Below, in pieces: positions 1 through 64,000 of a DNA stretch of 64,000 nucleotides (positions within the stretch are counted from its first letter, which is position 1; every line of letters starts with the position of its first letter). Made by a program: the position numbers and the translations under genes. The stretch is from positions 1 through 64,000 of the forward strand of contig JBCCYL010000021.1 in the NCBI GenBank assembly GCA_039189765.1. The letters are read 5' to 3'. The DNA is from Cyanobacteria bacterium P01_F01_bin.150 (lineage in GTDB: Bacteria > Cyanobacteriota > Cyanobacteriia > CAKZMO01). The notes under the pieces were generated by a model. The model saw only the letters and a program-made list of their open reading frames with translations, was not told where the DNA came from and made no database searches.

Positions 1-78
1 GATGACTGGCAGCATCTGATGGACTTTATGCTAACGGATATTCCTCAACGGGCACCACGAGTCTCTAACACCTCTTAG
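1..78 (+). mobile_element. 3' end of a probable ISNCY-type transposase (partial, window edge)
   Basis: Frame 1 reads DDWQHLMDFMLTDIPQRAPRVSNTS*, resembling the 'FDSWxHLxDFM' C-terminus I recall for this family. A candidate terminal repeat ...TTTGGAATTGCTG ends at 138. Confidence 0.5.
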
Positions 79-138
79 CCCCATTCCATAGAAATATTGT
101 CTGTAGCTGATATTACTAATTTGAATTTGGAATTGCTG

Positions 139-270
139 TGTCGTAAGTTAGGGGTTTGCTTCTGGGGCTATCTACTCTCCAGGATACGCGGGGATTCAAG
201 TATTGAGTCGTTAGCTGAGCTGCTTAAACGAAAAGCGATGGAATCCCAACAGGTTGCTCAAGCAGCCTGA
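139..270 (+). pseudogene. C-terminal fragment of an IS66-family transposase
   Basis: Reads CRKLGVCFWGYLLSRIRGDSSIESLAELLKRKAMESQQVAQAA*, similar to the 'TCRKLGxSFWxYL' C-terminal motif of cyanobacterial IS66 transposases. It has no start and begins right after the upstream element's end. Confidence 0.55.
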
Positions 271-390
271 CTCATTGGGGTGACCTCATCCACGATTATG
301 GAGAATTTGCTTTGAAAATGTCAACCATTATTTATTGAGCAGTTGCAAATATTTCATAGTGACTGCACGCATCTATTGATTAGTCACTTC

Positions 391-3300
391 TTACTCTTGT
401 ATTGATGACATTTCGATCAAGCCTTCCAGATTACAAGAAGATAGGCAATTTTCCTTTACCGCTTCAACTTTAGCTGTATTATCCACAGGTAAGATGATTC
501 GGCTCTCAATTGCATGGAATAATGCTTGCCACTGTATCGAAGTTAAGTTGCCAGTAACTGCAATTTCGATGCTCTCTTCAAGATTAATATCTTTCATCAT
601 TAGATTCATCGCAATACCAGAAATCAAGAGATTTATGTCTTCAGCATCCATATCGCTATTTTCAATCAGTAGCATCACTTGATCACTTTGCGGATGTTGA
701 GAAAGGGTATAAATAACTCGCTGAATGGCCTCTCCATAGAGATCTTCGTCCACGCTCCAATCAGGAAAAATTAAATATGTTTTTGGTTTAAGTTCAAAGG
801 GCAGAGTAGCGATGAGTAAAGTATTTTGCACTATAGCGGCCATTGAGTCCCAAGAAAACCTTTTCGCCTGTTCTAGGCCCGCATTAATTAACGATTGCCG
901 TAAGGATGGCTTTTGAACCTCACATAAAGCATTAACCATTTCATCCACGCTGCTATCATCGACATACAGGGCAGCATCTCCAGCGACTTCAGGAATAGAT
1001 GCATTTGGACTAGTAATTACAGGACACCCACAGGCCATTGCTTCAACAATCGGCAAGCCAAATCCTTCATATTTAGACGGATAAACCATTGCAACAGCTC
1101 CTGAATAAGCCTTCCTGAGTTCTTCATCACTCAACTGTAGAGCATGCACTTGAGTCATAAATGCCATCTCTCGCAACACTGGATCGATCTCTGTCGTACC
1201 TGTACAAATTACTTCAAAGCCCAGCCTAGTAGCTAAGTTAGCAAAGGCCTCAAAGAATAGCTTAGGATTCTTGTAACTATGTACACCTCTACCAGCTCCA
1301 ACTAAGATATAGTAAGGTTTATTAATCCCATATTTAGCCTTAAAATAACGAATATCCTCTTCTGAAGAGGGACTAAAGTCATCGCTGACACCACAGAGTG
1401 CAACCTTAATTTGAGATGTATCAATGGCAGGATAGAATTGGGCTAAATCCTTGGCTGTACTTTGAGAAATAGAAAGATAATATGATGCTTGCTGAATAGC
1501 ATGATGCTTTTCTTGCCACATCGGCAAATTTAAATCCCAGCTCATGACTTCTGGAATCATATCGTATGCCATAAAGGCGGAAGGTGTTTTAAGAGGTGTG
1601 GTGTAATAAGTGGAGATAAATAGGGCTGCTCCTTCTTCCTGGCATACTGATTCCAATAATTGTCTATCAGCTTTAGTATTCTGGTATGAATATCCTGCGA
1701 TTGTACGGTATGGAATACCTTCAATGCGAGGTGCTGTTCCATTTCTATCTAAAACTAAGAGGTGAGAAGCAAACGATGTTGTGGCCCAAATTTCTAGGAG
1801 AGATTTCCAAACTCGTGCAATACCTGTCTGATATAGCTGAAAGAAGACACCATCAATTATAACTTTGATTCCAAACTCTCTACTTCTCTCTAAGCTAGAA
1901 GGAGGATTATTTGAGTTATTAAACTGATAAAAATTCAATGGTTTAGGGTTATTTTCCCATTCTGTTAGTAAGGAAAGTACTGCATTATTCACTTCCTGTG
2001 AATTACTGCAAGCTAAGGCTTGTTTGAGATGAGCAAGCGAACCAGTGAAATTATTTGCCTTCCACATACTATCTGCAAGATTTAGCCCGCAAAAAGCCAA
2101 GTTTTCTACAGCAACTTGCTGAACTTTATGAGAGAGATGAGCTGGCAGATAAGACTGAGCTACACTGATAGCACATCGAGCGTCTGAAACATTCTCCGCA
2201 GTCGCAATTAATCTAGATGATTCGGAATCATTATGTTTACGAAAGCAGGCCAAAGGTTCAGGCTCATACCAGACTGGATAATAAGTTGCGATTCTTTGCC
2301 ACATCTCCCAATCTGCAGCAGAACGAGCAGCTTGACAAAATCCCCCAATATTCTCGTATACCTCTCGCTTAACTAGAATTGAAGCAAATTGGATTCGTTG
2401 AGAAACTGCAATTCGTTCTAGCCAATTCTCAAGAACACCTGCATTTGCTCGTTCACAAGTAGATACGTGAATCTGATTATCTTGCCTGTCAATGTGAAAG
2501 TGCCGACAGAAAGCTGCTCCGATATCCGATGCTCTCTCAATTCCTGTCTTTAAATGACCATAAAACCCTGCAAGGATAATATCATCTTGGTGCAGTAAAT
2601 GAATCCATTTGCCTCTCGCTATTTTGAGACAATAGTTCCAATTATCAATTAATCCTATATTTTGAGGCTGCTGAAAGAAGTGAATCTTTCCATGACCAAC
2701 TTCATAAACGATGCTTTCAACATCAATCTCTGTTGAGGCATCATCAACAACCTCTATTTGAAGATGATTAAAGTCGATGCTGCTTTGCTGAGCTAGTAAA
2801 CTGTGTAAAGTTTTTCGAAATAAGTCTTCTACTGGATTAAATGTAGGAATCATTACTGACAGAAATGGCCTGTCAGATTCATCATTTATGAAGACTGAAT
2901 CAATTTTTGGAAAGATATCTGCATTATTTATAATGGCATTTGAATTCTGAAACCTTTGATGAATTTCACGATTACTTAAGTCTTTGTCATCTATTATATT
3001 TATATTTGATGAAGAAACAGATTGCTGAAGATGACGAAGTTGAAACCAATCCTGCAGGAAATGCTCTTGCTTGTTCTGTCTTTGACGTATGTCTTTGCCT
3101 ACGGCAGATGTAGCTACTGTTTTTACAACATCACTTTTTTCTGGGTTTTCGTGGATATTATCTGACTGCCATGAAATTTTCTCTAGCTCGGTTAAGATCT
3201 GTGTCGCTTCTATAAAATATGTTTTAAACAGATCAATATGATAATCTAACCGATTACCTCCTTTGAGGAGATTCTTTTCAAAAATATTTCGATTTGGCAG

Positions 3301-3915
3301 TAAAAAATTATACCCTAATTTTTTATTTATGGCTCCAATCCATCCATTTATATTGTTGACACAACGATCTACCCTAAACAGAAAACTTTGAGATGAAAAC
3401 TTTTTATAGCATGCTAATATTCTTTCATTATAGTGAATCCAGTAATCTACAGATCTTTTTGGATTTTCTAAGAAGATCCGATCTGTGCCCCTTCGATACA
3501 AAGAATCTACCACAGCCCATGGCTCTCGATAAACCATAACCAGGTTAGCGTTTGGGAAGAGCTCTAACCAAAAATCTAGAAATAAAACAGTTCTAGGGTC
3601 TTTCCAACCCCAAGGAGACACTGATGCATTTCTTGCCAGAATACCTTGCGCTTTCTGTCGGTCGGCATGGGAAACACAAATATTATTTTCTAATGTCCAT
3701 CCGTCAGGGTGAATTCCTTTCGACTGTAGTACAGATCTATGAAAGGTATAGAAATCTAAATTTTCAAAGTGTCCCTTCGCATTCCCAACACCTGAATGCA
3801 TTAGATTTTCTCCAATATTTAAACCTCCACTTTGAAGTAGAGAGGCAATTAGTGAAGTTCCAGACCGATGCATTCCAATAATAATTATTGGATTATGAGC
3901 TTGACTTAATTGCAT
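391..3915 (-). CDS. Multidomain sulfotransferase + GT2 + GT4 glycosyltransferase
   Basis: N-terminal PAPS motif GMHRSGTS and WGWKDPR; GT2 motifs [23 protein letters not shown]4 motif [19 protein letters not shown]; 1174 aa. Confidence 0.85.
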
Positions 3916-4134
3916 ATAGCCTCCTAATTATTAATTTTAATTTCTTTGAAAGATAGAAGTTATCAGGCCATAGAAATAAGACGTAGAAGTAAATTTAGAA
4001 AAAATTATCCCATATAATGGAGCTGGCTATAAACTATATTTTCTACGAATATATATCAATGAATAGCATGGCTCAATATTATTGAATATTTAGCAGAAAC
4101 ATAATAATACTATATTTACTAAAAAACAAGGATT

Positions 4135-4158
4135 TAAAATATCAGTACTGATATTTTA
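4135..4158. repeat. Perfect 24-bp palindrome TAAAATATCAGT|ACTGATATTTTA
   Basis: Read directly from the sequence. Confidence 0.85.
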
Positions 4159-4160
4159 TG

Positions 4161-4211
4161 ATTATGCTTCATGCGTTTTTGTCGTAATTATAAAAACGCA
4201 TGAAGCATAAT
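4161..4211. repeat. Perfect 20-bp inverted repeat with 11-nt loop (possible terminator or protein-binding site)
   Basis: ATTATGCTTCATGCGTTTTT ... AAAAACGCATGAAGCATAAT. Confidence 0.85.
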
Positions 4212-4435
4212 TTCTGGTCAAAGGGGATTGGATGGCTGATAGCTATATGAACCTAGGCTATAAAATCAAAACTACTTGTGCAAAGAGCATCAAGAGTTTT
4301 TTGTACCACTAAGCAAGTGAAATAGATTTTTAATAAAATAACTGAATATCTGCTGCATGTAGAGATAATATATCCTAAATATATTGAAATTAATATTCAG
4401 AGTATATGGAGATAAGGTAGAAATTTGCTGATTAT

Positions 4436-5166
4436 CTAACTAACCCAATCTTTGCAGTCCCAGTTTAAATTGCGTTCCAAACTATTTATCTCATATTCAA
4501 ACGTGAAATTTAAAAAATCCCGTTCTTTTTTACTCGTTTTTTATGAATATAGAATAAGAATAAATATTCTTTGATATGACTGTCTGAAATGTTTTGATTC
4601 CCAAAAACTTACGTATCTCTTTGAGCATATTCCTGGGCTTTTTCTGCAAGTATTCCATTGCCAAAACCTATTCCTGTGTAGAAAAGGTCTAAATCCTGCG
4701 TAATTGTTCTAAGTAGAATCCTCGATCAATATATGAATAGATTCTGTGCTGCTGCAGCAATAATTCTTGGCATCTCTTTTGCTCATTTCTTATTGCATCC
4801 CAAAATGAGAAATCATCGGCATTATGCTCTTTCAATAGGATTTCTTAACAAGATAATTAACTTTATTTTAGGACTATATTCCCAAATCCGCTTCGGAGCA
4901 TCGTACCAATACATATAGATAGGAGTAGCCTCGCCTAGTAATTTATGAGATTCTTTTATCCTGAACCAAAAATGATAGCTGATGTAATCTGAATTTCTAT
5001 CAGAGAAGTAAATCTAATTGTCAAAAAAATGAGCTTCCTTTCTTTTTGACATGCATAATTACGGATGTTCTCTTAAGTAGGAATATAGAGCAGAAGTTCT
5101 TCCTTTCTGCGTCCCACATATTATAAAGTTAACCAACTGATTAGAGTCAAGATTTACTTTATTCAT
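4436..5166 (-). pseudogene. Sulfotransferase pseudogene (Sulfotransfer_1 type), absent from the ORF track
   Basis: Manual translation: MNKVNLDSNQLVNFIICGTQKGRTSALYSYLREHP*LCMSKKKEAHFFDN*...GEATPIYMYW...LLRNPIERA* then a frameshift, ...FWDAIRNE...YIDRGFYLEQLRRI*...LNWDCKDWVS*. Several in-frame stops and at least two frameshifts. Confidence 0.8.
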
Positions 5167-5526
5167 TGCTACAACATCTACAATAGTCTATATTACTTTA
5201 GTGAGATAATAAATAATATTTCTAAAATGATAATCTATGGTCCAATCAATCGGTTAGAAAATAAACTTGTTTGGAATGGATATTAGCTTTACTCAAGTTT
5301 AGATTGCCCTTTTGTTTCCGAAAAACGATCAGCTTTTACAAGCTCAATAAGCTGATAAGTTTAACGTTTTGGTTGCATAAGCCCACATTGCAGCCAATAA
5401 ACTAAATTACTGCACTCTGCTCCTCAAGTCGCGAATGGAATGTCTGCTAAGGGTGCTAGTTTATCTGGCCGATTGGGGTATGAATTAGCCTGTAGAACTA
5501 CTATACATTGCAATAGGGATGTGATT

Positions 5527-6312
5527 ATGAAACATTTACACTCAACTCTCTTCTCTATCGTGATTGCCTTCTTCTCCTCCTGTGCGATCGCCCTTCTCCA
5601 ACAACCTCGCCTCCAAAAACTTACGGAATCTTCTGCTGTTGTATCGCAAGATGCTCTAGATCAGCAGATGGAACAAGAAAATTTACGTTTGGCTCTGTGG
5701 GAGCAAACACCTGCTCTGGGGTTTGATAACCTGATGGCGGACTGGGCATTTCTAAGTTTTCTTCAGTATTTTGGGGATGATGAAGCACGTGCAAAAACAA
5801 GCTACACCCTAAGTCCAGAGTACTTTGAAGTGATTTTGGATAAAGATCCTTATTTCTGGGATGCCTATCTGTTTTTACCGGGTAGTACCACCATGTATGC
5901 GGCTCAACCCGATCGCACCATTGAAATTATGGAAAAGCATCTGCCGAAGCTATCGCCCAAGGTGCCCGATCGTGCCTACTTTATTTGGAGATGGAAAGCA
6001 ACGGATGAACTATTGTTTCTGTCTGATCCTGATGCGGCCATTGATTCCTATCAAACGGCTGCTGATTGGGCATCAGAGTACGATACGAAAGAAGGGCAGC
6101 TGATCGCCCAAATTTCTCAACGATCGGCAGAATTTTTGAAGGATAATCCGGCCAATAGAGGCGTTCAGGTGTCTGCTTGGATGAGCGTGTACGAGAATGC
6201 GTTTGATGATGCGACACGACAGTTGGCGATTGCCAATATTCGGAAATTAGGGGGTGACGTGATTTTTGATGAGGATGGGAATGTGGTGGAAGTGAGAACG
6301 CCGCAGGAGTAG
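5527..6312 (+). CDS. Conserved cyanobacterial membrane-anchored helical (TPR-like) protein
   Basis: N-terminal hydrophobic segment and motif GFDNLMADWAFLSFLQYFGD. ATG 5527 preferred over 5440. I recall the family near type IV pilin loci (unverified). Confidence 0.7.
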   Translation: MKHLHSTLFSIVIAFFSSCAIALLQQPRLQKLTESSAVVSQDALDQQMEQENLRLALWEQTPALGFDNLMADWAFLSFLQYFGDDEARAKTSYTLSPEYFEVILDKDPYFWDAYLFLPGSTTMYAAQPDRTIEIMEKHLPKLSPKVPDRAYFIWRWKATDELLFLSDPDAAIDSYQTAADWASEYDTKEGQLIAQISQRSAEFLKDNPANRGVQVSAWMSVYENAFDDATRQLAIANIRKLGGDVIFDEDGNVVEVRTPQE

Positions 6313-6369
6313 GGTTGGGGATTTGGGGAGTTACGGGGTTTTGAATTCTGCCTTCTGCCTTCTGCCTTT
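6312..6369 (-). repeat. STRR-type compound repeat: (AAGGCAG)3 followed by degenerate CCAACTCC units
   Basis: TTCTGCCTTCTGCCTTCTGCCTTT at 6346-6369 and GGGTTGGGGATTTGGGGAGTT at 6312-6332. Confidence 0.75.
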
Positions 6370-6380
6370 AGTTAGGTGTT

Positions 6381-7028
6381 TTAGGCGGATAGGGTTTTGG
6401 GCCATTGTTGGGTAATGTGGCCAAATTTGCGAAGAGTTTGGACTACGGAATAGAGTTCGTTTTCGGTGCGGTTAAGGGATAGCTCGGGAGAGGTTGCGTA
6501 GGATGGAGAGGGCTGGTGGGATACTTTTAGAAATGTAAAGTGGGTACCGTTAGTGACGAGGCCAAATGTGGGATACGCATGATTTGGAGATGCCATCATG
6601 TAGGTTAAGGCTTGGGGGATGGCTTCAATTAGGCTAAATCGTCTGTTTTTTGATTCGATAACAACAATCCAGAACTGTTGCTTGGTCAACAGCAAATCAA
6701 TCCGGCCTCGAATTACGGAGCCATCGTCATCAATGGTAAATGAGACTTCCGCTTCCGCTTTTGGATAGAAAGGAGCCTGAAAAAAGCCCGCAATGGATAA
6801 CAACGGCCCTACCATTGCCATTTTCACTAGTTCTTCGTGGAGAGAGTATCGCTCCAAAGAAAGAAAATCTGCTTTAAGCTTGTCTAACCACTGCGCCTCT
6901 GTGGTAGAAATTGGCAGCAGCTCATCTTGCCATTCAGTGAAAAATGAAGGTTCGTTAGCTCTCTGCAAGCCAAATTGTTGCTCAACTTCAGCCAGAGTTA
7001 GTTCATTGATAACGGTTTTCTGGGTCAT
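6381..7028 (-). CDS. Type I restriction HsdR N-terminal-like PD-(D/E)xK nuclease-fold protein
   Basis: GRIDLLL...VVIESK, QALTYM, GLVTNG motifs; 215 aa, stand-alone. Confidence 0.75.
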   Translation of the reverse strand: MTQKTVINELTLAEVEQQFGLQRANEPSFFTEWQDELLPISTTEAQWLDKLKADFLSLERYSLHEELVKMAMVGPLLSIAGFFQAPFYPKAEAEVSFTIDDDGSVIRGRIDLLLTKQQFWIVVIESKNRRFSLIEAIPQALTYMMASPNHAYPTFGLVTNGTHFTFLKVSHQPSPSYATSPELSLNRTENELYSVVQTLRKFGHITQQWPKTLSA

Positions 7029-7071
7029 AGTTTTATGGTCCGCATGCTAAGTGATTCGCCATAGGTTTACG

Positions 7072-7476
7072 CTAGGCGATCGCATACCCCGTATGGGGGC
7101 GAATATGCCTAGGCTGAAACGCTAGCACAATACAAGCTTTGGGCACGCCTGATTCGACTAACTCATCTGTAATCCCGTCTTCGATACCATCATAGTGAAC
7201 CCATATTTTGCCATTACGAATTTCGGCATGAACAACTGTCCCATGCACCCGCCGATGTCCGTCCCAGCCCTCATTCACCAGCATAAAATGGTTACGGTCT
7301 TGACTAATAATAAGCAGATTATTGATCTCGCCGTAACAATAGGGTAAATCTGTATAGTACTGAAGAATTTTTTCGAGGGTTGTACGCCATTGATTCAGCA
7401 ATTCTTCTGTCGGTAGAGAAGGCGAGGATGGGGTCTTGTCACCAAGATCTTTTAGGGATTGATGGGGGGATGCCAT
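7072..7476 (-). CDS. xisI: XisI family protein
   Basis: EGWDGHRRVHG...KIWVHYDGIEDGITDELVESGVPK..IVLAF; overlaps the xisH stop. Confidence 0.85.
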   Translation of the reverse strand: MASPHQSLKDLGDKTPSSPSLPTEELLNQWRTTLEKILQYYTDLPYCYGEINNLLIISQDRNHFMLVNEGWDGHRRVHGTVVHAEIRNGKIWVHYDGIEDGITDELVESGVPKACIVLAFQPRHIRPHTGYAIA

Positions 7477-7880
7477 TGGGTAATCTCCTCTAATTTTTCA
7501 TCAAAAATAATGATTCGAAATCCAGGCTCAGTCAATAACAATTGGCCAGCCTCTTCCTCAAACAAGGTCTCAAAAATCGTCTCGCTCACTGCAAGGTAGA
7601 GACTGCGTTCGGGGTTGCGTTTTCTCAAAACCTTTGCGTACAAAAAAAATTGTCCCCATGCCTTTTCCAATTCGCTCATGGGAGACGGACCAGCAAAGGT
7701 TTTAATCTCCACCGCAATTTTGTCTGGACCACGTTCCGCTGCCAACAGTTTTTGGGCACCTAGAGCCACAAGTGCATTGCGTCGTCCTATTTTAAGCACA
7801 AGGGGGTCGTGGGTAATCGTCCACTTATCTCGCAGCAGCGCACGTTTAAAACTTTCATGTAGAAGGTCTTTAGCGGCCAT
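7452..7880 (-). CDS. xisH: XisH family protein
   Basis: MAAKDLLHE..ALLRDKWTITHDPL...KIAVEIKTF...GQF..Y....PER.LYLAV. Confidence 0.85.
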   Translation of the reverse strand: MAAKDLLHESFKRALLRDKWTITHDPLVLKIGRRNALVALGAQKLLAAERGPDKIAVEIKTFAGPSPMSELEKAWGQFFLYAKVLRKRNPERSLYLAVSETIFETLFEEEAGQLLLTEPGFRIIIFDEKLEEITQWHPPINP

Positions 7881-7979
7881 AAAGAAAGTAAGTTGATTGG
7901 AACCCAGTACAAATCAATTAGATTATAGTACAGTGGGCGTGGGGCGATCGCTCTCAGTGACAGGTTTTGGACAGTTCGC

Positions 7980-8075
7980 GGAGCCAGAGCCTCCTAGTTT
8001 GGTACCCAGACTCCGGCTGGGGGCCAAAGAAAACTACTACCTGGTGCGTTACGGCTGTCGCCTAACACACCCTAC
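7980..8075. repeat. Two adjacent cyanobacterial REP/SDR-like small palindromic repeats
   Basis: GGAGCCAGAGCCTCC...CCCAGACTCCGGCTGGG at ~7980-8021 and GGTGCGTTACGGCTGTCGCCTAACACACCCTAC at 8043-8075. Confidence 0.5.
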
Positions 8076-8088
8076 GCAAACTAACTCC

Positions 8089-9003
8089 TCAACTCCTCCA
8101 GAGGCTAAAATCCAAAATCTGCCTTGCTGTTTCTTCCGGCTGTTCTAAGTGGGGAACATGACCACAGCGATCGCACCATACAAATTTGCTATCAGCGATC
8201 GCTTGTCCAAAAGTCTCTGCATCCTTGGTGCCTAAAATTTCATCATTACGGCCCCACAAAATTAGGGTGGGACAGGAAATTTTCTCAACTAGGTTTCTAG
8301 AGAAGAACGTATAGCCTCCACTGCGGGTAAATGAAATTAGCGATCGCCGCCAGTTGGGATCGCCAACATGGAGCATCGAGCAAGCCAGCGCATCAAGGGA
8401 TGCCAGGGATTTATCAAAGTAGGCCGCACGGCTAATGCTTTGGCGGACGCGACGATTGCGTAGAAATTCAGCCGCTATCCAGCCCAGAGGCGGCACCATA
8501 AATTTTCCCATGTCAGGAGTCTGGGTCATCCCTGCACTGTCTAACAGCACGAGCTTGGATACCGCTTCGGGATAGGTCAGGCAAAAATCTATCGCGGCTG
8601 TTCCCCCCATGGAAGCGCCCACCAAAATGACCGGGTGATCGATGAAAGTCTGCCAAGCGTTATATAGATGCTGTTTAATATTGGTGGCGTTAAACTCTAT
8701 TCCTTGGGGGCGATCGGTTAGCCCAAAGCCCAAGAGATCAATAGCCCAGGTTTCATGATGGGGTGCAAGCAAAGGAAACAGGCGACGAAATTCGATCAGA
8801 GAGCTATCAAAACCGTGAATTAGCAGAATCGGCATGTTTTCGCTTTTAGCTTGAGTATTTCTCCCACTTTGTATGTAGGTGGTCGTAATTGCTTTTGGCA
8901 GTAGGCTAGTCTGGATAGCTTTTGCTTGAATTTGGTCAACGAGACTGATAGATGCCGATTCAGTTAGTGTTTTAGCAAGGGATTGGGCAAAGGTGGGTAG
9001 CAT
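8089..9003 (-). CDS. Alpha/beta fold hydrolase
   Basis: LIHGFDSS, DLLGFG, nucleophile elbow GASMGG, C-terminal GHVPHLE. Confidence 0.85.
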   Translation of the reverse strand: MLPTFAQSLAKTLTESASISLVDQIQAKAIQTSLLPKAITTTYIQSGRNTQAKSENMPILLIHGFDSSLIEFRRLFPLLAPHHETWAIDLLGFGLTDRPQGIEFNATNIKQHLYNAWQTFIDHPVILVGASMGGTAAIDFCLTYPEAVSKLVLLDSAGMTQTPDMGKFMVPPLGWIAAEFLRNRRVRQSISRAAYFDKSLASLDALACSMLHVGDPNWRRSLISFTRSGGYTFFSRNLVEKISCPTLILWGRNDEILGTKDAETFGQAIADSKFVWCDRCGHVPHLEQPEETARQILDFSLWRS

Positions 9004-9061
9004 ATTCTCTTAGTAGCCAGGCTTACTCTAACTAAATATTTTCTTAATATCTACCTGTAGC

Positions 9062-10377
9062 CTAGCAGGGATCGGCGGGTGTACGCTGGGACTGTTTGGC
9101 AACGCTATGCCAAATTAGCCCTACTCCAATCAGCCCAAAGCCGATTAGCCACACCTGCCATTCAATCCAAAAGGCCAGGAAGAAACCGCTACTTAAACTG
9201 ACCCATGTTACCCAGCGGGGATACAGGCGTTCTTCTTCCGATAGCTGGAGCGCCGCTAAACTGACAATAACGCTGCGATAGAGTCCCCCAAAGGCTGCAA
9301 AGGACCAGGTGGTTTTAACGGCCCCAGTTAGAACAAGGAGGGCGATTGCGATCGCCACCCCCACAATGGCCCAGATAGGCGTCGCGTCTTTTTCCGTAAG
9401 CTGGGCGATAATCTTGGGCATATCCCCCCGGCGACCCATTGCCAATAGCATTCGAGACAGGCCAAGAATAACGCTGAGCAAAACGCTGAGGGTCGCGGTA
9501 ATCGCCCCCATCGATAGAAGGCCAGACCCGCCCACAATGCCAAATTTTTCCACCACCACCTGTAGGGGAGCGGCTTGCTCGGTGGCGGCACGACCAAAGG
9601 CCGTTGCGCCAAGACAGCCAAGGCCGACCACCGCAACGGCAACGTAGAGAATCACCGTTGTCCCTAAGGTTGTAAAAATAGCTCTGGGAATATTTTGCTC
9701 GGGATTAGTCACCTCTTCCCCCAGCATAGATATACGGGCCGCGCCGTTATAGGCAACAAACAGCAGGGCAACGGATTCCAGGAAATGCTGAACCTGGGTA
9801 AACGGATTGGCCTCAATAAAGGTTAGGGGCTGAAATCCAGTTTTTGGAAGCGTTACCATTCCACCGATAATCAGAAAAAGAAGGGAAGAGATGGTAACGG
9901 ATACGGTGAGTAGAGCCACCACCTTGGAGCGAGTCATGCCGCCTAGGATAATGAAGGTGAGCAGAAACACTGCACTTTCGGCCACCAGCACCAGTAGCGT
10001 ATGGTCTTGGTTCAGCCCCAGAGTATTTAATACATATCCGGCAAAGCCAAGGGCCGCGGTTGCAGCTACGGCAATCTTGCCTAAAAGGTAAATCCAGCCT
10101 CCCGTAAATCCAAGCCAGGGCGTTAGGTAGCGATAGCCATATTCGTAAATTCCGCCACTGACGGGATGATTAACCGCAAGCTGGGCCAAATTAAGGCTAT
10201 TACACCCAGATAGCACTCCAGCCAGCACAAGTGCGCCAATTACCGCTGCCCCAGTCAGCCCTGCGGCAATGCCTACACTAACAAAGATGCCCACACCGAT
10301 AACAGAGGCAAGACCAAGAATAGTGGCACTAAACCAGCCCAAGTCACGCTTTAAGACTTTTTTTTTTCTTCACCCAT
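9062..10377 (-). CDS. APC-family amino acid permease; the natural start is out of frame across an A10 tract
   Basis: Many hydrophobic segments, (LKRDL)GWFSATILGLASVIGVGIF, EEVTNPEQNIPRAI. ATG 10377 has an upstream GGAGG but is out of frame with the main ORF, which has only a TTG at 10342. Confidence 0.8.
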
Positions 10378-10408
10378 GCTGATTCTGGCCTCCCACGCTG
10401 CGTTGCCT

Positions 10409-11506
10409 TTAAAACTTAACAGAAACGTGAATATTCCCGGAGAATAATAATCGGGCGGTTCTTACTACCCCTGCTCTTTGAATGATTGGCTCGTCGGTCT
10501 TTATCGTTTCTGATGGAGAATCCGCCTCCAGAATGACATCTAAGATGCCCAAGGGATGTTCAATCGTAACTGTTTCAAGTTGCGTTCCTTCAATATGGGC
10601 CAAATTATCGGCAACGGTTCCGGGAATCCAAGCACAGCAGGCAACGCAGATTGCTCCCGTCAGCGAATGGGCTCGATGGCAAACATGGGGCACAAAATAA
10701 CGGGACGTAAGGCTTCCTCGATGACGGGGAGGGGCAATAATGCCAAACTTGGGAATAACGCTGTTGGAGACATCCCCTAGACCCATTCGATCGCCCCCAA
10801 TGCGGCGAATTTGCTCCAGCCGCGTTAGAAACTCCCGATCCGCATCCAGTTCCGCTTTGGTTTCATATCCCGTTTTGCCTAAGGCCGTTGCTGGCGCAAT
10901 CACCATCGGCATGGCGGCATCAATGCAGGTGACGGGAACTCCATCAATATCTTCAGCCCGTGCGCCTGTGGGAAACAATGCCTGGGTTTTAGCACCAGCA
11001 AAGTCTGAAAAGTATAGCCAAATGGGAGCCGCAGTACCGGGGACCCCATCAATAGCCTGTTTGCCAGCATAGGTGAGTTGACCGTTGGGGGTAGGTAGAA
11101 TAGCTTCGACTAACGTCTCCGTATTGACGGCTCGAATTTTGACAGTGGTTTTATTGGTATTCGCTTGGGGTGCCACTAAGCCGTATTCGATGGCGGCGGG
11201 TCCCACCCCCGCTAGGGTGTTGCCGCAGGTCGGCTGCCAATCAACGGTGGCCCGGCCCACATTGACCTGGGCAAACAGATAGTCTATATCGGCCCAGGGA
11301 TGGCCTGAGGATGAGAGGATTGCAACTTTGTTGGTCAGTGATGTGGCTCCGCCGACGCCATCAATTTGGGCCGGATCGGTGGCCCCCATGGCAGCAAGTA
11401 GAATTTTTTCAATGGTACTTCGGTCCGGCGGCAGGTCAGATTGCAAAAAGTACAGGCCACGGGACGTCCCTCCCCGCATTAATAGGCATGGAATAGCAGT
11501 CTGCAT
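10409..11506 (-). CDS. PrpF/AcnD-accessory family isomerase (4-oxalomesaconate tautomerase-like)
   Basis: MRGGTSRG, QIDGVGGATSLTNKVAI, catalytic CGN, IEHPLG, VRTARLL. ATG 11506 preferred. Confidence 0.85.
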   Translation of the reverse strand: MQTAIPCLLMRGGTSRGLYFLQSDLPPDRSTIEKILLAAMGATDPAQIDGVGGATSLTNKVAILSSSGHPWADIDYLFAQVNVGRATVDWQPTCGNTLAGVGPAAIEYGLVAPQANTNKTTVKIRAVNTETLVEAILPTPNGQLTYAGKQAIDGVPGTAAPIWLYFSDFAGAKTQALFPTGARAEDIDGVPVTCIDAAMPMVIAPATALGKTGYETKAELDADREFLTRLEQIRRIGGDRMGLGDVSNSVIPKFGIIAPPRHRGSLTSRYFVPHVCHRAHSLTGAICVACCAWIPGTVADNLAHIEGTQLETVTIEHPLGILDVILEADSPSETIKTDEPIIQRAGVVRTARLLFSGNIHVSVKF

Positions 11507-11578
11507 GGTATCGATGTTGAGCAAAGTCGTGAGTGACTTTAGCACTCCAACCAGTGACTGACAAGTTCAAACAAGTAA

Positions 11579-11601
11579 AAACCCGGCCATTGGCCGGGTT
11601 T
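11579..11601. terminator. GC-rich inverted repeat, possible terminator
   Basis: AAACCCGGCCA-T-TGGCCGGGTTT with flanking A/T runs. Confidence 0.55.
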
Positions 11602-11602
11602 A

Positions 11603-11866
11603 TCAGAGATCAAATAGCCCCCATGATCTCAAACTTTGTATTGCTGGAGAGAAAACTTTGTTTCGGTTCCGTTTTCTCCATGACTTAAGAATAGTAGATT
11701 TGCCGCTAAGAAACCTCCTCCATTTAGAACGATTAAGGGGTGGAGTTGATTGACAAGAACGAATACTCTGATCGGGTGATGATTGGAGACGCAAGCGATA
11801 AGGACTGATAATTTTGTGATCGTGGTCTGTTGCTGAAGTGATGGAAGTGCTTTGCGATCGCTCCAC
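11603..11866 (-). CDS. Hypothetical small basic protein (87 aa)
   Basis: ATG-initiated ORF that ends just before the inverted repeat; no recognisable motif. Confidence 0.3.
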   Translation of the reverse strand: MERSQSTSITSATDHDHKIISPYRLRLQSSPDQSIRSCQSTPPLNRSKWRRFLSGKSTILKSWRKRNRNKVFSPAIQSLRSWGLFDL

Positions 11867-11976
11867 CCATCAACGATTGCCCTCACCCATTTATTCATCT
11901 CCAAGAACCTGAGTAGCCAAAGTTTCTCAGTTGAAGCGTTTGACCAATTCTCAAGAGAGTTGCACTCACGCCGAAG

Positions 11977-11999
11977 TCCAAAATCCAAAATCTAAAATT
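11977..11999 (+). repeat. STRR heptamer (TCCAAAA)n overlapping the NLR stop codon
   Basis: TCCAAAATCCAAAATCTAAAATT. Confidence 0.65.
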
Positions 12000-14277
12000 T
12001 AGGGCCAGGGGGAGTTATGTTTGCTGCCATCTCCTGAATCAGTGGGTGGTCCGATAAGACCTCCTCCTGACCTGCCACCATGGTTGCTTTTACAAACTCA
12101 AACAGCTTATCAATGGTCGTTTTAACATGGGTATGATTATGTCCTAGACGCTCGATAAAAATGGATAGTGCTTGCAGATAGAGAGGTTCCGCTTCAGCAA
12201 ATCGATCGACATCAGTGTAAAGTTCAGCCAGATTTAAAGACGTGATAGCAACATTAGGATGGTCATCTCCCAAAGTTTCTCTATCAATCTCCAAGGCTTG
12301 TTGGTAGAGAGGGCCTGCTTTCTCGTAGTAGCTTTGCGAGTGATATAATGACGCGAGATTACTCAAGCTTTCAGCCACATCAGGATGGCGATTATCAAGA
12401 ACCTTACACCTCATCTCTAATGCCTGTTGGTAGTAGAGTTCAGCTTCCTTGTAGCGCCTTTGTGACCAATATAACAATCCGAGATTATTCAAACTGTCAG
12501 CAACTGCGGGGTTACAATCCCCAAATAACTCATGCTTCAGGTCTAAGGACTGCTGGCAATAGGTTGTTGCCTCTTCATAGCGACCTTGTAAACGATATGA
12601 TTCTGCAAGATTATGCAAACCGGTGGCCACATTAGGATTGCGATCACCAAGCAACTCACGACTCATCTCTAAGGCCTGATGGCAGAAAGTTTCAGCTTCC
12701 TCATAGCGTCCCTTCGAAAGATATAATCCTGCGAGATTACCTAGACTTTTGAAAACAGCGATGTTACGACCGCCGAGCAACTTACGACCCATCGCTAACG
12801 CCTGCTTGTAAAGGGGTTCAGCTTCCTCATAGCGTCCTTGAGCTTCATATAATGACGCGAGATTGTTCAAACTGGCGGCGACATCGGGGTGGCATTCACC
12901 AAGGCGATCGCGCACCACCTCTACACACTGCTTAGCCCAGGGCTCTGCCAACCCATAGTCTCCCTGGCCTTTATAAAATTTACCTAAGCCAGTAAAGATG
13001 GCCAATAAATCATTATCAGCAGCCCACTCTAAGCTATTGGCAATTACATTCTGCAAATGGGGCACTACTTCCCTAAAGGATTGAATTTGTGCCTGAGTGT
13101 TTGCCCACGGGAGCTGTTGGGCCTCCATCGCTAATATCTCACAGACTAATGATTTACGACAGGATTCAATCTGATGGGCACGAATCCACCGATCGAGCCA
13201 TCGCCACAGTCTTCTCTTGGATACCGGATCAACAGGTTCATTAAATTTATTCTGGGCATACTCTCGCACTATTTGATGGAGCTGATAGCGACCGTCTCCC
13301 ACTCGCTTGACCAAATGCAGGCGAAGCAGCTCCTCATCCCGTGTTTGGGCTAGCCGTTCAGCTTCCACATCTGCCATCGCCTGTTCCACCCACTGCCATC
13401 GGATGGGCGCAAGGCCAAAGACGCTTAGGACATAGAGCAATTCCTGGGGTAATCGACTCTGCTGGCCAATATCCTGCCAGCTTAAATCAAACGCCGCCGT
13501 CACCCCCAGCGATGCGGTCATATCCCCTGCGTTGTTAGCCTTAAGCAATGCCTGGGATTCAATTGACTGGATTTCCAACCGCTGACGCAACTCTGTTAAC
13601 AATAGATCGGGTTTTCGTTCCAAATATCGTCCCACCAGTTCGAGGCCTAGAGGTAAATATCCCAACCATTCGCAAAGCCAATCCGCCACCTCGGGTTCAG
13701 CCTCCAGCCGCTTTGGTCCAGCCAAATCTCTTAACAGAATCAACGCAGCTTCTGAGGCCAGCACGTCTAACGCTAGACTTTTAACCCCAGTGCCCAACTG
13801 GAGCCGTGTTGTGACCAACACCTTAAATCGAGCATCCGTTGGCGGCAGGTAGGGCTGAATGGCTTTGTAATCGGTGACATCATCAAACACGATAAGGACA
13901 TATCCGTCCGGCCAATTTCGCCAGCATGCCGCCACCTGTAGCGATAGCGTCTGGGTGGGATCAATGGTCATTCCCATCGAACCCGTCGCAAAGCCCACTA
14001 GCTGGGTGCCTACATCTGCCCCGCGACACGTCAGCCAGCACGCACCAGCAGGATAGACTCCACTGTCCCAATAGCGCTGGGCATACTGGAGAGCCAGTTC
14101 CGTTTTGCCAATGCCTCCCATCCCCTGAATTGCACTAATGGCAACCTGATCGCCCTCCTGAAGCGATCGGTGGATCTGCCCAAGCTTCTCCTCCCGCCCT
14201 ACAAATGTACGGGAACCACTGCGGGGAATATTTTGTGACGGCGTTATCTTTGTCCGGGCCGATGCAGACGAATCTAG
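11992..14277 (-). CDS. NB-ARC (STAND) + TPR-repeat NLR-like protein; open frame extends to 14277 with no ATG/GTG/TTG before the P-loop
   Basis: PSQNIPRSGSRTFVGREE..., Walker A GMGGIGKT, Walker B LIVFDDV, VLVTTR, GYLPLGL, YQLHQIV; about 7 42-aa TPRs (PDVAASLNNLASLY..QGRYEEAEPLY). Confidence 0.85.
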   Translation of the reverse strand, partial: LDSSASARTKITPSQNIPRSGSRTFVGREEKLGQIHRSLQEGDQVAISAIQGMGGIGKTELALQYAQRYWDSGVYPAGACWLTCRGADVGTQLVGFATGSMGMTIDPTQTLSLQVAACWRNWPDGYVLIVFDDVTDYKAIQPYLPPTDARFKVLVTTRLQLGTGVKSLALDVLASEAALILLRDLAGPKRLEAEPEVADWLCEWLGYLPLGLELVGRYLERKPDLLLTELRQRLEIQSIESQALLKANNAGDMTASLGVTAAFDLSWQDIGQQSRLPQELLYVLSVFGLAPIRWQWVEQAMADVEAERLAQTRDEELLRLHLVKRVGDGRYQLHQIVREYAQNKFNEPVDPVSKRRLWRWLDRWIRAHQIESCRKSLVCEILAMEAQQLPWANTQAQIQSFREVVPHLQNVIANSLEWAADNDLLAIFTGLGKFYKGQGDYGLAEPWAKQCVEVVRDRLGECHPDVAASLNNLASLYEAQGRYEEAEPLYKQALAMGRKLLGGRNIAVFKSLGNLAGLYLSKGRYEEAETFCHQALEMSRELLGDRNPNVATGLHNLAESYRLQGRYEEATTYCQQSLDLKHELFGDCNPAVADSLNNLGLLYWSQRRYKEAELYYQQALEMRCKVLDNRHPDVAESLSNLASLYHSQSYYEKAGPLYQQALEIDRETLGDDHPNVAITSLNLAELYTDVDRFAEAEPLYLQALSIFIERLGHNHTHVKTTIDKLFEFVKATMVAGQEEVLSDHPLIQEMAANITPPGPKF

Positions 14278-14703
14278 CTAATAGCTGATATTAACATTAC
14301 CCTTAACCTCCTGAAATACGGGAGCTTCAGGATTATTAATTAAAGTTCCAGAACCGTTGTTAATGCAAATGCTTTTACCTTGACTATTGTCAATATTGAT
14401 TTGCTGCTGAATCTCCTGGGTTAGGGTCCGCAACTCTTTCCCATACTCTGGATCCGCATCAATTACAGGCTGTAATATCTTGGCGACTTCCGCCAAGCCT
14501 TCATCAGAGCCATTTTCTGCCTTTGCCAATGCCAACTCTGCTTTGGTATTGCCCGTAAATCGTTTAGCAATCAGTGATCGTAGCTTTTTAACCTGCTTGC
14601 TGACCTGTAGATATACCGTTTCTCCCAGCTTCTTACTTAGGGTTTCAGTCAGTGCTTTAAAGGCAATAGAGGCAATTACCGTAGCTGTAATGGGGTCTGT
14701 CAT
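14278..14703 (-). CDS. Bell-like helical-domain protein with a C-terminal N/G/I/V-rich putative amyloid signalling motif
   Basis: MTDPITATVIASIAF...DPEYGKELRTLTQEI helical domain, then INIDNSQGKSICINNGSGTLINNPEAPVFQEVKGNVNISY*. Lies directly upstream of the NLR. Confidence 0.7.
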   Translation of the reverse strand: MTDPITATVIASIAFKALTETLSKKLGETVYLQVSKQVKKLRSLIAKRFTGNTKAELALAKAENGSDEGLAEVAKILQPVIDADPEYGKELRTLTQEIQQQINIDNSQGKSICINNGSGTLINNPEAPVFQEVKGNVNISY

Positions 14704-15394
14704 TGGTTTAGGCTTTTAAGTAATAACGCTCCTTCCGTTATCGCTCATTTATTACGATATTGACCACTGATGTCAGGATATTTTCATTTTTTATGCTCGT
14801 GCATAGTGTTTCTTCTCAGACTCTCAGCGTGGAACCCGATCTTTAATCTGTGAATAAGGCTTAATTGTGCCTCGCGTCCTGAAGGCAACTGAGGTGGTCT
14901 AACGATCTGTTTTTATTAAAAAATCGTTACGGTGTAGAGTGGAAGGCGCAGTCTATTCAGCAATAATTTGTTGCCAAATATCCGAGAACAGCCGCCTGAT
15001 CCCATGAGGCTGACCAATCCTGTCATAATTAGAAACTGGAGCATCGACCGAGATATAGGCAAAGACATAGGCAAACCAATGAAGAATCGAAGGAGAATCC
15101 GCGATCGCCATCCCCACACTGCTAATGGACGTTTATCTGAGGACGGCATCCATATTGATCATGGAGCATGTTTTGAGGTAGAGACCAATACTTATCCAAA
15201 GCTGGATCTTCAAGACGATTATCGTATTGAACGGTTAGCCTCTCCCTGCTTGTCCGTGCCCCTTCCGTCCTCCTTATCTGGCATCCTAACTCTCTAGTCC
15301 GCCTATTTTTCTTCTCGACTCGTTAATTTGCGCTACCGTTAAATTCTCGACCGAAGACGTTGGTCCTTCCCGATCGCTATTGCATTCAAATATT

Positions 15395-18300
15395 ATGCAC
15401 GAATTTTCTACCCTAGTTGAACTGTTACGCTATCGTGCGCAACATGATCCGCATAAAACCGTATTTACATTTTTACGTGATGGTGAAATCGAGGCGGAGG
15501 TGTTGACGTACCTGGAGCTCGATCGGCGGGCACGGGCGATCGCGGCCAAGCTTCAGTCTATCGGTGCGGAAGGACAGCGGGCACTGCTTCTTTATTCGCC
15601 AAATCTCACCTTTATTACGGCATTCTTGGGCTGTCTCTACGCAAAAGTCCTAGCCGTTCCAGCCTATCCTCCTCGCCCCAATGCGACCATGAAGCGCTTA
15701 CGGTCAATGATGACCGATGCGGGAGCAACGGTCGCGTTGACCACCCAGCAGCTGTTGGGCAATTTTGGCAAGCTGCTGGATAACAATCCTGACTTTGCCA
15801 ATCTCAATTGGGTAACAACTGAGGGTTTAACTCAAGAACCCACGATTGACGGTTGGGCCTCCAGTTGGAAACCCTCCTCTATTTCTCCCAATGCCCTAGC
15901 ATTTCTGCAATATACCTCAGGGTCCACTGGACTACCTAAAGGCGTTATGGTCAGCCATGGCAATTTAATTCATAATGCCAAGGCCATTCAGGAACGATTT
16001 AATGATACGTCTAGAAGTCTTGTTGTATCATGGCTACCGCCTTACCATGACATGGGACTCATTGGCGGTATTCTCCAGCCTGTTTATTTCAATATGCCCG
16101 GTGTCTTGATGGCTCCGGTCAGTTTCTTGCAGCGTCCTTTCCGCTGGCTACAGGCTATTTCTAGCTATCGCGGCACAACCAGCGGCGGACCTAACTTTGC
16201 CTATGACCTGTGTCTACGTCAGGTAACCCCAGAACAGCGGGATACGCTGGATTTAAGCAACTGGAGTCTGGCCTTTTCGGGCGCAGAACCGGTTCGAGCT
16301 GAGACGATTCGGCAGTTTACCGAATACTTTGGTCCCTGTGGGTTTCGTCCTGAGGCGTTTTATCCCTGCTATGGCATGGCGGAGGCGACCCTGTTTGTCT
16401 CTGGATGCGATCGCACTCAAACGCCCACCTGCACCATCGTTGATGGAGCGGCACTAGAGCAAAATACGGTGGTGCCCAGTGAGCCAGATAGCCAGCAAGC
16501 TGCCATCCAAGCTGCTATCCGAGCTGATAATGAGGAAGGGATCGATCGCCGTCAGCTTGTTGGCTGTGGTATCCCCTCCACATCCCAACACATCCGTATT
16601 GTTGATCCCTCCACCCTTGAACCGTGCCCCGATTTAGCAGTGGGAGAAATTTGGGTGTCGGGTCCCAATGTGGCTCAAGGCTACTGGAATCGACCTCAGC
16701 AAACGGCTGAGACCTTCCAGGCTAAAATCCTCGCCACTGGAGAGGGGCCATTTCTCCGTACGGGGGATCTGGGCTTTATAAAAGACGAAGAACTATACGT
16801 TACTGGCCGTCTAAAAGATTTAATTGTGATCCGGGGGCTAAACCACTATCCCCAGGATATTGAGGCAACGGTGGGAGAAGCCCATGAGCAGATCCGATCG
16901 GGCCAGGGAGCCGCCTTTTCCGTTGATGTTAAAAATGAAGACGGGGTCCGGGAAGAACGGCTGGTGATCGTTCAAGAAGTCAAACGAACGGCTTTGCGGC
17001 GATTAAAAACCGGCGAAATCGTAACAGCGATTCGACAGGCCGTCTCCCAACACCATGCCTTACAGACCTATGCCGTAGTGCTGCTAAAAACCGGCAACGT
17101 ACCCAAAACCTCCAGCGGCAAGATTCAGCGCCACGCCTGTAAGAGAGGATTTTTAGACAATAGCCTTAAAGTTGTGGGGCAGTGGAGAGAAGGAGAACTA
17201 AAGGCAGAAGGCAGAAGGCAGAAGGCAGAAGGCGTGGGCGAGATCCCGTCCAAAATCCAAAATCTAAAATCCAAAATCCAAAATCCTCTCAATGATGCCC
17301 TGCGGCTGTCGATTAATACGTCCAATGAGGCTCGTCGGCGTTTGCGGATTCCTCAAGCTGGGGCGATCGCGTCTATCCAAACTTGGCTGATCAACCAGGT
17401 GGCTCGGATGCTGAAGGTGACGCCGGATATGATTGATATTCATGAGCCGCTGGCTCGCTATGGGTTAGATTCCATTGCGGCGGTGCGATTGTCGGGGGCG
17501 TTGGAGGATTGGTTGGGGCGATCGCTGTCTCCGACCCTGGCGTATGACTATCCGTCCATTGCGGCGCTGTCAAAATATTTGAGTGCGGAGCCTGATGCCT
17601 TGGCGACCGAGGCGGAACTGGTGCGTCAGTCATCCCAGTACAAACGTCGTATTAGTGATGAGGCGATTGCTATTGTCGGCATGGGCTGTCGCTTTCCTGG
17701 GGCGAATAATCCGGAGGAGTTTTGGCAGTTACTACGGGAGGGCCGGGATGCCATTACCGTGCTGGATGAGGGCGATCGCTGGTCCGGACATCGGTCGGCT
17801 AAAGTCGGGGGATTTTTAAGTCAGCGGGTGGATGAATTTGACCCCCAATTTTTTGGGATTTCTCCCCGTGAGGCAAATCGTATGGACCCCCAGCAGCGTC
17901 TGTTGCTGGAGGTCAGTTGGGAAGCCTTGGAGCAAGCAGGAATCGCGCCTACTCATTTGGCCGGAACGTCCACGGGAGTCTTTGTGGGCATCAGCAGTAG
18001 CGACTATTCCCATCTGCAAGCACGGGAAATGACCACCGATCCCTACTCCGGTACGGGTAACGCCCACAGCATTGCGGCAAATCGATTGTCCTATGTCCTG
18101 GATTTACGAGGCCCTTCCCTGACAGTGGATACCGCCTGCTCATCGTCGCTGGTTGCGCTCCACAATGCCACCCGGTCTTTACAAAATGGCGAGTGTGACC
18201 AGGCGATCGCCGCTGGGGTCAATCTTATCCTGTCCCCCGATTTAACCTTAACCTTTGCCGATGCCGGGATGCTAGCGGCAGATGGTCGTTGTAAGACATT

Positions 18301-21300
18301 TTCGGCGGCTGCGGATGGCTATGTGCGGGGGGAAGGCTGTGGGGTGGTGATTCTTAAGCGCCTCAGTGATGCTCAGAGAGACGGAGATAGCGTGCTGGCG
18401 GTGGTTAAAGGCGCAGCCGTTAATCAGGATGGCCGCAGCAATGGCTTGACGGCTCCCAATGGCCTGGCCCAGCAGGCGGTTATTCAAGCGGCCCTACAGC
18501 GGGCGGATGTCTCGGCAATCGATATTCAGTATGTAGATGCCCACGGGACAGGCACCGTATTGGGTGATCCGATTGAGCTAAATGCATTGAAAGCTGTCCT
18601 ATCCCAAGGGCGAGAGTCTAATCAGCGCTGTTGGATTGGGTCGGTTAAGACAAATATCGGTCATTTAGAAGCAGCGGCGGGAATGGCCAGCCTAATTAAG
18701 GTGATCTTGGCGCTTCAGCATAGTGAACTGCCGCCCCACCTGCATGTCCAGGAGCTTAATCCTCACGTATCTTGGGAGGATGGACCGCTGACGGTGGTAT
18801 CGAATCGACAGGAATGGAGTCGTTTGGATTCCCCTCGTTTAGCTGGTATTAGCTCCTTTGGCTTTGGTGGCACCAATGCCCATGTGATTGTGTCAGAGGG
18901 ACCTGTTGCCAATAACAGTGATAAGCACGACGCAGATAGCGCTAAGGAAAATTCCCAAACGGCTGGGCTACGGGCCTTAACCCAACCTCCGCCATTATCC
19001 GCTAGTCATTATTTGCTAACTCTGTCGGCTAAAACTCCTAATGCTTTGGCGGATCTCACGCAATCCTATAGTGATTTTTTAAATCGATATCCCGATGAGA
19101 GCTTGGCAAACATTTGCGCGACAGCTCACCTGGGGCGATCGCATTTTCCCCATCGTTTGGCAATTATTGCCCAATCGAATGATGACCTTGGCAAACAGCT
19201 TCAGCTATACAAAAAGCAGGAGCCTTCTGGGACCAGAATTTCTAATGAAATCAACCCTGGGGGGGCGCTGTCTAAACTGGCTTTTCTATTCACAGGTCAA
19301 GGTTCCCAGTATCCAAATATGGGATATGACCTGTACCAAAGCCAACCTGTGTTTCGTAGGGTTATTGACGAGTGCGATCGCATTCTTCAAACCCACCTAG
19401 AATATCCTTTACTCCACGTTCTCTATCCTGAAGAACGACGTAAAAAGAGCCATGAACGACCTTTACCTGAGGGCCTAATCCATCAGACTCGCTATACTCA
19501 ACCCATATTATTTGCGGTGGAATATGCGCTGGCGGAGCTATGGCAATCCTGGGGCATCTATCCCGATGTGGTGATGGGCCACAGCGTTGGAGAATATGTA
19601 GCGGCCTGTGTCGCTGGCATTTTGAGTCTGGAGGATGGTCTGAGACTGATTGCGGCGCGATCGCGTCTAATGCAGAATCTGCCAGCGAATGGAGCCATGG
19701 TTGCCGTTTTTACCTCAGCACAACAGGTGACTTCGATTATTGAAGCCTACGCTCAAACCAACGGTTCAGTTGCTGTCGATATCGCCGCCGTTAACGGCCC
19801 TGAGAATACGGTCATTTCTGGTGAGAAAGGAGCGATCGCCACTGTCACTAACGTTTTTAAAGCGCAAGGCATTACAACCAAACCGCTTAATGTCTCCCAT
19901 GCTTTTCACTCATCGCTAATGGCCCCCATCCTCAGTAGCTTTGAGGCGATCTCCCAAACCATTACATTTCATCCTCCCCAACTGCCCATTGTCTCTAACG
20001 TGACGGGAACCTTATATGCGTCCTCAACGGAGGAGACCACCTTAGAAACTGGTACAAACAATGGCAGTGCTAATCCAATGTGCTCCCATACCTACTGGAG
20101 CCGCCACATCCGACAGGCAGTCCAGTTTGCTCCCAGTATGGAAACCCTATTTAAGTCAGGCTACAGCACATTTTTGGAAGTCGGCCCCAAACCCACCCTC
20201 CTGACCATGGCCCAACGCTGCCAAGTAAAGGCAGAAGGCAGAAGGCAGAAGGCAGAATCGTCGGCCAACTCTCCAACTCCCCAACTTCCCAACTCCCCAA
20301 CTCCCCAACTCCCCAACTCCCCAAACCAATGGCTCCACAGCCTCCGCCCCAATCAGCCAGATTGGTCAGTGCTCTTAAAAACCGCAGCCCAACTCTACAC
20401 CTCTGGCCATCCCCTCAATTGGAATGGTATTGCCGCTGGACAGTCCGTACAGCGAATTCATCATTTACCCACCTATCCTTGGCAAAAGCAGCGGTTTTGG
20501 TTTGCGCCGCAATGGGATGTTCAGCCGTGGGATGTTCAGCCGTTGACAAATGGCCTTACGTCTTCAGAACAGGCATCTGTGGCCTCTAGCTCAGACTTAC
20601 TATATGGATTGGAATGGCGATCGCAACCCCGTCAGGCTAATGCCGCAAAACTTGATAGGTCAGGTACTTGGATTATTGCGACAATGGATGGCCAACCATC
20701 GGCACTTGCTGCTCAAATTGCCCATAGATTAGACGAACAGGGGCAAAAACAGCTAACCGTTGAGATTGGCGATCGCCCTGCTGAGGCGTTGGCCGATCAC
20801 CTTGGGACCATTGAAGGTAATATTGACAGAGTATTGTTGGTTGCTTCCGACAATGCCAATAAAAATAGCCCCAATCTTTTCCAACCCTGCCAAGCCGCAT
20901 TAACGCTGGTGCAGTCGCTAGTGCAACTAAGCCAGGGCGATCGCCAATCCCTCCGCAATTCAGACCCATATCCTAATCTCTGGATCATTACCCAAAATAG
21001 CGTTCTGATTGATGATCCATCATCGCAGGGACTCTTGAATTCCAATGAGGTCACTCCAGAAGCAGAGTTATCAGGTATAACCCTTGCCCAATCAACTTTA
21101 TGGGGGCTGGGAAAAGTTGTTGCCTTAGAACATCCCGACCTATGGGGCGGCCTTCTTGACGTGGAGGTAAGCCATAATCAACCGCCATCTGTAGAGGACA
21201 AGGTTATTACCGCTATCATTGACGACTGTTCGGATAGTGACGGCGAAAGTGCGATCGCCTTCCACCATAATCAACGCTATGTCCAGCGCCTAACTAGCCT

Positions 21301-24300
21301 TAGCCCTCTCTCTCAAAAGCAAGAACTAGATACAACAGAACCATCAATCGCCCCCCCGACCAAAGGCGAACTAAAGGGGAACTCCAGTCAATCCAAAATG
21401 CTACAAGATACCTACCTAATTACAGGGGGACTTGGCTCCTTGGGCCTAACGATTGCTCAGTGGTTGTTTGAACAGCATGGTATGACTCATCTCACTTTGG
21501 TGGGGCGACGGCAGCCATCAGAAGCGGCCCAGAAGGCGATCGCTCAGCTTCAAAACCAGGGCGCAACGATTCACACGGCTCAGGCTGATATTGCCCAATC
21601 CAATGAAGTTGCTAATTTGTTACAACAGCTCCAATCTCAGGGGCTAAATTTAAAGGGCATTATTCATGGAGCTGGAGTACTACAAGACGGTGTTCTCCAA
21701 AGTCAAACCTGGGACAATTTTGCGACAGTGCTAGCTCCCAAAGTCAATGGAGCCTGGAATCTACACCAGCTTACCCAGTCCTACGATTTAGACTGCTTTG
21801 TACTATTTTCTTCGGTGGCATCTTTGCTTGGCTCCCCTGGTCAAGGCAACTATGCCGCAGCAAATGGGTTTATGGATACCCTGGCCCAATATCGGCAACA
21901 TCAAGGTCTACCTGCGCTTAGCATTAATTGGGGTCCCTGGGCGCAAGGGGGGATGGCAAGCAGCGTTGGTGATGCCTTGCAGGAGCGGTTAACCCGTAAT
22001 GGTTTTAACCTCCTGGAACCTGAACAAGCCCTAACGACTTTATCCAATCTTATGTTTGGCGATCCCCAGTCATCATTACCAGCCCAAGTGGGTGTTGCAG
22101 ATATTGATTGGACCCAGATGGGTAAGCGGTTAACGACCGCTCAGCGGACATTTTTATCTCCAGTTTTGGAGAATCGGAATCGCTCCTTTGAATCAATAGT
22201 TGATTCAACTATTGATGGGACATCGTCAATGGGTGTCTCTCGCCTCATTGATACGGTGTTGGCAGTGGCAGTAGGCGATCGCTCCACCTTTTTTGCTACC
22301 TACCTCCAGCAGCAAATCAGCCAAGTCCTCCAGCTACCAGAAAATACCCTATCTGGCGACAGCAATCTAATGGACGTGGGCATGGACTCTTTGATGGTTA
22401 TGGAATCCATCAATCAACTACGGCAAGACTTTAGCCTGATGCTCTATCCTCGGGAGTTTTACGAACATCCCACCATTGGGACACTATCGGCCTATTTAGC
22501 CCAAGAGTTTAATCGGATGTACTCAGAGGATTCTTTCCAAACCCCTGAGTCCACTAAGGGCTTACCCCTGGTTATCCCTACTCTCCAAGGCATCAGCGAT
22601 GCAGTAACCCTACACCAAGTTAAGCGGCTCCCTCCCGCCGTGTTTATTCTTTCCAGCCCCCGCTCTGGCTCTACGCTGCTGCGGGTGATGTTGGCAGGCC
22701 ACTCTCGCCTATTTGCCGCGCCCGAACTGCACCTGCTGCCCTTTGACCGGATGGCAGAACGGCAAGAACAATTGGGAGAGTCCCACCTTAGTGAGGGGCT
22801 AGAGCGATCACTGATGGACCTTAACCGTTGGGATAGCGAGACTAGCCGCATCCATGTTCAGCAGTGGCTCGACCAAAATGCCCCTACAGCAGACGTATAT
22901 GCAGCCATCCAAAGCATGGCCCAAGGACGCACCTTGGTCGATAAATCACCTACCTACGCCATGCATCGTGCCACATTGGATCGGGCTGAAGCCATTTTCC
23001 AAAATGCCAAATATATCCATCTGGTCCGTCACCCTTACTCGGTGATGGAATCTTTCGCGAGGATGCGAATGGATAAATTGTTGGGGATTCCCGCAACCAA
23101 TCCCTATGGTCTGGCCGAGCGAATTTGGAGCCAAAGCAACCAAAATATCCTTGATTTTGCTAGCACTATTGATGCCAATCGCCTCCATTTGCTCCAGTAC
23201 GAAGACTTGGTACGGGATCCTGCTGCTACCCTAAAGCAGCTATGTCAATTTCTGGGAATTGACTTGGAGGACTCACTGCTCAATCCCTATGAAGGCGATC
23301 GCATGACCGACGGAGTTTATGAAAAATCCCTGTCCTTGGGCGATCCCAACTTCTTACTTCATCAAAAAATAGATTCATCTTTAGCAGACGCATGGAAAAC
23401 AATTGATTTACCCCATCGGTTAGGCGAGCAGGGACAGGCGATCGCCCAAACCTTCCGCTATAAGCTACCTCAAGACAGCCTTACTACTAACCATAGTCTT
23501 GCTAGTGATAGTCTTGCTAACGAGACATTCCAAGACTCGCAAAACCTTACTGTCCAAAAAGATGATGCGTTGGGTTTCCTCGTGTCAACCCAACCTACGT
23601 CCGCGATATCTGCCGAGTTACTGGAGGCGCTCGCACCCACTGAGCACACTGTCACGCTCAACGGTCTGACTCATAAAATTTGTATTTGGGGTGATCAGGA
23701 TGCACCTCCGGTTGTTTGTATTCACGGCGTCTTAGACCAAGGCTATATCTGGCACCCTGTCGCTCAATCGTTAGTCCAGCAAGGATATCGAGTCATTGCC
23801 CCTGATTTACGCGGCCACGGCCAGTCCTCCCATGTCGGTCCCGGCGGCTCCTATCATCTCCTAGATTTTCTCTCCGATATTGACGCCGTTATTGATTGGT
23901 TATACCCTACTTTGAAGGCAGAAGGTAGAAGGCAGAAGGCTGAAATAAAGGCAGAAGACGGAACTCCCCAACTCCCCAACTCCCCAACTCCCCAACTCCC
24001 CAACTCCCTAACTCTCGTGGGTCACTCCATGGGGTCAATTATTGCAGCGCTATATGCTAGTAGCCGAACGGAGCGGGTGCGATCGCTCGTTATGGTGGAA
24101 ACAATTTTGCCTGCGGAAAAACGAGCTGAAGTTCGGGATCAGCTCACGACCTTACTTGATGCCCATTCCCAGACTCCAGACCATCCTATTTTTCCCGATA
24201 TTGAAACGGCAGCTCGACGGTTACGGCAAGGTACACCATCATTGCCGGAGGACTTTTCAATGGCCTTGGCTGATCGCATCTGTAAAGCAGCAGACGGAAA

Positions 24301-24583
24301 AGACGGCATTCAATGGGCCTGGGATCCTAAGTTGCGCAACCGCACTGGCATTGGCTTTAGCCGTATGCCGTTTGGTCGGTCCGATTACCTAAAATTACTC
24401 AGTGAGCTGTCCGTACCTGTGACCCTAGTGTATGGCGATCGCAGCACCTTTAACCGCCCCGCAGATCTGGAGGCTCAGGCCAATGCCCTATCCCAAGCCC
24501 AACGGGTTGTACTGTCTGGTGGTCACAATATCCATATCGATGCGTTTTTAGATTTGGGTAAACTTATTGGAACTCAATTCTAA
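15395..24583 (+). CDS. ols: Olefin synthase, type I PKS FAAL-ACP-KS-AT-KR-ACP-sulfotransferase-thioesterase
   Basis: FAAL YTSGSTGLPKG; ACP GLDSI; KS DTACSSS, HGTGT, NIGHLE; AT GHSVG/HAFHS (malonyl type); KR GGLGSLG, YAAAN; ACP GMDSL; ST SSPRSGSTLLR; TE GHSMG and GGHNIH. This is the CurM-like ST-TE architecture. Confidence 0.92.
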   Translation: MHEFSTLVELLRYRAQHDPHKTVFTFLRDGEIEAEVLTYLELDRRARAIAAKLQSIGAEGQRALLLYSPNLTFITAFLGCLYAKVLAVPAYPPRPNATMKRLRSMMTDAGATVALTTQQLLGNFGKLLDNNPDFANLNWVTTEGLTQEPTIDGWASSWKPSSISPNALAFLQYTSGSTGLPKGVMVSHGNLIHNAKAIQERFNDTSRSLVVSWLPPYHDMGLIGGILQPVYFNMPGVLMAPVSFLQRPFRWLQAISSYRGTTSGGPNFAYDLCLRQVTPEQRDTLDLSNWSLAFSGAEPVRAETIRQFTEYFGPCGFRPEAFYPCYGMAEATLFVSGCDRTQTPTCTIVDGAALEQNTVVPSEPDSQQAAIQAAIRADNEEGIDRRQLVGCGIPSTSQHIRIVDPSTLEPCPDLAVGEIWVSGPNVAQGYWNRPQQTAETFQAKILATGEGPFLRTGDLGFIKDEELYVTGRLKDLIVIRGLNHYPQDIEATVGEAHEQIRSGQGAAFSVDVKNEDGVREERLVIVQEVKRTALRRLKTGEIVTAIRQAVSQHHALQTYAVVLLKTGNVPKTSSGKIQRHACKRGFLDNSLKVVGQWREGELKAEGRRQKAEGVGEIPSKIQNLKSKIQNPLNDALRLSINTSNEARRRLRIPQAGAIASIQTWLINQVARMLKVTPDMIDIHEPLARYGLDSIAAVRLSGALEDWLGRSLSPTLAYDYPSIAALSKYLSAEPDALATEAELVRQSSQYKRRISDEAIAIVGMGCRFPGANNPEEFWQLLREGRDAITVLDEGDRWSGHRSAKVGGFLSQRVDEFDPQFFGISPREANRMDPQQRLLLEVSWEALEQAGIAPTHLAGTSTGVFVGISSSDYSHLQAREMTTDPYSGTGNAHSIAANRLSYVLDLRGPSLTVDTACSSSLVALHNATRSLQNGECDQAIAAGVNLILSPDLTLTFADAGMLAADGRCKTFSAAADGYVRGEGCGVVILKRLSDAQRDGDSVLAVVKGAAVNQDGRSNGLTAPNGLAQQAVIQAALQRADVSAIDIQYVDAHGTGTVLGDPIELNALKAVLSQGRESNQRCWIGSVKTNIGHLEAAAGMASLIKVILALQHSELPPHLHVQELNPHVSWEDGPLTVVSNRQEWSRLDSPRLAGISSFGFGGTNAHVIVSEGPVANNSDKHDADSAKENSQTAGLRALTQPPPLSASHYLLTLSAKTPNALADLTQSYSDFLNRYPDESLANICATAHLGRSHFPHRLAIIAQSNDDLGKQLQLYKKQEPSGTRISNEINPGGALSKLAFLFTGQGSQYPNMGYDLYQSQPVFRRVIDECDRILQTHLEYPLLHVLYPEERRKKSHERPLPEGLIHQTRYTQPILFAVEYALAELWQSWGIYPDVVMGHSVGEYVAACVAGILSLEDGLRLIAARSRLMQNLPANGAMVAVFTSAQQVTSIIEAYAQTNGSVAVDIAAVNGPENTVISGEKGAIATVTNVFKAQGITTKPLNVSHAFHSSLMAPILSSFEAISQTITFHPPQLPIVSNVTGTLYASSTEETTLETGTNNGSANPMCSHTYWSRHIRQAVQFAPSMETLFKSGYSTFLEVGPKPTLLTMAQRCQVKAEGRRQKAESSANSPTPQLPNSPTPQLPNSPNQWLHSLRPNQPDWSVLLKTAAQLYTSGHPLNWNGIAAGQSVQRIHHLPTYPWQKQRFWFAPQWDVQPWDVQPLTNGLTSSEQASVASSSDLLYGLEWRSQPRQANAAKLDRSGTWIIATMDGQPSALAAQIAHRLDEQGQKQLTVEIGDRPAEALADHLGTIEGNIDRVLLVASDNANKNSPNLFQPCQAALTLVQSLVQLSQGDRQSLRNSDPYPNLWIITQNSVLIDDPSSQGLLNSNEVTPEAELSGITLAQSTLWGLGKVVALEHPDLWGGLLDVEVSHNQPPSVEDKVITAIIDDCSDSDGESAIAFHHNQRYVQRLTSLSPLSQKQELDTTEPSIAPPTKGELKGNSSQSKMLQDTYLITGGLGSLGLTIAQWLFEQHGMTHLTLVGRRQPSEAAQKAIAQLQNQGATIHTAQADIAQSNEVANLLQQLQSQGLNLKGIIHGAGVLQDGVLQSQTWDNFATVLAPKVNGAWNLHQLTQSYDLDCFVLFSSVASLLGSPGQGNYAAANGFMDTLAQYRQHQGLPALSINWGPWAQGGMASSVGDALQERLTRNGFNLLEPEQALTTLSNLMFGDPQSSLPAQVGVADIDWTQMGKRLTTAQRTFLSPVLENRNRSFESIVDSTIDGTSSMGVSRLIDTVLAVAVGDRSTFFATYLQQQISQVLQLPENTLSGDSNLMDVGMDSLMVMESINQLRQDFSLMLYPREFYEHPTIGTLSAYLAQEFNRMYSEDSFQTPESTKGLPLVIPTLQGISDAVTLHQVKRLPPAVFILSSPRSGSTLLRVMLAGHSRLFAAPELHLLPFDRMAERQEQLGESHLSEGLERSLMDLNRWDSETSRIHVQQWLDQNAPTADVYAAIQSMAQGRTLVDKSPTYAMHRATLDRAEAIFQNAKYIHLVRHPYSVMESFARMRMDKLLGIPATNPYGLAERIWSQSNQNILDFASTIDANRLHLLQYEDLVRDPAATLKQLCQFLGIDLEDSLLNPYEGDRMTDGVYEKSLSLGDPNFLLHQKIDSSLADAWKTIDLPHRLGEQGQAIAQTFRYKLPQDSLTTNHSLASDSLANETFQDSQNLTVQKDDALGFLVSTQPTSAISAELLEALAPTEHTVTLNGLTHKICIWGDQDAPPVVCIHGVLDQGYIWHPVAQSLVQQGYRVIAPDLRGHGQSSHVGPGGSYHLLDFLSDIDAVIDWLYPTLKAEGRRQKAEIKAEDGTPQLPNSPTPQLPNSLTLVGHSMGSIIAALYASSRTERVRSLVMVETILPAEKRAEVRDQLTTLLDAHSQTPDHPIFPDIETAARRLRQGTPSLPEDFSMALADRICKAADGKDGIQWAWDPKLRNRTGIGFSRMPFGRSDYLKLLSELSVPVTLVYGDRSTFNRPADLEAQANALSQAQRVVLSGGHNIHIDAFLDLGKLIGTQF
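17201..17286 (+). repeat. In-frame STRR repeats inside ols: (AAGGCAG)4+ and (TCCAAAA)5
   Basis: Encode KAEGRRQKAEG and SKIQNLKSKIQN in the FAAL-ACP linker. Confidence 0.9.
20228..20324 (+). repeat. In-frame STRR repeats inside ols: (AAGGCAG)4 + (CCAACTCC)7
   Basis: Encode KAEGRRQKAE...NSPTPQLPNSPTPQLPNSP at the end of the AT domain. Confidence 0.9.
23915..24008 (+). repeat. In-frame STRR repeats inside the ols TE domain
   Basis: Encode KAEGRRQKAEIKAEDGTPQLPNSPTPQLPNS just before LTLVGHSMG. Confidence 0.9.
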
Positions 24584-24723
24584 TCTTCTATCTCTCAGTA
24601 GTACTTTTGAAATATGATGGAACATGCAGAACAGGCACATTTATGGGTACATCCATTAAATTGATGTCTGCAATGCTGCCATTAAACTACATTTAGGTTG
24701 TTAAGCTCCTGATAGGATTCGCC

Positions 24724-25509
24724 ATGTCCCATGACATCACAATAAAAATTGTTTTATCTGGGACAGACATGCAGCCTGGAAATATTCGATCGAAAGAAAT
24801 TGCAGAAGTCATTGAATCTATAGAGGATGCCATCGCTGCAACCGTTATCAGCAAAAATCCAGAGTTTAGAAAAGAAGACATTCGGATCGGCTTAAAGCGC
24901 ATTCATGAAGGCAGCATTGACCTAGAATTTTCTCCAAACCGATTAGAGCTGACATTACCTGCAACCCAAAAGATCGCTAAATCAATTAGAGATAATAACT
25001 TTAGTGATATTCCCCACGCTTCCATCAGCTCTCTTAAAAAAATATCTGCTTTTACCCGTCGCCATCAGTGCAATGCTGAATTGGCTACCTGCAACGGCAT
25101 GATAGAATCTCTAGCGATTTTAACTCCAGACACGGAAATCCCTGATACTCATTCAATTTCAGGAGAAACAACCCTATATGGGGAGATTATGCGCGTTGGA
25201 GGAGCCGAGCCTAAAATTCAGTTTAGAACATTATCAGGGCAAATAATTTACTGTAGTGCTTCCAAGGACGTAGTTAAACGCGCAGGTATGAAGCTTTACA
25301 CAGAAGTAGGGTTAAATGGTACGGCGGCATGGAACTCAGAAACACTAGAAATTGACACATTTCATGTGACGGGGATATCTGACTACCAAGAGGGTTCTCT
25401 AGTGGAAGCATTTGAGGCTTTCAGAGCTACAGTCCAAGATTCTTTTGACCATGTCGAAGATGTAGACCAACTTGTTCGTAAGACGCGTTATGCCAGCCCT
25501 GAGGTCTAG
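24724..25509 (+). CDS. Hypothetical protein (261 aa), partner of the PIN gene
   Basis: Long ORF whose stop abuts the next ATG; beta-rich C-terminal half (GETTLYGEIMRVGG). Confidence 0.75.
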   Translation: MSHDITIKIVLSGTDMQPGNIRSKEIAEVIESIEDAIAATVISKNPEFRKEDIRIGLKRIHEGSIDLEFSPNRLELTLPATQKIAKSIRDNNFSDIPHASISSLKKISAFTRRHQCNAELATCNGMIESLAILTPDTEIPDTHSISGETTLYGEIMRVGGAEPKIQFRTLSGQIIYCSASKDVVKRAGMKLYTEVGLNGTAAWNSETLEIDTFHVTGISDYQEGSLVEAFEAFRATVQDSFDHVEDVDQLVRKTRYASPEV

Positions 25510-25998
25510 ATGAATTTAGTTTGTTTTGATACGCAGATATTAATTTGGGGTGTAAAACAGCAAGCAACTCCTGGACAAGAAGCCAATATTGAAAAGGCAA
25601 GGCACCTTATCCAAATGTGTGATGAAAATAATATAAGAGTTATTGTTCCTTCTATTGTGGTTGCCGAACTTTTGTGTAATTTGCCTAAAAAAATTCATAA
25701 TGATTTTAGACAACTAATGCAAAATCGGTTCATTGTTTCACCATTCGATACGCAGGCAGCACTTCATTTTGCCAACATGTGGCAGAGTAGATCTACAAAT
25801 CGGGGCGGAATATCCCGTTCAGAAATGAAAGCTGATTTTATGATTATTGCAATTGCGTTAGCGCACAAAGCTGAATGTATTTATAGCGAAGATGATGGCC
25901 TAACTAAGTTTGCCAAAGACTACATTTTGGTTAAGCCGTTGCCCATAGTGACCAAACAGCTTCCCATCAAAAATTTTGACCAAGGTCTTACTGACTAA
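25510..25998 (+). CDS. PIN-domain (VapC-like) ribonuclease
   Basis: VCFDTQILIW, PSIVVAELL, KADFMIIAIA, IYSEDD acidic PIN motifs. Confidence 0.8.
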   Translation: MNLVCFDTQILIWGVKQQATPGQEANIEKARHLIQMCDENNIRVIVPSIVVAELLCNLPKKIHNDFRQLMQNRFIVSPFDTQAALHFANMWQSRSTNRGGISRSEMKADFMIIAIALAHKAECIYSEDDGLTKFAKDYILVKPLPIVTKQLPIKNFDQGLTD

Positions 25999-26159
25999 AT
26001 GTATTTAATCATACTAAAAAAAGTTAAGGACGGAAACTAAAGAGCGATGCATCCTCGTTTCCAGCTCTAAAGCACAACCCAGATAGGACGATAAGGGATA
26101 AAGCCAGAACAGACGCGAACGCCCCAGCAAAGGAGGCGATCGCCCTTTCCCACGACGCT

Positions 26160-27299
26160 CTATTTTTTGCGGCTACTGACCTTCTTACTGCCATTCTTAG
26201 CAGCACCTACAGGCTCGGGAACTACCTTTAAGTCAGCAGTATTTTGAAGAGGGGTAATGCTATCGTCACCTGCTTCTGAACCTTCAACAGCTTCTTCATC
26301 TAGCTTTAGAATAGCCCGCACCTTTTTCTGAATTTCTTGGGCAAATTCAGGGTTTTCTTTCATATATGTGACTGTGTTATCGCGACCCTGGGCTAGGTTA
26401 TCACCGTCATAGCTGTACCAAGCGCCACGGCGGGTAATAATATCGTTCTCCTCTGCCAGGTCTAACAAACAGCCCAAGGTAGAAATCCCTTCGCCAAAAA
26501 TTACATCAAACTCAGCAATCCGAAATGGAGGAGCCACCTTATTTTTGGCTACTTTCACCTTGGCTCGGATTCCATATTCTTCAGTTCCCTTTTTCAGAGT
26601 CTGAATCCGACGGATATCCATACGCACTGAGGCATAGAATTTTAACGCCTGACCACCCGTTGTTACCTCCGGGTTACCGTAGGAAATGCCGATTTTTTGA
26701 CGAAGCTGATTAAGAAAAATCACGCTACAGCCAGTGCGACCAATATTGCCGGTGATTTTCCTCAATGCTTGACTCATTAGACGGGCTTGCAGACCCACAT
26801 GGGTATCGCCCATCTCTCCCTCAATTTCTGCCCGAGGCGTCAATGCCGCAACGGAGTCAACGACCACCAGATCGATGGCGTTGGAGCGGATAAGCTGATC
26901 AACAATTTCTAACCCTGCTTCCCCGGTATCAGGCTGAGAAACGAGAAGATTATCAATATCAACGCCTAAATTGCCTGCATAAATCGGGTCAAGGGCATGT
27001 TCAGCATCAACAAACGCTGCAATACCTCCCTCCTTTTGAACTTCAGCGATCGCATGGAGCGCCACAGTCGTTTTCCCAGAACTCTCGGGACCATAAATCT
27101 CAATGACTCGGCCCTTTGGGATCCCACCTCCTAAGGCTAGGTCTAAGGTCAAAGCGCCCGTAGAGATCGTTTCAACTTTCATCTTGGCAGCATCACCAAG
27201 GCGCATAATGGTTCCTTTCCCAAAGCTACGATCAATTTGGGTTAGGACCATGTCCAACGCTTTTTGCTTTTCAGACGCTTCATTCGTTGCTTTCGCCAT
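26160..27299 (-). CDS. recA: Recombinase RecA
   Basis: [35 protein letters not shown]. Confidence 0.98.
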
Positions 27300-27427
27300 G
27301 AGTACCTCAGAACAATAATAGTGATGACAAATGATGAGCTAGTCGCTGGAACGCTAAATCTTTCTGGAGTATCAAAAGTATGCCCATGGACTAGGAGTAA
27401 TTCCCATCAAGCCGCAGCCGTCTTTTG

Positions 27428-27441
27428 AATACAAATATACT
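27428..27441. promoter_or_regulatory. Putative cyanobacterial LexA box in the recA/xseA divergent promoter
   Basis: Minus strand AGTATATTTGTATT versus consensus AGTACWNWTGTACT (2 mismatches). Confidence 0.5.
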
Positions 27442-27509
27442 AAACTATTGTATATAATATTCAGATTGTTACGGTAAATTAATCAAAAAATGATTCTGGC
27501 CCGAAATTA

Positions 27510-28763
27510 ATGTCTACTACCTTACCCCATCTAATTGTTCATGACGCCCCATTATCAGTGGCGGGGGTGACGCTCTACATTCAGGACCTGCTAGAACAGG
27601 ATAATCGTTTACAGCAGATATGGGTTGCCGGGGAAGTTTCCAGTGCCAATCAATATCGTAGTGGCCTGTTCTTTACCTTGCAAGACCCAGATGCGGATGC
27701 AGCAATCAACTGTGTGCTGTGGAATAGCCAGTTAGCTCAGATTGCGACAATGCCGATAGTGGGAGAGAAGGTAATCGTCTTGGGGCGTTTACGTCTTCAT
27801 CGTAAACGAGGCACGTATCAGCTCAATATTTGGCAGGTGTTGCCTGGCGGAGAAGGCTTACGGTCCTTGCGGAATCGTCAGTTACGCCAGAGGCTAGAGG
27901 CGGAAGGACTCTTTGATTCAGCACGCAAGCGATCGCTTCCATCCCATCCCCAAACTCTGGCCGTAGTCACGTCTCCTCAAGCCGCCGCATGGGGAGATAT
28001 TCAGCGAACCTTAAAACGGCGTTATCCTGGCCTCACTGTCTTATTTTCCCCAGCCCTAGTCCAAGGGAATCAAGCTCCAAAGTCAATTATCAAAGCGATC
28101 CAGCGAGTGGAACGCGATGGTCGAGCACAGATTCTAATTATTTCCCGAGGGGGCGGCGCTACTGAAGATATGGAGTGTTTTAATGATGAGAGAGTAGTGA
28201 GGGCAATCTCCGAATGTTCGATTCCTGTAATCTCAGGTATTGGCCATCAAAGAGATGAATCTCTAGCGGATTTGGTCGCCGATTTACATGTTCACACCCC
28301 CACCGCTGCTGCCGAACGTGCAGTCCCGTTATTATCAGATTTGATTCATAATCATCAGGAACGTCGATTAGCCCTGGCCCAAGCCCTCCACTGCCACGTT
28401 CGAGAGACGCAAGATTATTTGCACCATCTCCAAGATCGACTACGGCGATCGCGAGTTGATGAAAAAGTATCCCATTCTATTCAAGATCTCCAATGGAAAA
28501 AGCAGCGGCTAACCCACGCCCTGTATCAGCACTTAGACCAGGCAGAACACCATTGTCAGCTATTGCACCAGCAGCTTAGCGACTTAGACCCCACGACTAT
28601 CCTGCAAAGAGGCTATGCTCTGGCCCGCCAACCTGATGGCAACATTGTTCGCTCAGTCCAGACCGTTTATCCAAACGATCAACTCCATATTCAACTTGCC
28701 GATGGCGAGATGAGCGTCACCGTTGACCGGGTCATGAACAATGCCGATATTGGCGAAAGCTAG
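27510..28763 (+). CDS. xseA: Exodeoxyribonuclease VII large subunit
   Basis: WVAGEVS, LEAEGLFD, SRGGG, SGIGHQRD, TPTAAAE, LQRGYAL. Confidence 0.95.
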   Translation: MSTTLPHLIVHDAPLSVAGVTLYIQDLLEQDNRLQQIWVAGEVSSANQYRSGLFFTLQDPDADAAINCVLWNSQLAQIATMPIVGEKVIVLGRLRLHRKRGTYQLNIWQVLPGGEGLRSLRNRQLRQRLEAEGLFDSARKRSLPSHPQTLAVVTSPQAAAWGDIQRTLKRRYPGLTVLFSPALVQGNQAPKSIIKAIQRVERDGRAQILIISRGGGATEDMECFNDERVVRAISECSIPVISGIGHQRDESLADLVADLHVHTPTAAAERAVPLLSDLIHNHQERRLALAQALHCHVRETQDYLHHLQDRLRRSRVDEKVSHSIQDLQWKKQRLTHALYQHLDQAEHHCQLLHQQLSDLDPTTILQRGYALARQPDGNIVRSVQTVYPNDQLHIQLADGEMSVTVDRVMNNADIGES

Positions 28764-28907
28764 AATTTGAAAGTTTTTTTAGGAATTGAGAATTCCATAA
28801 CCCCTTTATTGATATGTCTGCTCTCTTGAGCGTCTATGTGGTAAATCTTCAGCGTTCGTTTAATTAAATTTTGTTTTTATCCTCTTCTTTATTGGAGCAT
28901 CAATTTT

Positions 28908-29135
28908 ATGGATCACCTATCTAAAGAACTTAAGGAATGGAAATATGAGTCGGCTGTTGAAACAGTAGAAGACATTATCAAAAATATTGAATCAGGCGAT
29001 ATGGAGTTGGCGGCAATTTTTGATCAATTTGCGATCGCAGTTGAACATCTGCAGGCCTGTGAAACTTTCTTGAAGCATCATCGCCAACAGGTAGATCTCC
29101 TAGTTGAGACATTAACAGATGAAGCGAACTTTTAG
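28908..29135 (+). CDS. xseB: Exodeoxyribonuclease VII small subunit
   Basis: YESAVETVEDIIKNIESGDMEL; 75 aa, downstream of xseA. Confidence 0.9.
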   Translation: MDHLSKELKEWKYESAVETVEDIIKNIESGDMELAAIFDQFAIAVEHLQACETFLKHHRQQVDLLVETLTDEANF

Positions 29136-29278
29136 CGGTTTTTTGGGGGCTAAAAGCACATGCAGCTTAGATAACTAGTCTATGATTCTGTCATATTGCG
29201 CAATGAAACAGATAATGGTTGTAATACGAAGCATCAACCTAAAGCTGCTACTCGCACTTTGACATCCACCCCGATGGG

Positions 29279-31282
29279 TTGGCTTCTGGTTCAAACCCAT
29301 ACAGTCATATGCTTGTTTCGCCGTACCAACAGTTTCCCTTTTCGGTTCCTCGAACTTTCTCTGAGTTCTTCTCAATCGTCCAGCGTGCATTTCTGGCAAC
29401 TCATCACCCTAAAGTTGCACCTTCCAAAAGCGATCAGGAATTAAACTATGGGGCTCAAGCAGGTAGGGCAAAACCCAACATTTATGCGCTCCCCAAGGCT
29501 TCCGGCCATGAGTCATCACGAGCCAAGGGGCTTGATGCATCTGCATTAAAGCTTGTTAGTATATCGTTGCCGCTTGTGCTTCCCCGCAATAATGTTGATC
29601 CTGATTTTGCTAATGATGTCAGTACATCTACTCCAACTCTATCTTTATTGGCGGCACTAGAAATCCTATCAAAACCAACAGAACAGCATTTTTATTGGGA
29701 AAAACAAAATATTGGGGATGCCATTGCCGCAGTCGGATGTGTGGTGGAACAACAGATATCGGGGATCAATATCAATCTAGAAAACATTGTGGGGGACAAG
29801 ACGGACACCGATCGCTTTATTCAAACCCAACAAATTTTAGATAAATGGTTTGCTGCAACGACAGTATTGGGTGCATTGGATGTTCCATTTGCAGGCCCTC
29901 ATGCCTTTTGCCGATTTACTTTCTTTGATCAAGGGCTAAATGGAATCACTAATCATCCTTTTCCACCTGCCAGTGTTTTTATTCCCAAATGGCATATTGG
30001 CCAACATCATAATCAGCGAGTGTTTGTTGCCAATATTGCTCGGACAAAACCACATAGGGAGGAAATCCAACAATTGAGGCAAAAATGTCTGGACCTTTGG
30101 CAGATTTATCAACAGTTGCAGCAATCGCTTGACACTCCGCAAATAACAATATCAAACCCAACATTCTGCCGCAGAGGTGCTTCAGCCCATCAGTCGCCTG
30201 TAGCATTGCCTATAAGTGGCGACGCTCTTCATCCTGAATTCGATCGCATCACTTCAGCAACCACTTCCTCCTCCATTTTTCAACCAGCCGCATTATCCTT
30301 GGTTCTCTGTCGGGAAATAGAAGATTTAGACGGCTCTTGGGAGTTTACTCTGCAACATAAATCTAATGAGATACTGGCCGCTAATCCTTTGAGCACAGAT
30401 TCTTTGGGCACAGATTCTTTGAGTGTAGATTCTTCTAACGTTTGCTTGTCTAGTACCGTGTTCTTTCGCTTGCCCAGTCAGCAGAAAGACGCGTTCAAAC
30501 AGTCTGTTCAAGCGGCCCTGGAAGTAATAGAAACAACAGATATAGAAAAAGTCGTTCTAGCTCAACATTTTGATGTGGAGGTAGACACGCCCTTTCAGGT
30601 TTTTCCCTCACTTCATAACTTGCGCACGGGCCATAAAGACTGTCATATTTTTTCCACTGCCAATGGTCAAGGTCAGGTTTTTCTGGGGGCAAGTCCAGAG
30701 CGCTTGCTGAGCATACGCGATCGCACTCTCTACACGGAAGCGATCGCAGGCTCCGCTCCCCGTGGAACCACTCCAGCAGCCGACGAGAAGCTGGGCCATA
30801 GTCTTCTCGGCAACATCAAAGAACTGCATGAGCATCAGCTTGTGGTTAATTATCTAACCCAACAGTTAACTGAGCTTAAGCTTGAACCCCAGCGATCGCC
30901 TTTTCCAAAACTCCTACAGCTTCCCAATATTCAGCATCTTCATACCCCTATTTCAGCTAAGCTCCCCCTTGACCTTAATGCCCTCGACATTGTTAGTCAC
31001 CTTCATCCTACTCCAGCCGTTGCTGGAGTCCCTCAGGATGTCGCATGTGAGCTGATTCAGCAGCAAGAGGCCTTTGAGCGATCGCTCTATGCTGCCCCCA
31101 TTGGTTGGATCAACTATCAAGGGGACAGCGAATTTATTGTCGGCATTCGCTCTGCCCTGCTTGACGGCCACACCTCTCGCCTCTACGCCGGAGCAGGAAT
31201 TGTGCAGGGATCCGAGCCTAACCTGGAAGCCTCAGAAATTGAGCTAAAGCTCCAAGCTATGTTAACGACTCTTTTGTTTTAG
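29279..31282 (+). CDS. menF: Isochorismate synthase (with long insertions; start uncertain)
   Basis: EKVVLA, GASPERL, AIAGS, KELHEH, HLHTPI, LHPTPAVAG, IRSA, YAGAGIV. Confidence 0.88.
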   Translation: MASGSNPYSHMLVSPYQQFPFSVPRTFSEFFSIVQRAFLATHHPKVAPSKSDQELNYGAQAGRAKPNIYALPKASGHESSRAKGLDASALKLVSISLPLVLPRNNVDPDFANDVSTSTPTLSLLAALEILSKPTEQHFYWEKQNIGDAIAAVGCVVEQQISGININLENIVGDKTDTDRFIQTQQILDKWFAATTVLGALDVPFAGPHAFCRFTFFDQGLNGITNHPFPPASVFIPKWHIGQHHNQRVFVANIARTKPHREEIQQLRQKCLDLWQIYQQLQQSLDTPQITISNPTFCRRGASAHQSPVALPISGDALHPEFDRITSATTSSSIFQPAALSLVLCREIEDLDGSWEFTLQHKSNEILAANPLSTDSLGTDSLSVDSSNVCLSSTVFFRLPSQQKDAFKQSVQAALEVIETTDIEKVVLAQHFDVEVDTPFQVFPSLHNLRTGHKDCHIFSTANGQGQVFLGASPERLLSIRDRTLYTEAIAGSAPRGTTPAADEKLGHSLLGNIKELHEHQLVVNYLTQQLTELKLEPQRSPFPKLLQLPNIQHLHTPISAKLPLDLNALDIVSHLHPTPAVAGVPQDVACELIQQQEAFERSLYAAPIGWINYQGDSEFIVGIRSALLDGHTSRLYAGAGIVQGSEPNLEASEIELKLQAMLTTLLF

Positions 31283-31328
31283 ACTCCTAATATTTTAAGG
31301 ATTTCGTTGTGAGGCAAAATAAAATTAA

Positions 31329-31376
31329 GGGTGGAGTGGACGCATCGCGCCTACTCCACCCGACTAAAGTCGATAC
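31329..31376 (+). repeat. Dispersed hairpin + CTAAAGT(T/C)GATAC element, copy 1
   Basis: GGGTGGAGTGGACGC-ATC-GCGCCTACTCCACCC-GACTAAAGTCGATAC. Confidence 0.7.
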
Positions 31377-31389
31377 CCTGTTTTAAGTT

Positions 31390-32472
31390 TTAAGAGCCTA
31401 AGCAAATTCCCAATCCCCGTGCCGTTTTTACTAGCGTTCCGTCAGGATCGACGCTGCGATATTCGGCGATTGCTTCCTCAATCGGCACATGAATAACCTG
31501 ACGATTTTGCCAAGCCACCATGCGATCATATTTTTCCTCAGCAATTAAATCCACCGCCGCCACGCCAAACGAACTGGCCAATAATCGGTCTAGGGGGGAA
31601 GGCGTTCCTCCTCTTTGGACATGTCCTAATGTCGTTACCCGGGTTTCAGCCCCACTACATTTAGAAATAGCCTCGGCTAGATTTTGACCAATCCCTCCCA
31701 ATCGACATTGCCCCAGACTATTCGTGTTCATGACCGCTTCTCCCGCCTCAGTCTTAACCGCCTCTGCCACAATCGCCAAGGTAAAGTTCTGCCCTCGCTC
31801 TTTACGTTCGTGAATCTTGCGACAAATATTTTCAATCGTGTAGGGGATTTCTGGAATGAGAATCACATGGGCACCGCCTGCAATTCCAGCGCTGATAGCA
31901 ATATGGCCTGCATCTCGCCCCATCACTTCCAGGAGCATAACCCGACTATGGCTGGCAGCAGTGAAGTGCAGCCGATCCAGGGCTTCCGTAGCCGTATTTA
32001 CTGCCGTATCAAAGCCTACTGAGCGCTCTGTACTGCCCAAATCATTATCAATCGTTTTGGGAATCCCCACCAGGTTCATGCCGCCTTCCTGAGCCAAGCG
32101 TCGCAAAATTGCCAAACTGCCGTCTCCCCCGATGCCGATTACGGCATCAAGGCCCAGCCGTCGGTAGCCCTCGGCAATTTCTTGAGAACGATTTATCTCC
32201 GAGCCATCAGACATCGGATAGGCAAACGGATTGCCTTTATTGGTGGTTCCTAGGATGGTCCCCCCTGCCGTCAGAATAGAGTCAACCTGCTTAATATCCA
32301 GCGCCACAAATTCGGGTGGGCGATTCATCAATCCTTGGGTCGCACGGCAAATACCTAAGACTTCCCACTTATAATGGCCCACTGCTCGCCTAACCACTGC
32401 CCGAATCACAGCATTGAGGCCAGCGCAATCTCCACCACTGGTGAGAATACCAATTCGCTTAGGATGTGTCAT
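31390..32472 (-). CDS. pfkA: ATP-dependent 6-phosphofructokinase
   Basis: TSGGDCAGLN, GGDGS, PKTIDND, EVMGRDAG, LGHVQRGG. Confidence 0.95.
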   Translation of the reverse strand: MTHPKRIGILTSGGDCAGLNAVIRAVVRRAVGHYKWEVLGICRATQGLMNRPPEFVALDIKQVDSILTAGGTILGTTNKGNPFAYPMSDGSEINRSQEIAEGYRRLGLDAVIGIGGDGSLAILRRLAQEGGMNLVGIPKTIDNDLGSTERSVGFDTAVNTATEALDRLHFTAASHSRVMLLEVMGRDAGHIAISAGIAGGAHVILIPEIPYTIENICRKIHERKERGQNFTLAIVAEAVKTEAGEAVMNTNSLGQCRLGGIGQNLAEAISKCSGAETRVTTLGHVQRGGTPSPLDRLLASSFGVAAVDLIAEEKYDRMVAWQNRQVIHVPIEEAIAEYRSVDPDGTLVKTARGLGICLGS

Positions 32473-32820
32473 AGTTCTCCTGATATTGGTCTTGTTTGAG
32501 AGTCTAGAATCTGCAAGATCTAGGATTTAGCGACGTGGTACAGTCAGCAGCGCTGACTACCACAATAAAGATGCAAGAAACAGGCTATTTCCCTTAAGAT
32601 CCTGTACGTAAGTGGTCGGTAACACCGACTACTTACATTAAAAAGTGCAAGAAACACAACATGTTTCTTTGGAGGAGGATGCATACTCAACCAGTAGACC
32701 AAGTGGTGGACCGGGTTAGGACGGGCTTAATCCTTTTTCTAGAAAATTGTCATTGTTTGCTAACAGCAGTCTTTAAACAGACATATTTCCTTACATGCCA
32801 GGCTCTTTCAACCTGAAGAA

Positions 32821-32850
32821 TTGAGGTAAATCCCAGGAGATTTACCTCAA
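32821..32850. terminator. Inverted repeat downstream of proB
   Basis: TTGAGGTAAATC-CCAGGA-GATTTACCTCAA. Confidence 0.55.
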
Positions 32851-32870
32851 AATTAAAACTTGAGGAAGCA

Positions 32871-34031
32871 CTAGCTCAAAACTAAGTTGTCACGATGGAT
32901 AACAGTCTCTGCTCCCTCATAGCCAAGAATTTCAGGGATTTTTACAGATTTTTGCCCTTGAATTTTCGTCAGCTCGACATTGCTGTAGTTGACAATTCCT
33001 CGGGCAATTTCAGTGCCAGTGCGATCGCACACCTGAACCGCATCATTGGCCTGAAATTCCCCTTCTACCCCGGTTATCCCCGCTGCCAAAAGTGATTTTC
33101 CTCCATGCCGTACTGCGTTGACTGCACCAGTATCCAAATACACTTTGCCCAGGGCAATCAGTCCATGGGCAATCCAACGCTTGCGGGCATTGGCGGGTCG
33201 AGGCTGGGGATTAAATTGAGTGCCCAAGGATTCGCCTTGGAGAATTTTGAGAATGTTTTGGGGAGACTGACCGTCAGTAATTACCATCCGTACCCCTGAA
33301 GTCGTGGCAATCCGGGCTGCGGCCATTTTAGTCACCATGCCTCCGGTTCCCCAGGCTGAACCGCGATCGCCCACATCAATCCCCATGGCAACCAGTTGAT
33401 CCATACATTCCACTGTCTCAATTGGCTGGGCATCAGGCACTGTACGCGGATCGGCTGAATATAGTCGATCTACGTCCGTTAATAAAAATAACCAATCGGC
33501 CTCCACGACGCTGGCCACTAATGCTGATAACGTATCGTTATCGCCAAATTTTAGTTCCTCTACCGCCAACGTATCGTTTTCATTCACAATGGGCACTACT
33601 CCCAATTCCAATAATTGCTGAAATGTACGATAGGCATTTACATAGCGATGACGCTGGACTAAATCACCCCGGGTCAGCAATACCTGAGCAATGGGCTGGC
33701 GGAACACTGAGAACAAATCATCATATACTCGCATTAGCCTCCCTTGTCCCACCGCTGCCACCGCCTGCTTCATCGCCATAGACTTAGGCCGCTCTTGCAA
33801 TCCCAAACGGGTGCAGCCTACTCCTACAGCCCCAGAGGAGACTAGGACTACTTGGTGCCCTTGACGACAAAGCAAACAAAGCACTTCTACTAATGACGTG
33901 ATAGTGGATAGCGCTAGAAAGCCTGTTTCCGCGTTGGTAAGACTAGACGTACCGATTTTGACCACAATATTTTGGGGCACATCATGGTGGTGGAAATCGG
34001 AGGATGTGGGAATACTAGATGCCTGAGACAT
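32871..34031 (-). CDS. proB: Glutamate 5-kinase
   Basis: [29 protein letters not shown]-terminal PUA domain. Confidence 0.96.
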
Positions 34032-34088
34032 ATTGGATCAGAAATGACAGACAGAACACCCTTATCAAAGCATGAGTTCTAAACATTA

Positions 34089-34127
34089 CAAAGCGCTGAA
34101 CACCTATGGGCGGAGTTCAGCGCTTTG
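34089..34127. terminator. Inverted repeat between yqeG and proB
   Basis: CAAAGCGCTGAAC ... GTTCAGCGCTTTG. Confidence 0.45.
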
Positions 34128-34308
34128 AGCGTATTCAATAGATTTTATTCCCTAGGGTCTAATATAAGGTGACCCCATTTATGATCTCATTATCGCCAAC
34201 GAAAAACGAATACCCCAAAAAACTAATGTTTTCTTTATATTTAGAACTGCAACTATTGATTGTGAATAATTTAGAAATGTAACAACACTTCTTTTCGCGA
34301 TTTTTCCC

Positions 34309-34839
34309 CTAAGGGGATGGCTTTACTGAAACGCCCAATAGCTCAGAGACCCAGATTTCGGTATTGCGGATAGCCTGTTTAGGCGATGGGCGATTATCCT
34401 CTTCGATGGGTTCAACCCAAATGGTTAACATTCCTAGGCGATTCCCCGCTAGAACATCGGTAAAAAGGCGATCGCCCACCATAGCCACCTCTGCTGCGGG
34501 AAGATTCATTGCTGTCAACGCCTGCCGTAATTTGCGGCGCGATGGTTTGAGGGCTCCAGCTAAGTAGGGTACATCCATGGATTCAGCAATAGCCCGAATC
34601 CGAGCGTCACTGGTGTTATTGCTAACTAACCATAGGGACACCAATGGCTTGATCTGCTCCAACCATGCTTTCAGATCTCCAGAAATAGCCGACCTTCGAA
34701 AGGGTACTAATGTTTCGTCAACATCTAGAATCATGCCCTTTAACCCGTAAGCTTTAAGGAGATCAGGCGTAAGTCCCAAGATCGTTTGTCCCAGAACAAC
34801 ATTAGGCTGCAACAGTGTTTTAGAAAACATTCGGAACAA
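34309..34839 (-). CDS. YqeG family HAD IIIA phosphatase
   Basis: LDVDETL, VSNN, KPS, MVGDRLFTDVLAGNRLG. Confidence 0.9.
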   Translation of the reverse strand: MFRMFSKTLLQPNVVLGQTILGLTPDLLKAYGLKGMILDVDETLVPFRRSAISGDLKAWLEQIKPLVSLWLVSNNTSDARIRAIAESMDVPYLAGALKPSRRKLRQALTAMNLPAAEVAMVGDRLFTDVLAGNRLGMLTIWVEPIEEDNRPSPKQAIRNTEIWVSELLGVSVKPSP

Positions 34840-34867
34840 TCATAAAATCAACATGATCTAGGCTATC

Positions 34868-35977
34868 CTATGAATCCTCTTCCCAAGGCTTTTCCCCTGC
34901 CTTTATTTTCGCTCCAACACTATTTTTAGCCGATTCATGCTGACTGAGGGTCGAACTAAAAATATGGGTGCCATCAAAACGGGCCATAAAATAGAGAAAT
35001 TCTGTTTCGCCAGGATTTAAGGACGCTTCTAAACTAGCCAGTCCGGGGGCGGCGATCGCGCCTGGAGGTAACCCCACGTTAATGTACGTATTGTAAGGGT
35101 GAGGCGTTCCCACCTCTGCATAGGTTAAGGGGCGATCAGGAGTTTGCTTGATCCCAAACGCGTACTCTACGGTTGGATCGGTTGCCAATGGAATGCCTTC
35201 TCGCAAACGACGAGCAAACACCGCAGCAATGGTGGGCCGTTCTTCTTGAATGACGGCTTCCCGTTCCACAATGCTAGCAAGCGTTACCCACTCCAATAAT
35301 GAATACGGCGATTGGGCTTCATTCTCTTGGTAAATGGGCAAAGCAGTTTGCTCAAACTGCCGGAGCATCTGCTCTACAATCATCTCAGGAGTAGGGTTGT
35401 CAGCAATATGATACGTGGATGGAAACAAAAAACCCTCCACATTTGCTCCTTTGGAAGTAATAGTCTTCTCTGGAAGCCAAGGATATTGCTCCCGCGTAAC
35501 GTTACGAGTAGCGGCCATAAAGTCTGCCGCACTAAACCAGCCCAGTTCTTCGAAATACTGGCCCATTTGAGTCACCGCCCACCCTTCTGGAATAGTGAAA
35601 CTCGTTTTGAGAACATCACCAGCCCATATTTGATTAGCAATGGTATTCAGAGGCAGTGAAGGCGATAGGGCATAGGTCCCAGCTAAAAATCCCCCCTCAC
35701 GGTTTTGAACCGTTTGCCATTTTGTCCAAAGATTCCATGCGTGGGCTGAACGAATTACTTTTGAATCAACTAAGAGCGTACCTATTTGCTGCGCAGACGT
35801 TCCATCTGGAATATCTACAACCGAAACTTTAGCGGCATCCGCAAGTAACTCATCTTGCTCAATGACAGATGAACTTGCCCAGCTCCACCATAACCACCCC
35901 TGCCAACCAAACGTTCCTAACGTTAAAGGCAGGAAAAGCAAATAGAAAAAATACCTGCCAATACGAACTCGTCCCAT
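34868..35977 (-). CDS. mltG: Endolytic transglycosylase MltG
   Basis: TIPEG, EGFLFPSTY, LASIVEREA, PYNTY, GLPPGAI. Confidence 0.93.
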   Translation of the reverse strand: MGRVRIGRYFFYLLFLPLTLGTFGWQGWLWWSWASSSVIEQDELLADAAKVSVVDIPDGTSAQQIGTLLVDSKVIRSAHAWNLWTKWQTVQNREGGFLAGTYALSPSLPLNTIANQIWAGDVLKTSFTIPEGWAVTQMGQYFEELGWFSAADFMAATRNVTREQYPWLPEKTITSKGANVEGFLFPSTYHIADNPTPEMIVEQMLRQFEQTALPIYQENEAQSPYSLLEWVTLASIVEREAVIQEERPTIAAVFARRLREGIPLATDPTVEYAFGIKQTPDRPLTYAEVGTPHPYNTYINVGLPPGAIAAPGLASLEASLNPGETEFLYFMARFDGTHIFSSTLSQHESAKNSVGAKIKAGEKPWEEDS

Positions 35978-35995
35978 AAAAAATAATTAAATAAA

Positions 35996-36574
35996 TTACA
36001 GCTCGTCAAACAACTGGTCCTCTAATTGAGGGCGAATTGCCTCAAACTCTTCAGGTTCGAGTACAATTGGTTTCCCATTTTGCTCTAAACGTACAAAAAT
36101 AAGCAAGGGATTAAGGGGGGTATAAATCACATATTCCTGCTCTTCATGAAAAAAGTTAGCCAGGATTTGGAAATCTTCCGATTCCAGTTCTCCTGATTCA
36201 TCGCTAAGGTCCAAGGTCACAATATCATTGTCGTCTGGCTCAGGCAGATCCCCCTTAGCCGTTAAAGTAAGAGCGGTCTGTGTGAGTTCCATCTCTTGTT
36301 CGGCAAGAACAGCACGGGCAGTTCGGAAAATAACGTCTACCTCATTATCCTCTAGGTCTACTAAAGACTCTTCCCCCTCTTCCCATGCGAAAATTTCTAC
36401 TGGGACATCGATAGGCAGGAGTAATGCATAATTGTCCCCGCCAATTTCCATCGATCGTTCAACATAACAATCAATGGTTCGACCCATAGCGTCAGTAATC
36501 ACCATGGTTTTTGGACTGGGGCTAGTCGATTCTCCAGATGTTCCATTGGAGTTTGATCCTATAAATTTATTCAT
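35996..36574 (-). CDS. DUF3727 domain protein
   Basis: Acidic protein with YALLLPIDVPVEIF and EYVIYTPLNP; sits upstream of mltG as in other cyanobacteria. ATG 36574 preferred. Confidence 0.8.
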   Translation of the reverse strand: MNKFIGSNSNGTSGESTSPSPKTMVITDAMGRTIDCYVERSMEIGGDNYALLLPIDVPVEIFAWEEGEESLVDLEDNEVDVIFRTARAVLAEQEMELTQTALTLTAKGDLPEPDDNDIVTLDLSDESGELESEDFQILANFFHEEQEYVIYTPLNPLLIFVRLEQNGKPIVLEPEEFEAIRPQLEDQLFDEL

Positions 36575-36842
36575 GAAATACCTATCTGCCTCAGCAGTGA
36601 AGCTATAGTTCTCGACCACGCTGCCAGTGACAACAGCTACAGGCATTGTAAGATTGTCACTATATGGAATGTACACCGAATAAGAGCAATCTAGCCAATT
36701 ATTAAGGCCGTCAAGATGAGCCTAGCCATTATTAGCTCTGGTCGTCATCAAAAGAAAATCCTATCGCACGGGTATATTATCAGGTTAAAGTCAGCATGCA
36801 CTATAGAGTTCAGCATTCTAAGCCTACTATCCTTACATAACA

Positions 36843-36891
36843 ATTAGACGGGTAAATAGAGGCTAAAGCTCACTCCATTTACCCGTCTAAT
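36843..36891. terminator. Inverted repeat downstream of pex
   Basis: ATTAGACGGGTAAAT ... ATTTACCCGTCTAAT. Confidence 0.6.
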
Positions 36892-36922
36892 AAATTGGTT
36901 AAATTAAAGTTAAGAAACCAAG

Positions 36923-37321
36923 CTACACAACATCACTTTTCGCAGGGTGGCTCCCAACGGAAAGCAAAACTTTGGGAGTATTTCGGCTAACATACTCTTG
37001 CCAAAGATGAGCCAACTCACGAGCCTCTCTCTGCCATTCTGGACAGACTTGATACATTCGCCGAGGTCGCCCTCGGCCTTCCACCTTTTTCCAATAACCA
37101 GTGATTGTAAGCTTGTCTTCCAAAAACTTCAACGCACTATATAAAACAGTGTCAGACAAACGGTAGGACGGATACTCGTGTTCCAGCAACTGGATCAATT
37201 CAGTGCCGTAAGAGTCTTGCTTTAGTAAAACGGCTAAGACGTAACAGACAGCAAGCTCTTTGTTGAGATAAAACGGAGGTGGATTACGGAAAAATTGATA
37301 GATATCTTCAAAAGACGTCAT
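36923..37321 (-). CDS. pex: PadR-family circadian period-extender Pex
   Basis: FEDIYQFFRNPPPFYLNKELAVCYVL...SYGTELI...LSDTVLYSALKFL...GRGRPRRMY. Confidence 0.85.
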   Translation of the reverse strand: MTSFEDIYQFFRNPPPFYLNKELAVCYVLAVLLKQDSYGTELIQLLEHEYPSYRLSDTVLYSALKFLEDKLTITGYWKKVEGRGRPRRMYQVCPEWQREARELAHLWQEYVSRNTPKVLLSVGSHPAKSDVV

Positions 37322-38155
37322 CGTATCTCATCCTAAGGGTGTGAGGAATATCGGCAATTTGGCATTTCAGGAACACTGGTCTAAAGGATGGAAATAGATT
37401 GCGTAGGAATAGGAATTCAATCTATCGCAGCCCACACATTCCAAGTCCTTTAGAAAAAAGTACATGAACCCATCTAAAACATTACCTAATCGTTTCATAA
37501 GGGAACGACAGCTATGGCAAAAACTAATTGGCCAGAATAACGAGAAATATACGCATCGCCCTTATTAGGCTTGCACACTCTCATTCTAGTCACTCCAAAC
37601 TGATTTCGTCTGTTATTTCTTCTAATTTAATGAACGGTCTTAGCATAGACACATATCATCATGATTTCTTATTTTTTATTTAACCCAACTCTGGATAATA
37701 CGGCCAAACGTAAAACGATTCGATACTCACCAAACCCTAGCTTATAAAAAATTAGCTTACTGTAAATGAACATCTAATCAGCAACAATGCTTGCAATGTA
37801 CCTAATTTTAGTTTCAAGGTTTCAAAAAAATGAGATTGTGCAAAAACTCTACCATCGTGCAGATAATAGCTCTACGCGATGAAGCCGACCTTTTAAGGTC
37901 AGGCTATAGTACATGTAAATCAAATGAATGTTCATTATTTTTTGTCTAAATTTATTTGGCAGAGTGCAGATCAATCTAATCCGCATCTCAATAGGATTGG
38001 CTCAACCGCTTCTTTTTGTTGAGTCATTTAGCAAGAGGTGGCATGATACAGTTTCTGACTCCCAGATCTTTTTAGCCTCTATTTATCGTGTAGACGGCTG
38101 GAAAGGTAATATGTTCCTGCCACGTTAATTCTTCCATTCTGTTACCTGAGGCATA

Positions 38156-38797
38156 ATGATATCCAATTCCTTTACTAATGCTATTTCAATCGATCAAATT
38201 AAGTACAACAAACAGGGGCTGGTTCCTGCGATCGCTCAGGACTATCTGGATGGAACTGTCTTAATGATGGCTTGGATGAATCGAGAAGCCTTGGAAAAAA
38301 CTCTTAGTGATGGCGAAGTCTGGTATTGGAGCCGTTCACGGTCTGAATTATGGCACAAAGGAGCGACCTCTGGCCATTATCAAAAACTCAAAACAATTCG
38401 TTATGACTGTGATAGCGATGTTTTACTGCTAACCATTGAGCAATTAGGGGATATTGCTTGTCACACTGGCGAGAGAAGTTGCTTCCATCAAATTGGAGAC
38501 GAAAAACAATCGCCTCCAGCCGATACGCTTTCCCAAGTTTTTGAAGTGATTTGCGACCGTCGTGATAACCCTTCCCCCAAATCGTATACCTGTAAGTTGC
38601 TGCATGGTGGTGACAATAAAATTCTCAAGAAGATTGGAGAGGAGGCTGCGGAAGTAGTGATGGCATGCAAGGATGACAACAAAGATGAAATTGCTGGAGA
38701 GGCGGCCGACTTGCTTTACCACACTCTAGTCGCTTTGGCCTATCACCATGTAGACATTCGAGATGTTTATAGAAAGTTACAAGATAGGCGACGATAA
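38156..38797 (+). CDS. hisIE: Bifunctional phosphoribosyl-AMP cyclohydrolase / phosphoribosyl-ATP pyrophosphatase
   Basis: [38 protein letters not shown]. Confidence 0.95.
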
Positions 38798-38852
38798 ACC
38801 AAATGTACGCTTTGCATCAACTTTACGAACAAAATTTGCCAGGTTTAAACAA

Positions 38853-38891
38853 CAAAACTGTAACCTTCATTTATGGAGGGTTACAGTTTTG
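38853..38891. terminator. Bidirectional terminator-like inverted repeat between convergent hisIE and sds
   Basis: CAAAACTGTAACCTTCA ... TGGAGGGTTACAGTTTTG. Confidence 0.65.
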
Positions 38892-38910
38892 CTTGTACAT
38901 AATGAGACCT

Positions 38911-39882
38911 CTAATACGTTCGACTCAGAACATAATCTGCTAGTTTTGCAAGGGCCTGGCGGGGCTCTGATTGAGGTAACCGCTCTAGATGGCGAATCGC
39001 CAATTCACTGTGGGTTCGTGCCAGCTTGCGAGTACGCTCTAACCCTTGGCTATTATCAATGAGAGCGATCGCTTTTTCAAAATCACCCTCTTCAGCAAAT
39101 TCACGATCAATCAAACGTGCTAGTGCAGGATGCTCTTCTAAGGCATAAAGGGCAGGAGCAGTGACATTTCCGCTTTTCAAATCAGAACAAGACGGCTTTC
39201 CCAATGCATCTTCCGAAGCAGTAAAGTCTAAAATGTCATCAATAATTTGAAACGCTAATCCTAAGTGACGACCATAACTATAGAGATCATCTGCAAGCTT
39301 TGAAGACACATCACTAAGTACGCCTGCGGCTCTGGCACTGTTAGCCAGTAGAGATGCTGTTTTATAGTAACTTTTCTCTATATATGCATCGATTGAAAGG
39401 TTGGTATCAAACCTATTAAGACCCTGCTGAATCTCGCCTTCAGCCAAATCCATAATTACCTGGGATAAAAGCTTCACTACGGTCAGGTTATCAAGATTAG
39501 CCAAATGCCAGGATGCCTGAGCAAATAAGAAATCTCCCGCAAGAACAGCAACCCGATTCCCAAAACTACTATGGACCGTCGGAACGCCCCTTCTCACTCC
39601 AGCTTCATCCACAACATCATCGTGGACAAGACTAGCTGTGTGAATCATTTCTGTAATCTCTGCTAGGCGTCGATGCTTAGCGGTGATGTCTTGCATTGGC
39701 ATCGTTGCCCTAGAAACCAATAGGACGATTGCCGGTCGGAGCCGCTTACCACCGGCTCCAAATAAGTGCTCTGCTGCCGCATATAGGATAGGATGTCGTG
39801 CACCAACTAACTGCTTAAGAGTCTCAGTCAAAACAGTGAGATCTGATTCGACGGGTGAAAATAAAGATGTCGCTGAGGTCAT
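38911..39882 (-). CDS. sds: Solanesyl diphosphate synthase
   Basis: GGKRLRP, HDDVVD, RRG, YYKTASL, FQIIDDILD. Confidence 0.92.
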   Translation of the reverse strand: MTSATSLFSPVESDLTVLTETLKQLVGARHPILYAAAEHLFGAGGKRLRPAIVLLVSRATMPMQDITAKHRRLAEITEMIHTASLVHDDVVDEAGVRRGVPTVHSSFGNRVAVLAGDFLFAQASWHLANLDNLTVVKLLSQVIMDLAEGEIQQGLNRFDTNLSIDAYIEKSYYKTASLLANSARAAGVLSDVSSKLADDLYSYGRHLGLAFQIIDDILDFTASEDALGKPSCSDLKSGNVTAPALYALEEHPALARLIDREFAEEGDFEKAIALIDNSQGLERTRKLARTHSELAIRHLERLPQSEPRQALAKLADYVLSRTY

Positions 39883-40898
39883 GGACGAACGGACTCAGAC
39901 TCTGAGTAACGATTTTTTACATATCATGTCTTTATTCTAAGACAAGCTTCTACATATTGGAGACTAAAAGCTAACTAATCTTTGTAAGAGGGTCCCCTTT
40001 AAAGTACTAAAAGGCTTGGTGCTACTGGATGCTAAGCCTTTGATGGCCCTAGAAAATATCTCCCATGTGGAAGAATTTATATCGTTTATGTTCTAATGCG
40101 AGATTTGGTCGCGCCTTGCTCCCCAATATTTCGTCGAATTTTCTCTTGTTTGAGTTTTAATCTTCTGATGTTGCCCACATTATTGAATATTGTCTGGCAA
40201 TAATTAAATTAAGCGTCAAAAAATATGATTTTTATACTGAAATCTCAATATAAATATTCGTGATTGTTTTGAACACCCAACATTGTTACGCGCATTTCAT
40301 GATGAATTGAAAGGCGTCAAACTTGATTCAAAAAGATATGAAGATGAATTCTGGGAAAAACATACTTTTTACCAGTTTTACTTAAAAAAAAAGCTAGAAT
40401 CCCCATTCAATCTTAGGAAAGTTATGTTAAACTAAACATAGGTATTAAAAAATAAAATAAGACAAGGCACAAGCCCTGCTTGTAAAAGTGAGATGGTGTG
40501 GTTCGGATGAAGCTGAGGGAATTTTCCTGTATTTGCTCCAGTAGAGTAATTTCTGAACTGTTTCTTGTGTGATTGATGTGTCACTGGCGATATGCTCCCA
40601 ATTTATGGAGTATAAGATTTTAAGCAATTTTCTCTCCTGTTCTTGAGAGAGGAAATTGCCAGTCGGCATCATGGTCTGCTAGTTCTTTCGGGTACTATTT
40701 ATTGTGCTTGGAGCGCTGCGCAGTGCCAGGATTTAGATAAGCTTTTTTAGAGCACTGGTTTTATCTCAATGCATGTTGCACATGGACTGGAGTAGTTCAG
40801 ATTGTAGCAAGCTACTTAAAATTAATCGTCATTCTAATTCATTTACTTATTTTATTTTGCATCATCCACCCTGAACACCTCCGAAGAACCGTACCATC

Positions 40899-41006
40899 AT
40901 GTTAGTTCACTGTAGTTCTCCCCTCATCATTCCAGCTCTTGCTGCCGCATACTTGCTGACCGTTTACTTTCTGTTAATGCTTGCCCAGCGATCGAGTCGA
41001 ATTTAG
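40899..41006 (+). CDS. Putative 35-aa single-TM small protein (not in the ORF track)
   Basis: MLVHCSSPLIIPALAAAYLLTVYFLLMLAQRSSRI*: a hydrophobic helix followed by basic residues. Confidence 0.45.
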   Translation: MLVHCSSPLIIPALAAAYLLTVYFLLMLAQRSSRI

Positions 41007-41102
41007 TTGGGATTGGGTGGGGCTAAGATAGTAGGACAGCTATTATAGTGTCGCTTGATCTATCGGAGCTGGTCAAATCTCAATTTTGAAGGTAAATGGC
41101 TA

Positions 41103-41999
41103 TCATCCCATCAATGGGGCTGATGGCAACAAATTGCACTGATGAACATCTGGGACATAGTTAAGGAGAGTTGCGGCTAGTTCTTGGAAACGTTGGGGGC
41201 GATCGCTCACAAAAAATTGAGTCGTTGGCTGACTTGCATTGGAGAAAATACCTTGGCCTCCACCTATCAATCCAAATTCCTGCTTAGCTGCTTGAACAAC
41301 ATGTACTGCTGGGTTAACAAGGTTAACGACAGGAGGCAGAAGGTCGCAAATAACCGTGGAAAGATAAGGATAATGGGTGCATCCGTATACAAGCGTATCA
41401 ATCTGTTTTTCAATAAGCCCATGTAAATAGCGCTGAACAATAGCTCGGGTTTCTGGTTCGTGGACACGGCCATGTTCAATTAGCGGTACAAATTCAGGAC
41501 ATCCAACTTCCCACACAGAAGTCCTGGGTGATGCTTCTTGTATGGCGCTGCGGTAAGCATGACTCTGAGCCGTTGCTGGGGTTGCAATCACCCCTATTCT
41601 TTCCCCTAACTGTACTGCCGCGCGGGCAGCAGGAAGAATAACGCCAAGAATTGGGATGTCATACTCAGCTCGAACTATCTCCAATGCCAATGCGGAGCTA
41701 GTATTGCAGGCCATGATGACCATTTTTGCATCACAAGATACCATCCAGTCTAGAATAGCCCTTACACAATGCAAAATTTCAGAGGGAGTTTTAGTCCCGT
41801 AAGGTAAGTTGGCCGTATCCCCAAAATACAAAATAGACTCGTTGGGCAAAACCCTCTGCAGCTCAGTTAAAACAGTTAAGCCGCCAACTCCACTATCAAA
41901 TACACCAATCGGTTGGTGAGTGCTGGTAGGCTTCGCTTTATCACTATTCCGGCTATGAGTGCCTTGATGCCAGATCATATTATTCCTCTCCATCCGCAA
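41103..41999 (-). CDS. murI: Glutamate racemase
   Basis: FDSGVGGLTV, PYGTK, ACNTSS, GCTHYP. Confidence 0.95.
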   Translation of the reverse strand: MRMERNNMIWHQGTHSRNSDKAKPTSTHQPIGVFDSGVGGLTVLTELQRVLPNESILYFGDTANLPYGTKTPSEILHCVRAILDWMVSCDAKMVIMACNTSSALALEIVRAEYDIPILGVILPAARAAVQLGERIGVIATPATAQSHAYRSAIQEASPRTSVWEVGCPEFVPLIEHGRVHEPETRAIVQRYLHGLIEKQIDTLVYGCTHYPYLSTVICDLLPPVVNLVNPAVHVVQAAKQEFGLIGGGQGIFSNASQPTTQFFVSDRPQRFQELAATLLNYVPDVHQCNLLPSAPLMG

Positions 42000-42271
42000 G
42001 TACTACATTGAACATCACCTTCAGGCTACTAACGGAAATCCTTTGTACTTCCATTGTTGTCTGTTTTGCTTCAGCCTAAGGAAACAGCCCATACTTTGAT
42101 ATCTGACTATTAAGAAGTCAACTGGAGATCGGTTGTAGAGCCGCCCAATTGCTTTGGCTATACTTTGATCCCCTTTCGATCGGGCTAGTAGGGACAACTC
42201 GCCCCTACTAATGAACTTGTATGTGGCTTCAAATGAAGCCTGCGCTTGGTGTGTGAGGAAGAGAAAAACGG

Positions 42272-43714
42272 TCAGGAGGCGGCTGATTCTTCCGATAAGG
42301 AATCCTCAAGATCACCCTTAAAAGCAAGGCGAAGAAATGGGGGAGCTAAAAATGTTGTCATAATGACCATGACAATGATTGCTGCTTCTAAGGATTCGGA
42401 CAGAACGCCACTGGCAGATCCAACCCCTGCAAATACTAGGCCGACTTCGCCACGAGGAATCATGCCAACTCCAATGGCTACGCGATTGATCTTGTCTTGG
42501 CCAAATACCGTAAAGCCAGTGATGACTTTTCCAAATATGGCAATCACGATTAAGAATGCGGCCATAATTAATCCAGCACGATTGGCTGGATTGGCTGGGT
42601 TGAGAACGCTTAAATCCGTTCCAGCTCCTACCGTCACAAAGAAGATAGGGACAAGGAAGTCAGCAATTGGAATAATCTGCTCTTCCAACTCTTCTGCCTT
42701 CTCTGTCTCAGCTAGGATAAGCCCTGCGGCAAATGCCCCCAGGATGGCCTCTAGCTGAATGGCTGCGGCCATATAAGAAAGGGCAAAGGCAAAAATTAGC
42801 GAGGATAAAATAAGATGGCCTCGCGTATTCATTTTCTCAACGAGAGCTACAAAATACGGACTGAGGAGACGACCCACGAAGATGGCCCCCACCAGAAATA
42901 TTGAGGCTCCAGCAATCAGATAGAGCACATCTGCAATATTGATCTCTCCAGTTTTGGCCAGACTGGCAACTACCGCAAGAACAATAATGCCCAATACATC
43001 GTCAAGAACGGCTGCTCCAATGATAATTTGACCTTCCTTGGAGTTGAGTTGCTGAATCTCGGCCAGAACTTTGGCCGTAATTCCGATACTGGTTGCTGTT
43101 AAAGCGGCCCCTGCAAAAACTGCTGGAATAGTGGCAATGCCAAAGAAGGCGATGAGACCAGCAGTTCCCAAGGCAAAGGGAGCAACAACTCCCACTATCG
43201 CAACGACTGCCGCCTGCGGACCGACTCGAATGAGTTCCTTCAAGTCAGATTCCAATCCAATCTCAAAAAGAAGGATGATTACACCTAGCTCAGACAGCAC
43301 TGAGAGCACCTCACTCATGGCCTCAAAAACGTAGTTTGAGGCTTCGGGCTGTAACCCTGCTGTTTGTTCTAAAAAGGTGACAATAAGAGACTGAGATGCG
43401 TCGCTTCCTCCTTCGGGAAAGACGATTAAGTGAAGTACGGATATTCCGACAACAACACCACCTACAAGTTCACCTAAGACCGGAGGAAGATTGACACGAG
43501 CACATAGCTCTCCAAAAAATTTAGCAGAAAAATATACGGCTAGGAGACTAATAAGCACTCCTGCTAATATCAGTGGACCTTGTTCTGCTTCTGAAAAGGT
43601 TTCTGATATTTTTTCAGACACTGATGCCACTTCTGACGTTGTGGCGAGTAAATTTAGATGGCACAAACTAAAAGCATTCAGAAAATTAACGAAACTGGTG
43701 GAGACCAATGCCAT
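42272..43714 (-). CDS. CPA2 Na+/H+ antiporter (NhaS3-like)
   Basis: LFEIGLES, TATSIGIT, AAVLDDVLG, GMIPRGEVGLVFA. Confidence 0.9.
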   Translation of the reverse strand: MALVSTSFVNFLNAFSLCHLNLLATTSEVASVSEKISETFSEAEQGPLILAGVLISLLAVYFSAKFFGELCARVNLPPVLGELVGGVVVGISVLHLIVFPEGGSDASQSLIVTFLEQTAGLQPEASNYVFEAMSEVLSVLSELGVIILLFEIGLESDLKELIRVGPQAAVVAIVGVVAPFALGTAGLIAFFGIATIPAVFAGAALTATSIGITAKVLAEIQQLNSKEGQIIIGAAVLDDVLGIIVLAVVASLAKTGEINIADVLYLIAGASIFLVGAIFVGRLLSPYFVALVEKMNTRGHLILSSLIFAFALSYMAAAIQLEAILGAFAAGLILAETEKAEELEEQIIPIADFLVPIFFVTVGAGTDLSVLNPANPANRAGLIMAAFLIVIAIFGKVITGFTVFGQDKINRVAIGVGMIPRGEVGLVFAGVGSASGVLSESLEAAIIVMVIMTTFLAPPFLRLAFKGDLEDSLSEESAAS

Positions 43715-43817
43715 AGGTTTAATAATTCAGGCGACAAAGCTCATTCAATTTACTTTACTACACGCGTTCGCATGGCTACCAGCTTTGTGGTGAAAATCCC
43801 ATAATTCACGATTTCCT

Positions 43818-45302
43818 ATGATTCATCCTTCTATAGGTCGCTACGTACCCATTCTTAATGAACCTGATAAATTTTTTGCTTGCCTTACTCGACCATTGAC
43901 AACGACAGTGTGGGTGAATGAATTAAAAACCCAAGCATCAAAATTAGAGCAGGCATTTTCTTTGATGGGATGGGGATGGTCCGAGGTTCCTTGGTATTCA
44001 GGAGGCTATCGCATTAAGGTCGTCAAGCCAGGATGTTCGCTACCTTTTTGCTGTGGATGGTATGCCGTTCAAGAGTCTATTGCTTGGAGTGCAGTATGCG
44101 CCCTTGACCCCCAGCCAGGAGATTACGTCCTTGATCTTTGTGCCGCACCGGGAGGAAAAACTGCCCAGATTGCTCTGGCGGTTGGGCCAAAAGGAGCAGT
44201 CATTGCGAATGAGCAATCCCTGTCTCGCTTACCATCTCTAGTAAATACCATTACCCGATTGGGGTTAACGAATGTCATAACGAGTCAGGTGGATGGGCAA
44301 GCTTTTCAATCTACTCCCCATTTGTTTGATCGAGTCTTGGTTGATGTTCCCTGCTCTGGAGAAGGAACGCTACGGAAGAAAGTAGGGCGGCGATCGCTGG
44401 GTCAAGAGAACTGGCACGAGCGTCACAGTCAGCGCTTGAGGCCAGTTCAGAAACAACTCCTCAATCGAGCGTTAGATCTAGTAAAGCCTGGAGGAATTGT
44501 GGTGTACAGCACTTGTACCTTTGCTCCAGAAGAAAATGAAGCGATCCTTGATGAAGTATTGGGTGATCGCGGCAGTATTGAGCCTTACTCTATTCACGAC
44601 CTTCGATCAAATCCAGGATTGTGTCAATGGCAAGGGAAAACCTTTCGCTCAGATCTTCAATATGCTCAGCGCTACTGGCCTCATCTAAACGACACAGGAG
44701 GTTTTTTTGTGGCTCGTATTCGGCGCACTGGCGTCAAAACGCTGAGGTCGATGGCCCCACCTCCCTCTTGTTCTGGCTCTGAAATTCTATCATCCGCAAA
44801 AAAGCAAAGCGCAACAGTACAGCAGACAGATGACCATACAGCTTTAACGTGGCTGAGCGGTCGCTTTGATATCCCCTATGCAACATTTCAGCCCTACAGC
44901 CTTTGGCAAACGGGGCAGGAGAAACTTTGGATTGCGAATCAGTCCTGTACTGTCTTGGCCGCATCTATTTCGGTTCCAGTGGAAACAATTGGGATTCCAT
45001 TAGTACGACGCACTTCACACAGCTTTAAGCCCACAACCGCCAGCCTTCAACGTTTTGGCCAACACGTTCAAAATCGTTTTCTTTCGCTGAATCAAGAACA
45101 GTGTCAGCGGTTTATGAAAGGCCAAGAACAGGTGTTGAAACTGCAAAATATTAAAGAGCAAACATCAGTTAATGCAGACTCTTTTGATGAATCTCTGAAA
45201 GGTTTTGTACATGTTCGGCATGGCCTTTATGAATTAGGATGTGGTCGGGTAAAAACTGACGTTCTATATCCAGAAATTCCAAAAATTTTGAGGGCAAATT
45301 AG
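43818..45302 (+). CDS. RsmB/NOP2 (RsmF-like) RNA m5C methyltransferase
   Basis: DLCAAPGGKT, DVPCSGEG, YSTCTF.PEENE. Confidence 0.88.
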   Translation: MIHPSIGRYVPILNEPDKFFACLTRPLTTTVWVNELKTQASKLEQAFSLMGWGWSEVPWYSGGYRIKVVKPGCSLPFCCGWYAVQESIAWSAVCALDPQPGDYVLDLCAAPGGKTAQIALAVGPKGAVIANEQSLSRLPSLVNTITRLGLTNVITSQVDGQAFQSTPHLFDRVLVDVPCSGEGTLRKKVGRRSLGQENWHERHSQRLRPVQKQLLNRALDLVKPGGIVVYSTCTFAPEENEAILDEVLGDRGSIEPYSIHDLRSNPGLCQWQGKTFRSDLQYAQRYWPHLNDTGGFFVARIRRTGVKTLRSMAPPPSCSGSEILSSAKKQSATVQQTDDHTALTWLSGRFDIPYATFQPYSLWQTGQEKLWIANQSCTVLAASISVPVETIGIPLVRRTSHSFKPTTASLQRFGQHVQNRFLSLNQEQCQRFMKGQEQVLKLQNIKEQTSVNADSFDESLKGFVHVRHGLYELGCGRVKTDVLYPEIPKILRAN

Positions 45303-45310
45303 CGATGAGA

Positions 45311-45772
45311 TCAGGCGAAAAACTCTCTGATTTGTACACTTACGATAGCATGGCTTGAAAGGTAATCGGAAGCGAACAGCGTCCATGCGACCAGCCCTCC
45401 ATGCACAATTAACGACATGGCCGCCCACAACATAATCAGGTGAGTGAAGGGGCTATTTGGCAAGTGCCAAAAAACATACCCTGCCACGACTATCATGACT
45501 ACAGGTAAACAGATAGTGAACCCAATAAACATGGCTTTAGCGGCTGTCATTGATTGGAACACAACCTTTTTTCTTTGCCATTGGTGACCATTCCAACTCC
45601 AAGACTTTGGCATAGATGCATCCAAAACCTCTAGGCACTTTTCATGGTCTGTCCAAGAGAACATATGTAAGCATAGAGTGCAGCTATACGCATCCATTAA
45701 TGTCATTGGGGCAAGACGCCCACAACCACATATTGGGCATATTTCAGAGGCCGGACGATTATCGTTCATCAT
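45311..45772 (-). CDS. Zn-ribbon membrane protein, conserved hypothetical
   Basis: CPICGCG...CTLC, W.WNG..W, two TM segments. Confidence 0.7.
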   Translation of the reverse strand: MMNDNRPASEICPICGCGRLAPMTLMDAYSCTLCLHMFSWTDHEKCLEVLDASMPKSWSWNGHQWQRKKVVFQSMTAAKAMFIGFTICLPVVMIVVAGYVFWHLPNSPFTHLIMLWAAMSLIVHGGLVAWTLFASDYLSSHAIVSVQIREFFA

Positions 45773-45783
45773 CAGTTCAAAAC

Positions 45784-46665
45784 TTACATCGCAATTGGAG
45801 TTCCCACCCAATGCATGGTCTCTGTCCCCCCCTTTTCTAAAATTATTGCGGGTGTGGAGCCTTGGTTAAAGTCAACGGATTTGATGATAAATTGACCGTT
45901 TCCGACTCGTTCTCCAACTTGGACATAACGACTACCGGAAGGCTCTTCAACAATAATATTGACGCGATCGCCCGTCTGGACCACACCACTAAATTCAAAA
46001 CTATGCGTTGAAGCCGTATGGGCCACATTTGTCGATTCGGATGCTGTCGGGTTAGACAGTTCAGGGGTGGGTGCTACAGCTATGGGTGTAGTTGGCACGG
46101 CAGCTACTGGTGGAGGCGATTGCGCTAGGGGTGGGGAAGGCAGTTGGTTAACAATCGGCACAGGGATCACGGTTTGGGGAGAATTTGGCACAGGAGGTGG
46201 TTGAGGAGCAGAGGCTCGAGTGTCTGAGCCAGTCGTATCTGCTGTAGAACTATTGGAAGGTGAGGCAGGTCTTGAATCTGATTGCTTTTGGACCAGATAT
46301 GGACGAGCGGGTAGTGAAGCAAAAGGGTCACTCCGACCGGGTTTAATTTGTGGCAGTCGTTGAACATCTCCAGTTGCCTGAACAATATCAGGGGGCACTC
46401 TGCCAATCGGAGCCTCATCCTCTAATGTGCTCAATCGCTCTCCGTGGCTGATGCTCGGCTTGGATGCATCAGTTTGATTAGTTGTAGTATTAGAATCTGT
46501 AGCTGTAGTGCTTGAGTTTTTCTTGGCCGAGTTCTGATCGGAAGATACTGAATCTCTTAAACGTATATGGTTAGGCCATTCTGAATGGACAATCCAGATA
46601 CATCCTCCAAGCAGCAGAAGGCTTATTAAACTCAAATGTTTTAAATACGACCAATTGATTCTCAT
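45784..46665 (-). CDS. Pro/Ser-rich exported hypothetical protein
   Basis: N-terminal hydrophobic segment, GRSDPFA, low-complexity Pro linker, beta-rich C-terminal domain (SRYVQVGERV). Confidence 0.7.
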   Translation of the reverse strand: MRINWSYLKHLSLISLLLLGGCIWIVHSEWPNHIRLRDSVSSDQNSAKKNSSTTATDSNTTTNQTDASKPSISHGERLSTLEDEAPIGRVPPDIVQATGDVQRLPQIKPGRSDPFASLPARPYLVQKQSDSRPASPSNSSTADTTGSDTRASAPQPPPVPNSPQTVIPVPIVNQLPSPPLAQSPPPVAAVPTTPIAVAPTPELSNPTASESTNVAHTASTHSFEFSGVVQTGDRVNIIVEEPSGSRYVQVGERVGNGQFIIKSVDFNQGSTPAIILEKGGTETMHWVGTPIAM

Positions 46666-46827
46666 AATCTCGCAATTCACTACTCAACCACATAGGACTT
46701 AAACCTCGACCATATTATGGAACAAGATCAGAAAAAAACATATGTTTTGTATCAGGATGCGGAGAATTGCAGGAAAACGATACATAACATCATTGGGGTT
46801 TCTCATTCAAATGAAACCCCAATGAAC

Positions 46828-46874
46828 GATGGTGTAGGCGCATCGTGCCCACACCATCCGCCTAAAGTTGATAC
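46828..46874 (+). repeat. Dispersed hairpin + CCTAAAGTTGATAC element, copy 2
   Basis: GATGGTGTAGGCGC-ATC-GTGCCCACACCATC-CGCCTAAAGTTGATAC; a second hairpin lies just upstream at 46791-46824. Confidence 0.7.
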
Positions 46875-46955
46875 TCCATAATTCCTTTATCGAGCAGGGT
46901 TTAGGAGGAAAAGTGGTGTCTCCCACATTTTCACTAGAGCTGATTTAAATCAGCT

Positions 46956-47381
46956 CTACATGCTCCTCTTTCCCTGCTTAATTTGTTCTTGCAACATCTG
47001 CATCAGCAGTTCTGCATCTTGCTCTAGGCATAAGAACTGAGCTTGATGACATTTTTGATAAGGTAAGAGACGTTGTTTTTTCGATTTACGAGACCGTCGA
47101 AAAGTAACAGTATGATAGGGGCCAGAGGATATTTCTTTATGGTTGTTGTAAGAATTTTGGTCTAAGCCATCTTGCTCTTTTACACGCCCAGACAGAGAAT
47201 ACACATACCCCTGATCACAAACGGAGGAAGCAGAGGTGCGCTGAAAAAGGTACTTGTCCTGCTGTGTCGGAGTAGTGCAGTAAGAAGACAAGTGGATAGT
47301 GGATGGCTTAGACGCACCTGACAACACTGACGGCAAGTCTTCAGAGCCAGAGTTCATAGGCGATCGCTGTTTGTATAACAT
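46956..47381 (-). CDS. Hypothetical protein
   Basis: 141-aa ORF; C-terminal helix YQKCHQAQFLCLEQDAELLMQMLQ resembles a short cyanobacterial motif. Confidence 0.5.
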   Translation of the reverse strand: MLYKQRSPMNSGSEDLPSVLSGASKPSTIHLSSYCTTPTQQDKYLFQRTSASSVCDQGYVYSLSGRVKEQDGLDQNSYNNHKEISSGPYHTVTFRRSRKSKKQRLLPYQKCHQAQFLCLEQDAELLMQMLQEQIKQGKRSM

Positions 47382-47531
47382 CTAGTTAAGACGAGAACAA
47401 TACTAAAGGCTAATTAGGCCAAAGTGCTAAAGACTGTGGCAATTTTTAATGTGGTTGTTGGATTTCTAGAATTAGTATTACATCGGCGTTACGTAACATA
47501 CTGAGAGGTTCACTCCTTTAAGATGTACGAT

Positions 47532-48116
47532 TTACTGCCGTGGCAGAGTATTTTGATTAGATTGTCTCTCTTGTCGGTGTGTGGATGATTGTAGTACTGC
47601 ATAACGCTGTCGCTCCCGCTCAAGCTGCTCAATCGTATCTCCTAGGGCCGTCATCAGTGTTTGACGGGTTTGCTCATGCTCAGATTGTTCTTGGGATAAA
47701 GCTTTGGCAAGGCGATCGCATTCTGCCATCATTTCCTGTAGTTTTTGCTGGAATCGGGCTGTTAGCGGGCTGTTATCCCCTTTTGACAATGGGGCATTAA
47801 CGGTCGGTCTATTGATTGTTTGATTATTATTTGCCGCAGGAGCATCTTCCAGATGCTCATTTGCCATGAATAGTGATGTTCGCGTATCTGGTGGTAAATC
47901 CAATTGCTGCTTCAATCGCTTATTTTCCCGATCTAATCGATAAATTACCGTCCGTAGACGCTGAATATCTTTGCGGCGCTGTTGAGCTTCTGTTTGATAG
48001 GACTGTTGCCATCGAGAAATTTGTTCATACGCAGCAGCTTTATCCTGACTAACTTGAGCAAGCCGCTGCTGCAACGATTGAATTTCGATTAACCATTGCT
48101 GAACATCTTTGGACAT
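47532..48116 (-). CDS. Coiled-coil hypothetical protein
   Basis: DVQQWLIEIQSLQQ...YQTEAQQRR...LMTALGDTI; starts 4 bp after the upstream gene. Confidence 0.75.
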   Translation of the reverse strand: MSKDVQQWLIEIQSLQQRLAQVSQDKAAAYEQISRWQQSYQTEAQQRRKDIQRLRTVIYRLDRENKRLKQQLDLPPDTRTSLFMANEHLEDAPAANNNQTINRPTVNAPLSKGDNSPLTARFQQKLQEMMAECDRLAKALSQEQSEHEQTRQTLMTALGDTIEQLERERQRYAVLQSSTHRQERQSNQNTLPRQ

Positions 48117-48120
48117 AGCA

Positions 48121-49647
48121 CTAAAAGAGGAAATTGGTCAGCAATGGTGGAGCAGGAAGAATAATGATGGTTAATATTGCTAATGCGACAACGCCCCACA
48201 AATCACGCTGATTGTCCAACTCGCTAACATCATTGAGGGCTGGTTCATCTACCGATGGCATAAAAAAGAACAAAATCGCTAGAATCCAAAACTCTCTTTG
48301 ATTACGATGGATATAAGCTAGCAGCAGAACGAGCAAACGCGCGACTTGTCCAATGATCGCCCCTGTCCGCTGGCCAAACATAGCATGAACAATTTTTCCT
48401 CCGTTTAGCTGTCCCACTGGCATCAGATTAATCGTGATAATTAGTAGACCTAGACAGGCGGCGATCGCTACTGGATGAAGATTCAGCGCTTGGGTCGTAC
48501 TTAAATCATGGATAGCCAATTTGCCCAGCATGGCAATTAGAAAAGAGGCCTTGGGATCAAAAGATTGGATATTAAACAAACTTGACTCATCAGTTGCAGG
48601 AATAGCTTCAGAATGGGCCAACCCCCATAATAAGATTGGAATAGCCATGACAATGCCAGCTATAGAACCGACAAACCCCATGTCAAACAGAACCTTGCGG
48701 TTCGGCATGGGCGATCGCATCTGTAAAAATGCACCGAACGTTCCAAACGGAAATCCCAAAACCAGTGGGGGGACCGGAATGAAATAGGGTAGGCTCGCTC
48801 TTAGTCCATGGCGATTTGAAATCACATATTGACAACCATGATAAGTTAGTAAAATTGCAATTAAAGCCAAACAATAGGGGACTCCAAGGGAAATATTGCT
48901 CCATGTCAGACGCAGTGGAGCCTCCAGCTCTTGACTAGCGAGCATTGCTCCAGCAATGGTGGTAGTCAATGCTGTTGCAGCTAATAAAGCAATTGAAATA
49001 GCAACAGGGTAGAGGTTTCGGCTTCTCGCAGCATTTGGGTTTGCTTGGGGGTTTGGCACCAATGCAAAAAAGGGCTTACCGTTGAGACCCTGTTGAAAAA
49101 TGACTAAAAACCTTTGGCCAAAATTTTGGCGAATGTTATCGCTGATAGTTTGATAAGCGACATCTGATGAAGTGCGCAAATGTCCAGTGCAAATTAAAGC
49201 TTGAGCACGATGTTCTATACCCTTTAGATAATATACAGACCAAGGGAAACAACGCTTTAAGATGTCTTCATCTTCTTTCCCAATCGTGCGTTTCGTTGAA
49301 GAATTCGCTACAGAATCGGGGGTTAACGATTCATTGGATGGATCCATAGAAGTTACAGATTTGGAGGAGACAGTTAATGAAGGGGGAACAGGTTTAATGG
49401 GCGATTGCCGCCCCATCTGAATCAAAGTAAGGTAGATTAGTGGGCAGACTAAAAAGCTTCCCAACAGTAGAGGCATGGGGATTGGAATAGCATCTTTAAA
49501 TAAAGCAATCCAACCCAACCATAACAAGACGGGAGCCATCATGACTAGCCAAAGCAACCAGACGGGCGTACTGGTGATTTGAGCTACGCTTTTTCGAATA
49601 ACGACATAGGTTAGTACGCTTAGTAAAATTAGCCACCAAACAATCAT
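48121..49647 (-). CDS. Site-2 protease (M50, EGY-type) homolog with degenerate catalytic motifs
   Basis: CFPWSVYY, LPYFIP, GTFGAF, LHPVAIA, NLMPVGQLNGG, PALNDVSELD; the HExxH position reads YHGCQ. Confidence 0.85.
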   Translation of the reverse strand: MIVWWLILLSVLTYVVIRKSVAQITSTPVWLLWLVMMAPVLLWLGWIALFKDAIPIPMPLLLGSFLVCPLIYLTLIQMGRQSPIKPVPPSLTVSSKSVTSMDPSNESLTPDSVANSSTKRTIGKEDEDILKRCFPWSVYYLKGIEHRAQALICTGHLRTSSDVAYQTISDNIRQNFGQRFLVIFQQGLNGKPFFALVPNPQANPNAARSRNLYPVAISIALLAATALTTTIAGAMLASQELEAPLRLTWSNISLGVPYCLALIAILLTYHGCQYVISNRHGLRASLPYFIPVPPLVLGFPFGTFGAFLQMRSPMPNRKVLFDMGFVGSIAGIVMAIPILLWGLAHSEAIPATDESSLFNIQSFDPKASFLIAMLGKLAIHDLSTTQALNLHPVAIAACLGLLIITINLMPVGQLNGGKIVHAMFGQRTGAIIGQVARLLVLLLAYIHRNQREFWILAILFFFMPSVDEPALNDVSELDNQRDLWGVVALAILTIIILPAPPLLTNFLF

Positions 49648-49832
49648 GTTACCGATCTCAGACTGTTCACAAATACATTCAATTGCCTCTGCAACAGAAT
49701 ATGGAAATGGACTTTACTCATCAGTCTATATATTAGAGTAGATAAACAACTCAAGCTGCTTTTTAGCTTAACCATCTAAATCGGGCCAAGGCTACTTAAA
49801 TCTAGAATAGTTCACATCGCGGGAATTCTACC

Positions 49833-50600
49833 TTGACTCAGGCAATCTCCTCTTCAAACTTACCCACATCCTCAACCACTCTATCAATGCAGCATGGTTC
49901 GCCCAGTCCATCATCAAATCATGTTGTCCTAAAACCTGTTTTGGATACAGTCTTTGCGTTTTCTCCTAATCGAGACACTCTTGGAGGAACATCGTATTTT
50001 CTGCAAACTGCTGATGGAAATGTATTGGTTGATTGTCCAAGCTGGAACAACACTACTCAAGATACATTACAGAAATTGGGCGGTATCCGTTGGCTTGTCT
50101 TGACTCATCGAGGTGGAGTAGGTAAGTTAGCCCATGTCAAGCAGATCCAATCTCATTTTCAATGTGACGTTCTGGTGCAGGAACAGGAAGCATACTTATT
50201 ACCTGATATTCCCGTAACTTCTTTTCAACATATCTTCCAAATTGATCCGAATAACCGCATGATTTGGACCCCAGGACATACTCCTGGGTCAGCATGTTTT
50301 TATCATCAGCTTCAAGGTGGGTCAGAAATGAATAAAGGAGTGCTATTTACGGGTCGCCATCTCTTACCCGATCGGCAAGGAAACGCCCAACCGTTGCGAG
50401 TTTCCAAAACATTTCATTGGTTTCGTCAATTACGAAGCATTCAAATTCTACGAGATAGCTTTACTGAACATACGTTACACTTTGGGTGTCCGGGGGCAAA
50501 CACCAGCTTGTTGAGGCAACAGCGAGTGATCTCAAACTTTTATCAGCAGCTAGTCGATTTAGATTTGGAAAGTCTTAGAGGTATTCAGCCTGGCCTGTAG
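49833..50600 (+). CDS. Metallo-beta-lactamase fold protein
   Basis: PNRDTLGGTSY, LTHRG, WTPGHTPGS, LFTGRHL. Confidence 0.8.
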   Translation: MTQAISSSNLPTSSTTLSMQHGSPSPSSNHVVLKPVLDTVFAFSPNRDTLGGTSYFLQTADGNVLVDCPSWNNTTQDTLQKLGGIRWLVLTHRGGVGKLAHVKQIQSHFQCDVLVQEQEAYLLPDIPVTSFQHIFQIDPNNRMIWTPGHTPGSACFYHQLQGGSEMNKGVLFTGRHLLPDRQGNAQPLRVSKTFHWFRQLRSIQILRDSFTEHTLHFGCPGANTSLLRQQRVISNFYQQLVDLDLESLRGIQPGL

Positions 50601-50787
50601 GCACACTACCTACAATGACTAACTAAATGATAGGCTATTACTTTGTGTTTATACGATTTACACTTCTATTATGAAGTCCTGACGAGCAATCATGTATTGT
50701 TAGATGCACTTTTGGGCAGGTTGAGGTTAAGTTAACCTTGATGGCAGGCAATTGTACTGAATTACTACTATTTTATGAGGTTTAAGG

Positions 50788-50985
50788 ATGGCTAAACGCC
50801 GTAACCTAAAGAAAGAAAAAGCTCTACGTAACCAAGCTTATGCGCGTAAGTTCAGGAAGCGTACCAACTCACGCTTCGGTCGCAGGCGTACATTCAACAA
50901 TAATAACAATACAGGCAGCAGTGAAAATGACACTGGCAATAATAGCTCTGAAAGTGGAAGTGAAGGGGCTGCTGCTGACACCTAA
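50788..50985 (+). CDS. Small basic conserved hypothetical protein
   Basis: MAKRRNLKKEKALRNQAYARKFRKR; upstream GAGG/AAGG; downstream hairpin at 51042-51071. Confidence 0.75.
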   Translation: MAKRRNLKKEKALRNQAYARKFRKRTNSRFGRRRTFNNNNNTGSSENDTGNNSSESGSEGAAADT

Positions 50986-51269
50986 AATTTTGTCCTGAGC
51001 TTTCTAAAGATAGAGGTGATAGAGCTATATAGGGTACTGAGAATCACTGAGGTTGTAGAGTCTCAGTGATTTTCTATTGAAAATTATTTCACCTGCCTTA
51101 ACCCACAGAAAAAGCTGCAATGCAGATTAACTACATTCAATGTGATGGCTTACACTATCGATTTTTTAAAATGCAGCTATGCTATGTACTCTGGTAAACG
51201 TTATGTTTTTGCCCAGAGAGAGCTGCATAAAGCACATATTGATTCCTGAAAATTATTCATTTCACCGCA

Positions 51270-51283
51270 GTAGTTGTAACTAC
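51270..51283. promoter_or_regulatory. Possible NtcA box (GTA-N8-TAC) upstream of the YaaW-family gene
   Basis: GTAGTTGTAACTAC, 60 nt before ATG 51344; no -10 box at the canonical activator spacing. Confidence 0.3.
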
Positions 51284-51343
51284 ACGGTAATGTCGTAGCA
51301 TGTTTTTCAGAAGCGCACTTGTGAATGACCGAAAGTCAAGGGA

Positions 51344-52177
51344 ATGGATGAATTTCGTGAAGGGCTTGAACTGGCCACAGCTAAAGAACTAAGGGAGCTG
51401 ACTCACCTGTTGTTTCATCGTAGATTCAACCCACTTGATTATGTTATGGGTGTCGATGAGAAAGATCTCCCTTTTAATGACCGCTATGCTTTGATTGCAC
51501 AAGTTGACAAAAGATTCCGATTTTTGGCAGCTGACGGTGTTACTGTTTTGAGGCAAACTAGCGATGCTTTGCCTTATCGTCGGATTTTAGGTTCAGTCTG
51601 TCAACATTTTAGTCTGCACTTACCATCATCTTTATCAACCATTGCATTGGAGCAAGAAGTGTTCTTGCATATCCTGGATATAGCCTATCAAAAGCTATCA
51701 CTAGATGAGCAATCTAACCTTGAAGACTATTTCCGCAGGACAGTGATCGCCCACTCTTTCAACAGTGAGTGTTATGCAGAGCTTAGGCAGCAGTCTCTAC
51801 GAGTTATTTTGAAAGGAAGTGGTGCTGTGATGATTAACTCGGTACTGCGTCCTCTACTCCTACGCTATCTAGCGAATAAAGTTGCAGTCCAATTGGTTCA
51901 TTATCAAATGGCCAAGAAACTTTTGGTGGGCAGTAGTTTAGCTGTCGTTCAAGCTTCAAAACGCCAAGCAGCGCTTCAGGCCGCTAAACACGGTGCAGTG
52001 CTGAACTTGACACGATATGGTGCAGTTCGCAGCGCTTTTGCTGTTTTAGGGCCTGCGATGTGGGCCTGGTTCTTGGCTGACTTGGGCTGGAGATCAATTG
52101 CCACTAATTACGGCCGGATTATTCCAGCTATTTTTAGCATTGCACAAATTCGATTACTGCAAGAGGATGCCAGATAA
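51344..52177 (+). CDS. YaaW family protein
   Basis: LELAT..EL...LF.RRFNPLDY, RFRFLAADG, LGWRSIATNYGRIIP. Confidence 0.8.
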   Translation: MDEFREGLELATAKELRELTHLLFHRRFNPLDYVMGVDEKDLPFNDRYALIAQVDKRFRFLAADGVTVLRQTSDALPYRRILGSVCQHFSLHLPSSLSTIALEQEVFLHILDIAYQKLSLDEQSNLEDYFRRTVIAHSFNSECYAELRQQSLRVILKGSGAVMINSVLRPLLLRYLANKVAVQLVHYQMAKKLLVGSSLAVVQASKRQAALQAAKHGAVLNLTRYGAVRSAFAVLGPAMWAWFLADLGWRSIATNYGRIIPAIFSIAQIRLLQEDAR

Positions 52178-52276
52178 GAAAATAGAACTGTTGGTAAAGC
52201 AAAAGCATTTGATAGGCTGAGAGCTACAGCCATTTGAAAATATCTATCCGTTGTCTGTTTTGCAAGGAGAGTACTG

Positions 52277-52840
52277 TTGGCAACCGATCCACCTTCAAAT
52301 CATTCCCGTGTAAATTCATCCTCTGAGAAGAACAATAAGGAATCAAAGCGTTCAAAACGATCTGGTGAACCTAAAGGTCATTATGCCCTTTTGAAGATAG
52401 CGCCTTGGGCAAGTCCTCAAGATATTAGGAAGGCTTATCGGGATCTCAGTAAGTTATACCATCCTGATACTACTGCGTTGCCCGCAGATATTGCCACAGC
52501 TAAATTTCAGGCTTTAAATGATGCTTATGCTGTTTTGAGTAATCCAGAGCAGCGATCGCAATATGATCTCCGACATGGATATTCTAGATTTTCCGTCGTA
52601 CAATCGACTCGGGACCTAAACAAACCTGTTTCATCTTCTAAAGTTCCAGGGTGGTCTGATCAGGCAAGAATTCGCTCTAATTCTTCATATTTAGATCCCA
52701 ACGATCGCCCCCTCTCTCCTGGTGAGATTTTTGCAGTGGTTTTACTGGGAGTTACTTTTGTGGGCTGCCTGGGTTTAGTTTTGTTAGCTAGCCTATTTAG
52801 AGGCGAGAGTGCTGTGCTGACAGTCGGCTTATTTTTATAG
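52277..52840 (+). CDS. J-domain (DnaJ-like) membrane protein
   Basis: HYALL, YRDLSKLYHPD, C-terminal TM segment. Confidence 0.85.
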   Translation: MATDPPSNHSRVNSSSEKNNKESKRSKRSGEPKGHYALLKIAPWASPQDIRKAYRDLSKLYHPDTTALPADIATAKFQALNDAYAVLSNPEQRSQYDLRHGYSRFSVVQSTRDLNKPVSSSKVPGWSDQARIRSNSSYLDPNDRPLSPGEIFAVVLLGVTFVGCLGLVLLASLFRGESAVLTVGLFL

Positions 52841-52976
52841 GTTTAGTATTAAAATATTCCTTGCGGACAATGGTGGAGCTTCTCGCTTCTACTAGCCCAT
52901 CTGTTTCGTCTACAGCAAAAACCGATACACTGATATTCAGTATCCCAATTTATTCATAAATACTGGCATCTTTTTC

Positions 52977-53249
52977 ATGGTCCTTCCTTCCTCTGATACT
53001 CCGCTATATAACCATCCTTTGCCTGATATTGAACAGTGGCTTATGAATAAGGGCTGTGAACAAGACAGTAGCGATCGCCATTTCTGGCAAATTAAGACAG
53101 CTAATTGGGAAGCTGAAATTAGCTTGGACGTGGATTCTCTCAAAGTCCGTTATTTTAACGCTGGAGAGGGCGGACGAGATATCCAACGCTCGTTCAAGTA
53201 TTCACTGACCCGTGAAGACTTAGAAGAAGCAATTTTTTCAGGGCCTTAA
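52977..53249 (+). CDS. DUF3143 family protein
   Basis: LPSSDTPLYNHPLPDIEQWL...FKYSLTREDLEEAIFSGP. Confidence 0.85.
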   Translation: MVLPSSDTPLYNHPLPDIEQWLMNKGCEQDSSDRHFWQIKTANWEAEISLDVDSLKVRYFNAGEGGRDIQRSFKYSLTREDLEEAIFSGP

Positions 53250-53298
53250 AGGGAGCGATTATTAATCCCCAATGTGCTCAAACATATTGCCATTGCCA

Positions 53299-54057
53299 CT
53301 ACTTTAGGGCTCCAAAACGTCGATCGCGCTTCTGGTAAGCGACCAGAGCTTGGTGAAATTCAGTTCTGCCAAAGTCAGGCCACAACGTATCTGTGATATA
53401 GAGTTCTGCATAGGCTGTTTGCCACAACAAAAAATTGCTGAGTCGCATCTCTCCACTGGTTCGAATGAGCAAATCTGGGTCACAGATGCCAGCCGTATAT
53501 AGGTGGGACTCAAACAGTTCGACATCAATTGCATTTGGATCAACGATTCCTTGCTTAGCCTTATGGGCAATTGTCTGACATGCTCGGACAATCTCTTGCC
53601 GTCCCCCATAGTTTTTGGCAATGGTAAATCGTATTCCTTTGTTGGTACGAGTTGCTTCTTCTGAATGATGAATCTCGGATTGCAGTGAAGTAGGCAACGC
53701 CGCTAAATTACCCACAAAACGAATCTGAATATCTTCTTTGATTAATTCGTCTAGCTCCTTCCTCAACACTCGCTCAAATAGGGTCATCAGGAACTCAACT
53801 TCCTCCAGGGGGCGGCTCCAGTTTTCGGTGGAAAACGAATAGGCTGTCAGAGCCTGAATACCCCAATCACGACAACAGTGAAGTAATTCTTTTAATGTAT
53901 CAACCCCTTGTTTATGTCCGACCCGTCGGGGTAACCCTTGTTGCTTTGCCCACCGCCCATTACCATCCATAATCACAGCAACATGCCTTGGCAAATAGTC
54001 TGCATGTAAATCTGTAGGGAGAGTCCTTGAAACCGCTGGAGTTTGATTCGCTGTCAT
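53299..54057 (-). CDS. uppS: Isoprenyl transferase (undecaprenyl diphosphate synthase)
   Basis: [38 protein letters not shown]. Confidence 0.95.
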
Positions 54058-54065
54058 GTCTTTAT

Positions 54066-54995
54066 TTACCGTTTCTTCTTTCTAAGAGATATTGAAATCA
54101 AGCGATAGACTCGATAGCCCATACCTCTTAGTTGAGTGACAACCCGCCGCCCTAAACTTCTTAATTGGGGAGCTACGACTTCGCGATCGCTAGTTTGTGC
54201 AAACTTAGCGCGGAGCAACTCCCTTAGTTTACTGCTAGTCAGGGGCCGATTGAGGGTTCCTCGCTCAGCAACAGAAATAGACCCAGTTTCTTCTGAAACG
54301 ACTACACACAAGCAATACTCTACTCGTTCTGTAATTCCCATCGCTGCTCGGTGTCGTGTCCCTAGCTGTCGAGAAGCATCTCGTTCGGAAATAGGCAAAA
54401 TAACACCTGCTGACATCACTCTGGCTTCTCGGATTAGCACCGCGCCATCATGCAATAAAGTAGACGTCTGGAAGATGGTTTGCAGCAGTTCTCTCGATAC
54501 TTCAGCATTAATTCGAACCCCTGGGACTGAAAAATCCTGTTCATCAATAGGTTGAGTGGTCTCCATGATGATTAAAGCTCCTGTCCGATTCTGCGACAGC
54601 TCTTTAACCGCATCTACAATCTCATCAATGGCGTTACCTGATTTTACAGGGGCTTCTCGAGAGGGTTGAAATAGCTGTCGTAAATCTCCCCGACCAAGCT
54701 GTTCGAGCAATCGACGAAACTCAGTTTGAAAAATAAACGCCATTGCAATAGACGCCCCAACCAAAAGTTTCTCCAGAGCGTAGGCCAGAAAAACAAAGCC
54801 CAGTTCTTTACTAAGTGACACCAGTAACATCAATACAATGAGACCGCGCACCATCCACAATGTACGTCGTTCCCAAATAATGACGGTGAAAACGATGTAG
54901 GCTAGAACCAGAACTAGCGTAATATCGAGGACACCCAAAAACCATACTTGGGGTCCACTCAAGTGTGTCAGCCATTGTTTTAACAAAACGCCCAT
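54066..54995 (-). CDS. cdaA: Diadenylate cyclase
   Basis: Three N-terminal TMs, LHDGA, GTRHRAA, VSEETG. Confidence 0.93.
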
Positions 54996-55572
54996 CTGGT
55001 TAACTTGAAATAGCCCGGTGTTTTTATTGAAAGCGTCTTTGTTCCTGTCCTCAGTGCCAAGGGTAGTAACCTCAGGCTCTTAGTGTAAGAGCATTTCATG
55101 CTCTACACACTTCCTATTTTTTTCGCTTCAAGAGAAGACCCAAACTAGCCCTGGGACGTCAGAATAAACTATTTCTCTCCATTTTCATGATGTCCAGCGC
55201 GGATTAAAAAGGATCTGGCTTCACTTTACACCGTTTGGACCGCATAACTAATGGAAATCTGACAATTACACCCCTCCTCAATTAGGGGAATTGATCTATG
55301 AAATAGTTGGGTATTTCGCTCCACTCGTCATTTCACCCTACTTAAAAGTCACTCTTATTAAGGGTTTGATTAGACCGCTACGACATAGTCTATCCCTTTA
55401 GCAATTTGACTGACCGGGTTCAACGCAAAACAAGGCTTTGAACCCAGAAGCGTTTGCATCCAATATCTAAATTATGCTCTGCCGCACAATTTTAGGATGC
55501 AGCGATCGCCAAAGCCTCTTTTTTATGAAGCTTAGCCTAAATTACTTGCCCATCACCTACACTCTTGCACTC

Positions 55573-57000
55573 TTAAGATTCAGGCTGTGCTGCTAAATAA
55601 TCAGGTAGGCAGTCATGCTGAAGCAAGTCTTCATAGGTTTCTCTTTGCAAGATTAGATGAGCCATGCCGTCATTGACCAGCACGGCCGCCGGTCGAGGAA
55701 CACGATTGTAATTAGAGGCCATGCTGTAGTTGTAGGCTCCAGTCGCGAGTACGACTAATGTATCCCCTGTGGATAGCTCAGGTAATAGAATATCTTTGAT
55801 GACAATATCACCGGACTCACAATGTTTTCCCGCAACGGTCACTGTTTCAGCGGTGGCTGCGGACATTCGATTTGCCAAAATTGCCTCATACTGCGATTGA
55901 TAAGTAATTGGGCGAGGGTTGTCAGACATACCACCATCTACAGATATGTAGGTCCTCAGATCAGGAACGGTTTTACGACTGCCCACGGTGTAAGCCGTCA
56001 CACAAGATGAACCAATTAGAGAGCGCCCAGGCTCGGCAATCAGCTTGGGTAACGGGATGTCATTCATCTCACAGGCTTTATGAACTGCGTCACTAACAGT
56101 TTTAGCCCACTGTTCAATGCTGGGAGGATCATCTGCTTGGGTGTAACGAATACCGAGTCCGCCACCGACATCCAATTCTGAAATGGTTAGCCCATAAGTT
56201 TTAGCCTGTAAGAACCATTGAGCCATAACACCGGGAAGGTCTTCATGGGGCTGGAGCTCAAAAATTTGAGAGCCAATGTGGGCATGAAGCCCCATGCAGT
56301 TAAGTTGTGGTTGTTGACTGACAAACTTAAAGACGTCATCTAACTGCTCTGGATCAAAACCAAACTTGCTATCTAAGTGCCCTGTTTGAATATATTCGTG
56401 AGTATGACATTCAATGCCAGGGGTCACCCGCAGCATTATGCGAATTTCGTTTGTTTGTTGCTTTGCCAAATCAACGACGGTTTCAAGTTCAAGCCAGTTA
56501 TCGACAACAATAGTCACATGAGATGCGATCGCCATTTCCAGTTCGTGACGTGATTTATTGTTACCATGCAAATAAATCTTTGCCGAATCAAACCCGGCCT
56601 TCAATGCAGTAAACAGCTCGCCTCCGGACACGACATCAATACCCAGGCCTTCTTGTTCAACTAAGGCACACACAGCCAAACAGTTCCATGCTTTGGACGC
56701 ATAGATAACAAGCGATTCGCCCTGATAGTGAGTTTTAAAGGCCTCCGTATACTGGCGACAGGATTCGCGCACAGTATGCTCATCTAAGATATAGAGGGGA
56801 GAACCAAACTGCTCTAATAAAGTTGGAACATCACAGCCACCTATTTCCAAATGATCTTGAGCGTTGATCTTAGCTGTTAGGGGCAATAGTGATTGGTTGG
56901 GAGAAAGATGAGGCTTCGTAGCCTCGGCGAAGTAAGCAGAGGTATGGGATGTCCCACGAGTTGTTTCTTGGTTGATTCGATCAAGAGGTGCTGACACCAT
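55573..57000 (-). CDS. lysA: Diaminopimelate decarboxylase
   Basis: YASKA, HGNNKS, SKFG, HIGSQ, EPGRS, CESGD, GAYNYSMASNYN. Confidence 0.96.
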   Translation of the reverse strand: MVSAPLDRINQETTRGTSHTSAYFAEATKPHLSPNQSLLPLTAKINAQDHLEIGGCDVPTLLEQFGSPLYILDEHTVRESCRQYTEAFKTHYQGESLVIYASKAWNCLAVCALVEQEGLGIDVVSGGELFTALKAGFDSAKIYLHGNNKSRHELEMAIASHVTIVVDNWLELETVVDLAKQQTNEIRIMLRVTPGIECHTHEYIQTGHLDSKFGFDPEQLDDVFKFVSQQPQLNCMGLHAHIGSQIFELQPHEDLPGVMAQWFLQAKTYGLTISELDVGGGLGIRYTQADDPPSIEQWAKTVSDAVHKACEMNDIPLPKLIAEPGRSLIGSSCVTAYTVGSRKTVPDLRTYISVDGGMSDNPRPITYQSQYEAILANRMSAATAETVTVAGKHCESGDIVIKDILLPELSTGDTLVVLATGAYNYSMASNYNRVPRPAAVLVNDGMAHLILQRETYEDLLQHDCLPDYLAAQPES

Positions 57001-57106
57001 AAGAAAATTAAGTAATTGATGTTTAATCCAACAGTCTTTAGATTATATGGTTAGCGATTACATCCACGATAGTCAAACGATAAGTCATATGCTGAGGATA
57101 ATTTAG

Positions 57107-57733
57107 GTGATTGAGATATCTCCTTGTCCCATTGTGATCGAAGAATTAACTGAGCAATATTTGCAGGCCGTAATACAAATGGACCAAAATTGCTTGGGTG
57201 GCCTATGGACGGAAGCAGGTTATCGACGGGAAATTGAGAGTCCCAATAGCCAACTTCTTATCATTAGAATGGCATCAAAGACTTTGAACAAGCCGTCTGA
57301 ACCTCCCTTAAGACACTCCAACCTGATTGGTATTGGTTGTGTCTGGTTCATTTTAGAAGAAGCACACATTACTCTATTGGCCATCAAAGCCCCATATCGC
57401 CGTCAAGGCTTTGGCCAAATACTATTGATGGTGCTATTGGAAACTTCTATTCAACGGCAATCGCAATGGGCTACTTTGGAAGTCCGCTGTAGTAATCGTC
57501 CAGCTCAGCAACTATATGAAAAGTTTGGGTTTATAACCATAGGGCAGCGGAAAAAGTACTATCAAGATACTGGGGAAGATGCTCTTATCCTTTGGAATAA
57601 AGAATTACAGAAACCAGTTCTACAGTACAATTTGGCACAAATCAAGCAAAAAGCACTTGAGCGTCTTCATATAAATGGTTGGTGTGTAGAATCATTAAGG
57701 TACAACAATTGTTCTCGAACTTCTTCTCCATAA
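57107..57733 (+). CDS. rimI: Ribosomal-protein-alanine N-acetyltransferase
   Basis: EAHITLLAI, RRQGFG, LEVRCSN..AQQLYEKFGF, RKKYY. Confidence 0.88.
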   Translation: MIEISPCPIVIEELTEQYLQAVIQMDQNCLGGLWTEAGYRREIESPNSQLLIIRMASKTLNKPSEPPLRHSNLIGIGCVWFILEEAHITLLAIKAPYRRQGFGQILLMVLLETSIQRQSQWATLEVRCSNRPAQQLYEKFGFITIGQRKKYYQDTGEDALILWNKELQKPVLQYNLAQIKQKALERLHINGWCVESLRYNNCSRTSSP

Positions 57734-58067
57734 GCTCTGCTAAGCTTTCCATATCAGTTTTCACCTGATAATCTATGTTTAGAAAAAATTAAGTGGTTGA
57801 GCGTGCTACTGGGCAGTGTTGCTCTGATATGGGCACAACTGACATTATTGTTCAAAGATGTTAACGGATAGTTACAGTATTGAAACGCAGTACTGATATT
57901 CCGGATGCATCGCCAGCTATCAAGCATCTGAGGTCTGGGTTTGAACAACAGATATTGAACTTAGATTCGCTATCTTTATTTTTCGGCCATTTTAACTTAG
58001 CTGCCGAGCCTGTATCACTATGCTAGAATCAAGCTTACTGGCACGCAGCAGGTGATGGAAAAACGCC

Positions 58068-60545
58068 ATGTTTGAACGCTTCACAGAGAAAGCCATTAAG
58101 GTGATAATGCTTGCCCAAGAGGAAGCCCGTCGCCTGGGACACAATTTCGTAGGCACGGAACAGATCCTCCTGGGTCTAATTGGAGAAGGCACTGGGGTGG
58201 CCGCCAAGGTACTAAAGTCCATGGGGGTCAATCTTAAAGATGCTCGGATTGAGGTTGAGAAAATCATCGGTCGTGGTTCTGGGTTTGTGGCGGTTGAAAT
58301 TCCGTTCACACCAAGAGCAAAGAGGGTTTTGGAACTTTCTTTAGAGGAAGCCAGACAACTGGGCCATAATTACATTGGAACTGAACATCTATTGCTGGGT
58401 CTCATTCGTGAAGGTGAAGGAGTTGCCGCTCGCGTTTTAGAAAATCTTGGAGTTGACTTATCCAAGGTAAGGACTCAAGTGATTAGGATGTTGGGAGAGA
58501 CTGCTGAGGTCCCATCGGGTGGTGGTCAAGGTCGAACCAAGACTCCAACGCTGGACGAATTTGGTTCAAATCTCACTCAGCTTGCAGGAGAGGGGAAGCT
58601 CGATCCTGTGGTAGGGCGTCAAAAAGAGATTGAGCGTGTTATCCAGATTTTGGGTCGTCGTACAAAGAATAATCCTGTTCTTATTGGTGAGCCTGGTGTC
58701 GGTAAGACCGCTATAGCTGAGGGGCTAGCACAACGCATTTCTACTGGAGACATTCCCGATATTCTCGAGGAAAAGCGCGTTGTTACCCTAGATATTGGCT
58801 TGTTGGTTGCAGGTACGAAATATCGTGGTGAATTCGAAGAGCGACTAAAGAAGATCATGGATGAAATTCGTCAAGCGGCGAATGTCATTTTAGTGATTGA
58901 CGAAGTTCACACGTTGATAGGCGCTGGTGCGGCAGAGGGAGCCATCGATGCTGCTAACATCCTGAAACCCGCTTTGGCACGGGGTGAGTTGCAGTGTATA
59001 GGTGCAACTACATTGGATGAATATCGTAAGCATATTGAACGAGATGCTGCTTTAGAGCGCCGTTTCCAGCCAGTGATGGTGGGTGAACCTTCTGTCGATG
59101 AGACCATTGAGATTTTGCATGGTCTTCGCGATCGCTATGAGCAGCATCACAAGCTCAAAATTTTAGATGAGGCGCTAGATGCTGCAGCCAAGCTGTCTGA
59201 TCGATACATCTCTGATCGATATCTTCCCGACAAAGCTATTGACTTGATTGATGAGGCGGGATCTCGAGTTCGTCTGATTAATTCTCAGCTTCCTCCTGCC
59301 GCTAAGGAGTTAGACAAGGAGTTAAAAGGTCTTTTAAAAGATAAAGACGATGCAGTTCGTTCCCAGGACTTTGACAAAGCTGGTGAGCTGCGTGATCGAG
59401 AAATGGAAATTAAGGCGGAAATCCGTGCAATTGCTCAAAGCAAGAAATCGGAAGAGGCAGAAGGCGGTGATAGTTTATCTCCTGTTGTCACGGAAGAAGA
59501 CATCGCCCAAATCGTTGCATCTTGGACTGGGGTACCTGTGCAGAAGCTAACAGAGTCCGAATCTGAGAAGCTTCTGCACATGGAGGATACCCTGCATCAG
59601 CGGTTAATTGGTCAAGAGGAAGCGGTGAAAGCTGTGTCTCGTGCCATTCGCCGTGCAAGGGTTGGCTTAAAGAATCCTAATCGCCCGATTGCAAGCTTCA
59701 TCTTCTCTGGCCCAACTGGTGTTGGGAAGACGGAATTGACTAAGGCGCTGGCATCCTATTTCTTTGGCTCCGAAGAAGCCATGATTCGTTTGGATATGTC
59801 AGAGTACATGGAGCGCCATACCGTCTCTAAGCTGATTGGCTCTCCTCCTGGATATGTGGGCTATAACGAAGGAGGGCAGCTTACCGAAGCCGTTCGTCGT
59901 CGTCCTTACACCGTTGTCTTGTTTGATGAAATTGAAAAGGCCCATCCTGATATTTTCAATATGCTTTTGCAGATATTGGAAGATGGTCGCTTAACTGATG
60001 CCAAGGGTAGAACGGTTGACTTCAAGAATACCTTGTTAATCATGACTTCTAACATTGGTTCGAAGGTCATCGAGAAGGGGGGTACTGGCCTAGGGTTCGA
60101 ATTTTCTTCTGACAATGAAGCTGATGCTCAATACAATAGAATTCGTTCCTTGGTGAATGAAGAGTTGAAGCAGTACTTCCGTCCCGAGTTCTTGAACCGT
60201 CTTGATGAAATCATTGTCTTCCGTCAATTGACTAAGGACGAGGTCAAAGAAATTTCTACCATTTTGCTCAAAGAAGTCTTTGGGCGATTGGATGAACAGG
60301 GTATTGCACTGGAAATCACTGAACGCTTTAAGGAGCGCCTCATTGAGGAGGGATACAACCCCAGCTATGGAGCAAGGCCATTACGTCGGGCTATTATGCG
60401 ATTGCTTGAGGACTCTCTTGCGGAAGAAATTTTATCGGGTCGTATTCAGGATGGCGATACTGCCGTCGTAGACGTGGATGATGATGGCCAGGTGAAAGTA
60501 TCGGCAGGTGAGAAGCGAGAGCTGTTGCCTCAAGGTGCAGAGTAA
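58068..60545 (+). CDS. clpC: ATP-dependent Clp protease ATP-binding subunit ClpC
   Basis: [32 protein letters not shown]; two AAA+ modules GEPGVGKT and GPTGVGKT. Confidence 0.98.
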
Positions 60546-60613
60546 TAGCTGCTTGAGAATATACTTGCATACTGTCTCTGTCAAAGACTACGGATAGTTT
60601 ATTCATCAGTATG

Positions 60614-60642
60614 AAAGCGTGTACAATCAGTACACGCTTTTT
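60614..60642 (+). terminator. Rho-independent terminator after clpC
   Basis: AAAGCGTGTAC-AATCA-GTACACGCTTTTT. Confidence 0.7.
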
Positions 60643-60664
60643 ATGTTTGATAGACAATAGAATT

Positions 60665-60698
60665 GGCAGGTGGTAAACACCACCCGCCTAAAGTTGAT
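60665..60698 (+). repeat. Dispersed hairpin + CCTAAAGTTGAT element, copy 3 (shortened)
   Basis: GGCAGGTGGT-AAAC-ACCACCCGCC-TAAAGTTGAT. Confidence 0.65.
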
Positions 60699-60781
60699 CT
60701 CTATTTTTGACAAGGGTTTGGTGCGTTTGTTCCTGTCGTGTGGATAAGCAATCGCACCCGAGCTGATGTAATCAATATCTC

Positions 60782-62152
60782 CTAGCCGATTTTTGTGGGT
60801 TTAGAGGGCTTAAGTTGAGGAGAACTTTGTTGAAGCAGTTCATCTATGGACTGTTCAGTATTAACCCGCTCAATATGTGCTCCTAACTTTTGGAGCTTTC
60901 CTTCAATATCCTCATAGCCTCGATCGAGATGATGTAACCCATGAATTTGAGTCATTCCTTGAGCTGCTAGACCTGCTAGCACTAAAGCGGCAGAGGCTCT
61001 TAAATCAGTGGCTAAAACTGGTGCACCAGATAGCATCGGCACGCCACTTACAACGGCAATATTGCCTTTTACCCTAATATTAGCTCCCATCCGATTTAGC
61101 TCGGCGACATGGCGCAGGCGATTCTCAAAAACAGTTTCAGTAATGACGCTATTGCCATCGCTCAACGTCAGTAACGCCATAAATTGGGCTTGCATATCCG
61201 TTGGAAAACCGGGGAAGGGAAGAGTTTCGATATCAGTGCCAACCTGTCGCTGAGCAGGAATGACACGTACGCGATCGCGTTGTTCACTACGAACATCGAT
61301 ACCGATGGACTTTAGCTTAGAGATCACTGCAGTCAGGTGTTCTGGAATCACAGGTGATAGCGAAAATTCTGATCTGGTAATTGCACCAGCAACCAAAAAC
61401 GTTCCTGCTTCAATACGGTCTGGAACAATTGAATAATCTGTAGAGTGAAGCTTAGACACACCAGAAATAACAATGGTTTTAGTCCCAGCACCGCGAATTT
61501 TTGCTCCCATTGAACGGCAAAAATTGGCAAGATCGACAACTTCAGGCTCTTGAGCTGCATTCTCAATGATGGTTTCGCCTTCAGCCAACGTTGCTGCCAT
61601 CATTAGTGTTTCGGTAGCTCCTACACTCGGGCAATCCAAATAGATTCTTGCTCCAGTTAGACGCTTGCGAGTCCCCTTCACATAGGCATGAACAATTCCG
61701 TGATCAATATGCACCTCTGCCCCTAGAGCACGCAAACCTCGCACATGTAAATCAACAGGCCTTGCTCCGATGGCACAACCACCTGGAAGCGGAACGCGAG
61801 CTTCCCCAACCCGAGCCAAAATTGCACCAATGGTAAAGAAACTAGCCCGCAATTGGCTCACTAACTCATAAGGAGCTTTAGATTGGCCAATGATGTTTGC
61901 CTTAATAGTCAGACAATTTCCATTGTGCGAAAGAGACACTCCTAATGCCTGGATAATCTCCGCCATGCGGCCTACATCCGCAAGCGCGGGCACGTTTCTC
62001 AAATGAACATCATCGGGACACAGTAACGCTGCTGCCATCAGTACCAAAGCCGAATTTTTGGCACCACTCACTTGGACATGTCCAGAGAGAGTATATCCAC
62101 CCTGAATGTTCAGAACGGGTTCCTGAGCATCGGAAATGGCATTTTTGGGCAT
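60782..62152 (-). CDS. murA: UDP-N-acetylglucosamine 1-carboxyvinyltransferase
   Basis: [47 protein letters not shown]. Confidence 0.97.
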
Positions 62153-62373
62153 TGAAAGAGGCTGATTGATAGGTCTGTCCTCCCAAGACTACTAAACTAG
62201 AATATTCTTAACACAAATTAGTATTGGTATAGATTCTACCGGAAAGATTTCCGGGTTGATTTGGGAATTGAAGCTTTTACACAACTGTTGGGGGCCTATA
62301 TTTATAAAAATTATGGATTTTCCATTAGAAAAACCATTCGGGTTTCGTGTTACAGCGAAACAACATCAACGGT

Positions 62374-62418
62374 AGTGTGGGGCACTCCGCGCCCCCACTC
62401 CGCGCCTAAAGTTGATAC
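62374..62418 (+). repeat. Dispersed hairpin + CCTAAAGTTGATAC element, copy 4
   Basis: AGTGTGGGGCAC-TCC-GCGCCCCCACT-CCG-CGCCTAAAGTTGATAC; a partial tail GCCTAAAATTGAC recurs at ~62434. Confidence 0.65.
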
Positions 62419-62578
62419 TCAAATCTGTCTGAGGCCTAAAATTGACTTAACAGACAAAGTAAGTGAAAATGATATTCCGATGGATCAAGGGCATGATGAA
62501 ATTAGTGAAAGCATATCATCAGCATTGTGCATTAAGTGTATGCAGGACTTCAGTTTAAAGATTGAATTCTTGTTACTA

Positions 62579-62665
62579 GCGGAACTGGCGGAATTGGTAG
62601 ACGCGCTAGATTCAGGTTCTAGTGTCCGCTTTTTGGACATCCGGGTTCAAGTCCCGGGTTCCGCA
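62579..62665 (+). tRNA. trnL: tRNA-Leu (anticodon CAG)
   Basis: Acceptor stem GCGGAAC/GTTCCGC+A; D arm GGCGGAATTGGTAGACGC; anticodon arm CTAGA-TTCAGGT-TCTAG; long variable arm; T arm CCGGG-TTCAAGT-CCCGG; CCA not encoded. Confidence 0.95.
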
Positions 62666-62886
62666 TCATGTAGTACAGTTAGATTCTTTAGAAGCGGGAT
62701 CTAATTATTGGGAGTTGCAGCTATGCGGTTGTCGCTGCTGAAGCTTTGCATCTAGTGATTACTAGGAAGAGTCTCTCACCAAATTTTTAATACTCCTGAG
62801 ACTCATCGCATCTTCCTCTGTAATCTTTTTGTGAGTTCTTAACTTTATGTTCAACTGGGTGGATAGCCAGAAGAGGCTCAGAAAAT

Positions 62887-63765
62887 ATGTTAACTAGTCT
62901 CCAAAATCCTCTGATCAAGAAATTTCGTAAGCTTCATCAATCCAAAGAGCGAAAACGTCAACGAATGTTTTTACTTGAAGGAACCCACATACTTATGGAA
63001 GCCTGTGCTACAGGTGTTGCTATGAATTCTGTTTGCTTTACCCAGGCGTGGCAAGATACCCACACACATCTGATGGCTGATATTTCCTCTTTGGCTGACC
63101 GAATAGAGGTCGTCAGTGAAGCTGTATTAGCAGCGATCGCCACTACCGTTAATCCTGATGGGGTGGTGGCGATCGCAGATTCCGCCTGGTATGACCGCTT
63201 ACATAATTCATCCCAACGCTTAGAACAATTTGCTTGGCAGCTCACACATCCATTCTTAGGCATTGCAGTAGACAATCTCCAAGACCCAGGCAATTTAGGA
63301 ACAATCATTCGAACATGTGCAGCAGTGGAAATTGATCAACTATGGCTAAGCACCAATGGTGTTGACCCAACTCATCCTAAAGTCCTTAGAGCTTCGGCAG
63401 GACAATGGTTTCGGGTACCAATGGCCGTTTCTTCTAATTTAGTAGATGCCCTAGCTACATCTCAATCTGTGCAATCAACGTCTTCGTTACAAGTCATTGC
63501 GACTTGTCCAGACACAGACATTTCCTATTGGGATATTGATTACAGTATTCCTTCCTTGATTCTAGTAGGCAATGAAGGTGGTGGTTTATCGATTACTCTA
63601 ATGGAAAAAGCAACCCACAAGGTAAAAATTCCCCAAGCTCTCCATGTTGAATCGCTTAATGTCGCCATTGCCACAGCGTTAGTGCTATACGAGGCACGGC
63701 GACAGCGGCGGTACCATAGCTCTTTGCTGAAAAGCCTTAACAAATCAAGCGAAACTCATAAATGA
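62887..63765 (+). CDS. TrmH/SpoU family RNA methyltransferase
   Basis: LQDPGNLGTIIRT, GNEGGGL, ESLNVAIA. Confidence 0.92.
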   Translation: MLTSLQNPLIKKFRKLHQSKERKRQRMFLLEGTHILMEACATGVAMNSVCFTQAWQDTHTHLMADISSLADRIEVVSEAVLAAIATTVNPDGVVAIADSAWYDRLHNSSQRLEQFAWQLTHPFLGIAVDNLQDPGNLGTIIRTCAAVEIDQLWLSTNGVDPTHPKVLRASAGQWFRVPMAVSSNLVDALATSQSVQSTSSLQVIATCPDTDISYWDIDYSIPSLILVGNEGGGLSITLMEKATHKVKIPQALHVESLNVAIATALVLYEARRQRRYHSSLLKSLNKSSETHK

Positions 63766-63881
63766 TTTTCAACAATCAATCATTATTCTCTAGATATGGG
63801 ACATCTTGGGATATTATTTGACTAAACTCAGCCCGTCGGAGTTCCAAACATTCGTCCACGCCCAATTCCCTAACAATAATT

Positions 63882-64000
63882 ATGGAAACCTTTGCTTTTC
63901 TTCAGATTGTTGCTCAACAATTTAATCCCATGTGTGAGTCTCTGCAAGAAACACCATCGTCTCCTTGCAGCTCATGGCTAAAGCCAATTAGAGCAACTCA
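63882..64000 (+). CDS. 5' part of a hypothetical protein (runs off the window)
   Basis: METFAFLQIVAQQFNPMCESL..., open to the window end; resembles the 'METLAYLH' N-termini of some cyanobacterial exported proteins. Confidence 0.4.
   Translation, partial: METFAFLQIVAQQFNPMCESLQETPSSPCSSWLKPIRAT

What the first reader, a model, noticed from the sequence alone, without database searches (positions are those of the whole stretch)
11992..14703. Bell-like effector and NB-ARC-TPR NLR in one reading frame split by a single UAG: candidate stop-codon-readthrough amyloid immune system
Seen in sequence: the 141-aa ORF (14278-14703) and the NLR share a frame, reading ...GNVNISY-TAG-CTA-GAT (L D S S A S A R T K I T P S Q N I P R S G S R T F V G R E E ... 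A I Q G M G G I G K T). The 52 codons after the TAG are open and encode the conserved pre-P-loop segment (P.N.P...FVGRE). They contain no ATG, GTG or TTG; the first ATG (14121) lies inside Walker A, so the ORF-track product could not fold an intact NB-ARC domain. Readthrough would give a 903-aa Bell-motif-NB-ARC-TPR protein. Established: Bell-domain proteins with C-terminal amyloid motifs (BASS, described by Dyrka, Saupe and colleagues) sit next to NLRs that carry a matching motif. The +4 context CUAG is a known leaky-stop context in eukaryotes (with UGA); I know of no evidence for it in bacteria. Inference: the stop falls exactly where a free Bell-motif protein would end, which argues against a random nonsense mutation. 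One mRNA could make abundant effector plus a small amount of receptor carrying an identical amyloid motif, fixing both sequence match and stoichiometry.
Basis: partly seen in the sequence, partly recalled or inferred. Interest (0 to 1): 0.88.

Follow-up and report, generated by a model that had tools for sequence, protein, structure and literature searches.

The report
Immune receptor gene behind a leaky stop
A small cell-death-type protein and an NLR immune receptor in a cyanobacterium share one reading frame split by a single stop codon, and related plasmids keep the same layout, which suggests the ribosome sometimes reads through the stop on purpose.

Summary
A 141-aa ORF (14281-14703, minus strand) ends in TAG. 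The same frame runs on for 761 codons into an NB-ARC/TPR NLR. The first ATG/GTG/TTG lies inside Walker A.

It is not a strain-specific accident. All 4 close relatives of the small protein end at the same position. On cyanobacterial plasmids, 7 of the 14 family loci examined (Nostoc PCC 7120 and three Acaryochloris strains) show the same layout:
- one stop (TGA) with the NLR in frame and no second stop;
- CTA as the next codon in 6 of the 7, as in the window;
- no usable canonical start in 6 of the 7 (RefSeq resorts to ATT, ATA, ATC or a GTG inside FVGRE).

The start-less codons evolve under purifying selection (omega 0.09-0.29). Uninterrupted fusions exist (P0135). Canonical sister loci in the same plasmids have NLRs with their own start and their own copy of the tail motif, and their small genes end mostly in TAA.

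Best explanation (confidence about 0.6): programmed readthrough of a weak stop makes much free effector and a little effector-NLR fusion. The main rival is re-initiation at the codon after the stop. Two relatives have GTG or Met there.

Nothing here is experimental. The "Bell" fold and the amyloid nature of the tail are not shown. I found no prior description.

The parts
14386..14703 (-). Helical N-terminal domain (residues 1-106) of the 141-aa protein. It is Bell-like: it starts M-T-D-P and is followed by a hydrophobic helix.
   Evidence: AlphaFold2 on 67 sequences gives helices 7-16, 20-25, 28-48, 53-63, 67-83 and 85-106, with block-mean pLDDT 69-87 over residues 1-100. This part is highly conserved in the relatives. 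Pfam, NCBIfam and PADLOC have no matching family.
14281..14385 (-). N/Q/G-rich C-terminal tail (residues 107-141), a candidate amyloid-type signalling motif ending ...KGNVNISY.
   Evidence: pLDDT is below 50 over residues 106-141. The tail is variable but motif-like across the family...QN..GG.G.Q...AP..QGG.G.T.NI... Amyloid behaviour is not tested.
14278..14280 (-). The in-frame TAG that ends the small ORF.
   Evidence: Relatives have a stop at the same position: the 4 close proteins are 140-142 aa, and 7 plasmid loci have TGA there.
14274..14277 (-). CTA G directly after the stop (positions +4 to +7).
   Evidence: CTA follows the stop in 7 of 8 clean loci. G follows CTA in 6 of those 7 (L002 has C). 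CTA makes up only 13-17% of Leu codons, and 0 of 34 long window ORFs are followed by CTA.
14122..14277 (-). 52 codons of linker and pre-P-loop segment with no ATG, GTG or TTG (LDSSASARTK...FVGREE...VAISAIQG).
   Evidence: 36 of 52 residues are identical to the N-terminus of P0008. The homologous segment in the plasmid loci has omega 0.09-0.29.
14252..14269 (-). Possible small RNA hairpin (5 bp, 8-nt loop) from +12 to +29 after the stop. This is a weak lead only.
   Evidence: It pairs in 8 of 8 in-register loci. One pair switches U-A to C-G in 3 loci. 10 of 500 shuffles reach the same covariation score. I derived it by eye from these same sequences, and it overlaps conserved codons. Overall folding is no better than shuffles, z +0.05 to +1.31.
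14101..14124 (-). Walker A / P-loop GMGGIGKT. It contains the first canonical start codon (ATG 14121).
13579..14193 (-). NB-ARC nucleotide-binding domain.
   Evidence: Pfam PF00931, E 1.2e-12, residues 29-233 of the post-TAG frame.
12124..13059 (-). TPR sensor repeats.
   Evidence: Pfam TPR_10, TPR_12 and TPR_MalT, residues about 407-718.
11992..11994 (-). TAG that ends the NLR frame.

Best explanation
This is a two-product NLR immune module written as one reading frame with a deliberately weak stop.

Most ribosomes terminate at the stop and release a 141-aa protein: a helical Bell-like domain plus an N/Q/G-rich tail. This is presumably a membrane-targeting cell-death effector kept inactive. 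A minority of ribosomes read the stop as a sense codon. They make a 903-aa protein in which the same domain and tail sit on the N-terminus of an NB-ARC/TPR receptor.

When the TPR sensor is triggered and the NB-ARC oligomerises, the clustered N-terminal tails would nucleate the fold that spreads to the free copies and activates them. Because both products come from one sequence, the two tails are identical by construction. The stop's leakiness sets the receptor-to-effector ratio.

Shown: the layout, its conservation, its context, selection on the start-less codons, and the existence of fused and canonical sister forms.
Inferred: readthrough itself, the amyloid nature of the tail, the pore or cell-death activity, and the immune role.
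For: 1. Conserved stop position. 4 of 4 close relatives of the small protein (68-82% identity) are 140-142 aa and end at the same alignment column.

2. Same layout elsewhere. 14 family loci on plasmids were examined. 7 are clean copies of the layout: L002 from Nostoc PCC 7120, and L003-L007 and L011 from three Acaryochloris strains. An eighth, L012 from Leptolyngbya boryana, has it plus a later frameshift. In the 8 clean loci including the window, 8 of 8 have the Walker A in the small gene's frame and 0 of 8 have a second stop. The stops are TGA x7 and TAG x1. The next codon is CTA x7 and GTG x1.

3. No usable start. Only L003 has a canonical start ahead of the FVGRE motif. L002 has none in 63 codons. 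In five loci the first is the Walker A ATG. RefSeq annotates these NLRs with ATT x3, ATA and ATC, with the GTG abutting the stop (L003), or with a GTG inside FVGRE.

4. The start-less codons are translated. omega is 0.09-0.29 in 7 of 7 Acaryochloris pairs, against 0.11-0.19 for the NB-ARC. Window versus P0008: 36 of 52 residues identical there, against 189 of 250 downstream.

5. A natural uninterrupted fusion exists. P0135 aligns colinearly with the read-through product, residues 1-377, straight across the TAG (39% identity, E 4e-77). P0140 also carries the module in front of an NB-ARC.

6. Internal contrast. Canonical sister loci (L008, L010, L013/14, L015) have an NLR with its own GTG, TTG or ATG start and its own N-terminal copy of the tail motif (GFQTLVE.GGIANIG against GWQTKVEGGTAYIG). 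Their frame varies, and their small genes end in TAA x3 and TAG x1. The decayed canonical locus L009 also ends in TAA. TAA against other stops between the two layouts: Fisher p = 0.005 per locus and 0.08 per lineage.

7. The window NLR has no matching motif, and no second copy exists in the 64 kb.

8. Context. Weak termination with +4 C, especially after UGA, is documented in bacteria (PMC5289835 passage). Readthrough ranks TGA > TAG > TAA in E. coli (PMC11126739 passages). UGA_CUAG is the strongest known mammalian readthrough context (PMC9841425 passages). In the window only 2 of 34 long ORFs have C after the stop, and 0 of 34 have CTA.

9. Module swapping at the junction. L004 and L007 have nearly identical small genes (dS 0.14 and 0.04) but a saturated NLR. 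L003 and L007 show the reverse. This is easy if the NLR needs no co-evolved motif of its own.
Against: - No measurement of readthrough exists for any of these loci or for any cyanobacterium that I could find.

- Two relatives have a canonical start exactly at the first codon after the stop: P0008 (Met; DNA unseen) and L003 (GTG). Termination followed by re-initiation is therefore possible there, and it may be the ancestral mode.

- The window has TAG, generally less leaky than TGA, and its own clade's DNA could not be examined.

- The plasmid loci are not independent. Five come from closely related Acaryochloris plasmids, which leaves about six lineages. The stop-codon contrast is p = 0.08 per lineage.

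- One E. coli reporter study names G, not C, as the +4 base that raises readthrough (PMC11126739 passage). A specific effect of CUA in bacteria could not be verified, because the two Poole papers are not held.

- No stable downstream RNA structure was found.

- L012 and L009 show that these genes do decay.

- The Bell fold is not confirmed. The best PDB fold match has E 0.89 and TM at most 0.35.
Confidence: 0.6

Rival explanations
1. Two separate polypeptides by translational coupling. The ribosome terminates at the stop and re-initiates at or near the next codon, or initiates at a non-canonical codon further in. This yields a free small protein and an NLR with no N-terminal domain, and the two interact in trans in some other way.
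For: P0008 begins with Met aligned to the window's post-stop Leu, and L003 has TGA GTG. Bell and NLR genes are usually tightly spaced or overlapping, which suggests polycistronic coupling (Dyrka preprint, section 7). The window's own TAG ATG junction at 25507 shows that coupling junctions occur in this genome. RefSeq models the plasmid NLRs with ATT, ATA or ATC starts.
Against: 7 of 8 clean loci have CTA at that codon. CTA is not among the start codons that the session's ORF listing assigns to table 11 (recalled: TTG, CTG, ATT, ATC, ATA, ATG, GTG). The RefSeq starts fall at different, non-homologous codons (16, 21, 29, 50). They would cut off the conserved peptide (L/V)(E/D)SS..RTK, which is also kept in the fused protein P0135. 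An NLR without any N-terminal domain or motif has no known way to signal, whereas the canonical sister loci do carry a motif. Coupling does not explain the avoidance of TAA or the retention of CTA.
Confidence: 0.22
2. The window copy is a recently inactivated gene. It would be a former stop-ATG pair (as in P0008) or a fused gene whose NLR can no longer be made. The similar plasmid loci would be independent or inherited wrecks.
For: The window lacks the canonical start that its closest NLR relative has. NLR genes in this family do decay: L012 has a frameshift at a G7 run, L009 has a frameshift in Walker A, and P0226, P0208 and P0204 lack the nucleotide-binding domain.
Against: 761 codons stay open after the stop in the window. 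The plasmid NLR genes of this layout are annotated intact at roughly 740-1000 codons. omega is 0.09-0.29 in the start-less segment and 0.11-0.19 in the NB-ARC. The stop and the CTA are kept across lineages whose small proteins share only about 30% identity.
Confidence: 0.1
3. Sequencing or assembly error, or a non-standard genetic code or suppressor tRNA that makes TAG a sense codon in this organism.
For: A single base change would remove the stop. 16 of 34 long ORFs in the window end in TAG, and three of the four in-frame segment pairs are separated by TAG.
Against: The same layout appears in 7 finished plasmid records from 4 strains. Relatives use TGA, not TAG, so no single-codon reassignment fits. 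TAG ends ordinary genes in the window, including the NLR itself and the gene before the PIN toxin. The only tRNA in the window is Leu-CAG.
Confidence: 0.03

Closest known systems
Bell-domain effector / NLR gene pairs with paired BASS amyloid motifs (Dyrka, Saupe and colleagues; bioRxiv 10.1101/2020.01.06.895854, passages and section 7 read)
   Same: A small protein of about 140 aa with an acidic residue at position 3 and a hydrophobic first helix. It has a helical domain plus an unstructured tail, and it lies directly upstream of, and co-directional with, an NB-ARC/TPR NLR in a cyanobacterium. Sister loci of the same family (L008, L010, L013/14, L015) do show the paired motif.
   Different: In the window and in 7 plasmid loci the NLR has no motif and no N-terminal domain of its own, and mostly no start codon. 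Instead it lies in frame behind the small gene's stop. The words 'stop codon', 'frameshift' and 'pseudogene' do not occur in that preprint's main text. Its supplements are closed.
'All-in-one' NLRs with an N-terminal Bell / HeLo-like domain (same preprint; fungal HeLo/HET-S literature as cited there)
   Same: The read-through product has exactly this architecture. Natural uninterrupted versions exist in this family: P0135 and P0140, which are 2 of the 18 longer members scanned.
   Different: Here a stop codon splits it, so the free effector would be the main product.
Bab/Agp amyloid-signalling abortive-infection system of E. coli (bioRxiv 10.1101/2024.11.07.622273; abstract and outline seen)
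   Same: An adjacent effector and sensor share an amyloid motif, and the effector's globular domain is related to pore-forming cell-death domains.
   Different: Bab and Agp are two ordinary genes, the sensor is a different kind of protein, and no recoding is involved. No sequence or fold link to the window protein was found.
Programmed stop-codon readthrough: UGA_CUAG genes of mammals (PMC9841425, PMC4132726) and viral UGA-C / UGA-CUA sites (Q-beta A1 and the alphavirus/plant-virus classes are recalled, not read)
   Same: A weak stop (UGA or UAG) is followed by C-U-A-(G), the downstream frame is conserved and under purifying selection, and one mRNA gives a short abundant product and a long rare one.
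   Different: This is a bacterial cellular or plasmid gene. Such readthrough is described as rare in bacteria compared with frameshifting (PMC5373646 passage). No large stimulatory RNA structure is present.
Effector-associated domains (EADs) of NTPase conflict systems (Kaur, Burroughs, Iyer, Aravind; PMC8195603 passages)
   Same: The module occurs both in front of STAND NTPases and fused to TIR, CHAT, TRADD-N and other domains. That is the distribution used to define EADs.
   Different: There is no Pfam EAD hit for the window protein, and none among the families that the 67 aligned members hit at E <= 0.01. The Atlas lead to PF20701 HetE-N was not confirmed: 0 of 67 members.

Membership tests
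Bell-domain protein (Dyrka et al. 2020 preprint) | Short protein of about 120-140 aa | tested here: met
   The protein is 141 aa. 109 of 140 family representatives are 111-180 aa.
Bell-domain protein (Dyrka et al. 2020 preprint) | Hydrophobic N-terminal helix with an acidic residue at position 2 or 3 | tested here: met
   The sequence starts MTDPITATVIASIAF. The family consensus is M-x-[D/E]-P...TAxAIAxLAF.
Bell-domain protein (Dyrka et al. 2020 preprint) | Five-helix bundle related to HeLo/MLKL-type domains | tested here: inconclusive
   The model is all-helical over residues 7-106 with six helical segments. There is no significant PDB fold match: best E 0.89, TM at most 0.35.
Bell-domain protein (Dyrka et al. 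2020 preprint) | Sequence homology to the Bell profile built from ONI86675.1 | not tested
Pfam, NCBIfam and PADLOC give no family.
BASS amyloid-signalling pair | The same short motif at the effector's C-terminus and at the N-terminus of the neighbouring NLR | tested here: not met
   There is no match between the tail and the NLR N-terminus, the whole NLR or the rest of the window. The feature is met in the sister loci L008, L010, L013/14 and L015. It would be met trivially by a read-through product.
BASS amyloid-signalling pair | The motif forms amyloid or prion-like fibrils | not testable with these tools
   All that can be shown is an N/Q/G-rich tail with low model confidence.
NLR / STAND NTPase (NB-ARC-TPR) | NB-ARC domain with Walker A, followed by TPR repeats | tested here: met
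   PF00931 E 1.2e-12, the motif GMGGIGKT, and TPR_10 E 3.6e-69. There are 2319 relatives at E <= 1e-10.
Programmed stop-codon readthrough | An in-frame open frame beyond the stop, conserved and under purifying selection in relatives | tested here: met
   8 of 8 clean loci are in frame with no second stop. omega is 0.09-0.29.
Programmed stop-codon readthrough | A conserved weak stop context | tested here: met
   The stops are TGA x7 and TAG x1, with no TAA. +4 is C and the next codon is CTA in 7 of 8. +4 C is a weak context in bacteria (PMC5289835). A CUA-specific effect in bacteria is unverified.
Programmed stop-codon readthrough | Extended protein detected, with an amino acid inserted at the stop | not testable with these tools
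   This needs proteomics, western blots or reporter assays.
Effector-associated domain (EAD) families | Match to a described EAD profile | tested here: not met
   The window protein has no Pfam hit at E <= 0.1 other than a chance KH_2 match. No EAD family and no PF20701 appears among the families hit by the 67 members at E <= 0.01.

The most novel reading that the evidence does not exclude
The stop codon is a regulated gate, not just a fixed ratio-setter. Readthrough of UGA and UAG rises with stress, cold and starvation in E. coli (PMC11126739 passages). It would also rise if a phage disturbed release factors or brought a suppressor tRNA. The amount of receptor-effector fusion would then climb exactly when translation termination is perturbed, so the cell arms or fires the death module in response to the state of its own translation machinery. 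If so, these loci would be a class of bacterial immune systems that use recoding as part of sensing. Many 'orphan' Bell proteins and 'headless' NLRs in databases would be halves of such genes.
Probability: 0.12. Interest if true: 0.95.

Novelty: new variant of a known kind. Interest (0 to 1): 0.85.

Why it matters
Bacterial NLR systems with amyloid-type signalling are known as two genes that must keep matching motifs. Here one frame with a leaky stop would deliver both partners with an identical motif and a built-in ratio. It would also let receptor and effector modules be swapped freely, as the mosaic plasmid loci suggest.

If confirmed, this would be a conserved and functionally understandable case of programmed stop-codon readthrough in a bacterial cellular or plasmid gene. 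A paper I read passages of (PMC5373646) calls such readthrough rare in bacteria compared with frameshifting.

It is directly testable in a tractable organism. The same layout is present on plasmid gamma of Nostoc sp. PCC 7120.

It also has a practical side. Annotation pipelines currently give these NLRs improbable ATT, ATA or ATC starts or truncate them into the P-loop, and they list the small proteins as unrelated hypotheticals.

Tried and rejected
**Searches that could not reach the DNA of the closest relatives**
- The genome-contig scan with the small-protein alignment gave one weak hit, apparently unrelated (L001, Ferruginibacter, 36% over 42 residues, E 5e-4), and not the window's own clade.
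The DNA of the closest relatives (P0003-P0006, P0008) was therefore never seen.
- That P0004 and P0008 are neighbours rests only on their equal contig length of 13,078 bp.
- The word-index search for longer, fused relatives found none. The exhaustive profile search did find some.

**Family and fold searches that found nothing**
- Sequence search of PDB with the family profile: nothing, best E 0.069, to a designed coiled coil.
- Fold search of PDB: nothing significant.
- NCBIfam and PADLOC: no family for the small protein.
- The Atlas lead to PF20701 HetE-N (14-26% of members of neighbouring clusters) was not confirmed: 0 of 67 family members at E <= 0.01.

**RNA structure**
- A large RNA structure after the stop is rejected: z +0.05 to +1.31 in 5 loci.
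- A 5-bp hairpin is kept only as a weak lead.

**Mechanisms considered and rejected**
- Frameshifting or hopping: the downstream frame is frame 0, and the codon before the stop varies (TAT, ACT, ACA, ATT, GTT, AAT).
- Selenocysteine or pyrrolysine: both TGA and TAG occur at the site.
- A general TAG peculiarity of the window: the 25507 pair is an ordinary TAG ATG junction, and the open frame after the NLR's own TAG has no Pfam match.

**Not done or not available**
- Poole et al. 1995 and 1998 are not held.
- I sent no complex-prediction job. Templated amyloid contacts are not something it can judge.


Full report
**1. The observation.**
On the minus strand an ORF starts at ATG 14703 and ends at TAG 14280-14278 after 141 codons. 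The same frame continues CTA GAT TCG TCT ... and stays open for 761 codons, to TAG 11994-11992.

The post-TAG frame carries an NB-ARC domain (Pfam E 1.2e-12, residues 29-233) and TPR repeats (TPR_10 E 3.6e-69). The 52 codons between the TAG and the Walker A motif GMGGIGKT contain no ATG, GTG or TTG. The first is the Met of Walker A. A protein started there would lack the strand that precedes the P-loop.

**2. The small protein is a real, conserved gene product that ends where the TAG is.**
A word-index search found 4 relatives at 68-82% identity, all 140-142 aa. In the alignment, residues 1-105 are almost invariant. The last ~35 residues are N/Q/G-rich and variable, and all five proteins end at the same column.

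An exhaustive profile search found 140 cluster representatives at E <= 0.001:
- 109 are 111-180 aa;
- 21 are longer than 180 aa;
- 10 are 110 aa or shorter.

I scanned 18 of the 21 longer ones against Pfam:
- 2 carry an NB-ARC behind the module (P0135, P0140);
- 2 carry TIR (P0142; P0175, which also has CHAT and TRADD-N);
- 1 carries CHAT only (P0231);
- 3 carry GUN4;
- 2 carry TPR;
- 1 carries HEAT;
- 7 have no family.

P0135 matters most. It aligns as one colinear segment with the read-through product of the window, residues 1-377, straight across the TAG (39% identity, E 4e-77). The two window ORFs together are therefore homologous to a single natural polypeptide.

**3. The closest NLR relative.**
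P0008 (860 aa, 74% identical over the searched 300 residues) begins MESSDSARTKETPSQNIPRSG. This aligns residue for residue with the window's LDSSASARTKITPSQNIPRSG. Its contig has the same length as that of the small-protein relative P0004 (13,078 bp), so they are probably neighbours.

In that relative the NLR thus has a canonical start exactly at the first codon after the small gene's stop. The window has CTA there. Neither NLR has any N-terminal domain or motif of its own. Only about 20 residues precede the conserved NIPRSG..FVGRE. The start-less segment is 36/52 identical between the two, and the next 250 residues are 189/250 identical.

**4. DNA of more distant relatives.**
tblastn against the plasmid collection with four queries gave 14 distinct family loci, which I fetched (30-33, 36-38, 47-52, 75, 76). 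I analysed them all with one script.

- **Seven loci have the window's layout.** These are L002 (Nostoc sp. PCC 7120 plasmid gamma) and L003, L004, L005, L006, L007 and L011 (Acaryochloris marina S15, MBIC11017 and 'Moss Beach').
  - The small gene ends in TGA.
  - The Walker A lies 165 nt further on in the same frame.
  - There is no second stop.
  - The peptide after the stop, (L/V)ES(S/P)D.DR.KL.P, matches the window's LDSSASARTKITP.
  - The next codon is CTA in six of the seven (TGA CTA GAG TCG, or TGA CTA CAG in L002) and GTG in L003.
  - With the window (TAG CTA GAT TCG), the totals are 8/8 in frame, 7/8 CTA, and 7 TGA + 1 TAG + 0 TAA.

- **Canonical starts are mostly missing.**
  - L003 has one at codon 0.
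  - L004 has one at codon 29, the V of FVGRE.
  - L002 has none in 63 codons.
  - In the window, L005, L006, L007 and L011 the first is the Walker A ATG.
  - RefSeq gives these NLRs ATT (L002, L005, L006), ATA (L007), ATC at codon 50 (L011), the GTG abutting the stop (L003), or the GTG inside FVGRE (L004).

- **L012 (Leptolyngbya boryana)** starts the same way (TAG CTG AAG TCG TCG = L-K-S-S). It then changes frame at a run of seven G, so it is the same layout plus a later lesion or a sequencing problem.

- **Four loci are textbook pairs** (L008, L010, L013/14, L015).
  - The NLR has its own GTG, TTG or ATG start.
  - It has a ~100-residue N-terminal region with its own copy of the tail motif (GFQTLVE.GGIANIG against GWQTKVEGGTAYIG on the small protein).
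  - The frame offset is 0, 1, 0 (with an extra stop) and 0.
  - The small genes end in TAA, TAA, TAG and TAA.

- **L009** is such a pair with the NLR frameshifted in Walker A. **L016** is the module fused to another domain, with no NLR.

**5. Selection.**
I used Nei-Gojobori estimates on the Acaryochloris loci.

| Segment | omega |
|---|---|
| 55 start-less codons, pairs with dS below 1 | 0.14, 0.22, 0.12, 0.09, 0.28 |
| 55 start-less codons, two pairs with saturated dS | 0.29, 0.10 |
| NB-ARC | 0.11-0.19 |
| Helical domain of the small protein | 0.10-0.26 |

These codons are therefore translated in that frame. Window-to-plasmid comparisons are saturated and not informative.

The same table shows mosaicism. 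L004 and L007 have almost identical small genes (dS 0.14 and 0.04) but an NLR with saturated divergence. L003 and L007 show the reverse (NLR dS 0.10). The two halves have evidently been recombined at or near the junction.

**6. The context of the stop.**
CTA makes up 13-17% of Leu codons in these sequences. In the window, 0 of 34 long ORFs are followed by CTA, and only 2 of 34 have C after the stop. CTA by chance in three lineages would be about 0.003, though shared ancestry weakens this figure.

From papers of which I read passages:
- Weak termination with C after the stop, especially after UGA, is well documented in bacteria, and UGA-C is part of the prfB recoding site (PMC5289835).
- Readthrough in E. 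coli ranks TGA > TAG > TAA, inserts mainly Trp at TGA and rises under stress. That study names G, not C, as the base that raises it (PMC11126739).
- Readthrough is rare in bacteria relative to frameshifting (PMC5373646).
- UGA_CUAG is the readthrough-prone signal of mammalian genes, and changing its final G halves the effect (PMC9841425).

A CUA-specific effect in bacteria stays unverified, because the Poole papers are not held.

TAA against other stops between the two layouts gives Fisher p = 0.005 per locus but 0.08 per lineage.

In P0135 the junction reads ...PKDW-LNSSERDRTK. If the stop aligns with that W, TGG is one transition away from both TGA and TAG, and Trp insertion at TGA would restore the fused sequence. 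The alignment there is ambiguous.

**7. RNA structure.**
Folding of 121 nt around the stop in five loci is no more stable than shuffles (z +0.05 to +1.31).

A 5-bp hairpin from +12 to +29 pairs in all 8 in-register loci and has one U-A to C-G switch in 3 loci. 10 of 500 shuffles reach the same covariation score. I found it by eye in these same sequences, and it lies in conserved codons. It is a lead only.

**8. What the small protein is.**
AlphaFold2 on 67 family members gives an all-helical domain over residues 7-106 (block-mean pLDDT 69-87 over residues 1-100) and a tail with pLDDT below 50.

The following match the description of Bell-domain proteins in the Dyrka preprint (passages and section 7):
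- its size;
- the acidic residue at position 3;
- the hydrophobic first helix;
- the tail;
- the NLR neighbour;
- the cyanobacterial range;
- the sister loci with paired motifs.

But there is no profile hit, no PDB sequence hit and no fold match. The window NLR lacks the paired motif. I therefore call it Bell-like, and I do not file the window pair as a canonical BASS pair.

**9. Explanation and rivals.**
The layout, its conservation, the weak-stop context, the missing starts, the selection on the start-less codons, the motif-less NLR and the existence of both fused and canonical sisters fit programmed readthrough best (confidence about 0.6). It would give much free effector and a little effector-NLR fusion with an identical tail.

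- Re-initiation at the abutting codon is the main rival (0.22). It fits P0008 and L003 but not the seven CTA loci.
- Recent inactivation of the window copy is possible (0.10). It is not supported by the long open frame or by the relatives.
- Sequencing error or a code change is unlikely (0.03).

**10. Surroundings.**
The pair sits between ordinary genes. Downstream are PrpF, an amino-acid permease and a hydrolase. Upstream, on the other strand, is a 3067-aa olefin-synthase-type PKS. It is not an obvious defence island.

The scans found promoter-like and terminator-like sites at chance frequency, and none between the two ORFs.

**11. Prior knowledge.**
Five searches that combined readthrough with NLR, Bell, amyloid, anti-phage, abortive infection or cyanobacteria returned no paper describing this. 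'Readthrough' occurs 0 times in the Dyrka preprint, in the Bab/Agp preprint and in the review PMC7889193. 'Stop codon', 'frameshift' and 'pseudogene' occur 0 times in the Dyrka preprint.

That preprint's supplementary tables, which list the gene pairs, are closed and may bear on this. The library lacks most subscription journals.

Noticed in passing
window 15380-24583 (+): A 3067-aa multidomain protein: fatty-acyl-AMP ligase, ACP, KS, AT, KR, ACP, sulfotransferase and thioesterase. This is the domain order of olefin-synthase / CurM-type polyketide synthases.
   Followed up: no
window 24697-25996 (+): An open segment ends in TAG and is followed at once, in frame, by the ATG of a PIN-domain (VapC-like) toxin gene (25510-25995). 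This is an ordinary stop-start junction, and it served as an internal control.
   Followed up: partly
window 11629-11988 (-): The NLR's own TAG is followed in the same frame (TAG ATT TTG) by a 119-aa ORF with no Pfam match. A strong terminator-like hairpin lies just beyond it at 11601-11579. It is unclear whether the ORF is a gene or a long 3' untranslated region.
   Followed up: partly
L003, L004, L007 (Acaryochloris plasmids), junction at locus positions about 3929-4429: The pairs are mosaics. L004 and L007 have nearly identical small genes with very different NLRs. L003 and L007 have nearly identical NLRs with very different small genes. This implies recombination at the stop junction.
   Followed up: partly
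L012 3921-3950 (Leptolyngbya boryana plasmid p2; hit H27 in strain NIES-2135 has the same identity and coverage but was not fetched): The NLR frame shifts at a run of seven G, 13 nt after the small gene's TAG. This could be a mutation, a homopolymer sequencing error or a phase-variable tract.
   Followed up: no
L009 3948-5595 (Acaryochloris 'Moss Beach' pMB08): A canonical pair whose NLR is frameshifted inside Walker A and is annotated as two overlapping fragments. This is a decaying copy.
   Followed up: no
L003, L008, L015 (Acaryochloris plasmids): The small-gene/NLR pairs lie next to ParM/StbA partition genes. In L008 and L015 they lie just upstream of the MobF relaxase gene. This recurring position on conjugative or mobilizable plasmids hints at a plasmid-linked role.
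   Followed up: no
proteins P0151, P0168, P0261, P0142, P0175, P0255; P0226, P0208, P0204: The same module (helical domain plus tail) is fused to GUN4, TIR, CHAT-TRADD-N-TIR or HEAT domains. In three proteins it is fused directly to the winged-helix/TPR half of an NLR that lacks the nucleotide-binding domain.
   Followed up: no
L002, L005, L006, L007, L011 (RefSeq annotation): The NLR genes are annotated with ATT, ATA or ATC start codons at non-homologous positions. This is probably a pipeline work-around for the missing start.
   Followed up: yes
junctions of the window, L002-L007, L011 and L012: The base just before the stop is T in 8 of 9 loci. The exception is L003, which is also the locus with GTG after the stop.
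   Followed up: no
window 62579-62665 (+): tRNA-Leu (anticodon CAG), the only tRNA gene in the window. No suppressor tRNA is present in these 64 kb.
   Followed up: no
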